This document shows positions 1 to 64,000 of a stretch of DNA of 64,000 bases, piece after piece. The translations under genes and the position numbers were made by a program. The notes below the pieces were generated by a model. It did no database searches. It saw nothing but the letters and a program-made list of their open reading frames with translations, and had not been told where the DNA came from. How positions within the stretch are numbered: position 1 is the first letter of the stretch; each line of letters starts with the position of its first letter. Source of the stretch: a bacterium (GTDB lineage Bacteria > SAR324 > NAC60-12); assembly GCA_965205865.1 (NCBI GenBank), contig CBDBHR010000030.1, positions 1,191,866 to 1,255,865 of the forward strand. Reading direction: 5' to 3'.

Positions 1-770
1 TTTTTCGCTTCGTTTTACTGTCCTTTTTACCTGTCTCAAAAGCAATCATCTTAGAGAGCTTATTCATCTCCTTGATGAGGAAATCAAAATTTCTTTCACT
101 GATCTCAGCGATTCCAAATGTATCAAGGGAACGCCCTCGATGGTAGCTTCGCTCCACGAGACGAGTCAATATCGACGAATCAGTAGGCCAAGCTGTATTT
201 CCTTTTACAGAGGTGCTATCCAGTTTTAAAATATCAAAATCGTCCAACTCTTCATCGAGAACCATTCGAATTTGAGCATCGAAAATAAACTGTCTGCTCT
301 CGTTGCTGACAGCATTGACATTATCAAGGATTGTACTCGCTCCCGGCATTTTCAATCCACGGTTGAGCAGAAGCAGATGCAGTGTGATTGACTCTGAAAG
401 AAATATTTGGGCCGTTTGGGATTTGATACTTCCTAAATATCCCCGAATCATCATAAAAAGGTAGACTAAAAAAGCCGACATCCGAGGACACCCTATTTCC
501 AGCCTCAGTTCTTCCGGCTTCAATTCCTCATCTTCTACGGGAAGATGAGGAAGCCATGGATTCCGGGCTTCCTGCCATCGTTTATCCTCTAAACGCTCTT
601 TCTTTTTATTTCTTGCGTATTTCTCCAAATCCTGTTCAATTTTGTCCAATATCTCCGGCTCTCGCTCAGACAATTGATCAAGTTCTGATAAGAAATTTTC
701 AAATTCTGTATCAGGAGCGCTTAAAAAAAGATGTTTTTCTGCTCGAATGAATGGTTTCATTTTGGGTGCC
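1..770 (-). CDS. DDE-type transposase, 5' portion (runs off left edge of window); IS4/IS1380-like, family uncertain
   Basis: My own reverse-strand translation from the ATG at 770 gives an uninterrupted >256 aa frame to position 1 (MAPKMKPFIRAEKHLFL...KLDSTSVKGNTAWPTDSSILTRLVERS...). It is absent from the supplied ORF track, presumably because it has no stop inside the window. The DSTxV...WPTDSxL motif is typical of the first catalytic-D region of DDE transposases. Confidence 0.45.
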
Positions 771-913
771 ATAATTCTTAATATTGAAGTTATTCACAGT
801 TATTTCAATGAATTATGGCACTTTTTAACCTCAAGTTTAAAGATATAATTCTAAAAAATACCTTTTCGGCTAGGATCTAGCTAATAACACAACAGCGAAA
901 GCCTGACGCCATC

Positions 914-2097
914 CTAGTGTATTGCCTGTTTAATACATTGTATTATTGGTCATTTGGTAGACAGGTTTGAGTTTGTTGATAATTTCTTCGGCAGTTTTAG
1001 TCCAGACATAGGGTTTTGGGTTGCGATTGTGTGTCTCGATGTAACTATGGATGGCTTCGGTCAACTCGAGCACGCTTTTGAAGGCGCCTCGTCGAATCCG
1101 TTCTGCAGTGATCTTGCCAAAAAAGCGTTCCACCATGTTCAGCCATGAGGAGGAAGTAGGAATGAAATGCGGGTGAAATCGCGGGTGTTTTTTGAGCCAT
1201 TCTTTCACCTTAAGATGTTTGTGGGTGGCGTAATTGTCCAGGATCAAGTGTACCTGCAGTTGCTTCGAGGTAGTCTTGTCAATAAGACGCAGGAAGCGCA
1301 GATACTCTTGGTGTCGGTGCCGTTTTTCACAGCGAGCGAGCACTTCCCCTGTCTGCGTATTCAAAGCAGTAAACAGACAGCAGGTGCCATGACGGATATA
1401 ATCATGAGTTCTGGTGCCATTGCGCCCTGGTTTCAGTGGCAGACCTGGCTGGGTGCGATCGAGTGCCTGGATTTGTGATTTCTCATCGACGCTCAAGACC
1501 AGCGCTTTCTCAGGAGGATTCATGTACAAACCGATGACATCTTTCAGTTTCGCAGTGAAATGCTTATCATGCGACAACTTAAATGTTTTTTCCAGATGAG
1601 GCTTGAGGCGATGGGCCTTCCATACTTTACCGACGGTTGTCTTGCCTACGCCAACTGCCTTGGCCATCGATCGCGTGCTCCAATGGGTACGGTCCTCAGG
1701 CTTCTCTTCAATGGTTTTCTTCACAATCTCCTCGATTTTATCCGCTCCATAAATGCGTGTCCTGCCAGGCCGCGGATCATCATTGAGACCTGTTATTCCT
1801 TTTTCAACAAAGCGCCGTCGCCACTTTCCAACGGCATTACCGCTGGTTCCAAGCGTTTTGGCAATTTCTTGATTCTTAAGGCCATCAGCAGCCAACAGGA
1901 TGATGCGCGCACGACGAGTGTCTCGCATCGCTCCGGTATGACGGCGTGCGGTTTTGCCCAATTCATCCCGTTCTTCCCGGGTCAGTTTTATACTTGGTGC
2001 TTTTCTCATGCTGTCTCCATATATGCAAAAAAAAGGACAGCTCGTAGTATAGCAAACCAAGGATTTTTTTACACATTAATAAAAGAGCGACACACTA
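914..2097 (-). mobile_element. IS630-family insertion sequence, full length, TA-flanked
   Basis: Single transposase ORF with HTH + DDE. Ends are ctagtgtattgcctgtttaatac... / ...gagcgacacactag (imperfect TIR, terminal CTAGTGT/ACACTAG). Both ends are shared with a second, deleted copy at 17197-17658. TA at both junctions, as expected for IS630/Tc1. Confidence 0.8.
930..2009 (-). CDS. IS630-family transposase (HTH + DDE)
   Basis: MRKAPSIKLTREERDELGK...LLAADGLKNQEIAKTLG (HTH) ... LVLSVDEKSQIQAL ... HLILDNYATHKH ... WLNMVERFFG. This is the classic IS630/Tc1 transposase architecture. Start taken at MRK rather than the upstream extension. Confidence 0.85.
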   Translation of the reverse strand: MRKAPSIKLTREERDELGKTARRHTGAMRDTRRARIILLAADGLKNQEIAKTLGTSGNAVGKWRRRFVEKGITGLNDDPRPGRTRIYGADKIEEIVKKTIEEKPEDRTHWSTRSMAKAVGVGKTTVGKVWKAHRLKPHLEKTFKLSHDKHFTAKLKDVIGLYMNPPEKALVLSVDEKSQIQALDRTQPGLPLKPGRNGTRTHDYIRHGTCCLFTALNTQTGEVLARCEKRHRHQEYLRFLRLIDKTTSKQLQVHLILDNYATHKHLKVKEWLKKHPRFHPHFIPTSSSWLNMVERFFGKITAERIRRGAFKSVLELTEAIHSYIETHNRNPKPYVWTKTAEEIINKLKPVYQMTNNTMY

Positions 2098-2122
2098 GCA
2101 TAGGGTGCTGCTCACCTTGAGG

Positions 2123-3261
2123 TTATCGCCAGGTTTCAAAGGGGTCACCTTTTTCTTCCAGGGGAAACGGGACCCGAGCTCCCTTAATGTGAGACACACG
2201 GGCCGCTATGGCCATTTCGGTGCCGATGCGGGCGGCGGGACCCAGACAAAGTTCATATTCCGGGGTTTTTCCATCAATCATGTCTATCATGGCACGGGCC
2301 ATGCGGTGATGGGCATTGAGCCATTTTTCCGGGCCAGAGAGGGTATTGTCTACCAGCACCTCCCAGAGATCATCTCCGGGAAGGGTCGGGTGAGGATGAG
2401 GGTGGTAATAGATGTCCGGTCCATCCCAGATCGCGCCAGGGAGAAAGAGAGTACCTTCGGTGCCATGGATTTCGATACCATACAGGGAGGCTCTTCCCCG
2501 CTCCTGACCTTGGTTGGAACCCAGGATGGAGACAAATTCGACAATGAACCCATCAAATTGGTAGTGTGCCAAAAGTCCATTTCCTGCAGTCCTTTTTACT
2601 CCAAAGGCCCCGGTGGTGAGGTCTGCGGGAGTTGCCGGCCGGCCATCCAGGGTGATGAGTGACTGGCACCAGAGGGGGGTTCCAAAAATTTGACAGATGA
2701 AATCGTAGTGATGTGGAAAGAGATCGAACATCCACTGGTCCCCGCTAAACACATTCCAATCTCCATATTCAGGAGCCCAAGCCGGACAGGGGCCGTGAAT
2801 CCGAGCCCATTGCGGGATTCCAATTTTTCCCTTCCGGATCAGCGGAATTGCCTTTTTTTGAATCTCCGGATGCCCCCGCCAGGGAAGTGCTGTCACCAGC
2901 AGAACGCCTGCGTTCTCACACGCCTCCATCATTGCATCCACAGCTCCCACGGTGGCGGCGAGTGGTTTTTCGACATAAACATGGGCGCCATGTTCGGCTG
3001 CCGCCAACACCATGGGCAGATGAATGTTCAATTCATGGGAGCGATCACCACAACGTCCGGTTTTTCGGTCTTCAACATTTCATGATAATCGGCATAGCCT
3101 GTGGCGGCTCCCGTGAGTTCCATATATTTTTGGCGCCCCGCTTCATCCGGGTCGGCCAAAGCAACGATCTCGGCGCCTGCCACGCTCACAAAGGCCTGGT
3201 CGAAATGATGCCCATAGCCTCCATTGCCTGTTTCACCAATAATTGCTACTCGTTTGCTCAT
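2123..3261 (-). pseudogene. Gfo/Idh/MocA-family oxidoreductase, split by a -1 frameshift in a C/G homopolymer (about 3027-3030)
   Basis: The N-terminal piece (3028..3261) and C-terminal piece (2123..3031) together align end-to-end with the intact paralog at 8678-9814. At the junction CCCATGAATTGAAC reads PMN* where the paralog has PHELN; one extra C restores the frame. Confidence 0.7.
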
Positions 3262-3414
3262 GTGTCTTCTCCAGTTGAGTTTGTAAGGATTGTTTAGTCA
3301 GGAATGGGGGTGAGCAGCCAGTCCGGTTTTACTAGATACTGGTTCCATGTCCCGGAGCGGTCTTCTGAGCCAAGGGTGCCATCCTTGATAAAATCAATGT
3401 TTTTTCTATTTCTA

Positions 3415-4353
3415 TCACCTCGCTTTCAGGGTGGTTTTTTTCACCGAGCCGTAGCCCCCGCTCTTGCCACGCAGACGTGGATCGAGCAGGTCCCTCAGGG
3501 CGTCCCCAAAGACATTGGCGCTATACACCACCGCGGTCAGGCAAAGACCGGGAAACCAGGCCAGTCTCGGGTGTCCTTCCATGAACATGCGGCCTTCCCA
3601 ACTGAGCATCCGTCCCCAGGAGGGGGTTTGGGGTGGCAATCCAAAGCCGAGGAAGCTCAATGCCGCTTCTCCCAAGATCATACCTCCGATGCTGGTGGTG
3701 AAGATGATGAGGATGGGGGCGGTCACATTGGGCAGAATATAGCGCAGCAGCGTTCTCCCGGTGGAGCAACCGGCGGCCTTGGCGGATTCGACATAGGGTA
3801 TCGCTTTGACCGCAATGACTGCGCTGCGCACCACCCGTGACTGGGTGATGCCGACATAGAGACCCATCAGCAGGATGATCTCCACCAACCCCCTGCCAAA
3901 AATCGAGACAAAGGTGACCAAATACAACAATCCCGGAAAGGCATACCAGGCGTCGACAAAGCGCTGGATCACCATGTCGGCTTTGCCGCCAAAATATCCG
4001 GAAAGGCCTCCAACCAGGGAGGCAATCACCACAGCGACCAGACTGCCGCCAAGGCCTACACTGAGTGAGATGCGGGCTCCGTAGATCAGACGGCTGTAGA
4101 AATCCCGGCCATAGCTGTCAGTGCCCAACAGATGTTCCACCGAGGGCCCTTTCAGTCGTTTGACCAACCGCTGTCTGTTGACATCGTGTGTGGCCAACAC
4201 TGGGGCAAACAAGGCCACGATGACCATGAAAAGCAAAATCGTCAGACCGATCGTCCCCAAGAGTTTCTCCCGGAACAGCCGTCTGAAAAAATCCACAACC
4301 ACCGACCGGGATTTGTGTTCAAAAGTGGCTTCAGAAGGGTTGAAATCGGTCAT
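3415..4353 (-). CDS. ABC transporter permease, DppC/OppC-like (cluster 1)
   Basis: Multi-TM protein; conserved LLGTDSYGRD, SLSVGL and GDALRDLLDPRLR permease motifs. Confidence 0.85.
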   Translation of the reverse strand: MTDFNPSEATFEHKSRSVVVDFFRRLFREKLLGTIGLTILLFMVIVALFAPVLATHDVNRQRLVKRLKGPSVEHLLGTDSYGRDFYSRLIYGARISLSVGLGGSLVAVVIASLVGGLSGYFGGKADMVIQRFVDAWYAFPGLLYLVTFVSIFGRGLVEIILLMGLYVGITQSRVVRSAVIAVKAIPYVESAKAAGCSTGRTLLRYILPNVTAPILIIFTTSIGGMILGEAALSFLGFGLPPQTPSWGRMLSWEGRMFMEGHPRLAWFPGLCLTAVVYSANVFGDALRDLLDPRLRGKSGGYGSVKKTTLKAR

Positions 4354-4433
4354 GTTTTGCCTTCTATTGTGTTTTCATCTATCAGCGGTCAGCGATCAGT
4401 CCCCTGAAAGCTGAAAGCTGGTAACTGATACAG

Positions 4434-5384
4434 CTACCTGTAATGTATTCGTGGATCGAGCCAGGCGTATGCGATGTCCACCAGAAAATTCACCAGCACC
4501 AGGAAGGTGCCGACTATCATGTTGATGCCGGACACCGCGGGATAATCCCGTGAAAAGATGGAGTCGATCATCAACGTGCCCAGCCCAGGAAGGGCGAAAA
4601 CGGTCTCGATGATCACCGCCCCTCCTACCATCCAGGGTATTTGGGTGCCCACGACGGTGATGACCGGGATTAAGGCGTTTTTGAGGGCATGGCGCACGAC
4701 CACCACCCGCTCCCGCAAACCTTTGGCCCAGGCGGTGCGGATGTAGTCCTGCCGGAGCACCTCCAGCATCATGGTGCGCATCATCCGCATCGTCATGCCG
4801 CTGATCAGCAACCCCAACACCGTGCCGGGTACCAGGATCATCACCAGATGCCCCAGCGGATCCTCGGACCAGCGGATCATGGTCACCGAGGGAGCCCAGC
4901 CAAACCACAGGACAGGGTAGATCATCACGAGGATGGCGATAAAGAACTCGGGTGTGGAAATGAAAAGGATGGAGATGCTGCGGGTAATATAATCGCCGGC
5001 GGTGTCCTGCCGCAAGGCGGAATAGATTCCGATGGGCAACCCAAAGAGGAGGGAAACCAGCAAGGCGACAAAACCGAGTTCCAGGGTCGGGATGCTGCGC
5101 GGGAAGATTTTTTCAGTCACCGGCCTCTGGTTATCCAGGGAGCGCCCAAAATCGGCATGAAGCAAAATGCCGCGTATCCAGCGGATATATTGTACATGGA
5201 TCGGCACATCCACCCCCAGCTGACGCGCAATCTGCTCCCGATCAAACCCCGCGGTGCGATACTTGCTCAACATGATGGAAACGATATCCCCTGGGAGAAA
5301 ACGCACGGCAATAAAGACGATGGTGCTGAAAAAGAAGAGGGTGGGGATGAGGAGCAGCAATCGCCTGATGATATATCCACGCAT
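4434..5384 (-). CDS. ABC transporter permease, DppB/OppB-like (cluster 1)
   Basis: MRGYIIRRLLLLIPTLF... and ...MRMMRTMMLEVLRQDYIRTAWAKGL are characteristic DppB/OppB motifs. Confidence 0.85.
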   Translation of the reverse strand: MRGYIIRRLLLLIPTLFFFSTIVFIAVRFLPGDIVSIMLSKYRTAGFDREQIARQLGVDVPIHVQYIRWIRGILLHADFGRSLDNQRPVTEKIFPRSIPTLELGFVALLVSLLFGLPIGIYSALRQDTAGDYITRSISILFISTPEFFIAILVMIYPVLWFGWAPSVTMIRWSEDPLGHLVMILVPGTVLGLLISGMTMRMMRTMMLEVLRQDYIRTAWAKGLRERVVVVRHALKNALIPVITVVGTQIPWMVGGAVIIETVFALPGLGTLMIDSIFSRDYPAVSGINMIVGTFLVLVNFLVDIAYAWLDPRIHYR

Positions 5385-5523
5385 TGGGTTCCTCTTACTT
5401 GAAATGGGCGTAGGCGCCTACGTTGAGATTAAGCCGCGACATCTTTTCTTTCCGCTTTAAAAATTCCCACGCTCCATCCGCATACGGGTAGAGCGTGGGA
5501 ACGAGGTCAAATGAAACAAAGAG

Positions 5524-7254
5524 CTAGAAGCCCATTTCCTTTTTGAGGTCTTGATCAATCCAGATGCGGGCATACACGGGGCCTTCTCGCATCAATCCCA
5601 GGAGGATTTCACCATCAAAACCGCCAATGTAAGGATGCCAGACTTGAAAATTCGCATGGGGCAGCAGCGACACTTGATAATGCTGTTCGGTCCAACGCCG
5701 GGTGACCGCCTTCATGGCTTTGACAAAGTCCTCATGAGTCTTGGCGTTGATTGCGGCGTCCATCAAAATTTCCATGGTGGGATCTTTCAATAAGTTATAG
5801 ATGCAACAGGAGGTGGTTCTGGGATCGAATTGCAGCGTTGCCCACAAGAGCGGGTCAATATTCACTGCGGCCCAACCGTAGTGGAGTTCATAACCTGCAC
5901 GGGTTTCGGAGATCATCGTCCAAAAATCCCCCCACTCCATCTCGATGATCTCGGCCTCAATGCCAATCTCGCGAAGATAGCCCGTAGCGATCTGGACGAT
6001 GTTCCAATCCTGTTCCTGCCGCGCGGCATGGATGGTGGTCTTGAATCCGTTGGGGTAGCCCGCATCGGCCAGGAGCCGCTTGGCTCCTTCCGGGTTGTAC
6101 TCATAAGCTTCCCGGATATGCTTCGGCATCTCACTCAAGGGAGTAAAAAATTCCGCAGCTGATTCTCCCAGGGCCGGATAGATGATAGGAGGCACATGCC
6201 CCTGGTAATATTCCGAGGACATCTCCTCGTAATTCATGGCCATCTGCATCGCTTTACGGACCCTTTGGTCGGCCCAGGGATGGTTCGGATCGTCAAACAA
6301 ATACCCGATTGCCCAGGATTCCAAAACCCAGCTCTTCACCTGAATGTCCGGGTGGGTCTTTTTGAGCAGATTAAATTCCTCAATGTTGAGCGCAGCGATG
6401 TTGCCTTTGCCAATATGGTCGACCTGACCGGTGCGAATCGCAGCCATGCGGGTGGCTGTCTCTTTGATGATCAGCCAGCGGACTTGATCCAAAAAGGGCA
6501 GCTTGTACTGTGGATCCAATTCATAGCTTCCCCAGTAGTCCGGATTTTTCTCCCAGGTGACCGAACTGCCTTCTTGATAATCTTTGAGCATCCAGGCCCC
6601 TGTGCCGACTTGTTCTTTCCAATCGGTCAAGTCACCATGTTCTTTCGGGAAGATTTTGTCCGCATTAGACTGCGTGAGAAAAGTATTTTCGAGATGGATG
6701 CTGGGCTTATGCTTGATGACCACCGTATACTCATCTCTGGCCTCAACAGATTTGATACCATAGGGATCCCACGTTTGTCCTCCCTTGGAAGCTTCCGTAA
6801 AACCCGACCCTAGCCCCAGGAGCCGGTGAAAGGAGTAGACGACGTCCTTCGCCGTCATTTCTCTTCCATTGGTCGGGGGTCTGTTATGAAAGTGAATCCC
6901 TTTGCGCAGGTAAAACACCATGGTTTCAGGATCTTCTATTTCATAACGTTCGGCCACCCAAGTGGTACCGCACGCCTTGACCGAATAGTCTATCGTCCAG
7001 GGACACTGATCGCGGGGTTTGCTCCAGTCGCCAAAACCGAGTTGCTCATAGACATAGCTGGGTTGCGGGTTTAAATCAATGTGCGGATCCCAACTGGTGA
7101 TGGTATGGCCCACCGTGGTGAACGTCCCTCCATATTGAGGAGTCTTTGTGGCCATCTTCTGGCCCAAAGTGAAAGTGGGGAAGATCAACAGGATCACCCC
7201 CAATGCAATGAAACCATAAATTCGTTTGAACATGAAATTTTTCAGTACAGACAT
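5524..7254 (-). CDS. ABC transporter substrate-binding protein, family 5 (peptide/nickel/opine type), cluster 1
   Basis: Signal peptide, 576 aa. Shares the QYGGTF, KAMQMA and C-terminal WIDQDLKKEMGF signature with the two other SBP paralogs in the window. Confidence 0.85.
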   Translation of the reverse strand: MSVLKNFMFKRIYGFIALGVILLIFPTFTLGQKMATKTPQYGGTFTTVGHTITSWDPHIDLNPQPSYVYEQLGFGDWSKPRDQCPWTIDYSVKACGTTWVAERYEIEDPETMVFYLRKGIHFHNRPPTNGREMTAKDVVYSFHRLLGLGSGFTEASKGGQTWDPYGIKSVEARDEYTVVIKHKPSIHLENTFLTQSNADKIFPKEHGDLTDWKEQVGTGAWMLKDYQEGSSVTWEKNPDYWGSYELDPQYKLPFLDQVRWLIIKETATRMAAIRTGQVDHIGKGNIAALNIEEFNLLKKTHPDIQVKSWVLESWAIGYLFDDPNHPWADQRVRKAMQMAMNYEEMSSEYYQGHVPPIIYPALGESAAEFFTPLSEMPKHIREAYEYNPEGAKRLLADAGYPNGFKTTIHAARQEQDWNIVQIATGYLREIGIEAEIIEMEWGDFWTMISETRAGYELHYGWAAVNIDPLLWATLQFDPRTTSCCIYNLLKDPTMEILMDAAINAKTHEDFVKAMKAVTRRWTEQHYQVSLLPHANFQVWHPYIGGFDGEILLGLMREGPVYARIWIDQDLKKEMGF

Positions 7255-7306
7255 AGCTTACTCCTTAATGTAATAAATTATTAGATACTCCTCGTCCTTC
7301 AGCAAT

Positions 7307-7505
7307 GAAGAATTCGGCAAAATCAAGAATTAAAAATTCCCAAAAACCTTCCCCTTTTCTCTGGGGAACGGAGATAAATTACCTCAACTAAAAGGTGGGC
7401 TTCAAGAAAAAAAGAAGAATTCGGCAAAATCAAGAATTAAAAATTCCCAAAAACCTTCCCCCTTTTCTCTGGGGAACGGGGATAAAGTACCCCAACTAAA
7501 GAGAG
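7307..7505. repeat. Tandem direct repeat, ~107-bp unit x2, in the divergent intergenic region
   Basis: gaagaattcggcaaaatcaagaattaaaaattcccaaaaaccttcccc(c)ttttctctggggaacgg.gataaa.tacc.caactaaa occurs at 7307-7395 and again at 7414-7502. Confidence 0.8.
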
Positions 7506-7678
7506 ATGTCAAAAAAAAAAAGAGGGAATTGGGATTGACTATTTTCTTTGATGATTTTATAAAAAAAATTGAATGGGACACCGCCCATCCCCCTTGAAGG
7601 AGTTGGGGGCCGTCTCACTCAAAGATTTCAACATATTCTAGTAAAAGTCAGCAGATACAACCATACAAGGAGAAAACA

Positions 7679-8530
7679 ATGACAGAAAACACAGGGAGAC
7701 TGGCCGGAAAAGTCGCAATTGTCACAGGTGGTAATAGTGGCATGGGGGCTGGTACCGTAGAATTATTTGTGAAAGAAGGCGCCCGTGTGGCAATTGCGGC
7801 CCGGGGAGAGGAAGCCGGACTATCCCTGGCGCATCGGCTTGGGGATAATGCGATATTTCATCGCACCGATGTCTCTGATGAAACGAGTGTGAAATCGCTG
7901 GTCGAAGTAACCATGGCCAAGTGGGGAAGGGTGGATGCGCTGTTCAACAATGCTGGGATTGGGCAGAAACACGTCCCGGTGGAAGAATTCACGATGGAGG
8001 ATTTCGAGACGCTCTTTAAAATCAATCTAGCCTCTTGTTACCTCGGCATCAAATACGCTGCACCAATTATGAAACAGCAAGGCAGGGGCAGCATTATCAA
8101 CAACGGCAGCACCGCCGGGGTTACCACCGATGGTTCGGGCCCCCTCTATAGCGGTACCAAAGCCGCAGTGATCCATATGACAAAGGTCTGGGCGGTCGAA
8201 TTAGCCGAACATGGTATCCGGGTCAATTGCATTTCTCCGGGGGCGGTCGTCACCCCGATCTTTTGGGGCGGGCATCATACTCAATCTGATGAAGAAAACG
8301 CCACTCGGGCGCAACGGCTTACCAAATTTTTTGATGAGAATGTAGGGCTCAAACGAGCAGGCACCCCGGAAGACATTGCCTACGCCGCCTTGTATTTAGC
8401 CAGTGATGAGAGCCTTCACACCACAGGTCTCAATTTGCGTGTGGATTCCGGATTGACGTGCCACAATCGCCCCTGGCAAGACCTTATGGAACGTAGGCGA
8501 AGGATTGCTCAACAAATCGAAGAGGAGTAA
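7679..8530 (+). CDS. SDR-family short-chain dehydrogenase/reductase
   Basis: TGGNSGMG Rossmann motif, NNAG, and the YSGTK catalytic Y-x3-K. Confidence 0.85.
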   Translation: MTENTGRLAGKVAIVTGGNSGMGAGTVELFVKEGARVAIAARGEEAGLSLAHRLGDNAIFHRTDVSDETSVKSLVEVTMAKWGRVDALFNNAGIGQKHVPVEEFTMEDFETLFKINLASCYLGIKYAAPIMKQQGRGSIINNGSTAGVTTDGSGPLYSGTKAAVIHMTKVWAVELAEHGIRVNCISPGAVVTPIFWGGHHTQSDEENATRAQRLTKFFDENVGLKRAGTPEDIAYAALYLASDESLHTTGLNLRVDSGLTCHNRPWQDLMERRRRIAQQIEEE

Positions 8531-8677
8531 TCAGAGAAAATCTAAATGTCCCTCTTTAGCAAACTTGACAATGGACACATCTCATATTCTCTTGAATTGA
8601 CAGAGATCTTTCTTCTTTGTCAAACGGGGGAGTATTTCCTTCAGACAACTTAAAAAATCATTAAAAAAGGAGAATAA

Positions 8678-9814
8678 ATGACTAAGCGTATTGCTATTAT
8701 CGGAGATACCCACAATGGAGGCTATGGTCATAATAATGATCTGGCCTTTGTCGGCGTGGAGGGCTCGGAAATCGTCGCCTTGGCCGATCCGGATGAGTCG
8801 GGGCGAAAAAAATACATGGAACGTACAGGAGCAGCTAAAGGATATGCCGATTACGCGGAGATGTTGAAGATCGAGAAACCGGATATTGCGGTGATCACAC
8901 CGCATGAATTGAACAACCACCTGCCGATGGTATTGGCTGCTACGGAGAATGGGGCCCATTCCTATGTGGAAAAACCTCTCGCTGCCACCGTAGATGCGGT
9001 GGATGAGATGATCGAGGCGTGTGAAAAAGCCGGGGTTTTGCTGGTGACCGCTCTTCCCTGGCGGGGACATCCGGAGATTCAAAAAAAGGCCATTCCGCTA
9101 ATCAAGGAAGGAAAAATCGGAGACCCACAATGGGCACGGATTCACGGCAACTGTCCAAGCTGGGCTCCTGAGTATGGACATTGGGATGCGTATGGCGGGG
9201 ATCAGTGGATGATCGATCTCTATCCCCATCACTTCAATTTCATCTGTCAAATTTTTGGCAAACCCCTCTGGTGTCAGTCATTCCTCACCCAGGGGGGCCG
9301 GCCGGCCACTCCCACTGACCTCACTACGGGTGCATTTGGAGTCAAAAAAACTGCGGGAGATGGGATTTTAGCCCACTACCAATTTGAAAGCGCCATTGTT
9401 GAATTTATCGCTATCCTGGGCAGCAACCGTGGTCTGGAGCGAGGAAATTCTACCCTGTATGGTGTCGAAATCCACGGCACCGAAGGCACCTTCTTTCTTC
9501 CAGGCGCGATTGTTGATGGCCCCGATGTATTTTATCATCCCCATCCCCACCCCACTCTGCCTGGTGATGATCTCTGGGAAGTGTTGGTGAACAATTCCAT
9601 GTCGGGTACGGAAAAATGGATCAATTCCCATCACAACATGGCCCGTGCGATGATTGACCTGATTGATGGAAAAACCCCAGAATACGAACTCTGTTTTGGG
9701 CCTTCCGCCCGCGTTGACACCGAAATGGCCATGGCCGCCCGTTTGTTTCACATCAAAGGCGCCCGAATACACTTTCCCCTGAAGGAAACTGGTGATCCTT
9801 TTGATAGTTGGTAA
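8678..9814 (+). CDS. Gfo/Idh/MocA-family oxidoreductase (intact paralog of the frameshifted copy at 2123-3261)
   Basis: N-terminal Rossmann fold IAIIGDTHNGGYGH, the EKPLA motif, and a C-terminal alpha/beta domain. Roughly 80% identical to the split copy. Confidence 0.85.
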   Translation: MTKRIAIIGDTHNGGYGHNNDLAFVGVEGSEIVALADPDESGRKKYMERTGAAKGYADYAEMLKIEKPDIAVITPHELNNHLPMVLAATENGAHSYVEKPLAATVDAVDEMIEACEKAGVLLVTALPWRGHPEIQKKAIPLIKEGKIGDPQWARIHGNCPSWAPEYGHWDAYGGDQWMIDLYPHHFNFICQIFGKPLWCQSFLTQGGRPATPTDLTTGAFGVKKTAGDGILAHYQFESAIVEFIAILGSNRGLERGNSTLYGVEIHGTEGTFFLPGAIVDGPDVFYHPHPHPTLPGDDLWEVLVNNSMSGTEKWINSHHNMARAMIDLIDGKTPEYELCFGPSARVDTEMAMAARLFHIKGARIHFPLKETGDPFDSW

Positions 9815-9819
9815 CAGAT

Positions 9820-9842
9820 AAGGGGTTAAGTCTTGACCCCTT
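9820..9842 (+). terminator. Possible stem-loop terminator after the Gfo/Idh/MocA gene
   Basis: aaggggttaagtcttgacccctt forms a 6-bp GC-rich stem immediately after the TAA stop. There is no clear U-tract, so this is weak. Confidence 0.3.
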
Positions 9843-9983
9843 CAGACCCCGTCATGATATGAAAAAAAGTGGTCTTTCTGGAAAAAGAGAATTTTACCCT
9901 GAAAGCCACTGATTCATCCTGTGCTTAATTCCAGGCGTCAATTTTTTGGATAAACAAATAATGAACCATTAAAAGGAATATAT

Positions 9984-10934
9984 ATGAAAATCGTGATTGA
10001 TATAGCGTTGGAAGCAGATCTTCGTGAACTGATTCAAGAAGCCGCCGCTGACAATGACGTTCTCTTTTTAAAGGATAAGAAGGAACTGATCCCGGAAAGC
10101 AAAGCAGTAGAAATTTATTATGGATTCTGTCACGAAGAAATCTTTCCACATCTTGTCGACTTGAAGTGGATTCAGTCCCACGGCGCAGGCGTGGAGCAAC
10201 AACTGTTTCCGGCATTGCGGGAGAGCCATGTCGTCATCACCAATGCGGCTGGTATGTACGGGACCCAGGTTGCGGATCAGGGATTTGCGCTTTTACTCGC
10301 TTTGACACGTAAACTTCACTATTCCACCCGATTCCAGGACAAACGCCAATGGCAGTTGAACCTCCTCAGCAAATCGGTGATCGAAATCGGCGGGATGACC
10401 ATCGGCATTATAGGCATGGGGGGTATCGGACGGCACATGGCCAGGCGAGCCAGGGGCTTCGAAATGATTGTCATCGCCGTAGACCCTTACCTTAGAGAGA
10501 AGCCGGAACATTGCGATGAATTAGTTGGAATGGATCAATTGCCTGAAATCATCAGTCGAGTTGACGTGATCATGATCGCCTGTCCGCTGACCGATGAAAC
10601 GCGTGGATTGATCAATGCGGAAATGTTGGCGTTGATGAAACCAACGGCCTATCTCATCAATGTCGCGCGCGGACCGATTCATGACGAGTCCGCCTTGATC
10701 GAAGTCCTCAATCAGCATAAAATCACGGGTGCGGGTTTGGATGTGACAGCCGTCGAACCGCTCCCGCAAGATAGTCCGTTGTGGGACATGGACAATGTCA
10801 TCATCAGCCCTCACGTGGGAGGATATTCCCAACACCGTCCTCGCCGCACCGTCGAGTTATTCTGCGAAAATTTGAACCGGTATCTGAAAGGGGACTCTTT
10901 AAAAAACGTCGTGAACAAAGAGTTGGGGTTTTAG
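9984..10934 (+). CDS. D-isomer-specific 2-hydroxyacid dehydrogenase family (NAD-binding)
   Basis: GIIGMGGIGRHMA matches GxGxxG; NVARGPIHDESAL...GAGLDV matches the catalytic region. Confidence 0.8.
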   Translation: MKIVIDIALEADLRELIQEAAADNDVLFLKDKKELIPESKAVEIYYGFCHEEIFPHLVDLKWIQSHGAGVEQQLFPALRESHVVITNAAGMYGTQVADQGFALLLALTRKLHYSTRFQDKRQWQLNLLSKSVIEIGGMTIGIIGMGGIGRHMARRARGFEMIVIAVDPYLREKPEHCDELVGMDQLPEIISRVDVIMIACPLTDETRGLINAEMLALMKPTAYLINVARGPIHDESALIEVLNQHKITGAGLDVTAVEPLPQDSPLWDMDNVIISPHVGGYSQHRPRRTVELFCENLNRYLKGDSLKNVVNKELGF

Positions 10935-11033
10935 AGGGGTGAAGGAGATATCCCGGGTGAAAGGGGTCCAAGTTCCCTCGGGCTGTTCAGGAGGAAGGTT
11001 GGGGGTCCAGCCCTGAGGAGATAAAAAATTTCC

Positions 11034-12503
11034 ATGATGCGAACAATCGCAATCCATAGAAAAGGTAGATTGGGAGTTCGGCCCCGAAGAAACAATCGGT
11101 TCGTAGGTTTTTTCGGAGTGGCTCTTGTACTGGCAGGGTGCGTTAATGTACAGCCTGAAGGTTCCCACAGGCCGCAGAGGGAGTGGGAAATGCCGCAAGT
11201 TCCCATCACGGTGGAGTCGAAACCTCTCAGGGTGGATACTCGTCCCTGCACCGGTTCATTTATTCCTCGTTATTTGTCTCATGACACCCTCGCAACTTCC
11301 GGCCTGTATGGCTATGTAAAAAGCATCACCCGTGGAATGTCCGGTCGCATTGGATTTTATCTGAGCAATGGGGCAGGTGTGGCATTGGCAGACCTGGACA
11401 ACGATGGTTTCATCGATATAGTCTTACCGGGGTTGCATGCGCCGACCAGCATTTACTGGAACCTGGGGGGGATGAAATTTCGATACGAGCAGCTGGACGC
11501 AAAATTCGCACGGGCGGTCAACGTGGTCGATGTGGATGGCGATGGTTTGCCAGACTTGGTATTCACTCATGTGGCAGGCCCGCCCTCGTTGTGGCGTGCT
11601 GGTGCCGGAGCATCAGGACCGGCATATACGCGTCTTTCAGATGATGAATTCCGCGGCGCCTTCAATCTCTATGCGATCGCTTGGGCGGATTTGGATGAGG
11701 ATGGAGATCTCGATATGGTAGGGGCTTCCTATGATTCGGAACTCAATCAACAAGGTCGCGGTTCAGGTGGGGTGTTCCTCTACATGAATGACGGTGGTGT
11801 TCTCACGCCTTTCCGTCTTTCCACCAATGCCACTGCCCTTGCTCTGATCCTCACTGATCTCAATGGGGATAGACGTCGCGACATCCTGGTAGGCAACGAC
11901 TTCCATCCGGCTGATGAAGTGCTTTTCAACACGCCCGAAGGCTGGATCAATGCGACTCCCTTCACCAGCACCACCACCAATACGATGAGCTTTGCGGAAG
12001 GAGACATCGATAACGATGGGATCCCGGAACTGCTGGCTACCGATATGAAGCCCTACCGTCAGGATGAAGCCATTGCGCATGCTTGGGCTCCGATGCTGGA
12101 AAACGAGCAAGGTTTGGAACCGGGGGACGGGGTGCAAATCGTGGCCAATGTTCTACAATCTCGTGAGCAGGGAGGCTTGGAATTTGTGGATCGTGCTGAA
12201 GAAGTCGGCGTGGACGCCACCGGTTGGAGTTGGTCGGCCCAATTTGGAGATCTGGACAACGATGGATTCCTCGACCTCTATGTCGTCAATGGCATGATTG
12301 CCATCCAACTTTTTGAGCATTTACCCGGTGACGAGTTGGTAGAAGAGAACCAAGCCCTGCGCAACGACGGAACCGGTCATTTCGTACCAGCTCTAGTTAA
12401 ATATCATTTAAAAAAGATTCCCGGAGAGGATCGATCGTTTTCAAGTCCTCCCACGATATTGTTCAATCGATCGGGAACCCTCTCGTTCATTAAAACAACT
12501 TAG
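11034..12503 (+). CDS. FG-GAP/VCBS-repeat lipoprotein (ASPIC/UnbV-like)
   Basis: LAGC lipobox. Six or more DxDGDGxxD-type repeats (DLDNDGFIDIV, VDVDGDGLPDLV, DLDEDGDLDMV, DIDNDGIPELL, DLDNDGFLDLYV). The last ~30 codons are supplied by a dispersed repeat element (from 12411). Confidence 0.7.
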   Translation: MMRTIAIHRKGRLGVRPRRNNRFVGFFGVALVLAGCVNVQPEGSHRPQREWEMPQVPITVESKPLRVDTRPCTGSFIPRYLSHDTLATSGLYGYVKSITRGMSGRIGFYLSNGAGVALADLDNDGFIDIVLPGLHAPTSIYWNLGGMKFRYEQLDAKFARAVNVVDVDGDGLPDLVFTHVAGPPSLWRAGAGASGPAYTRLSDDEFRGAFNLYAIAWADLDEDGDLDMVGASYDSELNQQGRGSGGVFLYMNDGGVLTPFRLSTNATALALILTDLNGDRRRDILVGNDFHPADEVLFNTPEGWINATPFTSTTTNTMSFAEGDIDNDGIPELLATDMKPYRQDEAIAHAWAPMLENEQGLEPGDGVQIVANVLQSREQGGLEFVDRAEEVGVDATGWSWSAQFGDLDNDGFLDLYVVNGMIAIQLFEHLPGDELVEENQALRNDGTGHFVPALVKYHLKKIPGEDRSFSSPPTILFNRSGTLSFIKTT

Positions 12504-12900
12504 CAAAGGCATCATTCTATTACACAAAAACCCAATGTCAACCCCCCAAGGCAAAATAAATGCGGGATTCGCAAAAAAAATAAAAAATCAATAAATCTGC
12601 TCAAATCCGGGGACAGTCAGAAGCCGTTCAGTTCAATAACGTTGAAAAAAGATTCCCGAGGAGTATCCATCACTTCACTTCCTCCCGCACTTATTTTGAA
12701 TCGAACGGGCGGGAACCCTCCCAAGATTTTGTTCAATCGATCAAGCGGGAACCCTTTTCTTCCCTAAAACAACAAGGCATGATTTTAGTACAACAACTAA
12801 CAACGCAGCTTCAAGCCCCCAAAAAAAAAATAAGCGGAGTCCGCGAAAAAAATAAAAAAACCATGAAGGGATCGATTGTTTTTTTAAGTTAGTTGGTCAA
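12411..12900. repeat. Dispersed repeat family, two tandem ~230-270-bp units; an inverted copy set lies at 28863-29110
   Basis: Shared blocks: aaaaagattcccgg..., ttgttcaatcgatc..gggaaccct, ctaaaacaac...atgattttagta, and caaaaaaaataaaaaa. Reverse-complement matches occur at 28863-29110. Confidence 0.7.
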
Positions 12901-13129
12901 GGTTTGGAAGACAACTATGAAGAGAGCGGGGGTACGTTGACCTGAGGAATGAACAGTTGCTTTCATTGGAATTGAAGAGGTGATTCGAGAGGGAGTCTAT
13001 GAGATTCAGATCAAGTTCTCAAATGGATTTCTCTTGAAGAGATTCAGAGATATCTTGAAAACAAAAAAAGACTGAAACGAACCATTTTGAAGTTTCCGGA
13101 GACACTCAGAAAGGATTGGAGCGAGAAAC

Positions 13130-14030
13130 TAGGTAAGCTCATAATTTTCCCTTCCGTTCAAAACTTATCCTTCGCAATAAGCTTACCGGCGAGAACTGTT
13201 CCCATGCGCCACGCAGATAAGGCTTCGAGTCCTCCGGCAATGACTTGCCAGGCTTCTACGCTCTTTGCACTTCGATGGCGCATGCTTCTCCGTTGATATC
13301 CCATTCGGCTCCACGTCGACCGGACATCAGGTGACCACTGGGAATAGCTTCCAGGTGATTGGCAAGAGTTTCCGTCTTGATAAACTGATCAAATCGCGTG
13401 ACTGCTGTTTGCACGAATTGTGAAGTTTGATAACGAACATGAATACGCGCCATCACGTCGAACGCCTGCTCTTTTCTCATATTCTGTACTTTATTGACGA
13501 ATTCCCGGGCAAATCCTTCCTGTTGCAAGTCAATTGTCAGTTCCGTATTCAGGGCAACGGTCACATTGTTTTCCGTCTGCGCCAGTAAGCCTTCTTTTTC
13601 ATGACGTTGCAAAAGCACGTCTTCGGGTGCTAAGATAATAGTTTCTCCATCCAACTCCAATGTCGTCCGTTTGCCATCCCGCAGCCGAAAAATAGCGGAG
13701 GAATCGAGCTCCACAATGGTTCGGGCGACTTGTTTCATGCGAACTCCGAGCTTCGGTCCGAGCACACTGTAATTGGCCTTGGCGCTGTAAGTCACTAAAT
13801 CTTCTTCATTATCAGCCACGACGACTTTCTTGATATTCAACTCTTCCGTGATCAATTCTTCCATGTCGTTCAAAATCGCTACGGCTTCCGGGTCACGGGT
13901 CACCAGAAAAATGCTGGCAAGGGGTTGTCGTATTTTCAATTGATGCTTGTTACGCAAGGCGCGTCCCATGCTGACTGCCGAGAGCACCAATTCCATTTTC
14001 TTTTCGATTGCAGGGTCCCGATATTGGGGT
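13130..14030 (-). pseudogene. ileS: Duplicated 3' fragment of ileS (last ~246 codons plus 3' UTR), detached from the gene
   Basis: Nucleotide sequence 13130-14023 is near-identical to 17660-18550. ORF 13256..13996 equals the C-terminus of the 1044-aa IleRS. Homology stops abruptly at about 14023. Confidence 0.85.
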
Positions 14031-14037
14031 CAGGCTG

Positions 14038-15642
14038 TGCGCCAGGAAAGCTGGCAAGAAATAGAGAGTGAAAGTCTCTTACTCGGTAAGGCAGTAACGA
14101 CCCGCCGAGTCCCCGAGTCATGAGTGGTTATTCGCAAGGATAGGCGCTAAGCGTTGACAGGGGAGAACATAGGCTCGGTATTGAGCTCCGAAATCATAGT
14201 CTCAGGCGCTGACCTTGTGGTCTGGTGGGGAAGGCAATATCAACCGAAGGCGTTAGCGTGAGTCTCGGCTGAGCCTGGCGGAGTCAAAGACCCGGTGCAT
14301 GTGTGGAAGTTTCTTGATCGGAACCTGGGAGATCCTGAAGACGACTGTCAACATTCTATTGGTAGTCGGATCGGGAAAATTAATAAATAACCCCGATATC
14401 TACGTCTTCAGGAAGTCGGACAAGTTCGTAGTAGCGTGAGCAGCCGACAAGGCTGTGGATTTTGGAGAGTGAAAGTCTCTCTGTCGTCAGTTTCCCATTC
14501 GGGCGACTAGCATATCCGGTGCGCTTAGCAGGTAACTGCTTTGCGTTCTGCCCGGAAGTAAAAGTCACCGTCTGCTTTGGACGAGAGTCCATAGTGGGAG
14601 CCAACAGGGTGGCGAGCAAACCTGGAGGCCTGAACATTAGTGAATGATTGCAGCTCCGAAAGAGACTTCCGTCGTGAATTGGCTTGACGGTGTGTTGCCC
14701 AACCGCCGACCCGCTCGCTACTCGGGGAAGGCCGAAGTTCCAAGGGAAGTAATGGGAACAGGCACCTTGGAGGGAGCCGGAGTATGGATCCAAGCATCCA
14801 GGGAAAGATCCACAGAGATAACGTCGGGAAGGGCCAACTTCCAGCAGGGACTCGCAATAACCTGCAAGGACCTACCGTATAGGGTAACACCGAAATCGGC
14901 AGGAGGATTTTGGTCTGGCGCATGAGTCCGTATGAGCGATGAAGACCGGGTAACGCTGGTCGAGGGGATGCTTGGACATCTCCCTTTTGGAGGTAACACC
15001 TCTAAAAGGCAAAGGGGCTCTCGGTAAATGGCGGGCATTTCATGAACCACTGCCGAACTTGTGTCGGTCAAGAGTGTCACCACAAAGAATGTCGAGCTGG
15101 AGATCAAATCACTCACTCCAGGGGTGAATGCAGGCGAGTGCTTAAGCTTCGGATTGGGTGGGAAGGGTTTCTGGGGAAACGCTGTTGCTGCCAACCGGAC
15201 TCGGGAAATCCGACCGTCCGGGATGAGAGGGGGGCTTGCGGAAACGTGATGCAGGGTCTGACGCCCTTTTGCCACGAAACCGGAAACGGGGGATACATTG
15301 GAAGTCGTTGACCTAAACATGCGCGCGCCGTATTTCTACCCGGCATGAAGCGGCGAACAATGAGATCATTTGCAGAGAGTAACAATGCAAAGGAAATCAA
15401 CGGAGCCTGTGGAGCAAAGGGACTTGGCTGAGAGGAATTCTGCTTGCCCTCCTGTGTTCGGAACTCAGAGGCCGTAAAATCAGAGAGCGGTTTAAGCAGG
15501 GTGCGCCAAACGGCAACGTTTGAGCGTCTGACTCGAAGCAGGAGCCGGATGCGTTAGCAGCGCACGTCCGGATCTGTACCGGAGGAATGACGAAAGGTGG
15601 CTGGAAACCACTATAAGTCAGTTCTTTACGGTGACTGCATAC
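14038..15642 (+). ncRNA. Group II intron RNA, apparently ORF-less (no intron-encoded RT/maturase); 3' boundary approximate
   Basis: Starts GUGCG at 14038, followed by the GCCAG-GAAA-CUGGC hairpin (DI). The D3-like block ...gggtaacgc...ggcaaagggg resembles Ll.LtrB-type IIA introns. Domain V candidate at 15542-15575: GAGCCGGAUGCG-loop-CGCACGUCCGGAUC with the AGC triad. The D6-like region follows. No ORF with RT motifs exists on either strand. Confidence 0.55.
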
Positions 15643-15826
15643 TTGTATTTAAATCGTGAAATGCCACTCAGACAAAGGACTGAGACTTTGTTCCTTTCTG
15701 AGACCTTCCTTGCTGAACAGACAACGCATTGCTTTTCAAACCTAGATGAGAGTCAATCTTCAGATAGATGAAAAACTCATGCACTTTAGACAATTTCTTA
15801 ATACAAATACCCCAGCCTGCCCCCAT

Positions 15827-16999
15827 TTATGTGTTCGTCCTTTTTTTCGCATAGGACTTGAGTTTAGATTGATATTCGCTGATTCGGTGGTCCTTTCCAG
15901 CAATAGATGGGCCATTGGCAATCATCCTCCTGGCCAACCGAAAGACGCGAAATGGCATACCGAGGTTTGGAATGACTTTGAGCTTGGAGACATTCATCTC
16001 ACAAGCCGTCAGGTAGCGCATATCACCTTGATGCATGTAACCGCAGAAATTCCGTTCCAAACAATCCGCCAGTTCGCGATTTATAAAGGAAACAAGGAAG
16101 ACAATACAATGAGTCACCCAAGAGGGCGGTACGCGGGGAACACCATCTGCTGCGTTGACGATACGGTATATTGGCGCGCGAATCTCTTCACCGAATTCCT
16201 CATTGCCCACACGCGGACTGCCATACGTGTAGCAGGCGGCTAGCGAATCACGTTCCAATTCCTCGCATGCGACAACTGCAAGAGCGCCACCCAGGGAATG
16301 ACCGGTAATATAGAGGGAAAAACCTTCCGGTAAATTATCGACTGCGGATTTGACTTGATCACTTACCTGATTGTACGCGGCTCGGAAACCGCTATGAATT
16401 TTAACGCCCGCTTCGCCCTTGTAAAATCGGGTATTCAAATCTGTCTTGACGTCATTCCAACTATTCGCTTCAGTACCGCGAAACGCGAGAACGGCGATTT
16501 TATCTTTTTCGCGTCCAGCAAGAAATGCCTGCGTATCGTTTATGTTGAAGGTACAAATAAGATTGAAACAGGCATCAGCAAGAGCGTCTTTTAGTTTCTG
16601 AAGACCGGGAGGCGTCTTAGCGTCGCCATCGAGTTTTTGGGCGATATAATTCTTCAGATTTTCTTCCAGTTCCGTAATTCGTCCGGCCGTTCCCTCTCCT
16701 CTATCTTTTTTCCATGCAATTTTTGCAAGCTTGGCTATTGCATCGAGTACTTCCTTGAACTGGTATTCGCCCTCGAATTGCAAATATGCAAGCGCACTCA
16801 TCTCGCTCATCATCCAAGCCGTGCGATCACTGTATGCAGCCCGGTTTGTCGGCAAGACTTTCAAATTTTCCGGTACATTAAAGTAATCACTCATTTTGTG
16901 CGCTATCGTATTACAGTGTTTATCGAAGGGATGTTTGCTTAGATTGCAAGCCCAGTCTCGAAATGGTCTCCCGATGTGGTTTTCCCGGACGTCAAGCAT
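15827..16999 (-). CDS. Class-3 (fungal-type) lipase family alpha/beta hydrolase
   Basis: GHSLGGALA nucleophile elbow, YTYGSPRVGN, and downstream D/H residues fit the Lipase_3 fold. Confidence 0.75.
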   Translation of the reverse strand: MLDVRENHIGRPFRDWACNLSKHPFDKHCNTIAHKMSDYFNVPENLKVLPTNRAAYSDRTAWMMSEMSALAYLQFEGEYQFKEVLDAIAKLAKIAWKKDRGEGTAGRITELEENLKNYIAQKLDGDAKTPPGLQKLKDALADACFNLICTFNINDTQAFLAGREKDKIAVLAFRGTEANSWNDVKTDLNTRFYKGEAGVKIHSGFRAAYNQVSDQVKSAVDNLPEGFSLYITGHSLGGALAVVACEELERDSLAACYTYGSPRVGNEEFGEEIRAPIYRIVNAADGVPRVPPSWVTHCIVFLVSFINRELADCLERNFCGYMHQGDMRYLTACEMNVSKLKVIPNLGMPFRVFRLARRMIANGPSIAGKDHRISEYQSKLKSYAKKRTNT

Positions 17000-17196
17000 C
17001 CCGCAAGAACATGGATTTTAAAAAAAAACATTTTCATGTTCCTCTTTTTATTCAGAATTGCTCAACTCGAGTAAGAGTTAAAGCAGGGATGACAGGCTCG
17101 GTAATTTTCGAGCAATATTCACTGCTGTTTTTCCCAGAGCTTTCACTTGTTTCACCAAGGCGGCCTGATTGAGATTTTGTTGCGTCGCTTCCTGCA

Positions 17197-17658
17197 CTAG
17201 TGTATTGCCTGTTTAATACATTTGTATTATTGGTCATTTGGTAGACAGGTTTGAGTTTGTTGATAATTTCTTCGGCAGTTTTAGTCCAAACATATGGTTT
17301 TGGGTTGCGATTGTGCGCTTCGATGTAACTATGGATGGCTTCGGTCAACTCGAGCACGCTTTTGAAGGCGCCTCGCCGTCGCCACTTTCCAACGGAATTG
17401 CCGCTGGTTCCAAGCGTTTTGGCAATCTCTTGATTCTTAAGGCCATCAGCAGCCAACAGGATGATGCGCGCACGAAGAGCGTCTCGCATCGCTCCGGTCT
17501 GACGGCGTGCGGTTTTGCTCAATTCATCCCGTTCTTCCCGGGTCAGTTTTATACTTGGCGCTTTCCTAATGCTGTCTCCATATATGCAAATAAAAAGACA
17601 GCTCTAGTATAGCAAACCAAGGAATTATTTACACATTAATAAAAGAGCGACACACTAG
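17197..17658 (-). mobile_element. Internally deleted IS630 derivative (MITE-like), ~462 bp
   Basis: Both termini are identical to the 914-2097 element, but about 725 bp of the interior (corresponding to ~1090-1815) is missing. The remnant ORF fuses the transposase N-terminal HTH to its C-terminal tail (17052..17522). Confidence 0.8.
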
Positions 17659-17781
17659 GTAAGCTCATAATTATCCCTTCCGTTCAATACTTATCCTTCG
17701 CAACAAGCTTACCTGCGAGAACTGTTCCCATGCGCCACGCAGATGAGGCTTCGAGTCCTCCGGCAATGACTTGCCAGGCTT

Positions 17782-20700
17782 CTACGCTCTTTGCACTTCG
17801 ATGGCGCATGCTTCTCCGTTGATATCCCATTCGGTTCCACGTCGACCGGACATCAGGTGACCACTGGGAATAGCTTCCAGGTGATTGGCAAGAGTTTCCG
17901 TCTTGATAAACTGATCAAATCGCGTGACTGCTGTTTGCACGGATTGTGAAGTTTGATAACGAACATGAATACGCGCCATCACGTCGAACGCCTGCTCTTT
18001 TCTCATATTCTGTACTTTATTGACGAATTCCCGGGCAAATCCTTCTTGTTGCAAGTCAATTGTCAGTTCCGTATTCAGGGCAACGGTCACATTGTTTTCC
18101 GTCTGCGCCAGTAAGCCTTCTTTTTCATGACGTTGCAAAAGCACGTCTTCGGGTGCTAAGATAATAGTTTCTCCATCCAACTCCAATGTCGTCCGTTTGC
18201 CATCCCGCAGCCGAAAAATAGCGGAGGAATCGAGCTCCGCAATGGTTCGGGCGACTTGTTTCATGCGAACTCCGAGCTTCGGTCCGAGCACCCTGTAATT
18301 GGCCTTGGCGCTGTAAGTCACTAAATCTTCTTCATTGTCAGCCACGACGACTTTCTTGATATTCAACTCTTCCGTGATCAATTCTTCCATGTCGTTCAAA
18401 ATCGCTACGGCTTCCGGGTCACGGGTCACCAGAAAAATGCTGGCAAGGGGTTGTCGTATTTTCAATTGATGCTTGTTACGCAAGGCGCGTCCCATGCTGA
18501 CTGCCGAGAGCACCAATTCCATTTTCTTTTCGATTGCAGGGTCCCGATAGCGTCTCCGGACTTGGGGAAAGTTCGCCAGGTGCACGCTCTCTTCATCTCG
18601 TTCGTTTCGCAGATTGCGGTAAATTCCTTCGGCAATAAAGGGCACAAAGGGTGCGATCACTTTGGAGAGCTCCACTAAGACCTGATAAAGTACCGCATAG
18701 GCTTCCTGCTTGTCTTTTCCCTGTCCCGCCTTCCAAAATCGGCGGCGGCTGCGTCTAATATACCAATTGGTCAACAAGTCGATGAAGCCCACGAAAGGAG
18801 CAACGGATTTATTCAAATCGTAGGCGTCCATGCTGGCTCTCACTGTTTCGATCAGTCCCTGCAATTTGGACAATATCCAGCGATCCAGGGGATTGGAGGG
18901 CATGCTCAGTATTTCCCCGGAGGGCTGCCAGCGGTCGATAGCGGCATAGGTGGTCAGAAAGGCCAGAGCATTCCAAAGGGGCAGCAAAATAGAACGGGTG
19001 GTGTCCACCAGTCCTTTTTCCGAAAACCTGAGATCGTCTCCGCGTACTGCCGGGGAATTGAGCATGTAGAGACGAATGGCATCCGCTCCATATTGGTCCA
19101 ACATGTTGATAGGATCCGGATAGTTTTTCAGTCGTTTGCTCATTTTTTTACCATCTTCAGCCAGGACGAGTCCGTTGACGATGACATTGTGAAAGGCCGG
19201 TTTGTTGTACAATGCCGTCCCGACGACGACCAGAGAATAGAACCAGCCTCTTGTTTGATCCAACCCCTCACAAATAAAATCCGCAGGGAAATTGGCGTCA
19301 AATCTTTCTTTGTTTTCAAAAGGGTAATGTTCCTGACCATAGGGCATAGAGCCGGATTCGAACCAACAATCGAGCACTTCGGGAATCCGCTTATATATTT
19401 TGTCATTTTGAACTATCACCAGATCGTCCACCAAGTGTTTGTGCAAATCTTCCACTTTTTGTCCGCTCGCTTCTTCCAGTTCTGCCACGCTACCGAAACA
19501 GAGACAATCTCCATCCTCACTCTTCCAAATCGGCAATGGGGTTCCCCAGAAACGATTTCGACTGATGGCCCAGTCTCTCGCATTTTCCAACCATTTGCCA
19601 AAACGTCCATCCCGGATGTGCCCCGGTACCCAATGAATGGTCTGATTATTTTGCACCATCTGGTCTTTGATTGCTTCCACCTTGACGAACCAGGTCGAGA
19701 TGGCTTTATAGATGAGGGGGGTGTCCGTTCGCCAGCAGAAGGGATAACTGTGTTCGATGGTTTCGTGTCTGAGAATTTTGTTCTTGTCTTTCAAATAGCG
19801 GATGATCGTTTTGTCGGCCGCCTTGATATTCAACCCTGCCAGGAATCCCATGTAGGATTGAAAATTTCCGTCATCGTCCACCGGGTCGAACAGGGGTAAA
19901 CCTTCCCGCAGGCCAATCCGCAAGTCATCTTCACCAAAGGCTGGCGCTTGGTGGACAATGCCGGTTCCACTTTCATCACTGATATAATCGTCGACCAGCA
20001 CCCGCCATACCCGGCTGCTGTCCACTCGTCCAATGGCAAAGTCAAACGGTGGATGATAAGTTTTGTTCCGCAAATCGCTGCCTTTCAAGGCGTCAAGCAC
20101 TTCATATTCACCGGCTTGCCAATAAGCAGGTATGCGGTTGGTTGCCAGGTAATAGTTTTCTCCACTGGCCTTTTCCCTGATTTTGACGTAATCTATTTCC
20201 GCTCCGACACAGCATGCCAGATTTGCGGGGATGGTCCAGGGAGTGGTGGTCCATCCTAAATAATAAGTGTTTTCCTCATCAGTCGCCTGGCATTTGAAAG
20301 TAATCGAAGGATCCTGCGTCTCCTGATAGTTGAGGTTGGCTTCGAAATTGGAAAGAGGAGTTGAAAGCCGCCAGGAATAAGGCACCACTTTTCTGCCTTC
20401 GTAGATGAGATTCTTCTGCCATAATTGTTTCATCACCCACCAAACAGATTCCATGTAGGAGCGATCCATGGTTTTGTAATCGTTGTCAAAATCTACCCAA
20501 CGGGCCATACGATCCACGGTTTCCCGCCATTCCCTGGTGTATCGTAATACGATTTTGCGACATGCTTCATTGTAATTCCCTATACCAAATTCGATGATAT
20601 CCGGACGCCCTTCTAATTGGAGCGCTTGTTCCACCTCAAACTCGACCGGCAGTCCGTGGCAATCCCAACCAAAACGCCGTTCCACTCGATGGCCTCGCAT

Positions 20701-20916
20701 GGTTTTGTAACGAGGAATGACGTCTTTGATGGTACCGGCAAGCAAATGACCATAGTGAGGCAATCCTGTCGCAAAAGGAGGTCCATCATAAAATACGAAT
20801 TCACGATCTTTGGGACGTTGTTCGATCGATTTTTCAAAGATTTGTTGATGCTTCCAAAACGCCAGAATCTCGCTTTCAAGATCGGGGAAATTTATTTTAT
20901 TGGAAATTTCTTTCAT
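17782..20916 (-). CDS. ileS: Isoleucine--tRNA ligase, type 2 (eukaryote-like)
   Basis: 1044 aa; HYGH (HIGH) and KMSKR (KMSKS) motifs; CP1 editing domain. Confidence 0.95.
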   Translation of the reverse strand: MKEISNKINFPDLESEILAFWKHQQIFEKSIEQRPKDREFVFYDGPPFATGLPHYGHLLAGTIKDVIPRYKTMRGHRVERRFGWDCHGLPVEFEVEQALQLEGRPDIIEFGIGNYNEACRKIVLRYTREWRETVDRMARWVDFDNDYKTMDRSYMESVWWVMKQLWQKNLIYEGRKVVPYSWRLSTPLSNFEANLNYQETQDPSITFKCQATDEENTYYLGWTTTPWTIPANLACCVGAEIDYVKIREKASGENYYLATNRIPAYWQAGEYEVLDALKGSDLRNKTYHPPFDFAIGRVDSSRVWRVLVDDYISDESGTGIVHQAPAFGEDDLRIGLREGLPLFDPVDDDGNFQSYMGFLAGLNIKAADKTIIRYLKDKNKILRHETIEHSYPFCWRTDTPLIYKAISTWFVKVEAIKDQMVQNNQTIHWVPGHIRDGRFGKWLENARDWAISRNRFWGTPLPIWKSEDGDCLCFGSVAELEEASGQKVEDLHKHLVDDLVIVQNDKIYKRIPEVLDCWFESGSMPYGQEHYPFENKERFDANFPADFICEGLDQTRGWFYSLVVVGTALYNKPAFHNVIVNGLVLAEDGKKMSKRLKNYPDPINMLDQYGADAIRLYMLNSPAVRGDDLRFSEKGLVDTTRSILLPLWNALAFLTTYAAIDRWQPSGEILSMPSNPLDRWILSKLQGLIETVRASMDAYDLNKSVAPFVGFIDLLTNWYIRRSRRRFWKAGQGKDKQEAYAVLYQVLVELSKVIAPFVPFIAEGIYRNLRNERDEESVHLANFPQVRRRYRDPAIEKKMELVLSAVSMGRALRNKHQLKIRQPLASIFLVTRDPEAVAILNDMEELITEELNIKKVVVADNEEDLVTYSAKANYRVLGPKLGVRMKQVARTIAELDSSAIFRLRDGKRTTLELDGETIILAPEDVLLQRHEKEGLLAQTENNVTVALNTELTIDLQQEGFAREFVNKVQNMRKEQAFDVMARIHVRYQTSQSVQTAVTRFDQFIKTETLANHLEAIPSGHLMSGRRGTEWDINGEACAIEVQRA

Positions 20917-21284
20917 TCGTACTCCTGATTTCGCTGCCGAATTTTGTCATTGCGTTTCAATCTCATGCGGATGAGAGCAAGGATCAATGATGGCTGAAGC
21001 CCTACAACATTCAAGCGCAATGTCCGCTGACCGTGCTTTACAGAGCTTCCGATCCCGGAGTGTAGCTTCCAACAATCGTTTGTCATTCTTGCCTGTTCAA
21101 CTATGATCACGTCGACCAGGAAGCTTGCATACGCAAATGAGAATAGGAAGCAAAAGATCGATCCGACGTCGATTTTGGATTTCTTTATTGTCTCGAGCAT
21201 GGCATCCATTCCAAAGATCCGAAAAGATGGCGTGACGAAAAAAAGCCTTTCTTTCAGATGACCACTGGATTTTGAAGAATACAT
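20913..21284 (-). CDS. Hypothetical small protein (possibly spurious), overlaps the ileS start by 4 bp
   Basis: ORF only; no recognisable motifs. Confidence 0.15.
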   Translation of the reverse strand: MYSSKSSGHLKERLFFVTPSFRIFGMDAMLETIKKSKIDVGSIFCFLFSFAYASFLVDVIIVEQARMTNDCWKLHSGIGSSVKHGQRTLRLNVVGLQPSLILALIRMRLKRNDKIRQRNQEYE

Positions 21285-21411
21285 GCGCTAAGATCAAGCA
21301 ATCACATTCAAAGTCAGGAAGAGAATTCCTCATTTTGATTTCTGACTGCCAGCATATCAGATTAGTCTTCCGCCAACCAAACCTTGACTTGGAAATTCAG
21401 AAAGGACTGTC

Positions 21412-23919
21412 ATGTCGCAAGAAGATCGATATTCCGAGGTAAACACCCCCATCCAAATTCCCATGCTGCCCATGAGAGACATTGTGGTTTTCCCCCGCAT
21501 GACCGCGCCTTTTTTCATCGGGAGAGCCCCCTCCATGGCTGCCTTGGAAAAAGCTCTGGCAACCGATCGCCGGGTTTTTGTAGTAGCGCAGCAGGATCCC
21601 ATGATTGAATCACCCTCTGCGAAAGATTTGTTCCGGATGGGGACCATAGGCCAGATCCTCCAGATCATGCGTCTACACAATGGCACCATCAAAGCCCTGT
21701 TCGAGGCCAAAACTCGCGGCATGCTGATTGAAGCCAGTCTGACAGGTTCTTTTTATTCGGCACTTGTCGAACCCCTCCCGGAAGCCGTGTTTCATACTCC
21801 GGAATTGGTTGCATTGAGCAAAAATGTCCGGCATGAGTTGAAACGCTATCTCAAAGAAGTCAAAAAGCACACTGAACGTATTGAAAAGCTGGCCCTGGAT
21901 AAGGAAGAACCCTGCCACCTGGCCGACCGCATTGCGCCGCTATTGAACATGGATCTGAAGAAAAAACAGGAACTCCTGGAAATTTCAGATGCTCAAAGAC
22001 GACTGGAAATCGTTTACGAGCGGATGCTGGAAGAAAATGAATTGAAAAAAGTGGAGCGCAAACTCAAAGAACGCGTCCAAGGGCAAATAGGCAGAACTCA
22101 AAAGGAATACTATCTCAACGAACAAATCAAAGCTATCCAAAAAGAGCTGGGACAAGGAGAAGACGGAAAAGCGGAAATTGAAGAATACACCAAAAAAGTC
22201 GCAGACACCCCGCTTTCCAAGGAAGCCGGAGAGGTGGCTGTAAAGGAAGTAAAAAAACTGAAAATGATGCAACCGATGTCGGCAGAGGCCAATGTGGTGA
22301 GGAATTATCTGGATTGGTTGCTGGGCATGCCCTGGGGTGAAAAAACCGAAGATCATTTTGAATTAGGAGATGCCGAGAAAGTTCTCGACGTCGAGCATTA
22401 TGGTTTGAGAAAAATAAAAGAGCGGATTATTGAATATTTAGCGGTTGCGCAGAAAGTAGGACAGATGAATGGTCCGATCATTTGTCTGGTGGGGCCTCCG
22501 GGTGTGGGGAAGACCTCTCTTGCCCGCTCAGTCGCCAAAGCGCTTGGCAGAAAATTCGTACGCATGAGTCTGGGAGGGGTGCGGGACGAAGCAGAAATCA
22601 GGGGGCACCGTCGTACTTACATTGGCGCTCTTCCCGGAAAAATCATTCAGTCGGTCCGTAAGGCGAAAAGCACCAACCCTCTGATGCTGCTCGACGAGTT
22701 GGACAAGATGACCTATGGAGTTATGGGCGACCCTGCTGCCGCCTTGTTGGAAGTGTTGGACCGGGAACAAAACCACTCTTTCATGGATCACTATCTGGAG
22801 ATTGAATTCGATTTATCCGATGTCCTTTTCTTTTGTACCGCCAACGTCGACCAAAATATCCCTCTCACTTTGAAAGATCGGATGGAAGTCATCACTTTAT
22901 CCGGATACACCGAATTGGAAAAAGAGCACATCGCCGCACGGCATTTGATTCCCAAACAGATTGAAGAAAACGGATTGAAAAAGGAGCAGATCAGGTTCCA
23001 GCGTAAAGGATTGACAGAAATCATCCAGCGCTACACGCGAGAAGCCGGGGTGCGGGATCTCGAACGCTCCATTTCCAAGGTCTGCCGCAAAGTAGCCCGC
23101 CAGATTGTACAAAAGCATGGGGCTAAAAACCCCTCCCCCGGCCCCTCCCTCAAGGGGAGGGGAGAACTGATCGATAAAACAATTGTGGTGACGGAGAAAC
23201 GAATTCACGATTATCTGGGAGTTCCATGTTATAAACACAAGGAAATCGCAGAGAAAAATGAAATTGGAACCGCGTGCGGACTGGCCTGGACATCGGTAGG
23301 TGGTAAATTGCTCACCAATGAAGTGTGCCTGATGAAGGGAAAAGGCAATCTGAAATTAACGGGGCAATTGGGCGAAGTGATGAAAGAATCCGCAAAGGCC
23401 GCTTTGAGCTATGTGCGCAGCAATGCGAATATGCTCGGAATTTATTCATCGGTCTTTCAAGAAACCGACATCCATATCCATGTTCCGGAAGGTTCCGTTC
23501 CCAAAGATGGTCCATCGGCTGGAATTACCATGACCACCTCCTTGATAAGCGCCTTCACCAGCATTCCTGTGAGAAAGGAGGTTGCCATGACCGGAGAAAT
23601 CACCTTACGGGGAAGAATTTTGCCCATTGGTGGACTGAAAGAGAAATTGTTGGCTGCCAAACGGGGAGGAGTTCAAACCGTCTTGATTCCTGATAAAAAT
23701 GAAAAAGACTTGGTAGAGATTCCGGTTGAGATCAAAAAAGAGTTGACGATTGTCCCTGTCACTTTTGCGGAGGATGCCTTGAAAGTGGCGTTGGAACGTC
23801 TACCAGTTGCCGTGGAAGATCCTCCGAAGGAAGAAGAAAACGCCCGTGAAACTGCAACCAACGTGATTGCGGAGGAATCTTTCACTGAGCATGAAGTCCC
23901 CAGTTTTCCTCACAATTAA
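21412..23919 (+). CDS. lon: ATP-dependent Lon protease (endopeptidase La)
   Basis: N-terminal Lon domain, Walker A GPPGVGKTS, and protease S-K dyad context PKDGPSAGIT...KEK. Contains a 15-aa insertion derived from the palindromic repeat at 23125-23168. Confidence 0.95.
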   Translation: MSQEDRYSEVNTPIQIPMLPMRDIVVFPRMTAPFFIGRAPSMAALEKALATDRRVFVVAQQDPMIESPSAKDLFRMGTIGQILQIMRLHNGTIKALFEAKTRGMLIEASLTGSFYSALVEPLPEAVFHTPELVALSKNVRHELKRYLKEVKKHTERIEKLALDKEEPCHLADRIAPLLNMDLKKKQELLEISDAQRRLEIVYERMLEENELKKVERKLKERVQGQIGRTQKEYYLNEQIKAIQKELGQGEDGKAEIEEYTKKVADTPLSKEAGEVAVKEVKKLKMMQPMSAEANVVRNYLDWLLGMPWGEKTEDHFELGDAEKVLDVEHYGLRKIKERIIEYLAVAQKVGQMNGPIICLVGPPGVGKTSLARSVAKALGRKFVRMSLGGVRDEAEIRGHRRTYIGALPGKIIQSVRKAKSTNPLMLLDELDKMTYGVMGDPAAALLEVLDREQNHSFMDHYLEIEFDLSDVLFFCTANVDQNIPLTLKDRMEVITLSGYTELEKEHIAARHLIPKQIEENGLKKEQIRFQRKGLTEIIQRYTREAGVRDLERSISKVCRKVARQIVQKHGAKNPSPGPSLKGRGELIDKTIVVTEKRIHDYLGVPCYKHKEIAEKNEIGTACGLAWTSVGGKLLTNEVCLMKGKGNLKLTGQLGEVMKESAKAALSYVRSNANMLGIYSSVFQETDIHIHVPEGSVPKDGPSAGITMTTSLISAFTSIPVRKEVAMTGEITLRGRILPIGGLKEKLLAAKRGGVQTVLIPDKNEKDLVEIPVEIKKELTIVPVTFAEDALKVALERLPVAVEDPPKEEENARETATNVIAEESFTEHEVPSFPHN
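23125..23168. repeat. 45-bp GC-rich palindromic repeat, copy 1 (inside the lon CDS, in frame)
   Basis: aaaaacccctcccccggcccctccctcaaggggaggggagaactg, with the cccctccctc/ggggagggg hairpin. Translates as NPSPGPSLKGRGEL within Lon. Confidence 0.75.
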
Positions 23920-23920
23920 G

Positions 23921-23966
23921 AAAAACCCCCTCCCCCGGCCCCTCCCTCAAGGGGAGGGGAGAACTG
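23921..23966. repeat. 45-bp GC-rich palindromic repeat, copy 2 (immediately after the lon stop)
   Basis: Near-identical to copy 1; may also act as the lon terminator hairpin. Confidence 0.75.
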
Positions 23967-23975
23967 GGGGATTGG

Positions 23976-25288
23976 TCAAAGTTCTTGTAGGGCCAGTTTA
24001 ACGGCATGCGCAGTTTTCTCCAAATCCGCTTCCGAGTGTACCGTGGATATAAAGAGGGATTCGAAAGCGGAGGGGGCGAGATAGATTCCTGCCGCCAACA
24101 TTTCTTTGAAAAACTTCTTAAATCCCGCTACGTCCGTTTGTAAGGCATCTTGATAATTGCGTACCGGGTTTGCGGCAAAGAAAAAACCAAACATCCCTCC
24201 CATGTGATGGGCTTGAAAAGGGAGGCCTGCTTTTTCGAACAGACTCGTCATTTCATTGACCAGCCACGAACATTTTTGGCTGAGATCCGCATAAACTCCT
24301 TCACATTTGAGCAATTGAAGGGTGGCAATGCCCGCTGCTACCGCAATGGGATTGCCCGACAAGGTGCCTGCCTGATAAACCGGGCCGACAGGGGCAACTT
24401 GCAACATGATATCCTGACGGCCGCCATACGCGCCCACAGGTAAACCTCCTCCAATCACTTTGCCAAAAGTGGTGAGATCCGGCTGAACGTTTAAAAGAGC
24501 TTGCGCCCCTCCGTAATCCACGCGGAAACCGCTCATCACTTCATCAAAATAAGCACCATCCCTTCCCGATTACACAAATTCCGCAATCCCTGCAAGAATC
24601 CATGTTCCGGTAAAATCATTCCCATGTTTCCCGCCACCGGCTCGACGATCACTGCCGCTATTTCCTGAGGATGAAGATCCAGCAGTTCGATCACCGAATC
24701 GAGATCATTGTAACGCGCCAACAGAGTCAACTCCACAAATGCTTGTGGCACTCCGGCAGAATCAGGTTTGCCCAAAGTGGTGGCACCCGAACCGGCTTGT
24801 ACGAGTAAGGGATCCACGCTGCCGTGATAACATCCTTCGAACTTTATGATCTTGTCTTTTCCGGTATAGCCACGCGCAGTCCGGATTGCCCCCATAGTGG
24901 CTTCACCGCCGGAGTTGACGAGCCTCAGAATCTCGATGCCCGGCACGGCTTCTTTGACCATCTCCGCTAAAACGACCTCGTTTTCAGTAGGGGCGCCGAA
25001 TGAGGTACCGGCATGCAGCGCTTTTTCCACTGCCTCCATCACCGCTTGATGACAATGACCTAAAATGAGGGGTCCCCAAGAGCCCACATAGTCGATGAAC
25101 TCGTTGCCATCAATATCATAAATTTTTGATCCTTTGCCTCGCTCAATGAAAAGGGGGTGTGTCTCCACGGATTTGAATGCGCGAACGGGACTGTTTACGC
25201 CTCCTGGAATCGATAGTTGCGCACGCTCGAAAAGTTGAAGAGATCGACTGAATTTCATGGCTATGTCCTTATCAAAGAGAGCCTGCAA
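23976..25288 (-). pseudogene. hemL: Glutamate-1-semialdehyde 2,1-aminomutase, interrupted by a -1 frameshift in a T/A run (about 24545-24549)
   Basis: The N-terminal piece (24536..25288) and C-terminal piece (23976..24539) together match HemL end-to-end. At the junction LILMK* and MSGFRV should read [12 protein letters not shown]; one extra T restores the frame. Possibly a sequencing artefact. Confidence 0.8.
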
Positions 25289-25310
25289 CGCGGGCTGCTG
25301 GTAATAACGC

Positions 25311-25356
25311 CACTCCCCCCTCCCCTAACCCCTCCCTCGTGGGGAGGGGGACTCCT
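25311..25356. repeat. 45-bp GC-rich palindromic repeat, copy 3 (divergent variant)
   Basis: cactcccccctcccctaacccctccctcgtggggagggggactcc, lying between the M16 peptidase and hemL genes. Confidence 0.65.
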
Positions 25357-25441
25357 TCCGAGCCATAGAAAAGCAAGAAAAGACCCTCGAGCAATGGATC
25401 GACTGATTGGGAAAGATTTGTCACAAAATGATAGCAGCAGA

Positions 25442-28400
25442 CTATGGATTTTGTTGCGAATCTTTAAATTGGTCAAAGGATTGGACTATGATTCCCGACC
25501 CTGGAATATCCGTGTGTGATTGACCCACCATGCGAATTGCCAAATAGGGATTTTCTTCAAGAGAGAGCGTGTTTTCCAAAATCTCCACCACTTCGTCCCG
25601 TGTCACTTCCTCAATGGCTTTGATATTTTCACTGACGTAATCAAAGTCTGCGTCTTTTTCAAAAGCTTGATAAAACAGGAAATTCGCTTCTTCGGAAATC
25701 GTGGCGTATTTCTCCAGTTGGGAATTGATCACGGATTGCCGGAAATTTTCAAATTCACCATCAGGCAACTGTTTAAACTCTTCAATGAATTTGGGAATAT
25801 AGGCTTCTACTCGTTCTTGCAGCAGACCTGGAGGATATTTACCGGATTGCACCATCAACATCCACCCCAGGGTTTTTTCCATCCATGATATATCGCCAAA
25901 AACGGTATATCCCAACTGTTGCTCGGTCCTCAATTCACTATATGCCCAGGAGCGCAAAGCGGTGGCAATGATCAGCATCGCTCCCCGCAGCCGGGGATTG
26001 CTTGCTCCTACCTGAACTTCAAAGAGCAAGGCGGAATTGTCGATTTTCACTTTTTTGGAAAAAATGAAATCTTTGCTATTGTTGATCCGCACAATTGTAT
26101 TCTCAAAAAGTTCCTCTCGGGGCAGAGGCTGTCCCTGCAAATTTCGCAACATTTCCTGAAGGGCTTGCCGGGCCTTTTCTTTTTCCAGATTTCCATAGAC
26201 CACTCCCTGGACGTAGAAAGAGCGATAGAGTGTTTTTGTATAAGCTATCAAATCATCCAAGGTGATGTTTTTAATTACTTCCTGATATTGGTCTATTGAA
26301 AATTTCTTTTCTTCCATGAGCAATGAACGCGCATAAAACGCTTGCTGATAGGCTTGATTGAACTGGAAATTCTGGTAGATACGCAGACGCCGCTCCTTCA
26401 AGGATTGAAACGTTGCTTCATCAATGGTGATCTCCTGCAGTTTGGTCAACAGGATTTTAGAAAGAGTGAAAATGCGATCTGAATAGCCACTGACATTGAC
26501 TGTGATTCCCTCTTTACCGGTTCTGATCCCAAATTCCAATCCGGCAATCCGCACCGCATAGCCAAATTCGTTCAATCCTTCATTGATGGCATTGGTATAC
26601 AATTGGGAGAGCACCGCTGATTTCGGAGAACTGTAAACCTGAGGCGTATGAATCAGCAATGTCAGTTCCGCTTTCGGGGTGTGAAAGCGTAAATCCTGCT
26701 GAAACCAGACTTCCCCTTGCTCATTGTCCAGGATTTTTTGAGGACGGGCCATGGCGTGTTTGAAGATCAACTTGCGAAATGGTTGAATCTCTTCCGCACG
26801 GCCCGGGAATAACTGCTCTTGAAATTCTTGCCAGGACGCCCAATATTTTCCCTGATGCGTCTCCAGCACATTGAGGATGGGCTGGGGAATTTGCTCTTGT
26901 TTCAATCCAACCAGGGACTGATAGGCGAGCATAAACTGAGTGATTGAAGAAACCAGATTCAGATTTTCCGGGATAAAAATATTCTTTTCCGGCAAATCCA
27001 TTTCTTCATGAGGCTGGACTTTCTGCAGCGTACGAATGAAATCCGGATTGTCTTCGGTATAAGAATAATTGGCTCCGAAATAAGGCTCGGTCTTGTCTGT
27101 TTTCAAGCCCTTGGCCATCAAAGTGACCAGCATGTTGTCCGCAGTGAGGCGAAACAGAATGCTGTCGAAATGGTGAGGTTCGTAGCGATCATAAAGAAAT
27201 GGCGCCGTTTCTACCAAGTCCATTGGAATGTAGTGGAGTAAGGAAGCAAAGCCGATGACCAGATCCGTGCCATCGGTTTTTTCCTCAAAACGATAATCGA
27301 TCACCGCCATCTGCTCGAGTTCCTCAAAAAGCTCTTCTTGAAAGCCCGTGCGTCTTAAAAGTCGGATGTATTGAAAAATCCGTTTGACGACCGTTTCATA
27401 TTGTTCCAATCCTTTCGGCGTCAGTTGCACTGTAACAGTAAATCGCCCATAGGCTTTTCCGGAAGAACCTCCTGCGGAAAGACCTGTGGCCAGACCTTCC
27501 TTTTTGAGCAAGGAGAGGAGGCTTCCTTTTCCTTCGTGACCAATGAGGTGTCCTAAGGCATAGCTGGGTTTGGTTTCATAGAGCCTTTGGATACTGGGCA
27601 GCGGAAAGATGAGTTTAAGGGAACGGGTATCTTTGAGCGGTTCAATCCGGACCACCCGAAACTGATCGCTTTTCTTCAAATAAGTTTGAGGGATCCTGAT
27701 TGGACTGACCGGCAGATTGCGAATCTGGCTGAAGTACGTCTCCACCCATTCATGCAGAGTGTCCAGATCCTGCTTTCCCAAAACAGCCAGTGTCATCGAG
27801 TTCGCAGAATAGTATTTGTCGTAAAATTCCAGCAAATCCTCTCTGGTGGTGTTTTGCAAGGTCGCCACGTTGCCAATACGAAAATTTTGTGCCGGGTGAT
27901 TGGGGGTAAATAAGGAAGCCTCCACTTGCGACACGCGCCAATGATCGCTGGGTCGCTTTTGGGTATATTCTGACTCCACCACTTCCAATTCACGCTTGAC
28001 ATATTCCGGATTGAATAGAGGGGCGATAAAAAACTGGGCAAAGCGATCGAGCGCTTCTTCCAAATGCTCCCCGGCCACTTGAAAATAATAGTTAGTCGTC
28101 TCGTTCGTTGTGAATGCGTTGCTGAATCCGTCATGACTGGTAAGAAAATCTTTGTCGTCGTCAACATCCGGGTATTTTTCAGTCCCTAAAAACAACATGT
28201 GTTCTAAAAAATGGGCTATTCCCTGATGCTCGGGGGGATCGCTCAAAGATCCGACTGCCACACTGAGCGACGCCGCTCCGTGATGCGCGGTGGGATCAGA
28301 AACTAAAATGACCTTCAAGGAATTGGGAAGGATAAATCGACGATATTGCCGCTGCTCATAACGTGGGTCCGTTCTGTCTGTTGCCCAGGTGTTTAAATGT

Positions 28401-28459
28401 TGAGAAGGAAAAAGAAAGAAAAACACAAAAAATATAAATAGATATCTCATGGTATTCAT
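25442..28459 (-). CDS. Secreted M16-family (pitrilysin/insulinase-like) zinc metallopeptidase
   Basis: Signal peptide, inverted zinc motif HFLEH, ~1000 aa two-half clamshell architecture. Confidence 0.85.
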   Translation of the reverse strand: MNTMRYLFIFFVFFFLFPSQHLNTWATDRTDPRYEQRQYRRFILPNSLKVILVSDPTAHHGAASLSVAVGSLSDPPEHQGIAHFLEHMLFLGTEKYPDVDDDKDFLTSHDGFSNAFTTNETTNYYFQVAGEHLEEALDRFAQFFIAPLFNPEYVKRELEVVESEYTQKRPSDHWRVSQVEASLFTPNHPAQNFRIGNVATLQNTTREDLLEFYDKYYSANSMTLAVLGKQDLDTLHEWVETYFSQIRNLPVSPIRIPQTYLKKSDQFRVVRIEPLKDTRSLKLIFPLPSIQRLYETKPSYALGHLIGHEGKGSLLSLLKKEGLATGLSAGGSSGKAYGRFTVTVQLTPKGLEQYETVVKRIFQYIRLLRRTGFQEELFEELEQMAVIDYRFEEKTDGTDLVIGFASLLHYIPMDLVETAPFLYDRYEPHHFDSILFRLTADNMLVTLMAKGLKTDKTEPYFGANYSYTEDNPDFIRTLQKVQPHEEMDLPEKNIFIPENLNLVSSITQFMLAYQSLVGLKQEQIPQPILNVLETHQGKYWASWQEFQEQLFPGRAEEIQPFRKLIFKHAMARPQKILDNEQGEVWFQQDLRFHTPKAELTLLIHTPQVYSSPKSAVLSQLYTNAINEGLNEFGYAVRIAGLEFGIRTGKEGITVNVSGYSDRIFTLSKILLTKLQEITIDEATFQSLKERRLRIYQNFQFNQAYQQAFYARSLLMEEKKFSIDQYQEVIKNITLDDLIAYTKTLYRSFYVQGVVYGNLEKEKARQALQEMLRNLQGQPLPREELFENTIVRINNSKDFIFSKKVKIDNSALLFEVQVGASNPRLRGAMLIIATALRSWAYSELRTEQQLGYTVFGDISWMEKTLGWMLMVQSGKYPPGLLQERVEAYIPKFIEEFKQLPDGEFENFRQSVINSQLEKYATISEEANFLFYQAFEKDADFDYVSENIKAIEEVTRDEVVEILENTLSLEENPYLAIRMVGQSHTDIPGSGIIVQSFDQFKDSQQNP

Positions 28460-28862
28460 TAGTTCGAGTTAATGCATGTTTCTATGAAATGCTCATTAGA
28501 GAATTTGAGGGTTACACTTTGAATAGTTTATTTTATTTATCTTTGTTTTTTTGTCAAGTTGCGTTCGAGGGAGTTTAATTGAAAAATAACTATTGCATTT
28601 CCCCTCATTCCTCTTATCTGAAAACCGTTGCTCCCTACCTTCCTGTTATTTCGCCGCTCAAAGGAATCTTTCAGACCTCTACCCTGAAAAACTTAAAAAA
28701 CCAATAACCTTCTTCATTGAGTTTATGTTTTTTTAATCTCTTAGGGTCTGATTCCCCGCAGTCTTGCTGCGATGAAAATGATTTACCAATAAATACGCCG
28801 CTGCTTGCCGCAGGGTAGTTCATTTTTTTCGCGAATCCTGTTTTTTTAGGCTATACGTTGTA

Positions 28863-29110
28863 TAGTAGTGCTAAAATCATGACTTGTTGTTTCAGGGAAG
28901 AAGAGGGTTCCCGCTCGATCGATTGAACAATGCCGTGGTAGGGCGTGAAAACGATGGATCCTCCCCGGGAATCTTTTTTCAACATTTTTGTATTTTAGGC
29001 TTGATCCTGAGGATCCTAAGTAGTAGTAGTGTTAAAATCATTTCTTGTTGTTTTGGGAAAGAGAGGGCGTGAAAACGAGTCATCCCCCCCGGGAATCTTT
29101 TTTCAACTTT
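28863..29110. repeat. Dispersed repeat family (same family as 12411-12900, opposite orientation), two tandem sub-units
   Basis: tagtagtgctaaaatcatgacttgttgtttcagggaagaagagggttcccgctcgatcgattgaacaa...gggaatcttttttcaac is repeated with variation. Confidence 0.7.
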
Positions 29111-29602
29111 TTGCTATTCTTATGAACTCGAGAGTGACGAATTCTTGTCAGTCAATGAAATTAAAATCACTGACTGATACACATTCTCATTTCCGCGAAA
29201 GCGCATTGGATCAACTTAAGAGTCCGTATATTATTTCAGTTACTTGGAGTCAAAAATAGAATTCCACACCCCTGGAAAGATGGGCCAGGGGAGCGGGAAT
29301 CCGTAGTGTTTTCATAGGCTAATGAAGACTGGATCCCGCATCAAGTGCGGGATGACACGAGAATTCGTAACTCAAGAGCAATGAGAGTAGGCGCGATGAG
29401 ACGTAGAATCAATAGCAGGCAGTTAACTTCTGACAAAAGAGGAATTATGAAAGATAAAATCAAAAAAAATATCAATCAACTTCTGAAAAAGGAGAAATTA
29501 TGCGACATCCAATAAATCAAATCCAATTCACTTCTAATAAAGAAGAAGCAATGGAACATCCAAGGAATCTTAACCCAAATCAAAGTGAAAGAGGAGGAAT
29601 CA

Positions 29603-31359
29603 TGGAAAAAAGTATAACCAGAAAAATCAATTCATTGTTGTTGACCCTCATCCTGATGGTGACCGTCCTGTGGGTCGGGTCGGTCGTTGCTGCTGAGAAA
29701 GAGATGGTCACCGACCCCACCACCGGTAAAATGGTGAGCGCACCGGAGTATGGCGGGACATTCAGCTGGGGCGATGCGCTCGAGCCTCCGCACTGTGACC
29801 CCTACCTGCATGGCCATGGGCCAAGGGTCATCGATGAAGTTGGAGAGAAGCTGGGCCTCGGGAACTGGGCAGTAGATCGGGCCGAACATAGCTTTTCAGA
29901 CCCGTGGATCCCTTCCCATTTCATGACAGGGGCGCTGGCGGAAAGCTGGGAGATGGCTGACCCACTGACCTATGTCTTCCACATTCGCCAGGGCATTCGC
30001 TGGCACGACAAGGCGCCGATGAATGGTCGGAAGTTCATTGCCCAGGATGTCGTCTATAACTTTCACCGTTATACAGGTACGGGCAGCGGCTTCAGCGAAC
30101 CGAGCGCCGGTGCCGGCAATCTCGCCTCAATACCATTCGAATCGATAACGGCCAGAGACGATGCGACGGTTGTCTTCAAACTGACGAAGCCAAAGGTAGA
30201 CCTGCCTGACGTTCTCCTGGTCGACTGGTATGCGTGGATATTACCCCCTGAGGTCATCGAGCAGCATGGCGACCTGACGGACTGCGACAACATGGTCGGC
30301 ACCGGGCCCTATATGCTGACCGAATGGGTCAAGGGCAGCTCCCTGACCTATTCCAAGAATCCTGACTACTGGGACTTCGACGAAAAATACCCGCAGAACC
30401 GCTTACCCTACATCGACCAGATAAATCGGTTGATCATGCCGGATAAGGCAACATCGCTGGCGGCGCTGCGCTCGGCCAAGCTCGATTACGTCGGTCAGCC
30501 TGGCATCAATCAGTTACAAGCGTCCCAGGTAGAGAGCCTCGAGCGCACCAACCCCGAAATCGTAGTATGGCCGTGGGCCTTTCGGTCGGAGACCTCCGCT
30601 GCATTCAACGTGCGCCACCCGTCGCCCTTTCAAGACATCCGGGTGCGTAAGGCCATGCAGATGGCCATTGATATCGAAACCATTAACAAGACCTACTTTG
30701 GGGGCTTTGGAATGACGACGCCCCAAGGGATTATAGGGGATGGTCTGAAGGGGTACTTCGTCCCATTCGAAGAGTGGCCCGAAGAGACCAAGAACGTCTT
30801 TACTTATGACCCGGAAGGGGCGATGCGGCTTCTGGCTGAAGCGGGCTATCCCAATGGCTTCAAGGCCGTCCATAACCCTTTGCCCTCATGGGGGCTGGGC
30901 TATCAAGAGATAGTCGTTGAATACTGGGCTGCGATTGGCGTTGACGTAGAGATCAAGACGCATGAAGGCACTCAGTTGACGGGATTAATAACTGACGGTT
31001 CGTATGAAGGCATGACCTTTATGGATCTCGGCAATGACACCTCGCCTCCCTTGCTGCTAAACCGGCTTCAAATCGGGGCGGTGTGGGGCCGCACCGGACA
31101 CCAGGACCCCGTGATGCAGTCCAAGGTTGAAGCCGCTATGGCCGCTCCCACCCTCGAGGAGCAGCAGCGGCTGACCGCGGAGGCAGATTTGTACATGATC
31201 GAGCAGCATTGGTACATATGGGGTCCCAAAGTTCCCCAATTCGACGCGATCCAGCCGTGGGTGATAGGTTTCAACGGTGAAATCTTTGTTGGCAACTCAC
31301 ATGCGCCGTTCTCCCGTCTGTGGATCGATAGTGCGCTGAAGAAAGAAATGGGGCATTAG
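29603..31359 (+). CDS. ABC transporter substrate-binding protein, family 5 (cluster 2)
   Basis: GAGGAGG Shine-Dalgarno 6 nt upstream of the MEKS start; signal peptide; EYGGTF, KAMQMA and WIDSALKKEMGH signature. ~60% GC versus ~45% for the backbone. Confidence 0.85.
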
Positions 31360-31464
31360 GAGCTGTGTTAAAACCTTGTTCCCCCTCTCCTGGTGGGAGG
31401 CAGAGAAGCAGTTTGGCCACAGGCGTGGCCAGTAAAAACTACTGAACGCGGGAGGGGGCATCAT

Positions 31465-32421
31465 ATGAAAGCCTATCTCATCCGGCGGGTATTGCTGGTA
31501 ATCCCCACCCTGTTTATCCTGAGCATCCTGGTCTTTCTCTCGGTGCGCTTCATCCCCGGCGACGTCGTAGATGCCATGTTGGGTCAGCTGCAGTCGACAA
31601 TAGGGAGGATAGACCGTGCAGCCGTTGAGCGTCGGCTGGGACTGGACGTGCCGGTCTGGGAGCAGTATGGACGCTGGATCGGCCAGATTCTCCGGCATGG
31701 CAGCCTGGGCAAATCCCTGTGGGGCGAATGGACGGTAGAGGAGAGGATACTAGCTAGCCTGCCGATCACCCTTGAGCTTGGCGTCCTGGCCATCGTAATC
31801 GGGCTTGTGATCGCGCTGCCCGTGGGTATCTACTCGGCGATGCGCCAGGATACGGTCGGCGATTACGCGGGGCGTTCCCTGGCCATCATCGGCCTGGCCA
31901 CGCCGAACTTCTGGCTGGCCATTATGGTGATACTCTACCCGGCCATCTGGTGGGGCTGGACGCCGCCGATGCAGTGGGTTCCTTTCACCAAAGACCCGCT
32001 GGGGAATCTCGGGATATTCCTCATTCCCAGCGCGATTCTGGGGACAGCCATGGCCGCCGCCACCATGCGCATGACGCGCACTATGATGCTGGAGGTGCTC
32101 CGGCAGGACTATATCCGCACCGCTTGGTCCAAGGGCCTCAGGGAGCGGGTCGTGATTATCCGGCACACCATCAAAAATGCCCTCATCCCGGTGGTAACTC
32201 TGATCGGCCTGCAGTTGCCGATCCTGGTAGGGGGCGCGGTGATCATGGAGAATATCTTCAACCTGCCGGGACTCGGTCGTCTCATGCTGGATGCCCTGCA
32301 ACACCGGGACTACCCGGTGGTCCAGGGAACCAACCTGTTTTTCGCGACCGGGGTGGTGCTGCTCAATCTTTTGATCGACCTGATATATCCCTATTTGGAC
32401 CCCAGAGTCAGATATGAATAG
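31465..32421 (+). CDS. ABC transporter permease, DppB-like (cluster 2)
   Basis: MKAYLIRRVLLVIPT...MRMTRTMMLEVLRQDYIRTAWSKGL; Shine-Dalgarno GGAGGGGG. Confidence 0.85.
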   Translation: MKAYLIRRVLLVIPTLFILSILVFLSVRFIPGDVVDAMLGQLQSTIGRIDRAAVERRLGLDVPVWEQYGRWIGQILRHGSLGKSLWGEWTVEERILASLPITLELGVLAIVIGLVIALPVGIYSAMRQDTVGDYAGRSLAIIGLATPNFWLAIMVILYPAIWWGWTPPMQWVPFTKDPLGNLGIFLIPSAILGTAMAAATMRMTRTMMLEVLRQDYIRTAWSKGLRERVVIIRHTIKNALIPVVTLIGLQLPILVGGAVIMENIFNLPGLGRLMLDALQHRDYPVVQGTNLFFATGVVLLNLLIDLIYPYLDPRVRYE

Positions 32422-32464
32422 TCGTTATGCTTCTGGTAAATATAGGTTTGAGATTCGTCTGTCA

Positions 32465-32885
32465 GAAGTAGTCCCTGAGGGACGAAAGGAAGTAGCCCAG
32501 CGATTCATCGCTGGGAACAAAAGATAGTCTCCTTCAAAGTCCCGGAGGGACGATACAACAATGAGGTTTCATGTCCCATTCCTACATCAGCAATCATCTT
32601 CATGGTGTCTTTTGCGCAAAAAACCGAGTTGAGATGATGACTCCTGAAATCAAAAAGCGCCTTTTTCCTTATTTGACATCATGAGCGTTATATTTGGGAG
32701 TAACTCGCTGGATCGAAGAAGTGTCGTCCCTCCGGGACTAGCTGAGGAGGAGGGGGGTTCCTTTCCCAGCGATGAATCGCTGGGCTATTCCCTTTCGTCC
32801 CTCTGGGACTAGCTGAGGAGGGGGTTCCTTTCCCAGCGATGAATCGCTGGGCTATTCCCTTTCGTCCCTCCAGGACTGCATTATA
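32465..32885. repeat. Cluster of short hairpin repeats inserted between the two permease genes of cluster 2
   Basis: Hairpin cccagcgattcatcgctggg at 32496, and its reverse complement twice (32766, 32833) inside a tandem ~70-bp unit. Multiple gtccctNNgggac palindromes. Confidence 0.7.
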
Positions 32886-32899
32886 GAAAAATCGAGAAC

Positions 32900-33868
32900 A
32901 TGAGCGACAGCATAGAGACGCCATCCCCGATCATTGAGTCCAAGCGACGGGGCCGGTTTGTGGATTTCTTCATCAGGCTGATCAGGGAAAAGCCCCTCGG
33001 GACGTTTGGCGGGATAGTCACCTTGATCTTTATTTTGTTGGCGATCTTTGCCGAGCTTCTGGCGCCTTATCCCTATCGGGAAATACACCTGGCCGACATA
33101 CTAAAAGGCCCAGCCGCCCAGTATCTGCTGGGGACCGACCATTTGGGGCGAGACCTGTTGAGCCGCCTTCTCTACGGGGCTCGTATTTCCTTGACCGTCG
33201 GTCTGGCCGCGACGGTGCTGAATGTGGTGGTCGCTGTCCTGATTGGCGGCACTTCCGGATTCCTGGGGGGGAAAGTGGACCTGGCGGTGCAGCGCTTTGT
33301 CGATGCCTGGATGGCCTTCCCGGGGCTGCTCTTGTTGTTAACCATCATGTCCATCGTGGGACAAGGCCTCCTCCAGATCATCGTGGTGTTGGGGATTACC
33401 GGAGGTGTCGGCGGCTCCCGAGTCATCCGAGGCGCCGTGGTGGGCATCAAAGAGAATGACTATTTCCTGGCAGCCAGGGCCGTAGGCACTCCCACGCGCC
33501 ATATCCTGACCCGCCATGTGCTGCCCAATATTATGGCGCCCCTCATCATCATCTTCTCGATCAACATTGGCGGCGTAATCATCGCCGAGGCGTCGCTGAG
33601 CTTCCTGGGATTCGGGCTGCCCCTCAAGGTTCCCAGCTGGGGAGGAATGCTCAGCCGGGAAGGGCGGGAATTCATGGAGCGGGCGCCCCGGCTGGCGCTC
33701 TGGCCGGGGCTGTGCCTGACGATTGTCGTCTACTCTCTCAACATGTTCGGAGACGCCATGCGAGACCTGCTGGATCCCCGGCTGCGAGGCGGACAGGGAA
33801 GTTACGGCGCCACGGGGAAACGCAAACGAGGTCTCTTGGCCCGACTGATCAACCCTTTCAACTGGTAA
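32900..33868 (+). CDS. ABC transporter permease, DppC-like (cluster 2)
   Basis: LLGTDHLGRD, SLTVGL, GDAMRDLLDPRLRG. Confidence 0.85.
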   Translation: MSDSIETPSPIIESKRRGRFVDFFIRLIREKPLGTFGGIVTLIFILLAIFAELLAPYPYREIHLADILKGPAAQYLLGTDHLGRDLLSRLLYGARISLTVGLAATVLNVVVAVLIGGTSGFLGGKVDLAVQRFVDAWMAFPGLLLLLTIMSIVGQGLLQIIVVLGITGGVGGSRVIRGAVVGIKENDYFLAARAVGTPTRHILTRHVLPNIMAPLIIIFSINIGGVIIAEASLSFLGFGLPLKVPSWGGMLSREGREFMERAPRLALWPGLCLTIVVYSLNMFGDAMRDLLDPRLRGGQGSYGATGKRKRGLLARLINPFNW

Positions 33869-33931
33869 GCGCGCAATATGAAATATACTCGCCTGAATCG
33901 AATGGTCTCTTAAGAGACCTCAATAGTAACC

Positions 33932-35386
33932 TTGAATATTAAAATGCGATCCCATATCTTGGTTCCTGTTCTCAACTCGAATCGATATCCTGCTTTGCCG
34001 GTCCTTCTTACAGATGCCATAGAAAATAAAATGAACTCTAATAAAGTCAGAGATTCGGTGGTTGCCCTTTTTACCTGCAAAGATCGTGTATTTGTCATCC
34101 AAAGGCAGTCTTATTTGACGGTTTTCCCCGGTTATCATTCATTTCCGGGAGGCAAAGTGGATCGGGAAGATTCGCATCAACCCTATGAGATTCGTTTTCT
34201 CCGTGACCACAAAGCCCAGATGATGCATGCCCTTTGTCGTGAAGTTGAAGAAGAATTGAATTTTGATTTGGCAGCCGCCATTTTAAGGGGTCAGGTCGAA
34301 CATTTTTCAAAATTCGGATATGCCATCACTCCTGTTTTCAATCCTGTTCGTTTCAATGCCCGATTTTATAGAATAGAACTGACCTCCCGGGTGGAATTCA
34401 ATGTGGACAGTAACGAAACGGCATGGGCGAGTTGGCTTTCTGCGCAGGATTTTATGAAGCAATACCAACAGGGACAGATTTTGGCTGCCGTTCCCACACT
34501 GCGCGTGATGGAGAGGTTGGCTGAAAATCCGAATGTCAATAATTTGGCAGAACTGCATTTGAGTTATGATCCGCAAAACGAAGTGCCTTGTATGCAGCCC
34601 GTCTATCAAGTAGTGCAGCTGCCGGTTCCATCGAATACTCTTCCTCCTGCGGAAAGCACGAATGCCTTCATTCTGGGCGATGATCATTGCGAGCGTTATC
34701 TGGTAGATCCTTCGCCGGCATCTCCGGAGGTGTTGGCACGTTTGCATCATGTGGTCCGTTCCTTCCGAATAACGGGTGTTTTTTTAACGCACCATCACCC
34801 GGATCATCATCAATTCTGCAACAAACTGGCCCGTGACTTTCAAGTTCCAATAAAAATGAGCCGGGATTCCTATGAACGGATTTGTAAGAAATTCGGCCAT
34901 GAATATTTTGACAAGCTTGAAATCCAGTTTGCTCAGGAAGGGGACATTCTCACTCAATGGCTGGGTAAAGATATCCAAATTTTTGAGATTCCAGGGCATG
35001 ATGAAGGGCAATTGGGGTTGGCGCCAACGACGATGGACTGGTTTCTGGTAGGAGATTTGATGCAGGGCGTCGGAACTGTCGTGATTGCAGCGCCGGAAGG
35101 AAATATGAAAAAATATTTTGCGTCCCTGGAGAAGGTCATCTCGTTGGACCCCAAGATCATCATTCCTTCTCATGGCATACCTCTGAGAACCACGTTGTAC
35201 CTCAAAAGAGCCCTGGAACATCGGCAGATGAGAGAGCGACAGATTCTACAACTTTACAAGGAGGGAAAATCAAAAGAGGAAATGTTGTCGACACTCTATC
35301 AGGATATCGACCCTCGATTACTGCAGGCAGCCTTGCGCAATATCGAATCCCATCTGGCAAAGCTGCAAACAGACCATTTGATTTGA
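33932..35386 (+). CDS. Fusion protein: N-terminal NUDIX hydrolase domain + C-terminal MBL-fold metallo-hydrolase domain
   Basis: Nudix box GGKVDREDSHQPYEIRFLRDHKAQMMHALCREVEEELN. MBL motif LTHHHPDHH plus downstream H/D ligands. The true start may be the internal MNSNK. Confidence 0.65.
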   Translation: MNIKMRSHILVPVLNSNRYPALPVLLTDAIENKMNSNKVRDSVVALFTCKDRVFVIQRQSYLTVFPGYHSFPGGKVDREDSHQPYEIRFLRDHKAQMMHALCREVEEELNFDLAAAILRGQVEHFSKFGYAITPVFNPVRFNARFYRIELTSRVEFNVDSNETAWASWLSAQDFMKQYQQGQILAAVPTLRVMERLAENPNVNNLAELHLSYDPQNEVPCMQPVYQVVQLPVPSNTLPPAESTNAFILGDDHCERYLVDPSPASPEVLARLHHVVRSFRITGVFLTHHHPDHHQFCNKLARDFQVPIKMSRDSYERICKKFGHEYFDKLEIQFAQEGDILTQWLGKDIQIFEIPGHDEGQLGLAPTTMDWFLVGDLMQGVGTVVIAAPEGNMKKYFASLEKVISLDPKIIIPSHGIPLRTTLYLKRALEHRQMRERQILQLYKEGKSKEEMLSTLYQDIDPRLLQAALRNIESHLAKLQTDHLI

Positions 35387-35491
35387 TATCTGAATCTTCA
35401 AGACCCTGATTTGATTATAGTGCCAGATGACACCAGATGAAAAATCAGAAACTTCCGGAGCATTGAATACGAAGGTTACGATAAGGACCGA

Positions 35492-35875
35492 TTATGCCCG
35501 GAGTTGTTTTGTTAGAATCGTATTTTCCCTTTTCAAAACTCTGAATTGTTCATCGAGTGCTGCAATGACGCTATTTTTCATGTGCAGCAATTCCAGGAGG
35601 GTTTCATCACACTCTCCGACGCGCACCAAGGACGTGCTCACCACCATCTCTTCTCTTCCAGTCTCATACCAAGTCGGATTGAGCCCATATTTAATCTGCA
35701 TGAGCATGACGGTTTGTTGGGACGGGTTGCTTTCCCCCCGTTTGATCTTGTAGAGCGCCTGCACTGAAATACCGATATTGTCCGTAACCTTTGTGAGTGA
35801 ATATCCTTTATCTGATTTTAAATAATCAAGAAATTCAGAAAAGCGCTTCCTTTGCGCATTGGATCGAACCGTCAT
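35492..35875 (-). CDS. XRE-type HTH regulator with coiled-coil tail (paralog 1)
   Basis: LTKVTDNIGISVQALYKIKRGESNPSQQTVMLM fits a helix-turn-helix; about 60% identical to the N-terminus of the neighbouring ORF. Confidence 0.6.
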   Translation of the reverse strand: MTVRSNAQRKRFSEFLDYLKSDKGYSLTKVTDNIGISVQALYKIKRGESNPSQQTVMLMQIKYGLNPTWYETGREEMVVSTSLVRVGECDETLLELLHMKNSVIAALDEQFRVLKRENTILTKQLRA

Positions 35876-35941
35876 TTTCTTATTTTTTAAAAGAGGTATG
35901 GATTTTATTCAAAAAGATGCTTGCAAAAATTTACCCTTGTT

Positions 35942-36619
35942 TCAGGAAGTTTTTCTATTTCGCGCGATCTTTTTTTCGAGTTCCTGCAGAAAATATTGGC
36001 GCAATCGCTCATCGACTTTTTTTGGAACCAGTTTTGTACCCCCGGCGATTATAGCGCTCAATGTTTTTTCCGGATTTTCTTCCGACACTATTTTTCCCTT
36101 GATCAGTAGCTTTTGGTCCATGGATAGTCCTGTTAACAATTTTTTTAATGCCAGTCCCGTCAGTCTTTCTTGGAGCAATTGTTTGTATTCATTGTATTTG
36201 GCCCGATTCAACTGGTTCACATTAACCGGCGCCTTTTGCCCAATTTTCTTTTGCATGATCGCATTTTTCTTTTTCAAGGACTCGTTTTGATGAGTTAACT
36301 CTTCAATCACATGATTCTTCATGCGGATCAATTCCATCAAAATCTCGTCCGAACGTTCAAGGAGACCCGAACCTTCCCTGACCTCCATCGTGCCTTGTCC
36401 GGTCTCGTACCAATTGGTATTCAATCCGTATTTGATCTTGAGTAACATAACGGTTTGTTTGGAAGGATTGATTTCTCCTCGTTTGATTTTGTAGAGTCCC
36501 TGTACCGAAATTCCGATGTTCTCAGCAACTTTAGAATAAGAAAATCCCTGATCTGATTTTAGATTCTCCAAAAATTCAGAGAACCTTCTTCTATGTAAGG
36601 CATCCCTATTAACACTCAT
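35942..36619 (-). CDS. XRE-type HTH regulator with extended coiled-coil C-terminus (paralog 2)
   Basis: The same HTH block (VAENIGISVQGLYKIKRGEINPSKQTVMLL) plus a ~120-aa K/E-rich tail. Confidence 0.6.
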   Translation of the reverse strand: MSVNRDALHRRRFSEFLENLKSDQGFSYSKVAENIGISVQGLYKIKRGEINPSKQTVMLLKIKYGLNTNWYETGQGTMEVREGSGLLERSDEILMELIRMKNHVIEELTHQNESLKKKNAIMQKKIGQKAPVNVNQLNRAKYNEYKQLLQERLTGLALKKLLTGLSMDQKLLIKGKIVSEENPEKTLSAIIAGGTKLVPKKVDERLRQYFLQELEKKIARNRKTS

Positions 36620-36749
36620 TGTTGAATTCTTTCATTTGAGATTAGCATTCCGGATCCACCCCCGAAATCGCGAATTGGGGCACTGTCCTTGTCATTACAA
36701 CAGACTTCCTTTGGAAAAGTTTTCTCCGGTTTTCAAGATATTATTAAAA

Positions 36750-36985
36750 TAACCTGAGTTCGACATAAATCTTCAATAATATGAGTATCCTAGCGTATAT
36801 GTCATCCTCGCGAAACTTGTCCCCGCGAAAGCGGGGAGCGGGGATCCGGATTTCAGTCTGGCTGCATACCTCCGGATTCCTTCCCTGCGTACGCAGGGAT
36901 CTCGCAGGAATGACAAGGTTTCTCTAAGATATGAAGATTCCATAACATATTGAATTTATTAAATTCTTATCTCGAACTCAGGTTA
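36750..36985. mobile_element. MITE copy A (~236 bp, Tc1/IS630-like, TA-flanked), inverted relative to copies B and C
   Basis: TIR TAACCTGAGTTCGACATAA ... TTATCTCGAACTCAGGTTA. Internal palindromes ccctgcgtacgcaggg and ccccgcgaaagcgggg. TA dinucleotide at both junctions. Confidence 0.8.
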
Positions 36986-37090
36986 AAATAGTCACCATAA
37001 AGCGTCGAATCGAACACTCCGGGAGCAAGTGAGCTGATGAAATTCAAATCATCCCGATTTATTTGCAGATTCTCCGAGTGGGAATGAAGG

Positions 37091-37702
37091 TTAAAGAATA
37101 TGCGAACTTTGTAGTAACGTAATACCGGCGGATTTCATTTCTTCCAGTGCGTTTTTCACGTCCCCTGAATTGAGATCGACTCCGCGCGTGCCGTCAGTGA
37201 TGAGATGAGTTTGATACCCCAAAGCCTGGGCATCCAATGCGGTGAATTTGACACAATAATCTGTCGCCAATCCCACCACATAAACCTCTGTCACACCTTT
37301 CTCTTTCAAATTCGAGTCCAGCCCGGTGGCGCTTTGGTGATCGTTGTCGAAAAATCCACTGTAGCTGTCGACGGTTTTTTTCATGCCTTTTTGGCATACG
37401 CAGGCAATTTTTGCCGTATTCAAACCTGCGATAAACGCTGCTCCTTCCGTGCCCTGCACACAATGCGCCGGCCACAGTATTTGTTCAATACCATGGAGCA
37501 TGATGATTTCCCCGGGTTCTTTGCCATGATGAACCGCAAAACTTTCATGGTCGGCAGGGTGCCAGTCCTGCGTTGCCACAACCAAGTCGAATGCGTTTTG
37601 CAATTGGTTGATCAAGGGAATGATTTGATCCCCTTGCGGAACTGGCAAGGCGCCACTCGGGGTAAAATCGTTTTGCAAGTCAACCAGGATCAATGCCCGC
37701 AT
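37091..37702 (-). CDS. pncA: Nicotinamidase/pyrazinamidase (isochorismatase family)
   Basis: LILVDLQNDF, the catalytic C in TDYCV, and K/D residues; 203 aa. Confidence 0.85.
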   Translation of the reverse strand: MRALILVDLQNDFTPSGALPVPQGDQIIPLINQLQNAFDLVVATQDWHPADHESFAVHHGKEPGEIIMLHGIEQILWPAHCVQGTEGAAFIAGLNTAKIACVCQKGMKKTVDSYSGFFDNDHQSATGLDSNLKEKGVTEVYVVGLATDYCVKFTALDAQALGYQTHLITDGTRGVDLNSGDVKNALEEMKSAGITLLQSSHIL

Positions 37703-37743
37703 AAGCCTTACCGTGCTGGAGGTTATTGGTAATAAACCTGAGT

Positions 37744-37984
37744 TCGAGATAAAAATTTAATAAATTCAATATGTTATGGAATCTTCATATCTTAGAGAAA
37801 CCTTTTCATTCCTGCGAGATCCCTGCGTACGCAGGGAAGGAATCCGGAGGTATGCAGCCAGACTGAAATCCGGATCCCAGCTCCCCGCTTTCGCGAGGAC
37901 AAGTTTCGCGGGGACAAGTTTCGCGAGGATGACATATACACTAGGATACTCATATTATTGAAGATTTATGTCGAACTCAGGTTA
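37744..37984. mobile_element. MITE copy B (~241 bp)
   Basis: Same element as 36750-36985 in the opposite orientation, with a short internal duplication (gacaagtttcgcg x2). Confidence 0.8.
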
Positions 37985-39448
37985 ACAATAGTTTTCCCGG
38001 ATCTGAAGAATCAGTTGAGTTTTCAAATCAAAAAGGGATTTTTCAATCCCCACCGGATATTGATGGGGATTGACGAATCGCGCGATACCGGGATGAAACT
38101 GGCACAATCCTTGCCGTACCTTCTTTCTGATTTGTTGAATGGAAGGCGTAGTATACACTTTTTTTCCTTTTTTGAAAATAGGAATCAACAAGTCTTCGGA
38201 TTGCATACCTGCAGGAATTTTTCGCTGCCGGGTCATGTCTAAGGGATCGACGATGGTGCATCCCTTGCTCAAGTCCGAATGGATGTCAAAAATCACATCT
38301 GCGCTATTTTCCTGCTCTGTGCGATAACGTCGAACCTGTTGAACGCCGGGTGTCGTCACTTTCACGGCTTGTTCAGAGATTTTGACGCGATGTTCCCAGG
38401 ACTGGCCGGGCTCTCGGGTTGCCGCAAGTTTATAGACACCGTCTAATGCCGGCTGGTCATAGGCAGTAGCCAATTTTGTACCGACACCCCACATGTCGAT
38501 TTTTGCATTTTGGTTTTTCAAACTGGCAATGATGAATTCGTCCAATTCATTGCTGACGACAATTTTTGTATCGGAAAACCCATTTTCGTCCAGCATCTTT
38601 CGCGCTTCAATGCTCAGGTACGCCAAATCCCCCGAATCCAGTCGGATTCCCAACAATGGATAGCCCTGAGCTTTCAGCCAACGTCCGGTTGCAATGGCAT
38701 TTTTCACGCCTTGCAGAGAAGAATAGGTATCGACGATGAGTACGCAGTTATTGGGTGAGGATTCAGCATAAGTCTGAAAGGCTTCCGCCTCTCCCGCAAA
38801 GCTCATCACCCAACTATGGGCGATGGTTCCGACAACCGGAATGCCGAAATTTTTCCCTGCCAATACGTTTGAAGTCCCCGCGCACCCTCCGATAAAAGAT
38901 GCCCGGCTGACCGTTAAACCACCGTCCACTCCTTGCGCGCGTCGAAGCCCGAATTCCAGAACAGGATCGCCTTTTGCGGCCAGACAGACGCGCGCGGCTT
39001 TGGTGGCAATCAAAGTCTGAAAGTTGATGATATTGAGTAAAATGGTTTCCAGTATCTGGCACTGCGCAAGGGGCCCCTGCACCCGTATCAGGGGTTCATA
39101 GGGAAAGACCACCGTTCCTTCGGGAATTGCATCGACATCGCATTGGAAACGAAGGGTTTTCAGATAACGCAAAAAATCTCTATGAAAGAGGGCTTTCTCA
39201 TCAATGCCTTGCAAAGAAGCCAGGTAGTCGAGTTCTTCCTGTTCAAAGCAGAAATTGTCCAGTAATTCGATGACGTTTTCTAAACCGCAGACGATGCCGA
39301 ATCCTCCTTTAAAAGGAAGGGTTCTGAAAAATAAATGAAATACGCTTTCTTTGGAAGCAATGCCGCTTTTCCAGTACCCGTAAGCCATGGTGAGTTGATA
39401 GAGATCTGTCAAAAGAATAGAATAACGTGAAATTCCTGGAGCTGTCAT
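37982..39448 (-). CDS. pncB: Nicotinate phosphoribosyltransferase
   Basis: 488 aa; LTDLYQLTMAYGYW N-terminal signature of NAPRTase. Confidence 0.9.
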   Translation of the reverse strand: MTAPGISRYSILLTDLYQLTMAYGYWKSGIASKESVFHLFFRTLPFKGGFGIVCGLENVIELLDNFCFEQEELDYLASLQGIDEKALFHRDFLRYLKTLRFQCDVDAIPEGTVVFPYEPLIRVQGPLAQCQILETILLNIINFQTLIATKAARVCLAAKGDPVLEFGLRRAQGVDGGLTVSRASFIGGCAGTSNVLAGKNFGIPVVGTIAHSWVMSFAGEAEAFQTYAESSPNNCVLIVDTYSSLQGVKNAIATGRWLKAQGYPLLGIRLDSGDLAYLSIEARKMLDENGFSDTKIVVSNELDEFIIASLKNQNAKIDMWGVGTKLATAYDQPALDGVYKLAATREPGQSWEHRVKISEQAVKVTTPGVQQVRRYRTEQENSADVIFDIHSDLSKGCTIVDPLDMTRQRKIPAGMQSEDLLIPIFKKGKKVYTTPSIQQIRKKVRQGLCQFHPGIARFVNPHQYPVGIEKSLFDLKTQLILQIRENYC

Positions 39449-39521
39449 TAGTATTTTTCCGAGTCGAATGGGTGCAGTGGGATCAAATCTATTCAGTCAA
39501 AAAAAGAGGCGAACATCTTGG

Positions 39522-40976
39522 CTATTCTTTCCAAAAAGAAGGATAAAACAGGACAATCACCGCAAACATTTCCAATCGCCCTGCCAGCATATTGAAAGAG
39601 AGGAACCATTTTCCAATGACGGAAAAATCATTAAATTGATGGCCAGGTCCCACTTCTCCGAATCCCACGCCGACATTCATGATTGTGGCGATAACGGCAC
39701 ACATCGAACTGAAGTACTCCATCTCTTCCGTCAGTGCCAGCAAACCGCCTCCCAGCAAGATCCAAAGGATATTGACAATGAAAAAACTGAGGACCAATTC
39801 CACGGCTTTCACATCGAGCGAACGTCGGTCGATGCGGATGGGTCTCACTTCCAGGGGCTGCATCATTTTTCTAATCGTGGCATGCAAATATTTCAAGATA
39901 ATAACGTAATGTATAATTTTGATCCCGCTGGTGGTCGATCCTGCCGACGCGCCAATGAACAATGTAATGAAAAGAAACATTTGAGCCGGGTGAGGCCATA
40001 ATTCATAATCGACCGTCGTGAATCCGGTGGTTGTGAGCAGAGAGACGACTTGAAATGTTCCATGGCGGAGAGCGTCTGTCGGGGAATACGCATTTTCCCG
40101 CCATAATACCAGGGAAACGATGCTACAAATAAACAAGGTGATGCCAATGTACCAGCGAATTTCCGTGTTGATTTTCACAGATTCCCAGTTTCTTTTCAAG
40201 AGTTGATAGTGGAAAATAAAACTCATTCCTCCTAAAAACATAAAAAGGATCGTCACCCAGTCGACATAAGCATTGTTGTAATGCCCTATACTGGTGTTTT
40301 GGAGAGAGTAACCGGCAGTAGCCACCGTTCCGAAAGCATGGCAGAAAGCGTCAAACAAGGGTATACCTCCTCCCCGGAGCATGACACCATTCAAAAAAAC
40401 AATTCCCAGATAGATCAGGCAAAGCCGAATTGCCATTCCTTTCATCCGCAGAGGGAATTTTTTCGGAGTGACGACTTGCCCCGGATCTGCTTCTGATGAA
40501 TAGAATGCCATCCCCCCTGATGACATGACAGGCAGGATAAAAATGGCGATCAGGAGAATAACCATCCCTCCCAGAAAATGGGTAAAGCTTCGCCAGAAAA
40601 GCAGCCCGTGCGGAAGGGATTCAATATCCGTTAAAATGGTAGCCCCGGTTGTCGTGAAACCGGACATCATTTCAAAAAAGGCATCGGTAAACGAAGGGAT
40701 CGCGCCATGAATCATAAAAGGCAACGTTGAAACGAAACAGATCAGGATCCATCCCACCGAAACAACGACGAAACCGTCCTTCACGCTCAATCTGGAATGC
40801 CTGCGAAAAAATTGCCAAAACAGCAATCCGACGATGATGGCAATGGCTGCGGTGAGGAATAACGCGGAAGCGTCTCCGTCGCCATAAATAAGGGCCACCA
40901 GAAAAGGAAACACCATCATGCAACCCGTCACGACGGTCAAGATCCCCAAAACATACAAAATAGCAAAAAAATTCAT
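39522..40976 (-). CDS. trkH: TrkH/KtrB-family K+ uptake membrane subunit
   Basis: 484 aa polytopic protein with repeated selectivity-filter-like motifs TTGFT/TTGAT and GASAGSTTSGIKI. Confidence 0.85.
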   Translation of the reverse strand: MNFFAILYVLGILTVVTGCMMVFPFLVALIYGDGDASALFLTAAIAIIVGLLFWQFFRRHSRLSVKDGFVVVSVGWILICFVSTLPFMIHGAIPSFTDAFFEMMSGFTTTGATILTDIESLPHGLLFWRSFTHFLGGMVILLIAIFILPVMSSGGMAFYSSEADPGQVVTPKKFPLRMKGMAIRLCLIYLGIVFLNGVMLRGGGIPLFDAFCHAFGTVATAGYSLQNTSIGHYNNAYVDWVTILFMFLGGMSFIFHYQLLKRNWESVKINTEIRWYIGITLFICSIVSLVLWRENAYSPTDALRHGTFQVVSLLTTTGFTTVDYELWPHPAQMFLFITLFIGASAGSTTSGIKIIHYVIILKYLHATIRKMMQPLEVRPIRIDRRSLDVKAVELVLSFFIVNILWILLGGGLLALTEEMEYFSSMCAVIATIMNVGVGFGEVGPGHQFNDFSVIGKWFLSFNMLAGRLEMFAVIVLFYPSFWKE

Positions 40977-41254
40977 CCAACCCCTTCTCCAAAAACAATG
41001 AGGACAGGGTCCACTGACCTGAAAAATGCCACTTCTTGATCTCTCATAGCAGAAAAACCCGCATGAGGCACTTGAATTTTATTGGAATCACAATCATTCT
41101 TTTCCCATGATTTTTTTGTCATCCTTCAAAAAAGGGAGTAGCGCAGTTTGCGGGATTGCATCAGCATTTGTGTCAATTCGCGAGACGATATGTTACATTG
41201 AACACGTTCTTTTCAAATTGCTATCATACCTGTTATTTTTTTGGGAAAGGCAGA

Positions 41255-41899
41255 ATGGGACAGGAAAAAACTGCATTGATTGTTTGCAATGGAGTACCTC
41301 CCACAAAAGAATTGATACGGCAATTGTGGCAAAAGGTTGATTTAAAAATCTGTGCTGATGGGGGAGCGAATCATGTGATTTCGCAGGGATTCCAGCCAGA
41401 CGTCGTGGTGGGAGATATGGACTCGATTCTTCCTGAAATCCGGCAGCAGCTTGCTCCTGAACGACTGATTCAAATTGCGGATCAAATTACCAATGACGGA
41501 GATAAGGCCCTGCGTTATTGTTTGATGCGTCAAATTCAAAAAGTGTACGTCTTAGGAGCAGCTGGAAGTCGCAGTGACCATTTTTTGGCCAATATCGAAT
41601 TACTCTATAAATATGGTTCTCATCTGAAAATTATTTTATGGACCGGATGCGAACAAATCGAAGTGATTGATGGGGAATGGCAGGGAATTTTTCCTCCGGG
41701 CACGACATTGTCGTTGCATCCTTTGTTTGGTGCGGTTCATGGGATAACCACGAGCGGGTTGGCTTGGCCTTTGAAGAAGCAAACATTACAAATGGGAAAA
41801 GATCCCATGGGAGTTTCAAATAAAACTACAAAACCCACCGTCCATATTTCCATGGAGGAGGGGAAACTATTGTTGATCACCCAGAATTTCTGCTGTTGA
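41255..41899 (+). CDS. Thiamine pyrophosphokinase
   Basis: ALIVCNG...ADGGANH...VGDMDSI...LGAAGSRSDHFLANI; Shine-Dalgarno GGGAAAGG upstream of MGQEK. Confidence 0.8.
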   Translation: MGQEKTALIVCNGVPPTKELIRQLWQKVDLKICADGGANHVISQGFQPDVVVGDMDSILPEIRQQLAPERLIQIADQITNDGDKALRYCLMRQIQKVYVLGAAGSRSDHFLANIELLYKYGSHLKIILWTGCEQIEVIDGEWQGIFPPGTTLSLHPLFGAVHGITTSGLAWPLKKQTLQMGKDPMGVSNKTTKPTVHISMEEGKLLLITQNFCC

Positions 41900-42025
41900 T
41901 TACCCCTGCCATTTATGATGTTTCGTGATCCAAATCTTTATACCAATATGACTCTTGGCGTGACTTCATTTCCTCTTTTTCAATAAATTTTTTCACTGAC
42001 CTTGGTAGGAAAAAAGAAAATTTAC

Positions 42026-42053
42026 TTGACAGAAATATTTCCAATACTATAAT
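42026..42053 (+). promoter_or_regulatory. Sigma70-type promoter of the hrcA operon
   Basis: TTGACA (42026-42031), 16-bp spacer, TATAAT (42048-42053). Confidence 0.75.
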
Positions 42054-42079
42054 TAGCACTCATAGCAAGCGAGTGCTAA
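42053..42079 (+). promoter_or_regulatory. CIRCE operator (HrcA binding site)
   Basis: Perfect TTAGCACTC-N9-GAGTGCTAA inverted repeat immediately downstream of the -10 box. Confidence 0.9.
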
Positions 42080-42144
42080 TACTAATCAGACACCAGATGA
42101 AGATTATCAGAAGTGGTCGTAAGGTTCATGTGGGAGACGGATCT

Positions 42145-43221
42145 ATGAAGAAAGAAGGACAGATTTTGGAGAAAAATTTGCCAGAAATTGATGATCGCAC
42201 CCAAAGGGTATTAACAGGGATCATTGACAACTATATACAGACCACCGAACCCGTGGGTTCACGCACGCTATCAAAGACGTTGGATGTTGAACTTTCACCG
42301 GCAACCATTCGTAACATCATGGTCGATTTATCGGAAATGGGTTATTTGAAGCAAACCCACACGTCTGCAGGAAGGATTCCAACGGACAAGGCATATCGCT
42401 TTTATGTGGATTCTCTTGCAGTGGCCAATGATTTACCGAAGAGTATTCAGACGACGCTCAATGAAGTTTCTCATCTCAGTGGACCTCAAGTGGAGCAACT
42501 CTTGGTCAACACCACTCGAGTATTGGCAAATTTGACGGAATTCATATGCGTGGTTTCCGCTCCAAAAGCGGAAGCAAGTCTTCTCCAGCGTATCGAATTC
42601 ATCAAGGTCAACTCACGTGAAATTTTGGTGATCCTTATTACCAAATCGGGGTTGGTGCGTAACAAAATTATTGAATCAAGCGAAGGGTTGTCTCAAAATT
42701 TTCTCAATTCAGTGGCGCAATTCCTCAATGAACAATTTCAAAACTCATCACTTCTGGAAATTCGTAATAAGATCCTGGAAAGTATGTTGGAAGATAAGGA
42801 ACGCTACGACACCTTGCTGGCACAGGCGGTGCGTTTGGGGAAAAAGGCATTTGAACTCGACACGCCACCGGAATTGTACGTGGAGGGACAGATTGGTTTA
42901 ATGTTGAGTACGAAATTCAAGAAGCAAGAGACCATCAAGTCCTTGTTAGAAGCATTCGAGGAAAAGAGTACCATCATGGCAATTGTCGACAACACCCTGG
43001 CGGCGGACCGGATTCAAATTTTTATAGGGGTAGAAAACAAATACCAGGGATTGCAGGAATGTTCCATGATCACTGCGGCGTATGGTTTAAAAAACAATGT
43101 TCTTGGAATGGTGGGGGTGGTTGGACCGACTTGCATGGATTATCAGCGCATCATACCTGTGGTCGATTATACCGCAAAAATCCTGACGGCATCCCTTTCG
43201 GAACACGCCCAAATTGAATAG
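42145..43221 (+). CDS. hrcA: Heat-inducible transcription repressor HrcA
   Basis: RTQRVLTGIIDNYIQTTEPVGSRTLSK (winged helix) plus C-terminal HrcA domain. Start chosen downstream of CIRCE with a GGAG Shine-Dalgarno. Confidence 0.9.
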   Translation: MKKEGQILEKNLPEIDDRTQRVLTGIIDNYIQTTEPVGSRTLSKTLDVELSPATIRNIMVDLSEMGYLKQTHTSAGRIPTDKAYRFYVDSLAVANDLPKSIQTTLNEVSHLSGPQVEQLLVNTTRVLANLTEFICVVSAPKAEASLLQRIEFIKVNSREILVILITKSGLVRNKIIESSEGLSQNFLNSVAQFLNEQFQNSSLLEIRNKILESMLEDKERYDTLLAQAVRLGKKAFELDTPPELYVEGQIGLMLSTKFKKQETIKSLLEAFEEKSTIMAIVDNTLAADRIQIFIGVENKYQGLQECSMITAAYGLKNNVLGMVGVVGPTCMDYQRIIPVVDYTAKILTASLSEHAQIE

Positions 43222-43265
43222 CAAGCAATTGGCAAAAAGAGGTCTTTCAACTTTGTATAAAAATC

Positions 43266-44000
43266 ATGAGAGTAAATAATCCTAAAGAGGTGAAAGAAGA
43301 AAACTATAATATGTCAGAAGAATCAGAAGATAAAATTTCCTCGTCTGAAAATCCACATGAAAAGGAAATCGCAAACGAAACAAACAACGGACTTGAATCC
43401 CGGAAAAACCAAACACCGGATTTACAAGAAGATTCGGTTGCAAATGGAGTAACAGAAGGGCAGCCAGAGACTTCCGAAACAAGAGAGGTCGAATCAACAG
43501 AGAGTGAGGATACGCCTCCGGAAGTCAAGCCGGAGGAGCAACTGGAACAAGCGCAACAACAAGTCGAAGCATTACAAGATCGTTTGCTACGCATGAACGC
43601 CGAATTTGAGAATTACAAGAGACGCATAGCCAAGGAGAACGCAGAAAGATTCAAATTTTATCACATGGGTTTGGTGAAAGAATTGCTGCCTGCGTTGGAC
43701 AGTTTGGAGAGGGCCATCGAGCATGGTCAAAAAGAAAATACGACAACTCAAGCAATGCTGGAAGGAATTCAGATGGTTTATAAGCTCAATCAAGAAGCAC
43801 TCGAGAAATTTTCAGTGTCTAAAATTGAAGCAATTGGAGAGCCATTTGACCCTGCTGTTCATCAAGCGGTAGGGACGGTTGAATCAAACACGGTTCCGGA
43901 AAATCATGTGGTCGATCAATTCCAGATCGGTTATCTGCTACATAAGCGGGTGATTCGACCGGCTATGGTTCGTGTGTGTCAAAAAAACAACAATGAATGA
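43266..44000 (+). CDS. grpE: Nucleotide exchange factor GrpE (start could be the internal ATG at 43311)
   Basis: LQDRLLRMNAEFENYKRRIAKE, and LLPALDSLERA. Confidence 0.9.
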   Translation: MRVNNPKEVKEENYNMSEESEDKISSSENPHEKEIANETNNGLESRKNQTPDLQEDSVANGVTEGQPETSETREVESTESEDTPPEVKPEEQLEQAQQQVEALQDRLLRMNAEFENYKRRIAKENAERFKFYHMGLVKELLPALDSLERAIEHGQKENTTTQAMLEGIQMVYKLNQEALEKFSVSKIEAIGEPFDPAVHQAVGTVESNTVPENHVVDQFQIGYLLHKRVIRPAMVRVCQKNNNE

Positions 44001-44039
44001 GGCGTAGAACGCGACGCCGAATGAAACAAGGAGCGATTT

Positions 44040-45965
44040 ATGGGAAAAGTTATTGGAATTGATTTAGGAACAACAAACTCTTGTGTGGCTGTTATGGAAG
44101 GGGGAGATCCCAAAGTCATTCAGAACGCGGAAGGGACGCGGACTACGCCTTCCATGATTGCATTCAATGATGCGGGAGAGCGTCTCAGTGGTCAAATCGC
44201 AAAACGACAAGCAGTCACCAATCCCAGCCGCACTATTTTTTCCATCAAGCGATTGATGGGACAAAAATTGGTGGCGGAAGAAGTGAAACGCCTGGAAGCT
44301 GTAGCCCCTTACAAAGTGATGGCAGGACCTTCCAATCTCGCCTATGTGGAAATCGACGGGAAAAAATACTCTCCTCCTGAAATTTCCGGATTCGTTTTGC
44401 AAAAAATGAAACAGACGGCGGAAGATTATCTGGGTGAAGAAGTGACCGATGCCGTCATCACAGTGCCTGCTTATTTCAATGACAGTCAGCGACAAGCCAC
44501 AAAAGATGCGGGTAAAATTGCGGGTTTGAATGTTTTACGGATCATCAATGAACCAACCGCCGCCTCGCTGGCTTATGGCCTGGATAAGAAAAGCGACGAG
44601 AAAATCGCCGTTTTTGATTTAGGAGGGGGAACTTTTGATATTTCCATTCTCGAGATTGGGGATGGTGTCTTTGAAGTGAAGGCAACCAATGGAGACACGT
44701 TTTTAGGGGGGGATGATTTTGACAATCGCTTGATCAATTTTCTGGCAGATGAATTCAAAAAAGAACAGGCGATCGATCTCAGACAAGACAAGATGGCACT
44801 TCAACGATTGAAAGAAGCGGCTGAAAAAGCCAAACATGAGCTCTCTTCGAGTATGCAAACCGATGTCAATCTCCCTTTCATTACAGCAGATGCTTCAGGC
44901 CCCAAGCATATGAATCTCAAAATTTCCCGTGCTAAATTCGAACAGCTTGTCGAGGAGTTGACCCAACGCTGTTTAGAGCCTTGTAAACGGGCATTGCGGG
45001 ATGCGAAATGCACGGCCAGCGACATCGATGAAGTGATTCTGGTAGGAGGAATGATTCGCATGCCCCGTATACAGGCTCTGGTCAAAGACTTTTTTGGCAA
45101 GGAACCTCATAAAGGTGTCAATCCGGATGAGGTGGTTGCAATTGGCGCCGCAATTCAAGGGGGCGTGCTCAGAGGAGACGTAAAGGATGTCTTATTGCTG
45201 GACGTGACGCCGCTTTCCCTCGGAATCGAAACCCTGGGAGGGGTGATGACTAAATTGATTGAACGCAACACGACCATTCCTACCCGTAAGAGCCAGACCT
45301 TTTCCACTGCCGCCGACAATCAACCTGCAGTGAGCATTCATGTCTTGCAGGGAGAGCGCGAAATGGTTGCTGGCAATAAAACCCTCGGACGATTTGAATT
45401 GGTTGGCATTCCTCCGGCACCTCGTGGAATTCCTCAGATCGAAGTCACCTTCGACATCGATGCGAACGGCATCGTGCATGTCAATGCCAAAGACTTGGGA
45501 ACTGGCAAAGAACAAAAGATCAAAATCACGACCTCCAGCGGACTTTCAGAAGAAGAAGTGGAAAGAATGGTCCGCGAAGCGGAGCAATATGCGGAGGATG
45601 ATAAAAAGCAACGTGAAAAAGTAGAAACAAAAAACGAAGCGGAAACATTGATCTACAGTACGGAAAAATCCCTCGGTGAAGTGGGAGACAAATTGCCCGA
45701 AACCGACAAAACCAATATCCGGGCTGCCATCGAACAATTGAAAAAAGATGTGGAAGGTGGGGATGTGGAAACCATAAAAGCCAGCATCGGCACCCTGACG
45801 GAAGCCTCTCATAAACTGGCGGAGTTCCTCTATGCCCAAGCAACTCGACAACAGGCGGCTGCAGGCGAGGAGACGACTTCGACTGAGAGTTCTACTGATT
45901 CTGAGAAGCCGGATGATGATGACAATGTGGTGGATGCCGAATTCGAAGAAATCAAGAAAGATTAA
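44040..45965 (+). CDS. dnaK: Molecular chaperone DnaK (Hsp70)
   Basis: [31 protein letters not shown]; 641 aa. Confidence 0.97.
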
Positions 45966-45988
45966 ACGGAATTTAAGAGAGAAGTCTT

Positions 45989-47113
45989 TTGGCAAAACGC
46001 GATTATTACGAGGTTCTTGGTGTTTCCAAATCCGCATCTGACGATGATCTAAAAAAAGCCTATCGTAAAGTTGCATTAAGATACCACCCCGACCGCAATC
46101 CTGGAGATAAGAAAGCGGAAGAAAAATTCAAGGAAGCGACTGAAGCATACGAAGTGCTCAGCAATGCTGAAAAGCGCACTCGTTATGATCGTTTCGGGCA
46201 TGCCGGTGTGGGTCAAGGTTCCGAAGGGATGGGAGATCCGTTTTCAAATTTTGGAAGCGGTGGGCTTGGAGACGTATTCGATGACATTTTCGGTCAATTT
46301 TTTGGCGGATCGTCTCGTAACAGCGGATCAAGGAGAGCTCAGCGAGGTGCGGACCTGCAATATAATCTGGAAGTTACTTTTGAGCAGGCCGCTTTTGGAC
46401 ATAGCGCTGAACTCGATATTCCCCGTTTGGAAACCTGCGGACAGTGTGGTGGTCTCGGAGCCCGTTCTTCGAAGGATATCGAAATATGCGGTGTCTGCCA
46501 GGGAACCGGACAGCAAAGTGTGCAGCAGGGTTTCTTCAGTGTTGCCACCGCCTGTAATCGTTGTCATGGAGAAGGAAAAATCATCCGCAGACCCTGCCCC
46601 GCCTGTCAAGGGAGCACTCGTATCACAAAGACTAAAACACTGCGTGTCAATATTCCTGCAGGGGTGGACAATGGATCCCGTATCAAAATAACCGGTGAGG
46701 GTGAACAAGGTCCGCATGGTGGACCTGCCGGTGATCTCCATGTCGTGCTTCAAGTCAGGCAACATCCCATTTTTGAACGTGTGGAAAGTGATCTGTATTG
46801 CGAAGTGCCGATCAGTGTCAGCAAAGCGGCACTGGGAACGGAAATTGAAGTACCAACCTTGGAAGGAGCTGCACGACTCAAAATCCCCCCTGGTTCACAA
46901 ACTCACAGAGTATTTCGCCTCCGCAACAAGGGCATTGTCCATCTGAGAACTAACAGAAGGGGAGATTTGCATGTCAGAATCGTCGTTGAAACCCCCACAA
47001 ACCTGACATCCAAGCAACAGGAATTATTGGAAGATTTCGAAAAAATTTCCAATGAACGAAGCCATCCCTTACATACGAAATTCGTAGACAAAATCAAAGA
47101 ACTGTTTTCCTGA
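45989..47113 (+). CDS. dnaJ: Molecular chaperone DnaJ (TTG start)
   Basis: J domain [18 protein letters not shown] region, and four CxxCxGxG zinc-finger repeats. Confidence 0.95.
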
Positions 47114-47223
47114 TTCTTGCTATAAACCCGGTATTTCTCCACTTCGTAAGGACTAGGCATTCAGATTTCTTAGTTGCTCACAAGGTATTCAGCCGGCAAA
47201 GCAATTGCCATGAAAGTCCATTT

Positions 47224-48384
47224 ATGAATCATTCTGACAATGTCCATCGACTGCAACTGAAAGACAAGGAAGTGCTTCTCATTGGGACAGCCCACATTTC
47301 TCGAGAAAGTACCAACGAAGTGATGCAGGTGATTGAACACGAACAGCCCAAGACGGTTTGTGTCGAACTGTGCAAGTCTCGATATGAAGCTCTTTCCCGC
47401 AAAGACCACTGGAAAAGCATGGACATATTCAAAGTTATCCGGGAGAAAAAAACTTTTTTACTCCTGGCCAATATCATCCTGGCTTCTTTTCAAAAAAGGC
47501 TGGGGAACAAATTGGGCATTCAACCCGGCCGGGAAATGATCGTAGCCATTGATTCGGCAAAAGCCATTCAGGCAAACATTGTGCTGGCAGATCGAGACGT
47601 ACAAACCACCTTTCTGAAAACCTGGCGCATGCTTCCTTTTCGGGAAAAAGTGAAAGTGCTCATGCAGATGATGATGAGTGTTTTTGTCTCGGAGGAAATC
47701 AGCCGAGACGATATCGAAAAAATGAAGACCCAGGATGTGTTGACAGAAACCATGGAGATCTTCTCCCGTCAATCACCAATGATGAAAAAGGTTCTCATTG
47801 ACGAACGAGATCAATATCTTGCAGAAAAAATCAGGACGGCGCCCGGGGAAAAAATCGTCGCGGTGGTGGGCGCAGGACATGTACCTGGAATAAAAAAAGA
47901 AATAAACCACTCGCACGACTTACCTGTCTTGGAACAGGTACCATCTCCTGCGCGGTGGGGAAATTGGTTGAAATGGGGTATTCCTGCCTTGATCATCTCC
48001 TTGATTGCTTATGGTTTTTTTCTCGCCGATTGGAATGTTGGCATTGAAATGGTAAAACGCTGGTTTTTGATCAATGGGATTTTGTCGGCTCTCGGAGTAG
48101 TACTGGCGGCAGGTCATCCTTTGACCATCCTTTCTGCTTTCATTGCCGCCCCTTTCACGTCTCTGAATCCTACCATCGCAGCAGGTTGGGTTGCCGGGTT
48201 GGTCGAAGCGTTTGTGCGTAAACCACAGGTTCGGGATTTTGAAAACCTCATGGAGGACATCACCCATATCTCCGGATTCTGGAGAAACAAAGTCACCCGT
48301 ATTCTTCTGATTGTTGTTTTTGCGAATGTCGGCAGTATGGTGGGGACATTCATTGGCGGTGGGGCCATCATCGAACTATTGTAA
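47224..48384 (+). CDS. TraB/GumN-family protein with C-terminal TM segments
   Basis: LIGTAHIS...TVCVELC...VVGAGHV motifs of the TraB family. Confidence 0.75.
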   Translation: MNHSDNVHRLQLKDKEVLLIGTAHISRESTNEVMQVIEHEQPKTVCVELCKSRYEALSRKDHWKSMDIFKVIREKKTFLLLANIILASFQKRLGNKLGIQPGREMIVAIDSAKAIQANIVLADRDVQTTFLKTWRMLPFREKVKVLMQMMMSVFVSEEISRDDIEKMKTQDVLTETMEIFSRQSPMMKKVLIDERDQYLAEKIRTAPGEKIVAVVGAGHVPGIKKEINHSHDLPVLEQVPSPARWGNWLKWGIPALIISLIAYGFFLADWNVGIEMVKRWFLINGILSALGVVLAAGHPLTILSAFIAAPFTSLNPTIAAGWVAGLVEAFVRKPQVRDFENLMEDITHISGFWRNKVTRILLIVVFANVGSMVGTFIGGGAIIELL

Positions 48385-48595
48385 CCTGAGTTCGAGATAA
48401 GAATTTAATAAATTCAATATGTTATGGAATTTTCATATCTTAGAGAAACCTTGTCATTCCTGCGAGATCCCTGCGTACGCAGGGAAGGAATCCAGAGGTA
48501 TGCGGCCAGACTGAAATCTGGATCCCCGCTTTCGCGAGGATGACATATACACTAGGATACTCATATTATTGAAGATTTATGTCGAACTCAGGTTA
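48383..48595. mobile_element. MITE copy C (~213 bp)
   Basis: TAACCTGAGTTCGAGATAA...TTATGTCGAACTCAGGTTA with TA on each side. Same internal palindromes as copies A and B. Confidence 0.8.
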
Positions 48596-48620
48596 TTGTG
48601 AGAATCTCGGGAGAACACGG

Positions 48621-49238
48621 ATGTTGCGGTTTTTTTTCGATGTCGATGGAGTTTTACTCAATTTTGAAAAGAGTTATGTCCGTGTCTTGAAGGACTATTT
48701 TAAATTGGACGTTCCTGATGATTTCGAGATGGCAGACTGGTTTTTCAAGGATGTGCTGGATGAGAATCAACTCAAAGAAAGCTGGGAATATTTTATCGGC
48801 AGCGACCATTTTAGCCGACTCTCTCCGCTAATCAACCCGGAACGGTTCAATCGTGTCTTTGGGGCCTACCCAGTGCATTTCATCACAAATATCCCTCGAC
48901 AGTATTTAGAAAAGCGAAAACAAAACCTGAAAGATGCTGGATTTCGCTGGCATTCCCTGCATTGTGGCGGAATGGTATCCTTTGATTACAATCCTCCGGT
49001 GACCAAGGCAGAAATTATCCGTCAGCTGGCGCGGGATGAGGAGATATTGGTATTCGTGGATGATCATCCGGACAATTGTATGAACGTTCATGAGCATTTT
49101 TCTCAAGCAAAAGTCTGGCTTATTTCTCGTCCTTTCAATCAACATTTCACTCATTCCGTGATTCGCCGCGCCGATCATTGGGATACCCTCATTGCCTTTT
49201 CAAAAGACTTGATCAACGCCGTAGTGAATCACCGCTGA
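48621..49238 (+). CDS. HAD-superfamily hydrolase, 5'(3')-deoxyribonucleotidase-like
   Basis: FFDVDGVL (HAD motif I, DxDGV) at the proposed start; ~205 aa. Confidence 0.5.
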   Translation: MLRFFFDVDGVLLNFEKSYVRVLKDYFKLDVPDDFEMADWFFKDVLDENQLKESWEYFIGSDHFSRLSPLINPERFNRVFGAYPVHFITNIPRQYLEKRKQNLKDAGFRWHSLHCGGMVSFDYNPPVTKAEIIRQLARDEEILVFVDDHPDNCMNVHEHFSQAKVWLISRPFNQHFTHSVIRRADHWDTLIAFSKDLINAVVNHR

Positions 49239-49526
49239 GCCTCTCTGCACTGCCCTCTTGAAGCCAGAACCCAGGACCCACATGGCGTGGCCTGCGCCTG
49301 GATTCCCGCTCAAGCCAGGAATGACAAAAATTGAAAATCACAGACTGCTGTCTAAACTAATCCGGAGAATAAAGGGGAAGTCCCGGCACTTGTTCTTGGG
49401 GAGAGATGGCAACGTCAGCATGAAGTGATTTATTTGGAAGTCTGAATATCTGCGGGGAATTCAAGCATAGTCAGAACTGGACGCAAAGTGAAAAAAAATC
49501 TGCCGCTTTTTTTAAACCGGAAGGAC

Positions 49527-51068
49527 TCAAAAAGAATAAAAAATCCGAGCCACTAGATGAGTGATGGGTTCATTCCTTTCCAGAGGGGTATGATTGTCAT
49601 TGTAATTGAATGCTTCTCCTGCCATGAAAAAGTTGATTTCCAGCTCCGTATGCAAGTGCTTGTCCCATTTCCAAAAAAGCGTGTTATCCCACTCCAGGCC
49701 GATATTACTCACTTGCTTTCCAATCGCATTCAGGGTTGGCTTGCTACGAGCGAGCTGGAACAATCCCCCTCGATACATGAAGGAATATTCCTCCAATGTC
49801 AATTGGTACCATCCTCCAAACATGTTGGTATTGCTGACCGAATGCCCCAAACCGGTTCCGCTTGTCAACCCCAATCCCCCACCATTGAAGTAAAAATTGG
49901 TTCCTTGATAAGTGCCTGGAACGATTTCATGGTAGCCATTCAAAGTTCGTAAGAAGTTGGCGCCGCTGTTATCAGGATCATTTATTTCCTCGTCACCAGA
50001 CGCTATCAAACCTCGAAAACCAATTTGATGGTTATCAAGCTGATAACTCAGTTCCAATTCGCTGGCCACACCCGCTATCGATTGTTTGCTCCGTTCTGAG
50101 CTATCTTTTAAATGGTAACGGCGTTTTCCCTGATTGCCGGTTAGATCGAATCTCAAATTAAGTGGATATAATTCCCAGTTCACCAAAATTCCAAAATATT
50201 CTTGCTCTCTTGCATCATAGTACCAACCCTTTTCCCCTGTTGTTGCTTGCATTGTTGTCGTCTCGCGAAAGACGGGACCGTTGCCTCTGCCCAGAGGAAC
50301 ATCACGCTCCGTATAAAGGATACGGAATATTTCTATATCCAATAAGCGCGATGTGGCGCCATCCTCATTTTGTTCATGAAAGACGGGATAATTCAGGGAA
50401 CCATAGTACAGCCATTCGGCTGAATGCCGGCCAATTTTGGCTGCTCCTAACTGGTAACACCAAGTTCCTATTGTACAATCTTGAGAAATACCTGTGAGGA
50501 TTCCCGAAAAAACTTTGCCTCGACGGTCTCCAATATTGAATGCGTGTTTCCCTGCTCTCAGAATATTCCGTGGATTGGAGTTGTATTCCAAAAATGCCTG
50601 CCGTGCCTGAACCTGGGCCGATTGAGAATCCGGTACCTTTCTCAAGGAATTTTCTTCTCTCAAATTTGCTTCCTGCCAAGGTCCTTGCCGGATTTCCAAT
50701 TCGGCATTGATAGAAAGATTGCGATGGAAGATGGAATGCAATCCGATTCTCAGTTCGTGTTCGAAAGACAAGTCCTTGGGGTTGATTTCGTTTTCTCCAT
50801 AGGGAGGAAAGGTACTGCTGTCCATATGCCTGACATGCAAGCGATAATCTGCCGAAATTTTCAAACCTGCAGAAAACATCAGGGTATCCTCCCTTTCTTC
50901 TACGTCTTCCGCACTCATAGGGGTAAAATTTGATTGAGCGAACGCATTGCCTGCAATCCATGCAATTGCGATCCAACTGACAAGGAAGATTTGCAAGAAA
51001 AAGTATACGGACCGCTCGTAGCTCAGGGGAACCAGCCGTCTACCAATTTTCGGAAAAAAATGTTTCAT
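49527..51068 (-). CDS. Putative outer-membrane beta-barrel protein
   Basis: Signal peptide ending AFA-Q, alternating amphipathic strands, and a C-terminal ...RIFYSF with terminal aromatic residue. Confidence 0.45.
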   Translation of the reverse strand: MKHFFPKIGRRLVPLSYERSVYFFLQIFLVSWIAIAWIAGNAFAQSNFTPMSAEDVEEREDTLMFSAGLKISADYRLHVRHMDSSTFPPYGENEINPKDLSFEHELRIGLHSIFHRNLSINAELEIRQGPWQEANLREENSLRKVPDSQSAQVQARQAFLEYNSNPRNILRAGKHAFNIGDRRGKVFSGILTGISQDCTIGTWCYQLGAAKIGRHSAEWLYYGSLNYPVFHEQNEDGATSRLLDIEIFRILYTERDVPLGRGNGPVFRETTTMQATTGEKGWYYDAREQEYFGILVNWELYPLNLRFDLTGNQGKRRYHLKDSSERSKQSIAGVASELELSYQLDNHQIGFRGLIASGDEEINDPDNSGANFLRTLNGYHEIVPGTYQGTNFYFNGGGLGLTSGTGLGHSVSNTNMFGGWYQLTLEEYSFMYRGGLFQLARSKPTLNAIGKQVSNIGLEWDNTLFWKWDKHLHTELEINFFMAGEAFNYNDNHTPLERNEPITHLVARIFYSF

Positions 51069-51308
51069 AAGGATTCGTCCGGAGTGGTTGCGCAAGAGGA
51101 TAAATAGATTACTTTCGCTGTGATTTATAAAGAAAAAATTTTGCTTTCACAAGTGTTTTTTAGAACTCTCTGAAAAAAACTGGCTTTTCCAGGGTGCCTT
51201 GATTACAAATATTGATCCGGCACTTTATAAATAGCTCGGACCACAGCAAAAGAGCCCATCTTTGGTAGGCTGATTCGTCGCATTGGCGTACTTCATTGAG
51301 GAATTCTT

Positions 51309-53066
51309 ATGACAGCGACCCAACTTTCCAAACAGAAAATCTGGAGTTTTCTTCCCTCTCCGGAACCCGATCTCTTACGGAAAGTGAGTGGAGAATTCCG
51401 CTTGTCTAAATTGGTCAGCAGCATTTTAGTCAGGCGGGGTTATTCGACGTCGGAGTCCATATACGCTTTTTTGCATCCTCAGCTTTCAAACTTGCGCAAT
51501 CCTTACTTGATGCGAGATATGCGAAAAGGCGTGGATTTATTGAAATGGGCAATTTTTGCGCAAAAACGCATTGTTATTCTGGGCGACTATGATGTTGATG
51601 GGATCACGGCGACCGCCATGTTGATGTTGTTTCTGAAATCTTGTGGATGCCGGAACATCGACTATTTCATTCCCAATCGCTTTGATCATGGATATGGTTT
51701 GACCCAAGCCAGCGCAGATGTTTTGCTGGAAATGCAACCGGATCTTGTAGTCACCGTAGATAATGGCATCACTGCCCTCCGCGAAATTCAAACCCTGCAA
51801 CAACGTGGTATCCGAACTTTGATAACCGATCATCATCTTGCGGATTCCAGCGGAACGGCGCTCTTTAGCGGACATCCCCCTCAAATCCCCGATGGAGTGG
51901 TAATCAACCCCAACCGACCGGATTGTGACTATCCTTTCAAGGGAATTTCAGGTTGCGGGGTTGCCTTGAAGCTTTTGACGGCATTGAGAAAGGATTTGCG
52001 AGATGCCAACTTTTGGACTCTTGAAAAACCACAACCCAATCTGAAAGCATACCTCGACTTGGCCGCTCTCGGCACCGTCGCCGACGTTGTTCCTTTAGTG
52101 GATGAAAATCGCATTTTGGCGCATTGTGGTATCCAGTGCATGAATGCGCAACCTCGCGTTGGCATTCAAGCGCTCTCTCGCTTGAAAAACATCAGGAGCG
52201 TCGATACTCAGACTCTCGCTTTCCAATTTGGTCCACTTTTAAATGCGGCAGGACGAATGTACAATGCCGCCATCGGAGTGAAATTGCTCTTGAGTGATGA
52301 TTTTAACGAAGCAGAGAAAATTGCAAGACAACTGGATCAAGCCAATCAGGAACGCCGTGAAACCGAAGCCCGAATGTTGGAAATTGCCACGGAACAAGCA
52401 CGAGTCCTCCAACATCAGCACGGTCTGGTGCTGCAATCATCTCAATTTCACGAAGGCATCAGTGGCATTGTGGCAGCAAGGATGGTTGAACAATTTTATA
52501 AACCAACGATTGTCTGCGCAAAAAATGGAAATTATTACAAATGCTCCGCGCGGTCCATTCCGGAACTCCATATCAAAAACGTTTTGAATCAGTGCGCTGA
52601 ACAACTAGAGAAATTTGGAGGTCATGCCGGAGCGGCTGGTTGTACCGTTCATGAGGAACAGTTTGAAACCTTTATTGAGAAATACGAATCGACTTGCAAA
52701 AAATTCCTGACGGTCGACGGACAGATTCAGATTCCGCAGCCTCGGCTGATGCTCGAAGGAGAACTGACTCTTGATGCCATTGATTGGCATCTGATTGATC
52801 AATTGGAATTGCTGCAACCTTTTGGCGCCGCCAATCCAACTCCTCTTTTTTCTATCCCAACCCCTCGGCAAGCGTTCCATACGTTGAAAGAAAAGCACCT
52901 CAAATGGGGCACGCGAGGAAAAGATATCATCGGGTGGAATTTAGCCGGACCTTTTTTAAACGCGCAGGCAATGAATCGAGTCCCTCAAAAACTTGCAGTC
53001 CTTCTTGGAGTCAATGTATTCCAAGGTCGGCGATCCATTCAACTGGTGATTCAAGATTATCAGTGA
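51309..53066 (+). CDS. recJ: Single-stranded-DNA-specific exonuclease RecJ
   Basis: DHH motifs (ILGDYDVDGITA, ITDHH) and DHHA1 (GGHAGAAG). Confidence 0.9.
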   Translation: MTATQLSKQKIWSFLPSPEPDLLRKVSGEFRLSKLVSSILVRRGYSTSESIYAFLHPQLSNLRNPYLMRDMRKGVDLLKWAIFAQKRIVILGDYDVDGITATAMLMLFLKSCGCRNIDYFIPNRFDHGYGLTQASADVLLEMQPDLVVTVDNGITALREIQTLQQRGIRTLITDHHLADSSGTALFSGHPPQIPDGVVINPNRPDCDYPFKGISGCGVALKLLTALRKDLRDANFWTLEKPQPNLKAYLDLAALGTVADVVPLVDENRILAHCGIQCMNAQPRVGIQALSRLKNIRSVDTQTLAFQFGPLLNAAGRMYNAAIGVKLLLSDDFNEAEKIARQLDQANQERRETEARMLEIATEQARVLQHQHGLVLQSSQFHEGISGIVAARMVEQFYKPTIVCAKNGNYYKCSARSIPELHIKNVLNQCAEQLEKFGGHAGAAGCTVHEEQFETFIEKYESTCKKFLTVDGQIQIPQPRLMLEGELTLDAIDWHLIDQLELLQPFGAANPTPLFSIPTPRQAFHTLKEKHLKWGTRGKDIIGWNLAGPFLNAQAMNRVPQKLAVLLGVNVFQGRRSIQLVIQDYQ

Positions 53067-53092
53067 AGAAGAAAAATGATTTTATTGCAGTC

Positions 53093-54133
53093 TCATTGTG
53101 ACGAAGACTCCATGGTCCGCTGAGAGATTTTTGCCAGCACGAGCACAAGAACAATCCCCACAATCATCAAAATCACCGCCAAGAGTAATTGGATATCAAA
53201 TTGTGCAGGCAAAATGTTTTGTTCTTCTAAAATATGGATTTCTCCATGAATGACTTTGCTTTCCAATATTTCCTTCCAGGGCCAGATTTTCCGCATGGCT
53301 CCAACCATAACCCCTGTCAACAACGCCATGGTGGCACTGCGATAATGACTCAAAAGGGATTTTAAAATTCGGGAAAACCCCACAATGCCAATCACACAAC
53401 CCAAGGCGAAGAGGAAAATCACCAGCATGTTGTCGAGATTGAAGGGGTTTTTGACGGCTCCCGTAACAAATTCATACTTTCCCAGAATCAATAAAAGGAA
53501 GGATCCACTCAAACCAGGCAAGACCATTGCGCAAATAACTATGATGCCACTGAAAACCAGAAACCACCAAGTTTCAGGAGTGGTGAGGGGAATCACGCCG
53601 ACGATGAAATAGGCGCTCAGTCCTCCTCCCCCGGCAAAAAGAATGGTGGTACCTTGCCAGGAATCGATTTCCTTACCGACTATGAAAATGGATGCGAGGA
53701 TCAATCCGAAGAACAAAGACCAGGTCAAAACCGCGTGGGTTGTGATCAAATAATGCATCAGCCTTGCAGTACTGACGATTGCGACACCAATTCCAAACAA
53801 AAGAGGCAGTAGGAAACGCAAATGAATTTCGGCCAAAGCGCTCTTCCATTCAAATCGAAGGAGACTCCTGACAAAGACCGGATTGATGGAAACAATTGCC
53901 CCTAACCATTGGGAATAAATTCCACTAATGAAAGCAATAGTGCCTCCGGAAACACCTGGAACGATATCCGCAGTTCCCATGCAAAATCCTTTCAGCATCA
54001 GTAGCTGAAAATCCTTCCGAGTACGGGGTCCCGGACTGAAAAGCCATGCTGCTTTCCAGCTGCTCGGTTGGGAACCGCTGCTTATTGAAGTTTTATTCGC
54101 GTTTGGTAAATCAGATGGAGTGGGTACTTCCAT
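53093..54133 (-). CDS. DUF368-family integral membrane protein (N-terminal ~45 aa of the ORF may not be translated)
   Basis: ADIVPGVSGGTIAF motif and 8+ TM helices. Confidence 0.65.
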   Translation of the reverse strand: MEVPTPSDLPNANKTSISSGSQPSSWKAAWLFSPGPRTRKDFQLLMLKGFCMGTADIVPGVSGGTIAFISGIYSQWLGAIVSINPVFVRSLLRFEWKSALAEIHLRFLLPLLFGIGVAIVSTARLMHYLITTHAVLTWSLFFGLILASIFIVGKEIDSWQGTTILFAGGGGLSAYFIVGVIPLTTPETWWFLVFSGIIVICAMVLPGLSGSFLLLILGKYEFVTGAVKNPFNLDNMLVIFLFALGCVIGIVGFSRILKSLLSHYRSATMALLTGVMVGAMRKIWPWKEILESKVIHGEIHILEEQNILPAQFDIQLLLAVILMIVGIVLVLVLAKISQRTMESSSQ

Positions 54134-54205
54134 AGCAAAATAGGAGAGGGCGCTTTTTCAGTCATCAAGGAGGAAAGTGATTTATATTGAATGCCAGGAA
54201 ATAGA

Positions 54206-54649
54206 TCAAACTAAAAAGCTGTCGTCACTCTCCTTTACAAAAAAATGATCGACATAGGCTTCATATATTCTCTGATTAAAATTTTTATAAAATGTTTTAT
54301 CATCAAACTGTTCCAGACATATCGTACAATATTGCCTCAATTTTAAAACCGACCCTGCCTCGTTCCTGACAAACTGATTGACAAATACTTGCACCTCCCA
54401 CGAAAACGTTTGCAGCGACATTTCAAAAAGGAAGCAATCTTCGGCATGTTCAATCAACAATTCCGTCGCAACGTGATCAATCAGTGCGAAAAAATCCCTT
54501 CCCAGCACATTCAAAGATGTGATTTCTTGACGAGTGAGTTTTTCTGCTAAATTCTGATAGAATGTCCGGTAGTGGAAATCCTTGGTTTGTAGTTGTTGGA
54601 CTAAAACGTCTTTTTGCATAATTCGTTGATTGAGTTGTCTTTTTTCCAC
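54206..54649 (-). CDS. Hypothetical protein
   Basis: 147-aa ORF in a compositionally normal region; no motif recognised. Confidence 0.35.
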   Translation of the reverse strand: MEKRQLNQRIMQKDVLVQQLQTKDFHYRTFYQNLAEKLTRQEITSLNVLGRDFFALIDHVATELLIEHAEDCFLFEMSLQTFSWEVQVFVNQFVRNEAGSVLKLRQYCTICLEQFDDKTFYKNFNQRIYEAYVDHFFVKESDDSFLV

Positions 54650-54684
54650 ATTTCAATAAAATATCAGCAAAATATGCAAGAATC

Positions 54685-56112
54685 ATGACAAATGCGGAAG
54701 ACAACATTCTGATGACAACCATTGCTGATGAGATATTGAGAGAAGCGCTGCGTCGCAAAGGCATTGGACCGAAAGGAAGTAAAAAGCTACCCGCTTCGAT
54801 GTTGCAACAAGTCCTCCCTATGCTTTCGGAAGCAGAAACCAACCGAACCACCGCGGCTGCTTTCTGGACAGCCTGTTTGTTGTTGGATAATTCTGATGAA
54901 GAAGAACAATACATCGCTCCCGTCAAACAACAACCAGGTCGATTTCTTTTACCGGAATTGCAGGCATTGACTACCCTAACAACGGATCGGAAATTTTCCG
55001 CCGAATTTTTAGCGATCATTCGTAAGTTGATTGAAAGGCGCGATCTGTCCGTTGCGGAAGCGCAAAATGCCATGGAATATTTTTGGAAAGATAGTGTTCC
55101 GGAATGGATGAAAGGGGCTTTCCTGCAAGCAGAGAGGATCAAACGGGAAAGTTTCGAGGAAAATATTGTATTTTTTGATTCCCTTTGGGTCCAAGGACAA
55201 CGCATCGAAGTGGATCTGCCCACTTTAGTGGATTTATGTGATAGTTATGATGGCACCAATCGCAGTTACCATTTGACCCCTTTTGTCGCGGCGCTGCTTG
55301 GCGCATCAGGGGTTCCCACCGTATTGCATGGCATTGAATCACTGGGTCCCAAATACGGCATCACTACGGCCCAAATTCTTCGCCAGGCCGGTAAATCCAC
55401 AACGCACTCTTTGCGGCAAGCCAAAGAAAACCTGCTCAATCCGGATATTCATTGGTGTTACGTTGATCAATCCGTCTCCTTTCCGCAATTGTTTGCCATG
55501 CGCCGATTGCGTCATGATATGGTCAAACGTCCTTTTTTGGCGACTTTTGATAAATTGCTGCAACCCATTCACAATCGAAGGGGCAACATTGTCATTACCG
55601 GCTATGTCCATGCCCATTACCGAAGCGAGATCATCAAACTCCTGAGCCTGCGCAATCAGAACCACATGGCTTTCAACTTAAGGACCATTGAAGGGTCCAC
55701 AAACTGCTGGGGGAAAAAACCCACTCCTTATATTGGTTTCCATCGAGGGGCCAACAATCTGAATTTGGGAGGAATGCAACTCCCCTGTTCAATGAATCCG
55801 GAACTTCCGGTTGCAGAGTTCCTCACTACAGAGGGGAATCATCTCGTAGAAGGAGAACTGTTGCCTGAAGATTTTGGCATTCACCGTGAGGATCATCGCT
55901 TGATCAAAGGGATTACGGCTTTGCAAACGGCTCGAGGCGGGCTCTCGGCTTTGCAAGGGGAACGCGGATTGATCCACGATTTACTGATCTATCAAGCCGC
56001 CGCATTTCTGTGGCTCAGTCGCGTGGCGCCCGGTAAAAGAGAGGCTGCTGAACAAGCTCGAGAGACTCTTCAATCAAAAAAAGCCTGGAGGCATTGGCAA
56101 AAACAAATCTGA
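54685..56112 (+). CDS. TrpD-like protein (glycosyl transferase family 3 / anthranilate phosphoribosyltransferase-like), divergent
   Basis: N-terminal helical Glycos_trans_3N-like segment, and CDSYDGTNRSYHLTPFVAALLGASGVPTVLHG resembling the TrpD GTGGD...KHGNR core. Confidence 0.55.
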   Translation: MTNAEDNILMTTIADEILREALRRKGIGPKGSKKLPASMLQQVLPMLSEAETNRTTAAAFWTACLLLDNSDEEEQYIAPVKQQPGRFLLPELQALTTLTTDRKFSAEFLAIIRKLIERRDLSVAEAQNAMEYFWKDSVPEWMKGAFLQAERIKRESFEENIVFFDSLWVQGQRIEVDLPTLVDLCDSYDGTNRSYHLTPFVAALLGASGVPTVLHGIESLGPKYGITTAQILRQAGKSTTHSLRQAKENLLNPDIHWCYVDQSVSFPQLFAMRRLRHDMVKRPFLATFDKLLQPIHNRRGNIVITGYVHAHYRSEIIKLLSLRNQNHMAFNLRTIEGSTNCWGKKPTPYIGFHRGANNLNLGGMQLPCSMNPELPVAEFLTTEGNHLVEGELLPEDFGIHREDHRLIKGITALQTARGGLSALQGERGLIHDLLIYQAAAFLWLSRVAPGKREAAEQARETLQSKKAWRHWQKQI

Positions 56113-56188
56113 ATTTCACCTCTGTTTTATTTTTTTTACCACCTGACCGCTAGAAAATTCTCTGGTCTGAATAAAAGAAAAATATATT

Positions 56189-57436
56189 ATGTCTACTGCT
56201 CAAAAAGAATTATACGAACTCGGAGAAATGCCGGAACCGGGAATGGTTCCACAGAAAATGCATGCCTTCCTGGTACGTCAGGATCGCTTTGGTGAACCTC
56301 GCAATGCCTGGAAAAGGGAAATCATCCCCACTCCCGAAATTGGCCCGAAAGACGTCCTGGTTTATGTGATGGCCAGCGGCATTAACTACAATAACGTTTG
56401 GGCTGCTTTGGGTTATCCGCTCGACGTGATTGCAGATCGTCAGAAAAAAGGGGAGTCCGAAGATTTCCATGCTGGCGGCAGCGACTGTTCCGGGATTGTC
56501 TGGAAAGTAGGGAATGCGGTGAAAGACTGGAAAGTGGGGGATGAAGTGGTCGTTCACAGTGGTTGGTGGAAACCGGACGATCCCTGGGTGCTTTCAGGAA
56601 AAGATCCGATGCTTGCTTCCAGTACTCGAATTTGGGGTTATCAGACCAACTATGGCAGTTATTGTCAATTTGCCCGGGCGCAATCCCATCAATTGCAACC
56701 GAGGCCCCGGCATCTCACCTGGGAAGCCTCGGGTTGCTATATGTTGTGCGCATCCACGGCATACCGCATGCTGATGGGATGGGAATCTCATATCGTCGAG
56801 AAGGACGACGTGGTTCTGGTCTGGGGAGCTGCCGGAGGACTCGGCAGTTTGGCATTACAAATCACCGCTGCTCACGGAGGGAAACCGGTTGCAGTGATTT
56901 CTGATGAAGACAAACGACAATACTGTTTGAACCATGGCGCTGTAGGAGTGATCAACCGCAAGGACTTTGACCATTGGGGTCCCATGCCTGACACGACGAC
57001 AGCGGAATATAATCCTTGGATTAAAGCGGCGCGTTCTTTCGGCAAAGCAATTTGGCAAATCCTGGGAGAGCGTAAAAATCCCCGCATTGTCTTTGAGCAT
57101 CCTGGAGAATCCACCTTACCCACTTCTGGCTTTGTATGTGACACGGGTGGTATGATTGTGATTTGCGCAGGAACCAGCGGATACAACATCACTATGGATT
57201 TACGTTACCATTGGATGATGCAGAAACGCTTCCAGGGCAGTCACCTTTCCAATGATGAGCAGGCTGCCGCCGTAAACCGGCTTATTGCTGATAAAAAAGT
57301 GGATCCCTGCTTATCCGAGACCTTGACTTTCGACCAAATTGGCTATGCCCATCAGATGATGCATGAAAACAAACACCCCTATGGCAATATGGCCTGCCTG
57401 GTCAACGCCACGGAGAAAGGGCAGGGCGCTTCTTGA
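56189..57436 (+). CDS. ccr: Crotonyl-CoA carboxylase/reductase family enoyl reductase (MDR superfamily)
   Basis: LYELGEMPEPGMVP...SGINYNNVWA...AGGSDCSGIV...VWGAAGGLGSLA: a CCR-family pattern. Confidence 0.75.
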   Translation: MSTAQKELYELGEMPEPGMVPQKMHAFLVRQDRFGEPRNAWKREIIPTPEIGPKDVLVYVMASGINYNNVWAALGYPLDVIADRQKKGESEDFHAGGSDCSGIVWKVGNAVKDWKVGDEVVVHSGWWKPDDPWVLSGKDPMLASSTRIWGYQTNYGSYCQFARAQSHQLQPRPRHLTWEASGCYMLCASTAYRMLMGWESHIVEKDDVVLVWGAAGGLGSLALQITAAHGGKPVAVISDEDKRQYCLNHGAVGVINRKDFDHWGPMPDTTTAEYNPWIKAARSFGKAIWQILGERKNPRIVFEHPGESTLPTSGFVCDTGGMIVICAGTSGYNITMDLRYHWMMQKRFQGSHLSNDEQAAAVNRLIADKKVDPCLSETLTFDQIGYAHQMMHENKHPYGNMACLVNATEKGQGAS

Positions 57437-57723
57437 TGATAAAAATCAATCACTGTAACGATTCGGGATTCTTCGGAGACTCCTTCGATTTGAGCACGCA
57501 TTTTGCGTCATGAAATAGAGAAAGGATTTTATGTTTTGGGTGGTATTCAGGATACAGATCTTATGGAGGATGGGAGAACAGATGCTCTTTCTGTTTGACC
57601 TAGTCCAGTTGTTTCTCCAGGTAGTAACTGATGTTACGTGCACGATTTTTGCAGTTATGCGTCTCATCGAGTTGTCATTCCTGGCGAAGACCAGGAATCC
57701 ACTTTGCTAGCGATCCAGGGTGA

Positions 57724-58008
57724 CTAAAACGTTTCATATAAATCTATCCATTGAGGATTATTTTTCTCAATGAGTTCGATTTTCCAAGCTCGTTTCCATT
57801 TCTTACGTTGTTTTTCTCTCCGGAGAGCAGCTGTTACCTCTGAAGTGGTCTCATGGTATATCAATTGATGTACTTGGTATTTACTGGTAAATCCTTCTAT
57901 GAGATTGTTTTTATGTTCATAAACTCTTCTAAGAAGATCATTGGTCACTCCAATATATAAAGTGCCAATTCTTTTACTTGCTAAGATATAAACGTAGTAG
58001 GTTTTCAT
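57724..58008 (-). CDS. GIY-YIG nuclease-domain small protein
   Basis: YYVYILASKRIGTLYIGVTNDLLRRVYEHK is a GIY-YIG motif; ~95 aa. Flanked by inverted copies of gtcattcctggcgaagaccaggaatcc (57676-57706 and 58018-58050). Confidence 0.75.
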   Translation of the reverse strand: MKTYYVYILASKRIGTLYIGVTNDLLRRVYEHKNNLIEGFTSKYQVHQLIYHETTSEVTAALRREKQRKKWKRAWKIELIEKNNPQWIDLYETF

Positions 58009-58329
58009 GATGGCGACTCCTGGATTCCTGGTCTTCGCCAGGAATGACACACTTGTGGGGAAGCGTATTCATGGAAACCGCTGAATGCAAAAAATATTCA
58101 TGTAACATGACGTCTCGACTTTGAACATTTTATCCAACTTTTGGGTTTAATAAAATCAATGTCTTACGAATCTGTATTGGAATTAATACAGGTCGTATCA
58201 TCAAAAATGGAAAACAGTAACCTGTATTAATTTTTTACAGAATTTCAACCAATTGATATTATTGAATAATGAAAATTAAAAGAATAAAGAATCCACCTTC
58301 TTAGAAGGTGGTTTTGATGGGCCCCTGGA

Positions 58330-58500
58330 AGGGGCGGCTCGTGATCGTACTCGTGAGCCGTGCTCGTGAACGAAACGGCATCCCAGAGAATCCAGGATTC
58401 CCTGCCGTCTCTTCTATTCGTAATCCCCATCTCAAGGGAATCGGGAACGTTTCTATCGAGCACGTGCACGAGCACGATTACGAACACGAGCACGTTTCTG
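58330..58500. repeat. Imperfect long inverted repeat (~40-bp arms around a ~70-bp spacer)
   Basis: ctcgtgatcgtactcgtgagccgtgctcgtgaacgaaacg ... cgtttctatcgagcacgtgcacgagcacgattacgaacacgag. Confidence 0.4.
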
Positions 58501-59055
58501 GCAGAGCCGATTATCTCTGACCACGCCCAAAGGACGTGGTTTCATCAGATAAAATAAATCGAATGTCCAAAGTCCAGGAGGGGGAATAAAGTTGTTGTTT
58601 TTTTCTGAGGGTTAAAGAATTTCTGCTGGTCTTTTGCTTTCTCTTGTGATAGTTCTCGAGAAATCGTCTTTGGCTGAAGGTTTTATTTCAATTTCGCTCA
58701 TATTTATTTAGCCGAAAGTCATGTAAAACATCATATCCTCACCAGAGGATTTTTAGAAACTGTCAACGGGGAATTGAAAAGTGCCAAAAATGTTGACTTC
58801 CGTATTTCTATATGAAAAAGTATTTTCGTTGATCATAAGAATACACTCATGAATGAATGAGTCGCCATATTTAAAAAAATCTTGATACGTTTGCAGAGCG
58901 ATTATAATATTTTATTCCAGGGACGGAAAAGCAATAATGAGATCCTTCGCTTTGCCGCTCGGCGTACCGTCAGGATGACATGAAAGTCTGAAATTAACCC
59001 GTTTCAAGTATAAAAAATCTTGATAATGAGGTGGATATGAGAGTAAACTCAAAAA

Positions 59056-59123
59056 CCAGTTCCCAGTTCCCAGTTCCCAGTTCCCAGTTCCCAGTTCCCA
59101 GTTCCCAGTTCCCAGTTCCCAGT
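59056..59123. repeat. Microsatellite (CCAGTTCC)x8.5
   Basis: Perfect 8-bp tandem repeat read directly from the sequence; degenerate gttccc copies continue to about 59230. Confidence 0.9.
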
Positions 59124-59365
59124 AATAAGTTCCGAGCACCAAGCTCCCAATCACAAGTTCTACCTCCTTATATTATCTCGACTTCAGGGAGAGATCCCTA
59201 AGATTCCTCGTTCCCAATTCCCCGTTCCGGGAACGGAACGGCAATGGGGAATTTGGAAAATCATCGACGCCTGAGTGCGTCGGTTTATGGTTCATTGCCC
59301 AATCCTGGAGCCAATGAATCGGTTTTTTGATCACTTGAAAATGAAGGAGACCCAATGTGTAGAGC

Positions 59366-59525
59366 AATCGTCGAGAACATGCTTTCTGGAACGAAAGCAG
59401 GTTTTAAAGCAACCCGCAATCTTGTTTTTAATCAAAAAGCAAAAAGGAGCACCATGAACCGTCAAAAAAGTAGAGAAATCGTCGAGAACGTGCTTTCGGG
59501 AATCAAAGCAGGTTTTAAATCAATC
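59366..59525 (+). repeat. Duplicated ~47-bp hairpin-containing segment in the leader of SBP-3
   Basis: aatcgtcgagaacatgctttctggaacgaaagcaggttttaaagcaa and aatcgtcgagaacgtgctttcgggaatcaaagcaggttttaaatcaa, 111 bp apart; each carries a tgctttc/gaaagca stem. Confidence 0.6.
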
Positions 59526-59558
59526 CTTAATTATGAACATCCATTCGAAAGGAAAAAG

Positions 59559-61328
59559 ATGTTTAATCAAAGAAGCAGCTCAAAATTGAGCGCAACCCTG
59601 CTGGCTCTCATCCTGGGAGCAAGCGTCTTCATGGCTGGCCAGGTCTGGGCAGCCAAGTATGTGACGGACCCCACCAACGGCAAGATAGTGACCGCTCCGG
59701 AATACGGCGGGACATTCACCTATGCCATGAATAACGAACCTACCGCAGTTGACGTCTGGTTCCACCACGGGGCGGTACCTGTCATCAGTGGTGTTTTAGA
59801 GAAGCTAGGCACCGTGAACTGGGGAATAGATAGGGCCGAATATAACTTCGTGGGTCTGGTCCAGCCTGAATTTGCCACGACAGGGCAGCTGGCGGAAAGC
59901 TGGGAGATGCCCGACGACAGAACCATTGTCGTCAAAGTCCGCCAAGGCGTTCACTGGCATAATAAGGCACCGATGATCGGTCGGGAGCTGACTGCCAAGG
60001 ATATCGAATACAACTTTCACCGCTTGATGGGTCTGGGCAAGTTTGCCGAAGCCGGACCTACCAACATTACCCAGGTTCTCAGAACTGTGTCATTCGAATC
60101 GATAACGGCCACCGACAAATGGACGGTTGTTTTTAAGCTGAAGAAGCCACACCTCGGTGCGCTGATGGGTATCCTCGAGGACTGGATTGCTTATATGTAC
60201 CCCCCCGAGGTATTCGAGCAATACGGCGACGCTCAGGATTGGAGGAACCTGGTCGGTACCGGGCCCTTTATGCTGACTGACTGGGTCGAGGGCAGCTCTA
60301 TGACCTGGGACAAGAATCCTGACTACTGGGGCTACGACGAAAAATACTCGCAGAACCGGCTGCCCTATGTTGACCAGATAAGGGCCCTGACTATGCCCGA
60401 AGTGGCAACACAACGGGCGGGACTGCGCTCGGGTAAGCTTGATGGCTTGTATGGCGGGACTGCGATAAAGTCTGTCGACGCGGCAGAGAGCCTTGAGCGG
60501 GCCAACCCCGAAATCAAGCTGTGGAAGAGGGTCACTGCTTCGGTCTTTAGTACTGGTCTTAACATCAATAAGCCGCCCTTTAACGACATCAGGGTGCGCA
60601 AGGCAATGCAGATGGCACTGGACCTTGAGACAATTAACAGTGCCTTCTTTAAGGGTCATGGAGATACGACACCTCACGGGCAGGTAGGGGATGCTGTCCC
60701 CGGGTATTTCATCCCATTTGAAGAGTGGCCCGCCGAGCTCAAGAAAGTCTATGACTATAACCCGGAAGGGGCAGAAGCCTTGATTGATGCGGCTGGGTAT
60801 CCGCGCGGCGCCGACGGCATTAGATTCAAGACCAAGTTGATGCACAACGTGCACAAGGATTTGAACTATTACCAATTACTCGCTGCATACTGGAATAAGA
60901 TTGGCATTGACGTTGAGATTGATTTTCCGCCTATTGCTACCTGGGTGGCTAGAAGAACCTCTCGGGATTTCGAAATGATCGAACACGAAATGGCCTATGG
61001 GAGTCTGTCTGATCCTCTCAATCCTGTGAACCGCTTTACCAACGTTCCGTGGAACAGCGCCGCAGTGGAGGACCCGGTTTATGACGCCATGTTTGAAGCC
61101 GCCGGAGCCGCTACCACCATCGAGGAGCTGCAGAGGCTGGTTAAAGAGCTGGATATGTACGCGATAGAGAGGCACTGGACCGTATGGAGTCCTATGAATC
61201 CAAATTTTGACGCCTTCCAGCCGTGGATCAAAGGTTACGACGGTGAATTCACGTTGTCATACATTCATAGACATTTCGTCCTCGCCCGCCTCTGGATTGA
61301 CCAGGAACTGAAGGACAGGACCCAGTAA
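59559..61328 (+). CDS. ABC transporter substrate-binding protein, family 5 (cluster 3); start taken at MFNQ
   Basis: Signal peptide; EYGGTF, KAMQMA and WIDQELK signature; ~60% GC. Confidence 0.8.
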   Translation: MFNQRSSSKLSATLLALILGASVFMAGQVWAAKYVTDPTNGKIVTAPEYGGTFTYAMNNEPTAVDVWFHHGAVPVISGVLEKLGTVNWGIDRAEYNFVGLVQPEFATTGQLAESWEMPDDRTIVVKVRQGVHWHNKAPMIGRELTAKDIEYNFHRLMGLGKFAEAGPTNITQVLRTVSFESITATDKWTVVFKLKKPHLGALMGILEDWIAYMYPPEVFEQYGDAQDWRNLVGTGPFMLTDWVEGSSMTWDKNPDYWGYDEKYSQNRLPYVDQIRALTMPEVATQRAGLRSGKLDGLYGGTAIKSVDAAESLERANPEIKLWKRVTASVFSTGLNINKPPFNDIRVRKAMQMALDLETINSAFFKGHGDTTPHGQVGDAVPGYFIPFEEWPAELKKVYDYNPEGAEALIDAAGYPRGADGIRFKTKLMHNVHKDLNYYQLLAAYWNKIGIDVEIDFPPIATWVARRTSRDFEMIEHEMAYGSLSDPLNPVNRFTNVPWNSAAVEDPVYDAMFEAAGAATTIEELQRLVKELDMYAIERHWTVWSPMNPNFDAFQPWIKGYDGEFTLSYIHRHFVLARLWIDQELKDRTQ

Positions 61329-61597
61329 CAGGCCGACTGGAAGTACTTATGGACCGGGCAGTACTGCCCGGTCCACTCTAGTACTGCTGTCAGAAAATGG
61401 TTTGACCTTCTGTTAAGGTAATAATGAGTCCTGTTTGTCATTCCGGGCGAAGACCCGGAATCCGGGGGACTTACCCTAGAACTCCCAGATCCCGGATCAA
61501 GTCCGGGATGACACAGAATGGGTCAATCACTTCGTAACGCCTGTACCAGGATACACCGCGTTTCCCTGCCAATTTCAAAAATGATGAGGTCCGTCCC

Positions 61598-62605
61598 ATG
61601 AGAGCCTATATCATCAGGCGCTTATTGCTGATAATCCCCACCTTGTTTATATTGACCATCCTGGTCTTTCTCTCGGTGCGCTTCATCCCGGGCGATGTCA
61701 TAGACGTAATGATGAGTAGGATGGAAATGTACTTTAACTGGGACGAACGTGACCGTGAAGTTCTTGAGCATAAGCTGGGATTAAACGTGCCTGTGCACGT
61801 GCAGTATGGACGCTGGATAGGAGTGTTGCCGACCCCTGACTGGGTTACCGGTGAGTCCCGCTACAACGGTCTCCTCCAGGGCACCCTTGGCCAGTCACTG
61901 CTTCGCGGCCAGGAGGCGGTAGAGGAGAAGATAATAGGTAGATTGCCAGTGACCATTGAGCTTGGAGTCATGGCAATCGTGATCGGGCTCGTGATAGCGC
62001 TGCCAGTCGGCATCTATTCGGCGATTCGGCAGGATACAGCCGCCGACTACGCGGGGCGCTCCATCGCCGTCATCGGCCTGGCAACGCCTAACTTCTGGCT
62101 GGGCATCATGGTCATGATCTTCCCGGCACTCTGGTGGGGCTGGTCGCCACCGATGGAGCTGGTTTCTTTCACGGAAGACCCGCTGGGGAATCTCGGGGTG
62201 TTCCTCATTCCCAGTCTGATTCTGGGGACGGCCATGGCTGCAGCCACAATGCGGATGACGCGCACCATGATGCTGGAGGTGCTCAGGCAAGACTATATCA
62301 GGACCGCCTGGTCAAAGGGACTCAAGGAGAAGGTCGTGGTGATCAGACACGCCCTCAAGAATGCCCTCATCCCGGTCGTGACCCTGATCGGCTTGCAGTT
62401 GCCGATCCTGGTCGGCGGCGCCGTGATCATGGAGAACATCTTCAACCTGCCGGGGCTCGGGCGTCTCTTGCTGAATGCCCTCAATGACAGAGACTACCCG
62501 ATGGTTTCCGGAATAAACCTGGTTTTCGCCACTGGCGTGGTGGGGATCAATCTATTTATCGACCTGTTCTATGCCTTCTTGGACCCAAGGGTGCGGTATG
62601 AGTGA
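61598..62605 (+). CDS. ABC transporter permease, DppB-like (cluster 3)
   Basis: MRAYIIRRLLLIIPT...MRMTRTMMLEVLRQDYIRTAWSKGL. Confidence 0.85.
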   Translation: MRAYIIRRLLLIIPTLFILTILVFLSVRFIPGDVIDVMMSRMEMYFNWDERDREVLEHKLGLNVPVHVQYGRWIGVLPTPDWVTGESRYNGLLQGTLGQSLLRGQEAVEEKIIGRLPVTIELGVMAIVIGLVIALPVGIYSAIRQDTAADYAGRSIAVIGLATPNFWLGIMVMIFPALWWGWSPPMELVSFTEDPLGNLGVFLIPSLILGTAMAAATMRMTRTMMLEVLRQDYIRTAWSKGLKEKVVVIRHALKNALIPVVTLIGLQLPILVGGAVIMENIFNLPGLGRLLLNALNDRDYPMVSGINLVFATGVVGINLFIDLFYAFLDPRVRYE

Positions 62606-63344
62606 ATCAAAGCGACGGGGCCGGCTGTCGGATTTCTTCATCAGGCTGCTCAAGGAGAAGCCGCTCGGTACTGTCGGTCTGGCCGCGACGGCGCTGAATG
62701 TGCTCATCGCAGTCCTGATCGGCGGCACTTCCGGATTCATTGGCGGGAAATTCGACCTGGTGGTGCAGCGCTTTGTCGATGCCTGGATGTTTCCCGGGAC
62801 TGCTGCTCTTGTTAACCATCATGTCCATCGTGGGGCGGGGTTTGCCACAGATCATCCTGGTCCTGGGGGTCACCGGAGGCATCGGCGGCTCCCGAGTCAT
62901 CCGAGGTGCCGTAGTGGGCATTAAAGAGAATGACTATTTTCTGGCAGCCCGGCCGTAGGCACTCCCACGCGCCATATCCTGATCCGGCATGTCCTGCCCA
63001 ATATCATGGCGCCCCTGATCATCATCTTCTCGATCAACATTGGCGGCGTTATCATTACCGAGGCATCGCTGAGCTTCCTCGGATACGGGCCGCCCGTCGA
63101 GTTACCCAGCTGGGGTGGCATGCTCAGCCGGGAAGGACGCACCTACATGGAGATGGCGCCCTGGCTGGCGCTCTTTCCCGGTCTTGCCCTGACGATTGTC
63201 GTCTACTCCCTCAACATGTTCGGCGATGCCATGCGGGACCTGCTCGATCCCCGGCTTCGGGGTGGTGAGGGTCGTTACGGCACCGCAAAAGGGAGACGCA
63301 AAAGAGGTCTCCTGGCCCGATTGATCAACCCTTTCAACTGGTAA
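62571..63344 (+). pseudogene. DppC-like permease (cluster 3), inactivated by an internal ~186-bp deletion, indels near 62790 and a premature stop at 62955
   Basis: Alignment to the cluster-2 paralog: KPLGT joins directly to VGLAATALNV (losing TM1 and the GTD motif); a frame change follows VDAWM; AARP* replaces AARAVGTPTRH. The remaining frame (63006..63344) still encodes the conserved C-terminus. Confidence 0.8.
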
Positions 63345-63581
63345 GCGCAAAAAATTAGAGGTGGCTGCATTTAAGGAGAAGCCTTGGAATCTCTGTAAAA
63401 ATCCCCCTAATTCTGTCAGCTCTCTCTTGTTACGACATCCAACAATGAGTTCTAGTTCTGTAATCACACTAATTCCTATCGAACTCTGAGCCTCAATTCG
63501 TTTCAAGTAATCAATGGCTTCCTGTACGTCTCTTCCAACATCAATGAGAATATCGGTATCAATCAAAATGATTTCTGCCAT
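63345..63581 (-). pseudogene. VapC-like PIN-domain toxin, 3'-truncated remnant
   Basis: MAEIILIDTDILIDV...ISVITELELIVG gives the first two PIN acidic positions. The frame then runs antisense into the permease pseudogene, so the distal catalytic residues are missing. AT-rich relative to its flanks. Confidence 0.5.
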
Positions 63582-63730
63582 TTCTGGCTCTCCACTCTTG
63601 TTTTCTTACCCTTTGAACCCATGAGGAACTATCTTCCATATCTTTTCTATCTCTCCACATCCCCACAAATGCATCTTTTCCCAAATCTGAATAGTCGCCT
63701 TTTGATTGGTTTTGATACCGTTGAGCTAAA
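63582..63730 (-). pseudogene. VapB-like antitoxin remnant (no in-frame start codon)
   Basis: ...DLGKDAFVGMWRDRKDMEDSSSWVQRVRKQEW resembles the C-terminal region of the small antitoxins paired with PIN toxins. Its stop overlaps the vapC ATG. Confidence 0.3.
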
Positions 63731-64000
63731 GAATTATGGTTAACAAGAGCAGCAGCCCCGGGAAGGCCATCCAGGCATCGACAAAGCGCTGCACCGCCAG
63801 GTCCCATTTCCCTCCCAGAAACCCCGAAATGCCACCGATGAGGAGCGCGACGATGACATTGAGCGCCGTGGCGGCCAGACCGACGGTTAAGGAAATGCGA
63901 GCCCCGACGATCAGGCGGCTCAACAAGTCACGCCCCGTATGGTCGGTCCCCAGCAGATACTGAGCGGAGGGACCAGTCAGCCGATCGGCCATGCGCATTT
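63726..64000 (-). CDS. DppC-like permease, 5' portion of a fourth copy (enters the window from the right; truncated at 63726)
   Basis: LLGTDHTGRD...VDAWMAFPGLLLLLTIIL*; homology to the other copies ends right after gttaaccat, at the junction with the AT-rich vapBC segment. Confidence 0.65.
   Translation of the reverse strand, partial: MRMADRLTGPSAQYLLGTDHTGRDLLSRLIVGARISLTVGLAATALNVIVALLIGGISGFLGGKWDLAVQRFVDAWMAFPGLLLLLTIIL

Follow-up and report, generated by a model that had tools for sequence, protein, structure and literature searches.

The 64-kb stretch of DNA analyzed here (the window), from a bacterium of the SAR324 lineage, carries importer modules composed of an SBP, a DppB-type permease and a DppC-type permease. 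These are best read, with a probability of roughly 0.7, as horizontally acquired plug-in "front-end" modules that rely on shared DppD/DppF-type ATPases, which we infer to be encoded elsewhere. Each module (SBP, DppB and DppC) would supply substrate specificity, a variable stretch of DppB being the equivalent of the E. coli scoop, and DppD/DppF-type ATPases from other loci, shared among many modules, would energize each of them. Host-specific features of DppC may fit newly arrived modules to the motor of the resident genome. The family undergoes birth and death, as sampled in the window, with cluster 1 constrained, cluster 2 interrupted, the DppC of cluster 3 lost and a fourth fragment surviving as a relic.

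Cluster 1 lies on the minus strand and is intact. It encodes a family 5 SBP of 576 aa (5524..7254; PF00496, SBP_bac_5, E 1.8e-60; GC3 0.62), a DppB-type permease of 316 aa (4434..5384; PF00528, BPD_transp_1, and PF19300, BPD_transp_1_N; GC3 0.757) and a DppC-type permease of 312 aa (3415..4353; PF00528 and PF12911, OppC_N; GC3 0.693), all three with intact reading frames. Its genes are under purifying selection, with dN/dS of ~0.15 for the SBP (92% aa identity to the orthologue in OZ242383, a related 4.26-Mb chromosome), ~0.055 for DppB and ~0.12 for DppC against OZ242383; the window and OZ242383 copies are separated by a dS of 0.24-0.34. Orthologues of its DppB (97-99%) are confined to the SAR324 lineage, with next best matches of <=60%, and cluster 1 is a divergent relative of the family found only in this lineage. 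After the DppC gene come a GFO/IDH/MocA pseudogene with a frameshift and then an IS630 transposase, without an ATPase.

Cluster 2 is carried by a 5.5-kb insertion (28575..34042), as revealed by comparison with the syntenic relative L087, in which the site is empty: 284 bp separate the M16 peptidase and NUDIX-MBL genes, and 173 bp stand in place of the inserted segment. All three genes are on the plus strand. The SBP (29602..31359; 585 aa, including a signal peptide of the Sec type; PF00496, E 2.6e-64; GC3 0.69) starts at an ATG preceded by a strong Shine-Dalgarno sequence, one nucleotide before the start at 29603 given in the preliminary description, whose gene content for this cluster is otherwise correct. 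The DppB-type permease (31462..32421; 319 aa; PF00528 and PF19300; GC3 0.775) aligns to E. coli DppB (8z1v) with an E value of 6e-67 and a conserved coupling (EAA) helix, and its top nucleotide match is a Spirochaetia MAG (84%, dS 0.39). The DppC-type permease (32900..33868; 322 aa; PF00528 and PF12911; GC3 0.752) ends in a SAR324-specific C-terminal tail, ...GKRKRGLLARLINPFNW, and its top nucleotide matches all fall within the SAR324-type genome OZ242383. Between the two permease genes lies a 478-bp non-coding insertion (32422..32899; GC 0.483) containing an IS200/RAYT-like ORF remnant and three REP-like hairpin units of Acido-Lenti-1 (RF01687; 32470-32515 on the minus strand, 32765-32810 and 32832-32877 on the plus strand; 51-54 bits). 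Its predicted fold is very stable (-217 kcal/mol, z = -11.9) and might impair expression of dppC. Cluster 2 is intact, though split by this hairpin-repeat insertion.

In cluster 3 the importer is no longer complete. A repeat-rich leader (58612..59558, plus strand), in which a 57-bp element is duplicated and CCCAGTT is repeated in a (CCCAGTT)n run, precedes an intact SBP ORF of 589 aa (59559..61328, plus strand; PF00496, E 4e-66) and an intact DppB-type permease of 335 aa (61598..62605, plus strand; PF00528 and PF19300; dN/dS 0.33-0.34). The leader is co-linear with the SBP and DppB genes at 98-99% identity in contigs L001 and L002 and at ~90% in OZ242383, and the upstream neighbor of the unit in L001 and L002 differs from that in the window. 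The DppB protein is identical on three metagenome contigs; at the nucleotide level its best match is OZ242383 (97.2%) and its second-best a Dehalococcoidia MAG (86.8%). The SBP, 96.7% identical to OZ242383 in nucleotides (dS 0.042-0.045), has a dN/dS of 0.73-0.76 and is drifting under relaxed constraint. The DppC (about 62598..63344, plus strand) is a dead pseudogene split over three reading frames by at least two frameshifts, with a deletion of ~190 bp that removes the equivalent of 33004-33193 in cluster 2. Its lesions differ by contig, L001 having a large internal deletion and L029 a truncation after ~75 nt. Finally, a fourth permease fragment noted earlier at 63726-64000 was confirmed as a 3'-truncated DppC remnant on the minus strand; it continues past the window end, is 83% identical in nucleotides to 33081-33348 of the cluster 2 DppC, and translates to DppC residues ~61-150 followed by a stop. 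In substance the earlier observation stands, although it is confirmed only in part: an SBP-DppB-DppC trio does occur three times, with genes and coordinates supported by Pfam, but one DppC is a pseudogene.

The host genome contains plentiful IS elements, MITEs and pseudogenes, and the window also holds IS630 copies, MITEs, a group II intron, a duplicated IleRS fragment, and split aminotransferase and GFO genes. The modules might be mostly non-functional debris, that is, fragments of complete dpp/opp operons that recombination and the activity of IS elements and MITEs have scattered through a decaying, host-restricted genome, with ATPases missing simply because the operons are broken. Such a view would accommodate this crowding of mobile and broken elements, the dead DppC and high SBP dN/dS of cluster 3, the remnant state of fragment 4, the hairpin insertion inside cluster 2, and the split SBP and DppB genes seen in related loci. 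However, we consider it unlikely. Clusters 1 and 2 retain full-length ORFs spanning whole Pfam profiles, cluster 1 shows dN/dS of 0.05-0.15 against its orthologue, paralogous permeases show values of 0.2-0.3, and conservation along DppB, compared over 81 copies, is highest in the ATPase-coupling helix. Furthermore, the ATPase-less SBP-DppB-DppC order recurs in ~125 modules from nine assemblies, including large Spirochaetia genomes, so random breakage is not its expected source. The decay of some modules and the splitting of SBPs and DppBs in related loci also count against the sharing model, as does the stable hairpin insertion in cluster 2.

In agreement with the preliminary description, no cluster is accompanied by ATPase genes: a motif scan and phmmer search of the 64-kb window found no ORF combining Walker A with LSGGQ and none matching a DppD/DppF query. 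When the scan was widened to the window plus ~1.5 Mb from related loci, it recovered 358 permease and 173 SBP ORFs but a single DppD/F pair, in an operon of a different subfamily whose DppB is 31% identical. Among ~125 family modules in nine assemblies, no module-owned ATPase gene was found within 10 kb. Clusters 1 and 3 are close to opposite ends of the window and could in principle be parts of ordinary, complete operons that the window truncates, with ATPases just outside, yet this is exceedingly improbable. Cluster 2 is internal and still lacks an ATPase, and the idea, already tested on near-identical extended contigs, found no support there. Beyond the right end, the content of L003 (98.6% identical, extending 8.9 kb further) is limited to transposases, part of a permease gene and an SDR gene, with no DppD/F. 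In L086 (same species) and L084 (OZ242383), the 7-10 kb that follow the cluster 1 DppC likewise contain no DppD/F, the sole ABC ATPase there being of the MacB exporter type, at a distance of 8 kb in L084. The term "ATPase-less importer" refers to gene order. We know of no demonstration that several DppBC pairs share ATPases within the PepT family.

Horizontal acquisition of the modules is strongly supported by the empty site of cluster 2 in L087, by close matches across phyla at unsaturated synonymous sites, and by the low dS of cluster 3. The family of clusters 2 and 3 comprises ~125 modules in MAGs labeled Spirochaetia, Dehalococcoidia, Caldilineaceae and "bacterium" (a SAR324-type relative), and circulates among SAR324, Spirochaetia, Dehalococcoidia and Caldilineaceae genomes; OZ242383 alone has at least 18 DppB copies in the 12 loci fetched from its 4.26-Mb genome. 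The closest DppB homologs belong to other phyla and show 84-87% nucleotide identity. Between phyla, identical residues use the same codon at a frequency of 0.63-0.69, against 0.38-0.41 expected from codon usage, and such unsaturated synonymous sites require transfer. For cluster 3, comparison of the window with OZ242383 gives a dS of 0.04-0.06, and neighboring genes of the same pair reach 0.455 (GFO) and 1.2 (FG-GAP); backbone genes of the window and L087 differ by a dS of ~0.8-1.0. The nearest relative is in-lineage for only 26% of SAR324 DppB and 32% of SBP copies, versus 84% of DppC copies. The trees are neighbor-joining trees without support values, and the analysis covered the 80 best of >572 genome hits. 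For DppC, pS and pN are lower within than between lineages, which is not the case for DppB. The mature SBP and DppB are exchanged across phyla, traveling together, whereas each host lineage has its own SBP signal peptide/linker (anchor region) and its own DppC N-terminus, coupling-loop residues and C-terminal tail; 17 of 19 copies from the SAR324 lineage have the tail, which the other phyla lack.

Composition gives a more complicated picture. Clusters 2 and 3 had been put at ~60-63% GC; the measured values are 56.8% and 55.3%, with 53.6% for cluster 1 and 46.5% for the window remainder, and 56-60% is reached by single permease genes only. A compositional anomaly nevertheless persists, as a strong GC3 contrast (0.64-0.78 against 0.50); by gene, the values are 0.74-0.78 for DppB, 0.69-0.75 for DppC and 0.62-0.69 for SBP in the window modules, versus 0.504±0.03 for other window genes (n=21). 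The same contrast is found in OZ242383, where modules have GC3 of 0.61-0.75 and 40 non-transporter genes, from 12 loci spread round the chromosome, have 0.479. With this value and a GC content of 43.9% in L087, the backbone is low in GC across the genome and not near 60%. In high-GC hosts, module composition resembles that of the host. The ranking DppB > DppC > SBP holds in every host at nearly equal values regardless of genome GC, and the SAR324-specific signal-peptide and DppC C-tail segments also have a GC3 of ~0.62, not ~0.49. Import from high-GC donors alone is an insufficient explanation of this pattern, and GC richness is no simple clock of recency.

One possibility, which we regard as doubtful but worth weighing, is that a family-intrinsic process, such as GC-biased gene conversion among paralogs or selection on codon/mRNA composition, and not recent import, maintains the GC richness, in which case the family could be a long-term SAR324 resident. 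The host-independent GC3 order and the GC-rich lineage-specific ends favor this, as do DppC copies that group by lineage yet have GC3 of 0.70-0.75. It is opposed by the empty site in L087, by the cross-phylum identity at unsaturated synonymous sites, and by the gap between the cluster 3 dS and that of backbone and neighboring genes; moreover, no conversion tracts were found between clusters 2 and 3, whose longest exact shared runs are within permutation expectation. A family-intrinsic process may add to horizontal transfer but cannot substitute for it. The preliminary interpretation of recent acquisition is partly supported: it holds for clusters 2 and 3, while cluster 1 is not clearly recent, cluster 3 is incomplete, the GC values were overstated, and GC richness is no simple clock.

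The window modules are bona fide PepT components, and their ATPase-coupling helices are intact and conserved. Among 81 family DppBs, the most conserved 15-mers lie within RTMMLEVLRQDYIRTAW (the coupling helix), and the scoop region, residues ~36-52, is least conserved; in E. coli DppB, where roles of the coupling helix and scoop have been described, the scoop touches the SBP (PMC12136057). Alternatively, the modules could operate without an ABC ATPase, as SBP-dependent sensors or facilitators or with another energy source, as might be suggested by ~125 modules without a cis ATPase and by a DppC C-terminal tail without an assigned function. This is very unlikely, given that the cytoplasmic coupling helices that dock the NBD are the most conserved permease parts, and no ATPase-independent type I ABC importer permeases are known to us.

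Relative to known systems, the front-end modules, as we read them, resemble E. coli DppABCDF/OppABCDF (PepT, TC 3.A.1.5; 8z1v-8z1z, PMC12136057) in their family 5 SBP, two different permeases, DppB-type N-terminal domain, OppC_N domain and SBP-B-C gene order. Unlike these, they have no dppD/dppF in the operon, occur in dozens of copies per genome, and have a DppC with a lineage-specific basic C-terminal tail. Their SBPs (585-590 aa) are distant from DppA (E 1e-27), whose structure 1dpp is the nearest solved one for the cluster 2 SBP (E 6e-27). Arg355 and Asp408 of DppA, which we take to bind peptide termini, align to two Asn residues in the cluster 2 SBP, and all module scores in an NCBIfam equivalog search were far under the cut-offs. 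The substrates are probably other than canonical dipeptides.

A precedent for ATPase sharing exists in sugar (type I) importers, for which it has been demonstrated; their multitask ATPases include MsmX (B. subtilis), MsmK (S. pneumoniae) and MsiK (Streptomyces) (PMC7658222). Those incomplete importers also consist of an SBP and two permeases without an ATPase, and several such operons per genome are believed, or have been shown, to draw on a single ATPase from another locus (PMC7658222). However, they transport carbohydrates with a homodimeric MalK-like ATPase, whereas PepT-type modules would need DppD/DppF-type partners with oligo_HPY, and sharing here is suggested by analogy. The present modules are also far more numerous and pass between phyla. 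A single Opp/Ami translocator can be fed by orphan or extra SBPs, as in B. burgdorferi OppA1-5 and pneumococcal AliA/AliB with AmiCDEF (PMC7822543, PMC11192437), which similarly widens the PepT substrate range by added SBPs while other subunits are reused. Multiplication in those systems is limited to the SBP; here each SBP brings a DppB of its own and usually a DppC, and the ATPases would be reused. Classical genomic islands share with the modules a deviant composition and presence in one lineage with absence from the syntenic site of a relative. Nevertheless, no integrase, tRNA target or flanking direct repeats were found, and the shift in GC matches the coding regions of three genes. In its spread the module family resembles a multigene family undergoing recombination more than it does classical islands.

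The importer genes lie in a backbone of housekeeping genes that, by Pfam annotation of all long open reading frames, includes IleRS, Lon, an M16 peptidase, NAPRT, TrkH, hrcA-grpE-dnaK-dnaJ and RecJ. Pfam scans placed the substrate-binding protein (SBP), DppB-type and DppC-type permease genes of cluster 1 at 5524-7254, 4434-5384 and 3415-4353 on the minus strand, those of cluster 2 at 29602-31359 (plus strand), 31462-32421 and 32900-33868, the SBP and DppB genes of cluster 3 at 59559-61328 and 61598-62605, and a further DppC fragment, a relic, at 63726-64000 on the minus strand; the gene coordinates in the preliminary description were correct to within 1 nt. Its count of three complete trios holds for clusters 1 and 2, both of which are intact, but the cluster 3 DppC is a pseudogene spread over three frames and without the equivalent of 33004-33193 in cluster 2. 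The lesions are a 190-bp deletion and frameshifts here, a large internal deletion in the related contig L001 and a truncation in OZ242383, a related 4.26-Mb SAR324-type chromosome; the gene has been lost independently in these three contexts. The SBP and DppB frames of cluster 3 are intact, with a dN/dS of 0.73-0.76 for the SBP. A 159-aa frame (63102-63581, minus strand) that may by eye be PIN/toxin-like overlaps the 3' end of the dead DppC gene, is also present in the contig L003, and is followed by a short frame at 63559-63807. The leader of the cluster 3 SBP gene (58612-59558) contains a (CCCAGTT)n heptamer run (about 59058-59125) and a duplicated 57-bp element (59359-59415 and 59470-59526). 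Since parts of this leader are kept upstream of other SAR324-lineage SBP genes, with an in-frame '...GFKAxLN...ERKKM', it may act as a common leader, either regulatory or translated.

Cluster 1 represents a divergent subfamily confined to the SAR324 lineage of the window, its permeases being 53-55% and its SBP 35% identical to those of cluster 2. Values of dN/dS are 0.05-0.15 among cluster 1 orthologues and 0.2-0.3 among the paralogous permeases of the family, a term used here for the cluster 2- and 3-type modules found in SAR324, Spirochaetia, Dehalococcoidia and Caldilineaceae genomes. Purifying selection on the permeases is evident, and it is strong on cluster 1. Directly downstream of the cluster 1 DppC gene, and upstream of an IS630 transposase (930-2060), lies a frameshifted GFO/IDH/MocA oxidoreductase pseudogene (2123-3261, minus strand) that is 79% identical to an intact copy at 8693-9804. 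Cluster 2 occupies the same position in same-species contigs and is missing from the genus-level relative L087. Its dppB and dppC are separated by a 478-bp non-coding insertion (32422-32899), in which three Acido-Lenti-1 (RF01687) hairpin units, two direct and one inverted, surround an IS200/RAYT-like N-terminal remnant; this arrangement suggests that here the 'sRNA' motif represents a REP-type element. The insertion folds at -217 kcal/mol (z = -11.9), forming a very stable hairpin within the dppB-dppC transcript. A promoter and terminator scan of cluster 2 returned counts no higher than the shuffled expectation.

All three SBPs matched PF00496 (E 1e-60 to 1e-66), and their nearest solved structures are DppA, HbpA and OppA, the DppA match being distant (E 6e-27). 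The DppB-type permeases carry PF00528 with PF19300 and the DppC-type permeases PF00528 with PF12911; their top NCBIfam matches are the Opp2B and Opp4C models. No NCBIfam equivalog cut-off was reached by these or by any of the other sub-threshold Dpp, Opp, Nik, Gsi and Cnt matches, and the DppA equivalog NF043070 scored 93 bits against a cut-off of 1005. In a low-identity alignment, the cluster 2 SBP has Asn and Asn opposite Arg355 and Asp408 of DppA, which we take, from the 1DPP literature, to be the residues binding the peptide termini. Clustering of 574 neighbouring frames revealed no family consistently alongside the modules, and no substrate could be inferred from them; the largest group, SDRs, occurred at 12 loci, and others comprised luciferase-like monooxygenases, MR/MLE enolases, TPP enzymes and transposases. 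Cluster 2 DppB aligns to E. coli DppB (8z1v, E 6e-67) with the coupling (EAA) helix included, and the most conserved stretch in 81 family DppBs, RTMMLEVLRQDYIRTAW, is this helix. A conserved coupling helix is also present in DppC, with lineage-specific loop residues. Judged by their sequences, the permeases look built for ATPase docking.

No ATPase genes accompany the clusters, as had been noticed at the outset: no frame in the window has both Walker A and LSGGQ, and none matches DppD or DppF by phmmer. None was found just outside the window either, in near-identical contigs running past both ends. In L003 (98.6% identical), the 8.9 kb past the right end holds only transposases, a permease fragment and an SDR gene, and in the 7-10 kb downstream of the cluster 1 DppC gene in a same-species contig (L086) and in OZ242383 (L084) there is no DppD/DppF, the sole ABC ATPase being a MacB-type exporter. 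A survey of the window and about 1.5 Mb of related loci, drawn from the best 80 of more than 572 genome matches and contigs L001-L003, yielded 358 permease and 173 SBP frames, corresponding to at least 125 DppB, 114 DppC and 112 SBP genes once duplicates and fragments were removed. Across these best 80 of more than 572 loci and the three contigs, no two-ATPase (ABC_tran plus oligo_HPY) genes lie within 10 kb of any in-family module. Twelve loci of OZ242383 contain at least 18 DppB, 19 SBP and 15 DppC genes, none with an ATPase; the window has three modules.

A single DppD/DppF pair was encountered among the best 80 of more than 572 matches, in the Spirochaetia genome OZ253572 (locus L025, 17266-20958). 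The operon order there is D-F-B-C with no SBP gene immediately upstream of the pair; the nearest SBP gene, part of a family S-B-C module, lies about 5 kb upstream. This operon is a candidate 'motor' locus for OZ253572. As the family's own motor the pair was rejected, because the adjoining permease is only 31% identical to family DppB, which places the pair in another PepT subfamily. The remaining ABC-ATPase-like frames near modules were also set aside, as exporter-type (ABC_membrane fusions) or DrrA-/MacB-like. A literature search for ATPase-less PepT expansions found no specific description. Sugar importers are known to be energised by the shared ATPases MsmX, MsmK and MsiK (PMC7658222). By analogy, the best-supported mechanism is that the modules would draw their energy from common ATPases whose genes lie elsewhere; the absence of ATPases in cis, the conserved coupling helix and purifying selection all favor it.

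The GC-rich feature of the preliminary description is real and was correctly spotted, but its GC values were too high: the 60-63% given for clusters 2 and 3 was measured as 56.8% and 55.3%, with 53.6% for cluster 1 and 46.5% for the rest of the window. GC3 reaches 0.74-0.78 in DppB, 0.69-0.75 in DppC and 0.62-0.69 in SBP genes, compared with 0.504±0.03 in 21 other window genes. The composition of the adjacent SDR, GFO, 2-hydroxyacid dehydrogenase and FG-GAP genes is not clearly deviant; the islands amount, in essence, to transporter coding sequence. A genome-wide GC near 60% can be dismissed, given a GC3 of 0.479 in 40 non-transporter genes from 12 loci distributed over the OZ242383 chromosome and 43.9% GC in L087. 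Family GC3 varies little from host to host, with DppB > DppC > SBP throughout; it equals that of the host in high-GC genomes and departs from it in SAR324-type genomes. It is still high in the lineage-structured DppC (0.70-0.75) and in the SAR324-specific end segments, whose value of about 0.62 rules out a 'native' composition for the host-specific ends. This pattern is not what a simple recent import with subsequent amelioration would predict. One candidate source is GC-biased gene conversion within the set of paralogues; a comparison of clusters 2 and 3 by sliding identity and longest exact runs showed nothing beyond permutation expectation and no recent tracts.

The horizontal acquisition first suggested from GC content is supported by an empty site, deviant GC3, cross-phylum nearest relatives and unsaturated synonymous sites. 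L087 is about 80% identical to the window in nucleotides, with all flanking genes from IleRS to DnaJ syntenic. There, 284 bp separate the M16 peptidase gene from NUDIX-MBL, and 173 bp corresponds to window positions 28575-34042, which contain cluster 2 and a repeat-rich leader. Two Xre-type HTH genes between NUDIX-MBL and isochorismatase (35492-36619, minus strand) form another small insertion beside cluster 2, as they are absent from L087. Searching one genome per species with cluster 2 DppB returned more than 572 matches at 64-81% identity. These are concentrated in five 'Spirochaetia' MAGs (about 64% GC), in Dehalococcoidia MAGs (about 59-61% GC), in a Caldilineaceae MAG and in OZ242383, with dozens of paralogues to a genome. 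Among the best 80 of these matches, the nearest relative belongs to the SAR324 lineage itself for only 26% of its DppB copies and 32% of its SBP copies, and the top nucleotide matches of the window DppB genes are to Spirochaetia (84%) and Dehalococcoidia (87%). At identical residues, identical codons are shared between phyla at a frequency of 0.63-0.69, compared with 0.38-0.41 expected from codon usage. Because synonymous sites are so far from saturated, vertical descent between the phyla is ruled out.

Exchange closer to home was also apparent. Measured against OZ242383, cluster 3 of the window shows a dS of 0.04-0.06 and cluster 1 one of 0.24-0.34; the adjacent FG-GAP and GFO genes give 1.2 and 0.455, a spread that bounds the backbone divergence of this pair only loosely. 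Window backbone genes compared with L087 give 0.8-1.0. The leader, SBP and DppB of cluster 3 form a unit (58612-62631) that recurs at 98-99% identity in contigs L001 and L002 next to a different upstream neighbor. These similarities indicate a recent flow of modules among SAR324 relatives. A 3.5-kb contig labelled Dehalococcoidia (L036, CAYSLK010000165) encodes an SBP with a SAR324-type leader and signal peptide in a pattern almost identical to cluster 3, and is probably a mis-binned SAR324 contig.

At the level of sequence, the subunits of one module have different histories. In the mature SBP, SAR324 copies resemble copies from other phyla as closely as they do one another, with an in-lineage excess identity of 0.00-0.04 along the protein, and the excess in DppB is small, about 0.02-0.07. 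In DppC it rises to 0.15-0.18 at the N-terminus, at residues ~192-221 and at the C-terminus. The nearest DppC relative lies in the same lineage for 84% of SAR324, 79% of Dehalococcoidia and 88% of Spirochaetia copies (best 80 of more than 572 matches), and the top nucleotide matches of the window DppC genes are all in OZ242383. Both pS and pN are lower within than between lineages for DppC and equal for DppB. The 192-221 segment, which is the coupling-loop region, has the consensus AvGTPtsqIL in SAR324, AiGss.wr in Spirochaetia and AiGSp.aaTl in Dehalococcoidia. The DppC C-terminus reads ...GSYGxxGKRKRG[LF]L[AS]RLINPF[NK]W in 17/19 SAR324 copies, stops at DPRLRGGEG/R in Dehalococcoidia and ends ...GGRLGADAARSV in Spirochaetia. 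SBP genes likewise have host-specific 5' ends, encoding a Sec signal peptide in SAR324, a different signal peptide with an EEEPAAAA linker in Spirochaetia and a long (VVKEVEVPGETVVVEKE)n linker in Dehalococcoidia, and the mature protein common to the lineages begins ...YVTDPTTGKxVxAPEYGGT. In the solved E. coli transporter, a scoop motif of DppB enters the DppA cleft, DppB docks DppD and DppC docks DppF (PMC12136057). Conservation among the 81 family DppBs is lowest in the scoop region. Taken together, the mosaic pattern, the E. coli docking arrangement and the variable scoop region are suggestive, without being proof, of SBP and DppB as a transferable specificity unit and of a host-adapted DppC and export signal.

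By DnaK, the host is closest among named sequences to 'SAR324 cluster bacterium' MAGs, whose homologues are 80-85% identical, and NUDIX-MBL agrees. Syntenic same-species contigs (L082 and L083) are 98-99% identical to the window, and OZ242383 has MITE-like repeats and orthologous modules in common with it. Co-occurring taxa and MAG names suggest that the habitat may be a sponge or another host. Exact-protein look-ups for the DppB of clusters 1 and 2 and for NUDIX-MBL returned no match. The host genome contains many mobile elements and pseudogenes. A 98.6% copy (13119-14023) of the IleRS 3' end (17645-18549) lies beside a group II intron domain 1-4 RNA (RF02005, 168 bits; 14071-14293), and both IleRS copies are flanked by IS630-related fragments (914-1094 and 1813-2098, matching 17197-17658). 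A class-III aminotransferase gene (23976-25288, minus strand) is split into two overlapping frames of 187 and 250 aa; in L087 the gene is intact (376 aa) and Lon is split instead, and both look like lineage-specific frameshift pseudogenes. Three copies of a MITE-like repeat of about 230-250 bp, 82-92% alike, lie at 36750-36984, 37735-37984 and 48375-48621, and similar ones occur in OZ242383 loci. These three insertions are recent, since all are missing from L082.

A bolder reading, a tentative one to which we assign a probability of roughly 0.3, is that these PepT importers are assembled from interchangeable parts, namely a cross-phylum SBP and DppB cassette, host-specific ends and one shared DppD/DppF motor. 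The cassette would consist of a mature SBP and a DppB whose scoop region reads that SBP, and would be passed between phyla. It would be grafted onto a host 5' end supplying a signal peptide or cell-wall linker, and its 3' partner would be a host DppC that is tuned to the resident DppD/DppF motor through its coupling loop and its basic C-terminal tail. Because cassettes would be joined to ends tuned in this way, a single motor could serve dozens of horizontally gained front ends. If the shared-ATPase model holds, the multitask-ATPase principle, demonstrated so far for sugar importers, would extend to the PepT family and to a far larger scale, with dozens of permease pairs per genome. Importer specificity could then spread across phyla as a compact 4-kb module without a motor, providing a modular, recombination-based route by which members of one, probably sponge-associated, community share nutrient-uptake specificities, and helping to explain the convergence of co-resident bacteria on one nutrient pool. 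Pipelines that score module completeness would count such systems as incomplete or skip them, leading to underestimated uptake capacity. The division between exchanged SBP/DppB and host-specific DppC would also offer a testable hypothesis on the contacts that set ATPase compatibility.

As in classical integrative genomic islands, composition is deviant and a syntenic site shows presence/absence polymorphism. The clusters differ from these islands in their surroundings: tRNA genes are absent from the window, no integrase adjoins the clusters, and self-comparison found no direct repeats around 28575-34042. The parts themselves are standard PepT components (TC 3.A.1.5) and not a new kind of machine. 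The modules resemble multitask-ATPase importers in their ATPase-less operons, present several times per genome, and are a notable variant in which the lack of ATPases is a family property, accompanied by huge expansion and mosaic exchange between phyla.

Follow-up and report, generated by a model that had tools for sequence, protein, structure and literature searches.

Results

A hairpin block between two permease genes

The window, by which we mean the whole 64-kb stretch of DNA that was analysed (G+C content 48%), holds three clusters of permease paralogues, and in cluster 2 the two permease genes are separated by a structured block (Table 1). The permB stop codon lies at 32421 and permC starts at 32900, so that the gap measures 478 bp (32422-32899), in close agreement with the ~480 bp given in an earlier account made by a model from the letters (the sequence-only reading). 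The same account described the permease genes of clusters 1 and 3 as adjacent or overlapping; 80 bp lie between the two genes in cluster 1 (4353/4434), and the cluster 3 junction is an overlapping stop/start, ATGAGTGA, at 62597-62604, the cluster 3 permC itself being a frameshifted pseudogene. The N-terminus of the cluster 2 permC product (MSDSIETPSPII...) is longer than that of the uninterrupted cluster 3 paralogue, and the gene has acquired this extension; an exact-match look-up of permC returned no record. On the other side, permB is the left neighbour of the element and lies outside it, and the spacer that follows (32422..32469) is 90% conserved in the related locus L122.

Table 1. Features of the permB/permC junction of cluster 2, with the basis for each assignment
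Feature	Position	Strand	Basis or remark
Upstream ABC permease gene permB, DppB/OppB-like	31393..32421	+	Pfam BPD_transp_1 (7.9e-36) and BPD_transp_1_N
Spacer from permB stop codon to first hairpin, 48 nt	32422..32469	.	Outside the inverted repeat
Left outer arm, one Acido-Lenti-1 unit	32470..32515	-	RF01687 51.2 bits; own model R1 64.2 bits
Left inner hairpin AGTCCCGGAGGGACGA	32538..32553	+	17 nt 5' of the stub ATG
Y1 (IS200-like) transposase N-terminal stub, codons 1-36 (MSHSYISNHLHGVFCAKNRVEMMTPEIKKRLFPYLT)	32571..32678	+	Family HMM
C-terminal remnant in a different frame, HHERYIWE then stop	32677..32703	+	Intact homologues end DERYIWD then stop
Right inner hairpin TCGTCCCTCCGGGACTA	32724..32740	+	Inverted partner of 32538-32553
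Right arm, first Acido-Lenti-1 unit	32765..32810	+	RF01687 52.9 bits; R1 64.8 bits
Right arm, second tandem Acido-Lenti-1 unit	32832..32877	+	RF01687 54.2 bits; TRF period 67
Downstream ABC permease gene permC, DppC/OppC-like	32900..33868	+	Pfam OppC_N and BPD_transp_1

Inverted arms of three hairpins each

The block contains three full-length matches to the Rfam family RF01687, Acido-Lenti-1 (model positions 1-46, 51-54 bits against a gathering score of 37), laid out as (-)|(+)(+). Read along the + strand, the left arm consists of an outer hairpin, GTCCCTGAGGGAC (32471-32483), a 12-nt linker ending in GTAG, and the long hairpin CCCAGCGATTCATCGCTGGG (32496-32515), which is 20 nt in length with an 8-bp stem and a 4-nt loop. 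This perfect hairpin occurs once, at 32496, and its complement twice, at 32765 and 32832, just as the sequence-only reading had it; the chance expectation is 0.01, and none of 100 shuffles equalled the count. Five short palindromes of the form GTCCC-NNN-GGGAC are present, at 32471, 32539, 32726, 32797 and 32864 (the last with one mismatch); several of these had been noticed earlier, but with loops written as 2 nt where they are 3 nt. The inner palindromes, 32538-32556 and 32721-32739, form an inverted pair that is 95% complementary. On the right, Tandem Repeats Finder (TRF) reports a period of 67 bp with 2.2 copies (32724-32877, 91% match), which bears out the tandem unit of ~70 bp in the earlier account. 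The block is more than a tandem repeat: the left part (32469-32517) forms with each right unit an inverted repeat of 48-49 nt that is 92-94% complementary, and left and right arms, inverted relative to each other, contain three hairpins apiece.

Folding of the region, which the sequence-only reading had proposed as a check, gave a very stable RNA structure of -208 kcal/mol (z -10.4, better than all shuffles) that includes a 49-bp duplex, 94% complementary, and a DNA structure of -105 kcal/mol (z -11.8) that no shuffle matched. The rest of the 64-kb window and the 20-kb related contigs hold no further copy of the motif. The earlier account would have been abandoned for want both of other copies in the genome and of a stable fold; the fold is stable, and the motif proves to be multi-copy in other genomes, as described below.

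Remains of a transposase gene in the centre

The space between the inner hairpins carries the two ends of a gene. The N-terminal stub, as it stands, is an ORF of 37 aa (32571-32684), and an HMM built from seven intact relatives matches it over positions 1-36 (E 1.8e-7). Its sole Pfam and NCBIfam matches are to the N-termini of Y1_Tnp and IS200, both weak (15 bits for NF033573). When the 37-residue peptide was compared by tblastn with the motif-selected loci introduced in the next section, it matched the N-termini of ORFs of 145-150 aa; a word-indexed protein search with the stub gave no match. The C-terminal remnant, ERYIWE followed by a stop, sits just 5' of the right inner hairpin, and such a match arose in 0 of 20000 shuffles of the centre. 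With stub and remnant both found, both gene ends have been kept and approximately 105 internal codons lost. Neither the 64-kb window nor the 20-kb related contigs contain an intact transposase gene. By homology, the centre is a gutted small Y1 (HUH, IS200-like) transposase gene, and the copy in the window is unable to move by itself.

Association of gene and motif in other genomes

Scanning one genome per species with the DNA hairpin pattern CCCAGCGNNNNNNCGCTGGGCTA returned at least 120 loci, a sample in which the conservation of the long hairpin is inflated because the pattern fixes it. Among the matches listed, the MAG labels of these loci include Acidobacteriota, Planctomycetota, Verrucomicrobiota and others. 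At least eight of the motif-selected loci have a Y1 gene directly flanked by the motif, seven of them with an intact gene (145-150 aa) and one with a gene that runs off the contig; the upstream unit lies on the opposite strand in 8/8, and the downstream unit lies on the same strand in all seven intact cases (7/7). The ORFs match Pfam Y1_Tnp at 1e-22 to 1e-27 and carry the HUH (DHxH) and Y (YIxNQxxHH) motifs. As in the window, a third, inner hairpin of the GTCCC type abuts the start codon in the intact loci, and another follows the stop codon. Further Y1 fragments that are frameshifted, truncated or divergent are found at L010, L029, L064 and L099 and as a second copy in L114.

Since this sample had been picked by the DNA motif, the converse test was run with loci chosen by protein similarity only, namely seven of the 4605 homologues of one intact protein that lie on long contigs. 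A unit is present 69-115 nt upstream on the opposite strand in 7/7 of these, and 46-58 nt downstream in 6/7, where two or three units often stand in tandem (period 69-76 bp). The units at these loci, too, exceed Rfam's own threshold. The layout seen in the window, with one unit on the left and two on the right, is typical of the family.

Gene-less copies and their distribution

The orientation of neighbouring units among 168 strong matches (among the matches listed) is strongly skewed, with 31 pairs in the (-,+) arrangement versus 8, 4 and 1 in the others. The (-,+) pairs differ in the distance between their units. Those with spacers of 85-124 bp comprise at least 21 gene-less doublets, in which the inner hairpins lie almost back to back and the predicted structure is a single long hairpin (about -104 to -173 kcal/mol). 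Those with spacers of 499-614 bp number at least seven, each with an intact gene inside. Spacers of intermediate length are found in the window (249 bp), in L121 (222 bp) and in L003 (166 bp). Tandem arrays also occur, an example being the six units of L125 with a period of 68-69 bp, as do single units. Copies of the motif avoid long ORFs, 39% lying inside them versus 88% of random positions (among the matches listed). The form that bears a stub was found solely at the homologous permease locus (L121, L122 and L124). A comparison of the junctions of clusters 2 and 3 showed a vague resemblance, ATGA(G/A)T, and neither a target-site duplication nor a defined target was recognised. In its simplest reading, this distribution suggests a REPtron-like system with the gene inside the doublet, of which the window copy would be a partial deletion toward the doublet. 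A copy that stands so clearly between cassettes with the gene and doublets without it bears on the origin of REPIN-like doublets.

It is also worth asking whether the block could be what is left of an ordinary autonomous insertion sequence of the IS200/IS605 type, with the gene-less copies as solo ends and nothing REPtron-like about the system. Two intact relatives pass the NCBIfam model for this family, NF033573, with 60.7 and 75.5 bits against a cut-off of 55, and the proteins have the expected length of ~150 aa and the DHxH and Y---Q motifs; partial copies do exist (the second fragment in L114, L064, L029). The ends, however, are inverted repeats of 85-95 nt, and gene-less inverted doublets (21) outnumber gene-bearing units (7) among the matches listed, two features that weakened the classical IS200 reading. 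Protein clusters at 90% identity are found on 1-4 contigs each for nearly all, among the matches listed, and two different genomes have the Y1 gene in a common neighbourhood of acyltransferase, rpsR and mutS, which may point to vertical inheritance of the gene. The motif signature of the proteins, moreover, is that of transposase subclass 1.2, which is low-copy and not IS-like (PMC6006769). We consider an ordinary insertion sequence improbable and retain the REPtron-like cassette as the preferred reading.

An old insertion with a conserved sequence

An exhaustive search with the stub gave as its best match P0001 (E 1.6e-10), which is present on two metagenomic contigs between two permease genes. 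We considered whether P0001 might be another copy of this deletion derivative that had moved to a new site, and rejected this on its context, which is the homologous permease locus in a relative; P0001 is therefore no evidence of mobility. The insertion between the permease genes is common to L121 and L122, and the metagenome scan yielded L124 as a third homologue; all three share the insertion site and the internal deletion with the window. The relatives lack one 67-bp unit and another 23 bp, the unit missing from L122 and L124 being the second on the right. In L122 the left arm is degraded, with a model score of 37.7 versus 64, the TAG foot lost and a mismatch in the stem. In L124 the block lies directly upstream of permC, and the left arm and permB are replaced by unrelated sequence.

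Identity between the window and these relatives is ~80% for the flanking genes as a whole and 67-70% for their third codon positions, and it reaches 89-93% for the block, dead stub and 48-nt flank included (Fisher p 3e-11 and 2e-16 for block versus third codon positions). Because 8/34 stub residues differ, selection at the protein level is unlikely. The conservation of the block may reflect constraint at the nucleotide level, or the divergence of the genes may have been inflated by conversion from the paralogous clusters. Simple decay does not predict that a block with a dead stub in it should be more conserved than neutral sites.

A possible role in the operon

These comparisons bear on the possibility that the block has been exapted by the host as an RNA element within the operon, with its duplex cut by an RNase III-like enzyme or blocking exonucleases, so that the block would govern how stable or how well translated permB and permC are relative to each other, and be kept by selection; such a role would be compatible with a transposon origin. 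The sequence-only reading had already suggested that the block could modulate differential mRNA stability or translation. No terminator- or promoter-like site lies in the block, which is therefore presumably co-transcribed with the operon by read-through, and in the operon mRNA its arms would pair into a long duplex, as the calculated RNA fold (-208 kcal/mol, z -10.4) with its 49-nt duplex indicates. REP elements are known to stabilise upstream mRNA in the mal and his operons of E. coli, and transcripts that contain Correia or ERIC repeats undergo processing; by analogy, a plausible outcome would be endonucleolytic processing or a changed stability of the permB and permC halves of the mRNA. 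The conservation of the block relative to the third codon positions of its neighbours, and the retention of the insertion in three lineages, speak in favour of this reading. Yet the degradation of the left arm in L122 and its replacement altogether in L124 mean that the long duplex is not conserved, the stub and the 48-nt flank are just as well conserved with no obvious structural role, and gene conversion by the many permease paralogues, of which the window has three clusters, could inflate the divergence of the genes with which the block is compared. We see exaptation as possible but unlikely; if the conservation does reflect selection, a transposon remnant would have been recruited into operon expression.

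A more far-reaching proposal would have the 478-bp block under nucleotide-level purifying selection in at least three lineages, with its transcript serving as a module for processing or stability that uncouples permB from permC, so that the dead cassette would have become a working part of the operon, and would in addition make Acido-Lenti-1 the missing cognate repeats of subclass 1.2, within an old, cross-phylum REPtron-like system whose doublets arose by deletion of the gene. We hesitate to go so far, and regard this combination as rather doubtful.

Acido-Lenti-1 as a probable DNA repeat

When first described, Acido-Lenti-1 had 89 representatives, from Acidobacteria and Lentisphaerae; this motif of two hairpins, in some cases close to group II introns, was rated a probable RNA (Weinberg et al. 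2010, PMC2864571). Rfam gives the type of RF01687 as Gene; sRNA, with the function unknown. The units found here share with the family the 46-nt length, the stem of 8 bp with a 4-nt loop, the conserved GGCUA, the 12-nt linker and the stem of 5 bp with a 3-nt loop, and seed members from whale-fall and soil metagenomes have an identical CCCAGCGAUGAAUCGCUGGGCUA. Unlike the family as typed, they make up the outer portion of each inverted arm in a Y1 transposase cassette. They occur also in MAGs labelled Planctomycetota and Verrucomicrobiota, and the SAR324 host of the window lies outside the phyla for which the family was named. The DnaK encoded in the window is 99% identical to proteins on large contigs, and among named proteins it comes nearest, at 85%, to those of SAR324 MAGs. 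In the published seed itself, Lentisphaera araneosa contigs contribute more than 50 copies and Koribacter versatilis 12, and many copies stand in arrays at distances of 70-200 nt, so that Acido-Lenti-1 was already a repeated element in the published data.

The pairing statistics are informative with regard to the strand that folds. In a set of 114 distinct units, pairing holds in 98% of cells, and changes on both sides are seen at 10 of the 13 pairs. Wobbles are nearly absent, with 6 G.U and 11 A.C in 1461 cells on the Rfam strand, and in the published seed, which is free of the bias from our pattern, that strand has 38 A.C versus 8 G.U. The excess of A.C over G.U on the Rfam strand means that, if one strand folds, it is the complement of the one that was modelled. 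On that complement, TAG comes first and the long hairpin after it. Conservation of the CTA/TAG foot is 99-100%, though the pattern fixed it in one copy per locus, and the base before TAG varies (G, A or T; the left arm in the window has GTAG and the right arm ATAG); in the published seed the foot is CUA in 44/70 and CUG in 18/70.

Were the units genes for trans-acting small RNAs, the window would hold three of them. It is easy to see how this reading arises, given matches above the Rfam threshold, two hairpins backed by covariation and the rating of the motif as a probable RNA by Weinberg et al. (2010), but it sits poorly with units that lie in both orientations inside one transcription unit, form inverted and tandem arrays, number tens of copies per genome and consistently frame a transposase gene. 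The block is, furthermore, free of promoter- or terminator-like consensus sites, the modelled strand has hardly any G.U pairs, the wobble bias favours its complement, and the original paper offers no functional evidence beyond covariation (PMC2864571). The sRNA-gene reading was accordingly dropped, in view of the unit orientations, the arrays, the gene association and the wobble bias, and we consider it extremely improbable. A terminator or promoter role for the block was also dropped, as no consensus-like sites were found. The two orientations, the arrays, the framing of a transposase gene, the pairing statistics and the lack of promoter- or terminator-like sites favour a DNA-level repeat, and we take the comparison of sequences to suggest that Acido-Lenti-1 is a transposon-end DNA repeat rather than an sRNA.

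In the literature searched, no paper on Acido-Lenti-1 also mentions these Y1 transposases, nor did we find there a test of single-stranded DNA cleavage at these hairpins by this enzyme family. The link between Acido-Lenti-1 and a Y1 transposase that is suggested here appears to be new, as do candidate cognate repeats for a transposase subclass reported without any. A family that has been an orphan "sRNA" in Rfam since 2010 would thereby gain a testable identity, as the hairpin ends and scattered derivatives of a Y1 cassette, and for annotation such blocks would be better called mobile-element remnants than sRNA genes.

Discussion

We consider it highly probable that the block between permB and permC is the remnant of a REPtron-like cassette, in which a Y1 transposase gene was framed by Acido-Lenti-1 inverted arms. 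The ancestral cassette would have comprised a single small Y1 gene within inverted arms of three DNA hairpins each, in the order of an outer GTCCC-type hairpin, a long CCCAGCG-type hairpin with a TAG foot and an inner GTCCC-type hairpin; the outer two hairpins of each arm would be what Rfam calls Acido-Lenti-1. Presumably, this cassette entered a peptide-type ABC transporter operon, between permB and permC, in an ancestor that at least three of the lineages sampled have in common. Afterwards, the approximately 105 internal transposase codons would have been lost and one 67-bp arm unit duplicated, with the gene ends and the arms remaining. By analogy with IS200/IS605 and REP/RAYT, the hairpins may act as single-stranded DNA recognition and cleavage sites for the Y1 enzyme, and the gene-less singles, doublets and arrays would be non-autonomous derivatives mobilised in trans. 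A single-stranded "peel and paste" mechanism is the natural model for such a system, with a cleavage chemistry that we infer from work on IS608 and TnpA-REP. The sequence-only reading, which had proposed a REP-like element or a MITE, thus had the class right, that of a transposon-derived repeat, and missed the remnant of the Y1 gene, the match to RF01687 and the three-hairpin inverted arms.

It is useful to set the proposed cassette beside the systems that it most resembles. IS200/IS605 elements have asymmetric ends: their subterminal hairpins differ between left and right and lie on one strand, and terminal inverted repeats are lacking. The family studied here is like IS608 and ISDra2 in the fold and motifs of its enzyme, in passing NF033573 and in having hairpins near the gene ends. 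It differs from them in its inverted-repeat ends, with arms that are 92-95% complementary and contain three hairpins each, in the lack of tnpB and in the predominance of gene-less derivatives.

Transcribed MITEs are found inside operons, among them Correia/NEMIS in Neisseria, ERIC in enterobacteria and the REP in malE-malF. With inverted arms present and its coding capacity lost, the block is comparable to these, being an inverted repeat within a polycistronic unit that could form a long RNA hairpin; in contrast to these, it would derive from a Y1 rather than a DDE transposon.

TIRtrons consist of tyrosine transposase (TIRYT) genes with long flanking inverted repeats, of which some are double palindromes and moderately repeated (Di Nocera et al. 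2013, PMC3733652). They include examples from Acidobacteria (Koribacter versatilis) (PMC3733652). The cassette is like them in placing a tyrosine transposase gene between long inverted repeats, but most TIRYTs are longer, belong to subclass 2.1 and have HTH tails and GGGGWSAS repeats.

A close match on the side of the protein is TnpAY1 subclass 1.2, whose signature is a median length of 148 aa with DH[IV]H, WQ and YIKNQKEHH (Quentin et al. 2018, PMC6006769, Table 1). This subclass is low-copy and not IS-like, separate from true IS200 and mostly cyanobacterial or from Bacteroidetes, and it has no associated REP (PMC6006769). By inspection, the seven intact proteins are 145-150 aa long with WQ, YI[KQEG][NSR]Q..HH and mostly DH[VI]H, the exceptions in the HUH motif being L055 (DHDH), L093 (DHSH) and L081 (NHIH). 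The intact homologues fit the subclass 1.2 signature by motifs alone, for example YIKNQKAHH and YIQNQEAHH, in regions that the window stub lacks. Unlike subclass 1.2 as published, the genes described here are consistently framed by a hairpin repeat and come from other phyla. A subclass described without an associated repeat would thereby gain a candidate DNA substrate.

In organisation, the cassette comes nearest to REPtrons and the RAYT-REP(IN) system (Nunvar 2010; Bertels and Rainey 2011, PMC3116915; Ton-Hoang 2012, PMC3333891), with which it has in common that one Y1 HUH gene stands between inverted palindromic repeats, and that these repeats are scattered extragenically as singles, as inverted doublets folding into long hairpins and as clusters. 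The unpaired TAG foot beside the main hairpin, conserved in our sample, may be comparable with the GTAG of REPs. In contrast to that system, each arm has three hairpins and the protein is not of the RAYT clade: an intact relative scores 25.7 bits with the NCBIfam model NF047646 REP_Tyr_transpos (RayT), whose cut-off is 80, so that the proteins are not to be filed as RAYTs in the strict sense. A further difference is that the gene lies inside the doublet, between the inner hairpins, with the effect that the doublets look like complete internal deletions of the gene.

Conservation of the hairpin block and its setting

The hairpin block between permB and permC of cluster 2, a remnant of a Y1 (IS200-like) transposase cassette, is well conserved between lineages. 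Specifically, comparing positions 32422–32899 of the window with the homologous permease loci of two relatives (L122, 9853–10235; L124, 165–453) reveals 89–93% identity across the entire stretch between the genes; this holds for the defunct transposase stub too, and for the flank, which lies outside the repeats. In the permease genes on either side, identity at third codon positions is only 67–70%.

It is also worth considering the genes around these permease pairs. After permC of cluster 2 the ATPase genes are absent, and the next gene 3′ encodes a fusion of NUDIX and metallo-beta-lactamase domains (33932–35386). In L121 and L122 (both 3056–8348), the binding-protein gene is missing upstream of the block-bearing pair, and transposase genes of the IS21-like (rve, IstB) and IS1595 types occupy that side. 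Downstream of the pair, at ~12030–12756, lies a third permB-like fragment, in inverted orientation. The permC of cluster 3 (62597–63974) is a pseudogene: relative to L121, ~196 bp are absent near 62668–62672, the reading frame is split into several pieces, and 63733–63974 matches permC sequence in inverted orientation.

Cassettes and hairpin units at other loci

Two different genomes (L126 and L127, both 2001–2453) have the intact Y1 cassette among the same neighbouring genes (acyltransferase, rpsR, mutS), but it is inverted relative to them, an arrangement that recombination between the inverted arms of the cassette would be expected to produce. At another locus (L125, 78–465), six Acido-Lenti-1 units, the two-hairpin motif of the arms (RF01687), are arranged head to tail on one strand with a period of 68–69 bp and no gene between them.

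Comparison with the published Acido-Lenti-1 family

The seed alignment published for RF01687 (PMC2864571, supplementary file 183) includes many Lentisphaera copies in which the fourth pair of the long hairpin is A.C when read on the modelled strand; on the opposite strand, this pair is G.U. Over the whole seed, the modelled strand contains 38 A.C and 8 G.U pairs, which suggests that the family may have been modelled on the wrong strand.

Within the window, a strong group II intron match (see table) lies 18 kb from the hairpin block, and no long reverse-transcriptase ORF follows it.

Group II intron match and isoleucyl-tRNA synthetase sequences in the window
Feature	Position	Strand	Remark
Group II intron D1–D4 match (RF02005)	14071–14293	+	168 bits, strong
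246-aa ORF duplicating the C-terminal DUF5915 domain of isoleucyl-tRNA synthetase	13256–13996	-	beside the RF02005 match
Full isoleucyl-tRNA synthetase gene	17782–20916	-	4 kb from the 246-aa DUF5915 ORF

The occurrence of Acido-Lenti-1 near group II introns was remarked upon by Weinberg et al. (PMC2864571).

Follow-up and report, generated by a model that had tools for sequence, protein, structure and literature searches.

A predicted Nudix–metallo-β-lactamase fusion protein in a SAR324 bacterium, one form of a two-enzyme module conserved in bacteria

Within a 64,000-nucleotide stretch of DNA from a SAR324 bacterium, the whole of which is called the window here, one reading frame is predicted to encode a Nudix hydrolase, a metallo-β-lactamase (MBL) fold and a winged helix (WH) in a single polypeptide. 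The frame lies between an ABC-transporter cluster that ends at 33868 and the genes pncA and pncB, 1.7 kb downstream, as a preliminary description of this DNA had placed it. At the level of the gene, the following features are distinguished.

33932–35386, + strand: whole open reading frame, uninterrupted, 484 amino acids counted from TTG
34031–35386, + strand: probable true coding sequence of the Nudix-MBL-WH fusion, 451 amino acids plus stop (from homologue starts and the AlphaFold2 model)
33932–34030, + strand: in-frame TTG extension of 33 codons, probably untranslated (from homologue start positions)
34526–34630, + strand: structured interdomain linker, residues 166–200 (from model confidence and the scarcity of indels)

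Homologues of about 450 amino acids start at the equivalent of ATG 34031, and the protein is therefore probably 451 residues long. An N-terminal extension was called only in the 97% relative (P0001); every other homologue, those of 78% identity included, begins at the counterpart of ATG 34031, which makes this codon the likely start and the TTG extension probably untranslated. A scan for promoters and terminators around the gene gave nothing beyond shuffled expectation.

The preliminary description read the frame as a Nudix-MBL fusion and named two points on which that reading depended: whether the N-terminal region scores as a Nudix domain in a profile search, and whether a missed stop or a frameshift had joined two genes. 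All three Pfam domains pass their gathering cutoffs: NUDIX in the N-terminal region with 30.0 bits (cutoff 21.1), Lactamase_B with 43.5 bits (22.7) and BLACT_WH with 31.3 bits (22.8). The fusion has more than 1,000 matches among database proteins, and the best 120 of these are mostly full-length, at about 450 amino acids, and align over 88–100% of the query; a frameshift artefact is therefore ruled out. Split versions of both genes in other lineages speak for an artefact of assembly or annotation, but its probability is negligible: the frame is continuous in the window, full-length fused homologues are present in independent assemblies from several phyla, and the linker is both conserved (almost free of indels among 20 diverse homologues) and confidently modelled (pLDDT mostly >90). 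AlphaFold2 modelled the 451 residues with a pLDDT of 95.7 and a pTM of 0.92. Relatives of the fusion are encoded in at least 521 species-level genomes. Judged from these comparisons, the gene is real and its product is one chain with two predicted intact hydrolase centres. The earlier remark that the suggested activity is not a standard annotation was half right. Homologues do carry database labels, which are generic (“MBL fold metallo-hydrolase”, “endoribonuclease LACTB2”, “glyoxylase-like.../MutT”), and literature searches on Nudix-MBL fusions, on LACTB2 thioesterase activity and on a LACTB2-NUDT19 link returned no direct study and no characterising paper.

The first half of the protein contains these features.

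34046–34525, + strand: Nudix-fold domain, residues 6–165, NUDT19/3qsj subfamily (predicted)
34103–34153, + strand: RQSYLTVFPGYHSFPGG, the R-x8-G-x3-FPGG motif, core of the CoA-pyrophosphatase “NuCoA” motif (from the translation)
34151–34264, + strand: interrupted Nudix box, G41-x5-D47, a 22-residue spacer and R70-E71-V-E-E74-E75-L-N-F (from the translation)

Both motifs quoted in the preliminary description, GKVDRED...REVEEELNF (34151–34264) and HHHPDH (34790–34807), are present, but the Nudix box is not canonical. The canonical form, GX5EX7REUXEEXGU, occurs in 0 of 118 members of the fusion family, and an interrupted form (G-x5-[DE], a spacer of 21–25 residues and RE-x2-EE) occurs in all 118. 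The catalytic REUXEE part is invariant in the family, and R70, E71, E74 and E75 are unchanged across the 118 homologues. The spacer, 7 residues long in the canonical box, measures 21–25 residues in the fusions, 12–38 in stand-alone bacterial relatives and 46–59 in NUDT19. Upstream of the Nudix box, CoA pyrophosphatases carry the NuCoA motif, defined as LLTxR[SA]x3Rx3Gx3FPGG. Its R-x8-G-x3-FPGG core is found in 117 of 118 fusions, in all 31 stand-alone bacterial relatives and in 11 of 12 NUDT19 orthologues; the strict motif is found in 0 of 118 fusions. The canonical CoA pyrophosphatases NudL, NUDT7 and DR1184 have the G-x3-FPGG core and the upstream NuCoA arginine in common with the fusion. 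In fold and sequence they are no nearer to the Nudix half than MutT-type enzymes are, and the NCBIfam model of NudL scores 18.6 bits against the fusion (cutoff 134; E 1e-3).

The closest characterised Nudix enzyme is NUDT19 (RP2p), the mammalian peroxisomal acyl-CoA/CoA diphosphatase. In comparisons that used database proteins named NUDT19, hhalign matched the entire Nudix domain over 155 columns with 95.8% probability (E 7.5e-9). On a single scale NUDT19 scored 42 bits, MutT 33 (over the N-terminal half only), the CoAse DR1184 17 and NUDT7 14, so that NUDT19 outscored every characterised Nudix protein in the PDB (at most 33 bits). The NUDT19 profile also matches stand-alone bacterial relatives, with up to 94 bits. 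The box of NUDT19 is interrupted at the same point as that of the fusion, begins with GX5D and is accompanied by R-x8-G-x3-FPGG, and the family-specific C-terminal strand and helix of NUDT19 match the fusion's Nudix half. NUDT19 differs from the fusion in lacking an MBL domain, in carrying a second insertion and in extending about 100 amino acids further at its C terminus, and identity between the two is low, as the score of 42 bits indicates. The Nudix box of NUDT19 holds an insertion of 45–49 amino acids (PMC12894707), and the enzyme hydrolyses CoA and CoA esters (PMC12894707; PMC7337524). PDB entry 3qsj, a structural-genomics Nudix hydrolase from Alicyclobacillus acidocaldarius without known activity (PMC5389931), differs from the fusion in being a stand-alone protein of about 230 amino acids; in a related Alicyclobacillus genome the gene for its homologue sits after MurT/GatD and not after an MBL gene. 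Sequence and profile comparison thus places the Nudix half in the NUDT19/3qsj subfamily, with the acyl-CoA diphosphatase NUDT19 as its closest characterised member.

Another substrate class had been proposed from the neighbouring genes: the protein would process NAD-derived nucleotides (ADP-ribose, NADH or 2',3'-cNMP) in partnership with pncA and pncB, both of which are genuine by their NCBIfam scores.

37091–37702, opposite strand: pncA (NCBIfam 261 bits, cutoff 174)
37982–39448, opposite strand: pncB (NCBIfam 604 bits, cutoff 469)

The sequence SQPWPFPxS marks NudC, and a proline some 15–16 residues past the Nudix box marks ADP-ribose pyrophosphatases. The NudC motif was found in 0 of 118 fusion homologues, and the ADP-ribose-type proline at +15/+16 after the box is not conserved in the family. 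With NUDT19 as the nearest characterised enzyme, these results give no support to the suggested connection to ADP-ribose and NADH. The connection to NAD salvage fares no better: of 83 related loci, no more than 2, from the 97% and the 78% relative, have pncA and pncB within 10 kb of the fusion, and no more distant relative has them there; gene neighbours have already changed at 64% identity. The fusion and pncA/pncB are convergent, and a common transcript is therefore impossible. Although pncA directly abuts the fusion in one 78% relative (L004) and two Desulfuromonadales loci have a SIR2 gene at a distance of about 5 kb, we regard a role in NAD-derived nucleotide metabolism as very improbable. 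The proximity of pncA and pncB is coincidental, without a functional tie to the fusion.

The second half of the protein comprises the following.

34631–35194, + strand: MBL-fold domain, residues 201–388, LACTB2-like (from Pfam Lactamase_B, phmmer and Foldseek)
34790–34807, + strand: HHHPDH, the HxHxDH metal-binding motif (H254, H256, D258, H259; from the translation)
34997–34999, 35054–35056 and 35171–35173, + strand: the other metal ligands, H323, D342 and H381, respectively
35195–35383, + strand: C-terminal long helix and BLACT_WH winged helix, residues 389–451 (Pfam, 31.3 bits)
35219–35236, + strand: HRQMRE, the HRxxRE motif, equivalent to LACTB2 H216/R217 and R220 (from the translation and alignment)

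The HxHxDH motif is present in all 118 homologues, and H254, H256, D258, H259, H323, D342 and H381 are invariant among them. A phmmer search of the PDB matched this half to human LACTB2 (4ad9) with an E value of 4e-16, compared with about 1e-5 for GloB. Foldseek likewise ranked 4ad9 first (E 1.4e-15), with TTHA1429, Burkholderia MBLs and PqsE next; PqsE and GloB are both among the top structural neighbours. LACTB2, a mitochondrial endoribonuclease, has an MBL plus BLACT_WH architecture identical to that of the fusion's second half, and the C-terminal region of the fusion aligns with the LACTB2 C-terminal domain to its end; identity is about 23%, and LACTB2 lacks a Nudix domain. These matches identify the MBL-WH half as LACTB2-like, with all predicted metal ligands intact. 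PqsE, which acts on 2-aminobenzoylacetyl-CoA, and GloB are thioesterases. Together with MBLAC2, these MBL-fold thioesterases have the glyoxalase-II-type fold and metal site seen in the fusion; their C-terminal domains differ from that of the fusion. Identity as glyoxalase II (GloB, TIGR03413) was rejected: it is the best NCBIfam match of the MBL half, yet with 45.3 bits it stays far short of the cutoff of 200.8. A corrected annotation would thus drop both glyoxalase II and MutT as names for the protein and would attach no functional meaning to the adjacency of pncA and pncB.

The preliminary description had also suggested a two-step hydrolysis. Since residues at both catalytic centres are invariant, it is reasonable to consider a coupled hydrolysis in two steps, an idea to which the neighbouring, coupled genes found in other genomes add; the NAD-type substrate attached to it is unsupported.

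Stand-alone Nudix sequences served to retrieve metagenomic loci, in which fused and split arrangements were told apart by a reading-frame and stop-codon test. Among 62 informative loci, 9 carried a fusion and a further 35 carried a LACTB2-like MBL-WH gene directly downstream on the same strand. With 44 of 62 loci fused or followed immediately by the MBL gene, the window gene is therefore best described as the predicted fused version of this conserved pair of bacterial enzymes. Many of the split pairs overlap at the stop and start codons by 4 bp or 1 bp, L085 and L087 are examples of the pairing annotated by Pfam, and homology links the MBL partner of split pairs to the fused MBL half (E 6e-28). 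A second, distant fused clade exists at 29% identity. The module is fused or translationally coupled in SAR324, Bdellovibrionota, Nevskiales, Desulfuromonadales, Acidobacteriota and Actinomycetota. Fusion or coupling across several phyla provides strong comparative evidence that the two enzymes would have a common substrate or pathway. The single-body AlphaFold2 model (pTM 0.92) fits a tight coupling of the two domains.

What surrounds the module is divided: an indolepyruvate:ferredoxin oxidoreductase (IOR) and a PaaI thioesterase point to acyl-CoA, and RNase R points to RNA. For metagenomes, only neighbour clusters confirmed by Pfam were counted; unbiased clustering was noisy. A fused alpha/beta IOR family protein is encoded upstream of the fusion in 31 Bacteriovoracales-type loci and is adjacent in 26, mostly with overlaps of -4 or -8; genes for HPPD and acetyl-CoA synthetase are close by in loci of this type. 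In one SAR324 locus (L002), the next gene encodes a PaaI (hydroxy)phenylacetyl-CoA thioesterase that scores above its NCBIfam cutoff. An apparent ABC-permease neighbour in two loci (L037 and L055) was discarded; Pfam gives ValRS and DNA ligase upstream, and ABC transporters show no recurring link to the fusion.

We tentatively favour a two-step breakdown of acyl-CoA, with the Nudix half acting at the diphosphate and the MBL half at the thioester; while the comparisons above show what the domains are, that both active sites are intact, where the subfamily lies and that the pairing is conserved, the substrate and the order of reactions are inferred. The two sites would act in turn on one nucleotide conjugate of the CoA type, for which an acyl-CoA, arylacetyl-CoA for instance, is the most likely candidate. 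The Nudix site would cleave the diphosphate to give 3',5'-ADP and acyl-4'-phosphopantetheine, and the MBL site would hydrolyse the thioester to release the acid and a reusable 4'-phosphopantetheine, although the two steps could also occur in the reverse order. The fusion enzyme would in this way remove unwanted or dead-end acyl-CoA. Support for the acyl-CoA model comes from the NUDT19 placement, the thioesterase-type neighbours of the MBL half, the IOR and PaaI loci and the pairing in 44 of 62 loci. Against it stand the absence of the strict NuCoA motif from all 118 fusions, the distance to canonical CoA pyrophosphatases, which is no smaller than that to MutT-type enzymes, the IOR-like partner, which is limited to one lineage and scores 338 bits where its NCBIfam cutoff is 816, and the many lineages examined in which no acyl-CoA context was found. 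On the supporting side, LACTB2 is in one group of human MBLs with the acyl-CoA hydrolase MBLAC2 and with glyoxalase II (PMC7949124), and it has a predicted PTS1 and was detected by proteomics in the peroxisome, the compartment of NUDT19 (PMC8919083).

The only demonstrated activity of LACTB2, the nearest characterised MBL-WH relative, is that of a single-stranded RNA endonuclease, which counts against the acyl-CoA model and raises a different possibility, 5'-end-dependent RNA decay. The Nudix half would remove a cap-like group (dephospho-CoA, another nucleotide-metabolite cap or a triphosphate), the LACTB2-like half would cut the RNA, and RNase R would degrade the fragments. A functional analogy, and nothing closer, is offered by RppH and RNase J, a Nudix pyrophosphohydrolase and an MBL-fold ribonuclease that act successively on one RNA in the 5'-end-dependent decay of Bacillus. 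The LACTB2 mutants H216A::R217T and R220T lose RNase activity (PMC4770246). Equivalents of these residues (H397, R398 and R401) are invariant in the fusion family as HRxxRE, present in 118 of 118 homologues; N116 and E118, on which the RNase activity of LACTB2 depends as well, correspond to a variable loop in the alignment and lack conservation. NUDT19 strips dephospho-CoA (dpCoA) and m7G caps in vitro and dpCoA-capped RNA has been found in bacteria (PMC7337524), but physiologically NUDT19 acts in CoA metabolism.

Gene context bears on RNA decay as well. In 17 SAR324 loci the gene for RNase R is translationally coupled downstream of the fusion, most of them showing an overlap of 4 bp, and a PD-(D/E)XK gene of the DUF3799 family lies upstream. 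RNB-family genes near a Nudix gene or the fusion recur in two other settings, a TopA-RNase R-S41 peptidase-Nudix operon (L086) and the distant fused clade, in which an RNB gene is 2–4 kb away; like the SAR324 loci, these stand against the acyl-CoA model. NYN, ExoX-like and beta-CASP genes occur near the fusion in some lineages. The link to RNase R, however, takes the form of an operon in just two lineages and is loose in a third, the winged helix is the sole candidate RNA-binding domain, and the operon partners in other lineages are the acyl-CoA enzymes IOR and PaaI. We consider RNA decay possible, if rather unlikely; it ranks close behind the acyl-CoA model.

The two halves might instead be independent, co-expressed “house-cleaning” activities with no common substrate, for example a MutT-like diphosphatase and a glyoxalase-II-like thioesterase. 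In its N-terminal half the Nudix domain looks like MutT/NudG sequences, GloB heads the NCBIfam matches of the MBL half, neighbourhoods are heterogeneous across lineages, and HD-domain phosphohydrolases recur in them. The GloB match, however, is far below its cutoff (45 bits against 200.8), pairing in 44 of 62 loci, with fusion in at least two clades sharing only 29% identity, is beyond coincidence, and a confident, rigid two-domain model (pTM 0.92) suggests a functional unit. Independent activities are on this evidence improbable.

Both halves of the fusion have human relatives whose roles are only partly understood, and LACTB2 has one reported activity, RNA cleavage. It is tempting to speculate that the fusion and the split operon act as a Rosetta stone that places NUDT19-type and LACTB2-type enzymes in one pathway, either the hydrolysis of acyl-4'-phosphopantetheine or the decapping of CoA-capped RNA followed by endonucleolytic cleavage; no paper making the LACTB2-NUDT19 link was found in our literature searches. 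If the RNA version is true, the module would be a dedicated bacterial decapping and endonuclease system for CoA-capped RNA. If the CoA version is true, the LACTB2-type MBL would be the missing hydrolase for acyl-4'-phosphopantetheine, an otherwise dead-end product of Nudix action on acyl-CoA, and human LACTB2 would gain a role in CoA recycling, beside or in place of its role as an RNase.

The fusion lies in one uninterrupted frame that contains both a Nudix box and the HHHPDH motif of a metallo-beta-lactamase (MBL) fold, as the preliminary description had stated. The following features were located in this region of the window.

ABC cluster and fusion region of the window
29500-33868, SBP_bac_5 solute-binding protein gene and two permease genes (ABC cluster)
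33932-35386, plus strand, fusion ORF, 484 amino acids counted from TTG
34151-34264, plus strand, Nudix motif GKVDRED...REVEEELNF (translation)
34790-34807, plus strand, MBL motif HHHPDH (translation)
35492-35875 and 35942-36619, minus strand, paralogous pair of HTH_3 (XRE-type) genes separating the fusion from pncA

The N-terminal NUDIX domain exceeds its Pfam gathering cutoff (30.0 bits vs 21.1), as do Lactamase_B (43.5 vs 22.7) and the winged helix BLACT_WH (31.3 vs 22.8). More than 1,000 relatives were found in a database search. The best 120 are mostly ~450 amino acids long and align over 88–100% of the query, and most of them show this Pfam domain set; relatives are encoded in at least 521 species-level reference genomes. 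The fusion is therefore not the product of a frameshift or missed stop, and we consider an artefact extremely improbable. Because the N-termini of homologues fall at the methionine encoded at 34031, the protein most likely starts there and contains 451 amino acids, the form used for residue numbers.

Both hydrolytic centers are intact. Nudix residues R70, E71, E74, and E75 are invariant in 118 homologues, as is the complete MBL ligand set (H254, H256, D258, H259, H323, D342, and H381). The Nudix box begins as G41-x5-D47 and continues to REVEEE after a spacer of 22 residues rather than the canonical 7. All 118 homologues have such an interrupted box (spacer 21–25 residues), and none has a canonical one. 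The AlphaFold2 model of the entire chain is very confident (pLDDT 95.7, pTM 0.92), which suggests that the Nudix and MBL domains pack as a single body; the length of the linker between them is conserved among homologues.

Because the Nudix box of NUDT19 also carries an insertion, of 45–49 amino acids (PMC12894707), we compared the two families directly. A profile was built from ~120 proteins that databases name acyl-CoA diphosphatase NUDT19, collected with an approximate rodent sequence used solely as search query. It matched the Nudix profile of the fusion along the full domain (95.8% probability, E 7.5e-9, 155 columns), and the NUDT19 insertion coincides in position with that in the fusion box. 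Stand-alone bacterial proteins resembling the Alicyclobacillus Nudix structure 3qsj, which is without assigned function (PMC5389931), scored as high as 94 bits (E 1e-25) against this profile. The highest-scoring characterized Nudix protein in the PDB, MutT, reached 33 bits, and this only over the N-terminal part; NUDT7 and the CoAse DR1184 scored 14 and 17. The derived characters common to the fusion and NUDT19 are the interrupted box, GX5D in place of GX5E, and R-x8-G-x3-FPGG, which is present in 117 of 118 fusions, 31 of 31 stand-alone proteins, and 11 of 12 NUDT19 orthologues. None of the 118 fusions has the strict NuCoA motif found in canonical CoA pyrophosphatases. Judged by sequence, the Nudix half belongs to the NUDT19 family.

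The remaining MBL-winged-helix (MBL-WH) half is assigned by similarity to the LACTB2 family. Human LACTB2 (PDB 4ad9) is its top match in both sequence (E 4e-16; GloB about 1e-5) and fold (E 1.4e-15), followed in fold by TTHA1429, uncharacterized Burkholderia MBLs, PqsE, and GloB. Glyoxalase II identity was rejected, the GloB equivalog model scoring 45 bits where its cutoff is 200.8. LACTB2, characterized as a single-stranded RNA endonuclease, requires H216/R217 and R220 for RNase activity (PMC4770246). These residues align with H397, R398, and R401 of the fusion, whose HRxxRE motif is invariant in 118 of 118 homologues, whereas N116 and E118 of LACTB2 are not conserved. LACTB2 shares its MBL group with glyoxalase II and MBLAC2, an acyl-CoA hydrolase (PMC7949124); it has a predicted PTS1 and was detected in peroxisome proteomics (PMC8919083).

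Coupling of NUDT19-family and LACTB2-family enzymes, physical or translational, is conserved. Stand-alone members of the Nudix subfamily are common (928 matches). In two Actinomycetota genomes, a separate gene for a Lactamase_B and BLACT_WH protein comes immediately after the Nudix gene, overlapping it by 4 bp in one genome and separated from it by 3 bp in the other; its product is a homologue of the fused MBL half (E 6e-28). Searching metagenomes with stand-alone Nudix sequences yielded 80 loci, classified by a test of reading frame and stop codons.

Arrangement of Nudix and MBL-WH genes in 80 metagenome loci
Split, with an adjacent same-strand MBL-WH gene: 35
Fused Nudix-MBL: 9
Nudix without adjacent MBL: 18
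Downstream sequence too short to judge: 17
No plus-strand Nudix match in re-analysis: 1

The pair thus occurs in 44 of 62 informative loci (71%), and one fused clade is just 29% identical to the window protein. For these reasons the conserved unit is a two-enzyme module, which the window carries as a fusion. The Actinomycetota pairs (L085 and L087) lie in the order NuoD-like (Complex1_49kDa), Methyltransf_28, Nudix, MBL-WH, and Crp-type regulator, and a UvrD/PD-(D/E)XK helicase is encoded close by; it is odd for a NuoD-like gene to stand alone beside an NDUFAF7-like methyltransferase. In 17–18 metagenome loci, among them L125 (4768-5340), a RidA/YjgF-family gene lies just upstream of a longer stand-alone NUDT19-like Nudix (about 285–305 amino acids) without an adjacent MBL.

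The preliminary description had proposed an NAD-derived substrate and a link to pncA and pncB. Both genes are genuine, each exceeding its NCBIfam equivalog cutoff. Both are encoded on the strand opposite the fusion and run convergently to it, and searching 83 related loci with PncA and PncB from the window found matches in only two, L001 (97% relative) and L004 (78% relative). At 64% identity (SAR324 locus L002) and beyond, the neighbors differ from those of the window. Moreover, the fusion Nudix domain lacks the NudC motif and a conserved ADP-ribose-type proline. The NAD reading is for these reasons unsupported and very improbable, and the inference from pncA/pncB is corrected. The sole other NAD-related neighbor seen is a gene of the SIR2 family (NAD-dependent deacylase), located ~5 kb away from the fusion in two Desulfuromonadales-type loci (L168 and L169, about 12200-13040).

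The ABC cluster has a GC content of 0.55–0.59 (~0.45 in the flanks), and no ATPase genes follow its solute-binding protein and permease genes. It looks like a recent insertion in the window's lineage, because it is entirely missing from L004, where an M16 peptidase gene lies immediately upstream of the fusion. Both HTH_3 genes are likewise insertions in that lineage, being absent from L004, where pncA directly abuts the fusion; they recur on the downstream side of the fusion in L001 and in L002 (55–73% identity in the latter). In L001, a HicA/HicB toxin-antitoxin pair (7209-7795) has been inserted after the ABC cluster and before the fusion, which in the window are separated by no more than a short spacer.

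The two sites may act in sequence on one substrate, which would contain a nucleotide diphosphate along with another hydrolysable bond; independent house-cleaning activities seem unlikely. Context outside the pair is lineage-dependent and points two ways. On the acyl-CoA side, in 31 Bacteriovoracales-type loci, a ~1,133-amino-acid protein is encoded upstream (directly adjacent in 26, mostly with -4 or -8 overlaps), best described as fused alpha/beta indolepyruvate:ferredoxin oxidoreductase family and under its NCBIfam cutoff; HPPD and acetyl-CoA synthetase genes are close by. In L002, the gene after the fusion encodes a PaaI (hydroxy)phenylacetyl-CoA thioesterase, above its cutoff. NUDT19 hydrolyzes CoA and acyl-CoA, and in vitro also decaps dpCoA- and m7G-capped RNA (PMC7337524). 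RNA decapping plus endonuclease cleavage is a possible, somewhat doubtful, alternative, consistent with RNase R following the fusion in 17 SAR324 loci (mostly with a 4-bp overlap, and with a DUF3799 PD-(D/E)XK gene before it), a TopA-RNase R-S41 peptidase-Nudix operon that holds one stand-alone Nudix, and an RNB gene 2–4 kb from the distant fused clade. Translational coupling of that clade to an HD-domain protein suggests a three-enzyme operon.

HD + HD_assoc_2 phosphohydrolase genes, each with a 4-bp overlap with the fusion start
4649-5956 in locus L143
2890-4224 in locus L150

The physiological role of NUDT19 and the two independent arylacetyl-CoA contexts place acyl-CoA breakdown ahead by a small lead, and we tentatively favor it. 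The Nudix site would cleave the diphosphate and the MBL site the thioester, regenerating 4'-phosphopantetheine. Neighbors are unrelated in Desulfuromonadales, Nevskiales, Sedimenticola, and Geothermobacter.

The fusion had been described as not a standard annotation. We found no paper that describes it or functionally links LACTB2 with NUDT19, but its domains are well known and public databases give it generic labels; the module is a variant rather than categorically new. As a Rosetta stone, it offers a lead on two human enzymes that are understood only in part. The database protein P0167, a stand-alone Nudix of 214 amino acids with no MBL, carries the JGI label "endoribonuclease LACTB2," apparently carried over from fused proteins as an annotation error spreading from a fusion.

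Follow-up and report, generated by a model that had tools for sequence, protein, structure and literature searches.

Short inverted-repeat elements on both sides of pncA in a SAR324 bacterium are probably IS982-type MITEs, and pncA is not their cargo

How did a pncA-like gene come to stand between two inverted copies of a short repeat, a third copy of which lies elsewhere in the same 64-kb stretch of DNA (hereafter the window)? The question has two parts, namely to which transposon family the repeats belong and whether the pair has carried the gene. The first-pass annotation had read the repeats as Tc1/IS630-like MITEs with a TA target duplication, the pair around pncA as a composite transposon, and their mobility as the work of a second, unseen IS630-family partner. 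Here, these readings are compared with empty insertion sites in related strains and with elements in other genomes that have the same ends.

The repeat is a small non-coding mobile element with three copies in the window, A, B and C, of 210–247 bp, see Table 1. When the terminal TA is included, the lengths are 236, 251 and 214 bp, respectively. The copies are about 95% identical to each other, with a mean column identity of 90% in the alignment of all three, and A is inverted compared to B and C. All have the terminal inverted repeat ACCTGAGTTCGA(G/C)ATAA in common. A search of the window with the 19-mer TAACCTGAGTTCGASATAA, allowing at most one mismatch, gives six matches that form three inverted pairs (36750/36985, 37734/37984 and 48382/48595), while only 0.01 matches are expected in shuffled sequence. 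Together with the alignment of the three copies, this clearly shows that the repeat family is real. The three elements reported earlier are therefore retained, with the start of copy B corrected from 37744 to 37734 (37736 if counted from the ACCTG end). The terminal repeat has a core of 19 nt with at most one mismatch, and continues as an imperfect extension to 38–39 nt with 77–79% complementarity.

The copies differ in length mostly in whether a 15-nt tandem unit, TTTCGCGRGGACAAG, is present once, twice or three times. The interior contains GC-rich hairpins, in agreement with the internal palindromes described before; as single-stranded DNA, copy B folds with -45 kcal/mol (z = -5.4 compared to shuffles). 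The right arms of B and C (37919–37984 and 48530–48595) are 100% identical. Only chance ORF starts are present in the copies. The region 36700–38050 has no match to Rfam families at E <= 1, and no further copies or degenerate ends were found in the window or in seven related metagenome contigs (L114–L120). The idea that the GC-rich core is an independent nested element was rejected, as the internal GTCATTCCTGCGAG module never occurs independently of the repeat. In size, absence of a transposase gene, terminal inverted repeats, target duplication and dispersed copies, as well as in insertion polymorphism between strains, the element is a MITE, as had been proposed.

Diverged copies of the family exist in the MAG OZ242383.1 (L001 and L067). 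A metagenome scan with the left arm, AACCTGAGTTCGAGATAANNNTTTAANNAATTCAATATG, gave 0 matches. The corresponding scan with the right arm, TTGAAGANTWAYGTCGAACTC, gave four, of which three are unrelated chance matches and one (L130) is at most a related terminal repeat. By these arm scans, the family is not represented in the scanned metagenome collection.

Table 1. Coordinates of the repeats, their target duplications and the neighbouring features in the window.
Feature	Position	Strand	Remarks
MITE copy A	36752..36983	-	232 bp, ACCTG...CAGGT; between the pncA 3' end and the HTH_3 gene start
MITE copy B	37736..37982	+	247 bp; sits in the last pncB codons and parts pncB from pncA
MITE copy C	48384..48593	+	210 bp; at the stop codon of TraB/GumN, in the 19-nt spacer that precedes the NT5C-like gene
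A left target duplication TAAAATA	36745..36751	.	7 bp; empty site in L114–L118
A right target duplication TAAAATA	36984..36990	.	perfect copy of the left one
B left target duplication TAATAA	37730..37735	.	6 bp; read from the empty site
B right target duplication TAACAA	37983..37988	.	one substitution compared to the left TAATAA
C left target duplication TATTGTA	48377..48383	.	6/7 match with the right copy
C right target duplication TATTGTG	48594..48600	.	6/7 match with the left copy
HTH_3 gene	35942–36619	-	downstream of pncA
pncA-like isochorismatase-family gene	37091..37702	-	PF00857; bracketed by A and B
pncB, nicotinate phosphoribosyltransferase	37982..39448	-	stop codon straddles the junction with copy B
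TraB/GumN gene	47224–48384	+	upstream neighbour of copy C; NT5C-like gene on the other side
Sigma-70-like site in the right arm of B, outward	37929..37958	+	ATGACA-18-TATTAT, 10/12; candidate from consensus scan only
Identical promoter-like site in A	36805–36776	-	candidate from consensus scan
Identical promoter-like site in C	48540–48569	+	candidate, from the 100% identity of the B and C right arms
Resident IS630-family element	915–2098		intact; transposase ORF 930–2060, NF033545, 281 bits; CTAG target

Insertion-free strains or relatives were found for all three sites, and they reveal what was duplicated. In L114–L118, the unoccupied site A is ATTAT-TAAAATA-GTCACC, while in the window TAAAATA is found on both sides of ACCTG...CAGGT. 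The unoccupied site B is TTGG-TAATAA-TGG, and the occupied one has TAATAA to the left and TAACAA to the right, i.e., a 6-bp duplication where the right copy has acquired one later substitution. For site C, the empty relatives L122, L123 and L124 fit a 6–7-bp duplication, TATTGT(A/G). A duplication of TA alone, as first proposed, is refuted by the 7 bp at A and the 6 bp at B. Under such a model, the empty sites should have 5 nt more at A and 4 nt more at B than is found in eight contigs. A flanking TA was also said to be there each time; it adjoins five of the six ends, but the left end of B is preceded by AA. What the first-pass annotation saw as TA is the outermost part of a longer TA...TA target, which an IS982-type enzyme would have duplicated.

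Direct repeats also flank elements of other genomes that have these ends. Among 36 paired elements (three in the window, the rest among the matches listed), 20 are flanked by a direct repeat of 5 bp or more, while 2000 trials with shuffled pairings gave 2.0 such elements on average and never more than 8. In these 20, the repeats are 5–7 bp, with a mode of 5 bp in the other genomes, and over the paired elements the target consensus is T-A-N-T-A. The duplication length is variable: 6 and 7 bp in the window and mostly 5 bp elsewhere. The exact boundary is ambiguous, as the T/A beside the ends is near-invariant and can be assigned either to the element or to the target; if it is drawn one base outward on each side, every duplication becomes 2 shorter, and the TA model is still not rescued.

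The family of the transposon can be addressed from the ends. In the species-representative genome collection, more than 113 blocks of 8 kb contain the 18-mer AACCTGAGTTCGASATAA among the matches listed. The matches, many of them at contig ends, come from Bacteroidota, Cyanobacteria, Gammaproteobacteria, Acidobacteriota, Saccharibacteria and further phyla. Pairing of the ends yields 33 elements outside the window among the matches listed, 30 of 104–401 bp and three of 1037–1073 bp. The intact full-length elements with these ends (L070 and L075) each encode a protein of about 312 aa. The L070 protein scores 267.8 bits against NF033520, "IS982 family transposase" (cut-off 130), and 241 bits against PF13612, and the L075 protein is 89% identical to it. 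The remaining full-length elements contain disrupted or degenerate IS982-like genes.

A curated element with such an end was reached by tblastn of plasmids, namely IS1592 on pCCK13698, which is annotated as IS982-like. Its perfect 20-nt terminal repeat, TAACCTGAGTTCGGGATAAG, is identical to the MITE terminal repeat at 19 of 20 positions. The flanks of IS1592 on this plasmid have TA alone in common and are uninformative on the duplication length. Members of the IS982 family are about 1 kb, have 5'-AC ends with the consensus AC(N)6T(N)5TT, and direct repeats of 2–10 bp, and ISfinder gives 2 bp for IS1592 itself (PMC7335449). The MITE end, ACCTGAGTTCGAGATAA, has AC at positions 1–2 and T at positions 9 and 15; at position 16 it has A, where the consensus has T. 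The duplications in the window are inside the family range. Because the ends are shared with IS1592 and with full-length elements that encode NF033520 transposases, the MITEs can, by sequence comparison, be assigned to the IS982 type and not to the IS630/Tc1 type.

MITEs of the IS630 family (Correia/RUP-type) are short, have terminal inverted repeats, are preferentially intergenic and have TA beside their ends, and a 2-bp TA duplication defines them. It is understandable that a Tc1/IS630-type MITE, duplicating TA and mobilised by a second transposase of that family, was proposed: TA adjoins nearly all ends, an IS630-family element is resident in the window, and the 2-bp repeat that ISfinder gives for IS1592 makes a TA-only reading easy. 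However, besides the longer duplications at the empty sites and the AA at the left end of B, the search for an IS630/Tc1 transposase with matching terminal repeats leads elsewhere, as the intact elements with these ends encode IS982-type transposases and the other full-length ones have disrupted or degenerate IS982-like genes. The resident IS630 has ends (CTAGTGTATTGCC... and ...GACACACTAG, i.e., CTAGTGT.../...ACACTAG) that are unrelated to those of the MITEs, as had been noted from the start. We consider the Tc1/IS630 model extremely improbable; flanking TA and terminal inverted repeats do not by themselves place a repeat in that group. A quite different account would be a structured repeat maintained by the host (REP/BIME-like, an sRNA or a regulatory module) and spread by recombination. 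The GC-rich core with its strong hairpins and the promoter-like site in the right arm are what such a repeat could have, and a hairpin variant that occurs in all window copies but not in the copy C of a related strain (see below) suggests homogenisation. It is nevertheless quite improbable, given the precise insertions with terminal repeats and target duplications at three unrelated sites, the ends in common with bona fide transposase-encoding IS elements, and the lack of an Rfam match at the threshold used.

The remaining alternative concerns pncA, and holds that A and B make up a composite transposon by which the gene arrived here or is moved as a unit. The geometry is as first described, with two inverted copies about 750 bp apart around a single gene, and MITE pairs with cargo are known, such as those of 439 bp that flank class 1 integrons in Acinetobacter (PMC9771954). 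However, the relatives show the gene in place without the MITEs. An exact-protein look-up of the window PncA gave seven metagenome contigs (L114–L120), all without A and B. The pair pncB-pncA is found MITE-free at the same locus, with a 20-nt spacer, in eight contigs whose PncA is 100% identical. Six of the seven look-up contigs (L114–L119) reach past pncA, and there pncB is upstream and the HTH_3 gene downstream; pncB-pncA is also MITE-free in L121 and L123. The protein-position index holds no second genomic context for the window PncA, i.e., every place found for it shows one context. Without copy B, PncB has 490 aa and ends in ...ENHYYQ*, with the pncA start 20 nt downstream; in the window it has 488 aa and ends in ...ENYC*. 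Further, A and B are independent recent insertions, since each has its own duplication (a perfect one of 7 bp for A and one of 6 bp for B), and the sequences that border the pair on the outside, TAAAATA and TAACAA, differ from each other. Thus, the suggestion that pncA is carried by the pair fails. We regard the composite model as very improbable. pncA is native to the locus, and the bracket around it is a coincidence of two insertions into short AT-rich spacers beside a small gene.

The order of the insertions can be read from site C. Exact-protein look-ups of the window TraB, DnaJ (L and M start) and NT5C-like protein gave no match, and site C in relatives was reached via TraB homologues. 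The nearest named ones are from "SAR324 cluster bacterium" MAGs, at 81% identity. L121, with a 99% identical TraB, has copy C at the same site and lacks copy B, and its locus ends before site A. In L122, L123 and L124 (TraB 86% and 83% identical), the TraB-NT5C spacer is 19 nt and contains no MITE. Copy C is older than A and B, because it is shared with the 99%-identical strain. A 20-nt hairpin variant, GATCCCTGCGTACGCAGGGA, is present in all three window copies and missing from the orthologous copy C of L121. This suggests that A and B may have descended from a C-type master of the window lineage, or that the copies were homogenised. The copy C of L121 is itself split by a group II intron of about 1.95 kb, with a reverse-transcriptase ORF (RVT_1+GIIM) and a match to RF00029. 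The intron (11231–13182 in ena:ERZ25072076 ctg239365) lies just before the GTCATTCC hairpin, so that one mobile element is nested in another.

We suggest, with a probability of roughly 0.9, that the MITEs are non-autonomous, deletion-type derivatives of an IS1592-type element of the IS982 family that are mobilised in trans. They would have retained only the terminal repeats of about 19 bp (5'-ACCTGAGTTCGA(G/C)ATAA) and the AT-rich subterminal arms, with a GC-rich hairpin core between them. An IS982-family DDE transposase, encoded elsewhere in the genome or formerly present, would bind both ends. Insertion into AT-rich TA(N)1-3TA sites would then leave 6–7 bp duplicated, and integration would favour TA-rich sites, above all the ends of genes and the short spacers between them. 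In this history, C would have inserted first, at the TraB stop codon, followed by A and B independently on either side of the native pncA. We infer the mobilisation in trans, as tblastn found no IS982-family transposase gene in the 64-kb window or in the fetched same-species loci. The second partner that the first-pass annotation called for is thus needed and lies outside the window, but it would belong to the IS982 family instead of IS630/Tc1. To our knowledge, the transposition mechanism of IS982 has not been worked out biochemically.

Among known systems, IS1592 (from Bibersteinia/Pasteurella trehalosi) shares with the MITEs not only the terminal repeat but also the 5'-AC ends and the T-A flanks. 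However, it is 1027 bp long and encodes a 294-aa transposase (PMC7335449), while the MITEs are far shorter, non-coding and have an unrelated interior, and its listed 2-bp repeat differs from the 6–7 bp read from the empty sites here. The two intact Bacteroidota MAG elements (L070, 2245–3281, and L075, 1722–2761; about 1.04 kb) have the exact 18-mer AACCTGAGTTCGACATAA at their ends, a subterminal ATAAGAAATTTAA that resembles the MITE left arm, and TA-rich flanks (TAATA). They differ in being autonomous, with the 312-aa NF033520 transposase in L070, and in having a 5-bp duplication.

IS982-derived MITEs have already been described, namely MITECca01 and MITECca02 from ISCca4 in Cardinium cOegib. 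Like the window MITE, they are about 240 bp with the inverted repeats of the parental element, have no transposase, are mostly intergenic and are presumed to be mobilised in trans (PMC9769881). In Cardinium there are 169 MITE copies, and the genome also contains 68 copies of the parental IS (PMC9769881). In contrast, the window family has three copies in 64 kb and no parent seen, and it has another interior and another phylum as host; it is a further member of the IS982-derived MITEs, in a different phylum. The 439-bp MITE units of Acinetobacter are similar to A and B in that two MITE copies bracket a gene, but there the unit has one shared target duplication and recurs at different loci (PMC9771954), while A and B have separate duplications and pncA has stayed at its ancestral locus.

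The exact 18-nt end caps the 30 MITE-sized elements found among the matches listed, whose hosts include Bacteroidota, Balneolota, Gammaproteobacteria, Campylobacterota, Acidobacteriota, Saccharibacteria and the SAR324 relative described here. The interiors of the MITE-sized elements inspected differ between lineages. The IS982 review does not mention MITEs (PMC7335449), and MITE-sized derivatives of this terminus therefore seem under-catalogued; their spread is a modest additional point and not surprising. Many MITE-sized elements with this IS982-type terminus are seen in CBDDKY01 (L003, L020, L024, L025, L028, L091 and L111) and at several JBNKJW01 loci. These are single MAGs, one from Gammaproteobacteria and one from Bacteroidales, and the interiors inspected are unlike the window family. 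Their matches are often at contig ends, which is where repeats that interrupt an assembly should be found.

Each copy also has a promoter-like site directed outward from its right arm, see Table 1. It points towards the HTH gene in A and the NT5C-like gene in C, while in B it is antisense into pncB. From the consensus match, a transcriptional effect on these neighbours is possible. Outward or hybrid promoters are known from other IS982-family elements, i.e., IS1187, ISAba4 and ISAba825 (PMC9330008; PMC7335449). It can be speculated, although we find this rather doubtful, that the IS1592-type terminus is a recurrent source of MITEs across phyla and that it has here provided a mobile promoter cassette before an HTH regulator and an NT5C-like nucleotidase. 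If so, the window MITE would act as such a cassette, recently set before two genes.

For annotation, the three intervals are best recorded as probable IS982-type MITE insertions, and pncA not as mobile cargo. The insertions are polymorphic between near-identical environmental strains and mark recent transposition in a poorly known SAR324-related lineage. They also provide a natural test of insertion effects on two tightly spaced gene pairs, pncB-pncA and traB-NT5C. Overall, the element is well resolved and of an ordinary kind.

The window contains other repeats and mobile elements. In addition to the intact IS630-family element, an internally deleted IS630 copy of about 460 bp is found at 17198–17657; it is 95–96% identical, retains both ends and is a nascent IS630-type MITE. 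The 3' region of ileS occurs twice (13133–13996 and 17655–17944+, about 97% identity), and the ORF at 13256–13996 contains only the C-terminal DUF5915 domain of IleS. As the duplication starts exactly at the CTAG abutting the deleted IS630 copy, an IS630-associated rearrangement is suggested. A match to group II intron D1-D4 (RF02005, 168 bits) is located at 14071–14293 (+).

Three copies of the Acido-Lenti-1 RNA motif (RF01687, 51–54 bits; two on + and one on -) lie within one intergenic region, 32470–32877, between genes of an operon of the peptide-ABC type, a paralogue of which lies at about 59.9–63.4 kb (74–89% identity). The heptamer CCAGTTC is repeated in tandem, in about 10 copies, at 59056–59125. 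Gene ends at 23125–23169, 23922–23966 and 25312–25356 carry a palindromic, G/C-rich repeat of 45 nt (…CCCCTCCCC…GGGGAGGGG…), which looks like a hairpin family of REP or terminator type. Finally, a dispersed inverted repeat family, with segments of 37–79 nt and 72–89% complementarity, is present at 12407–12794 and 28865–29106.
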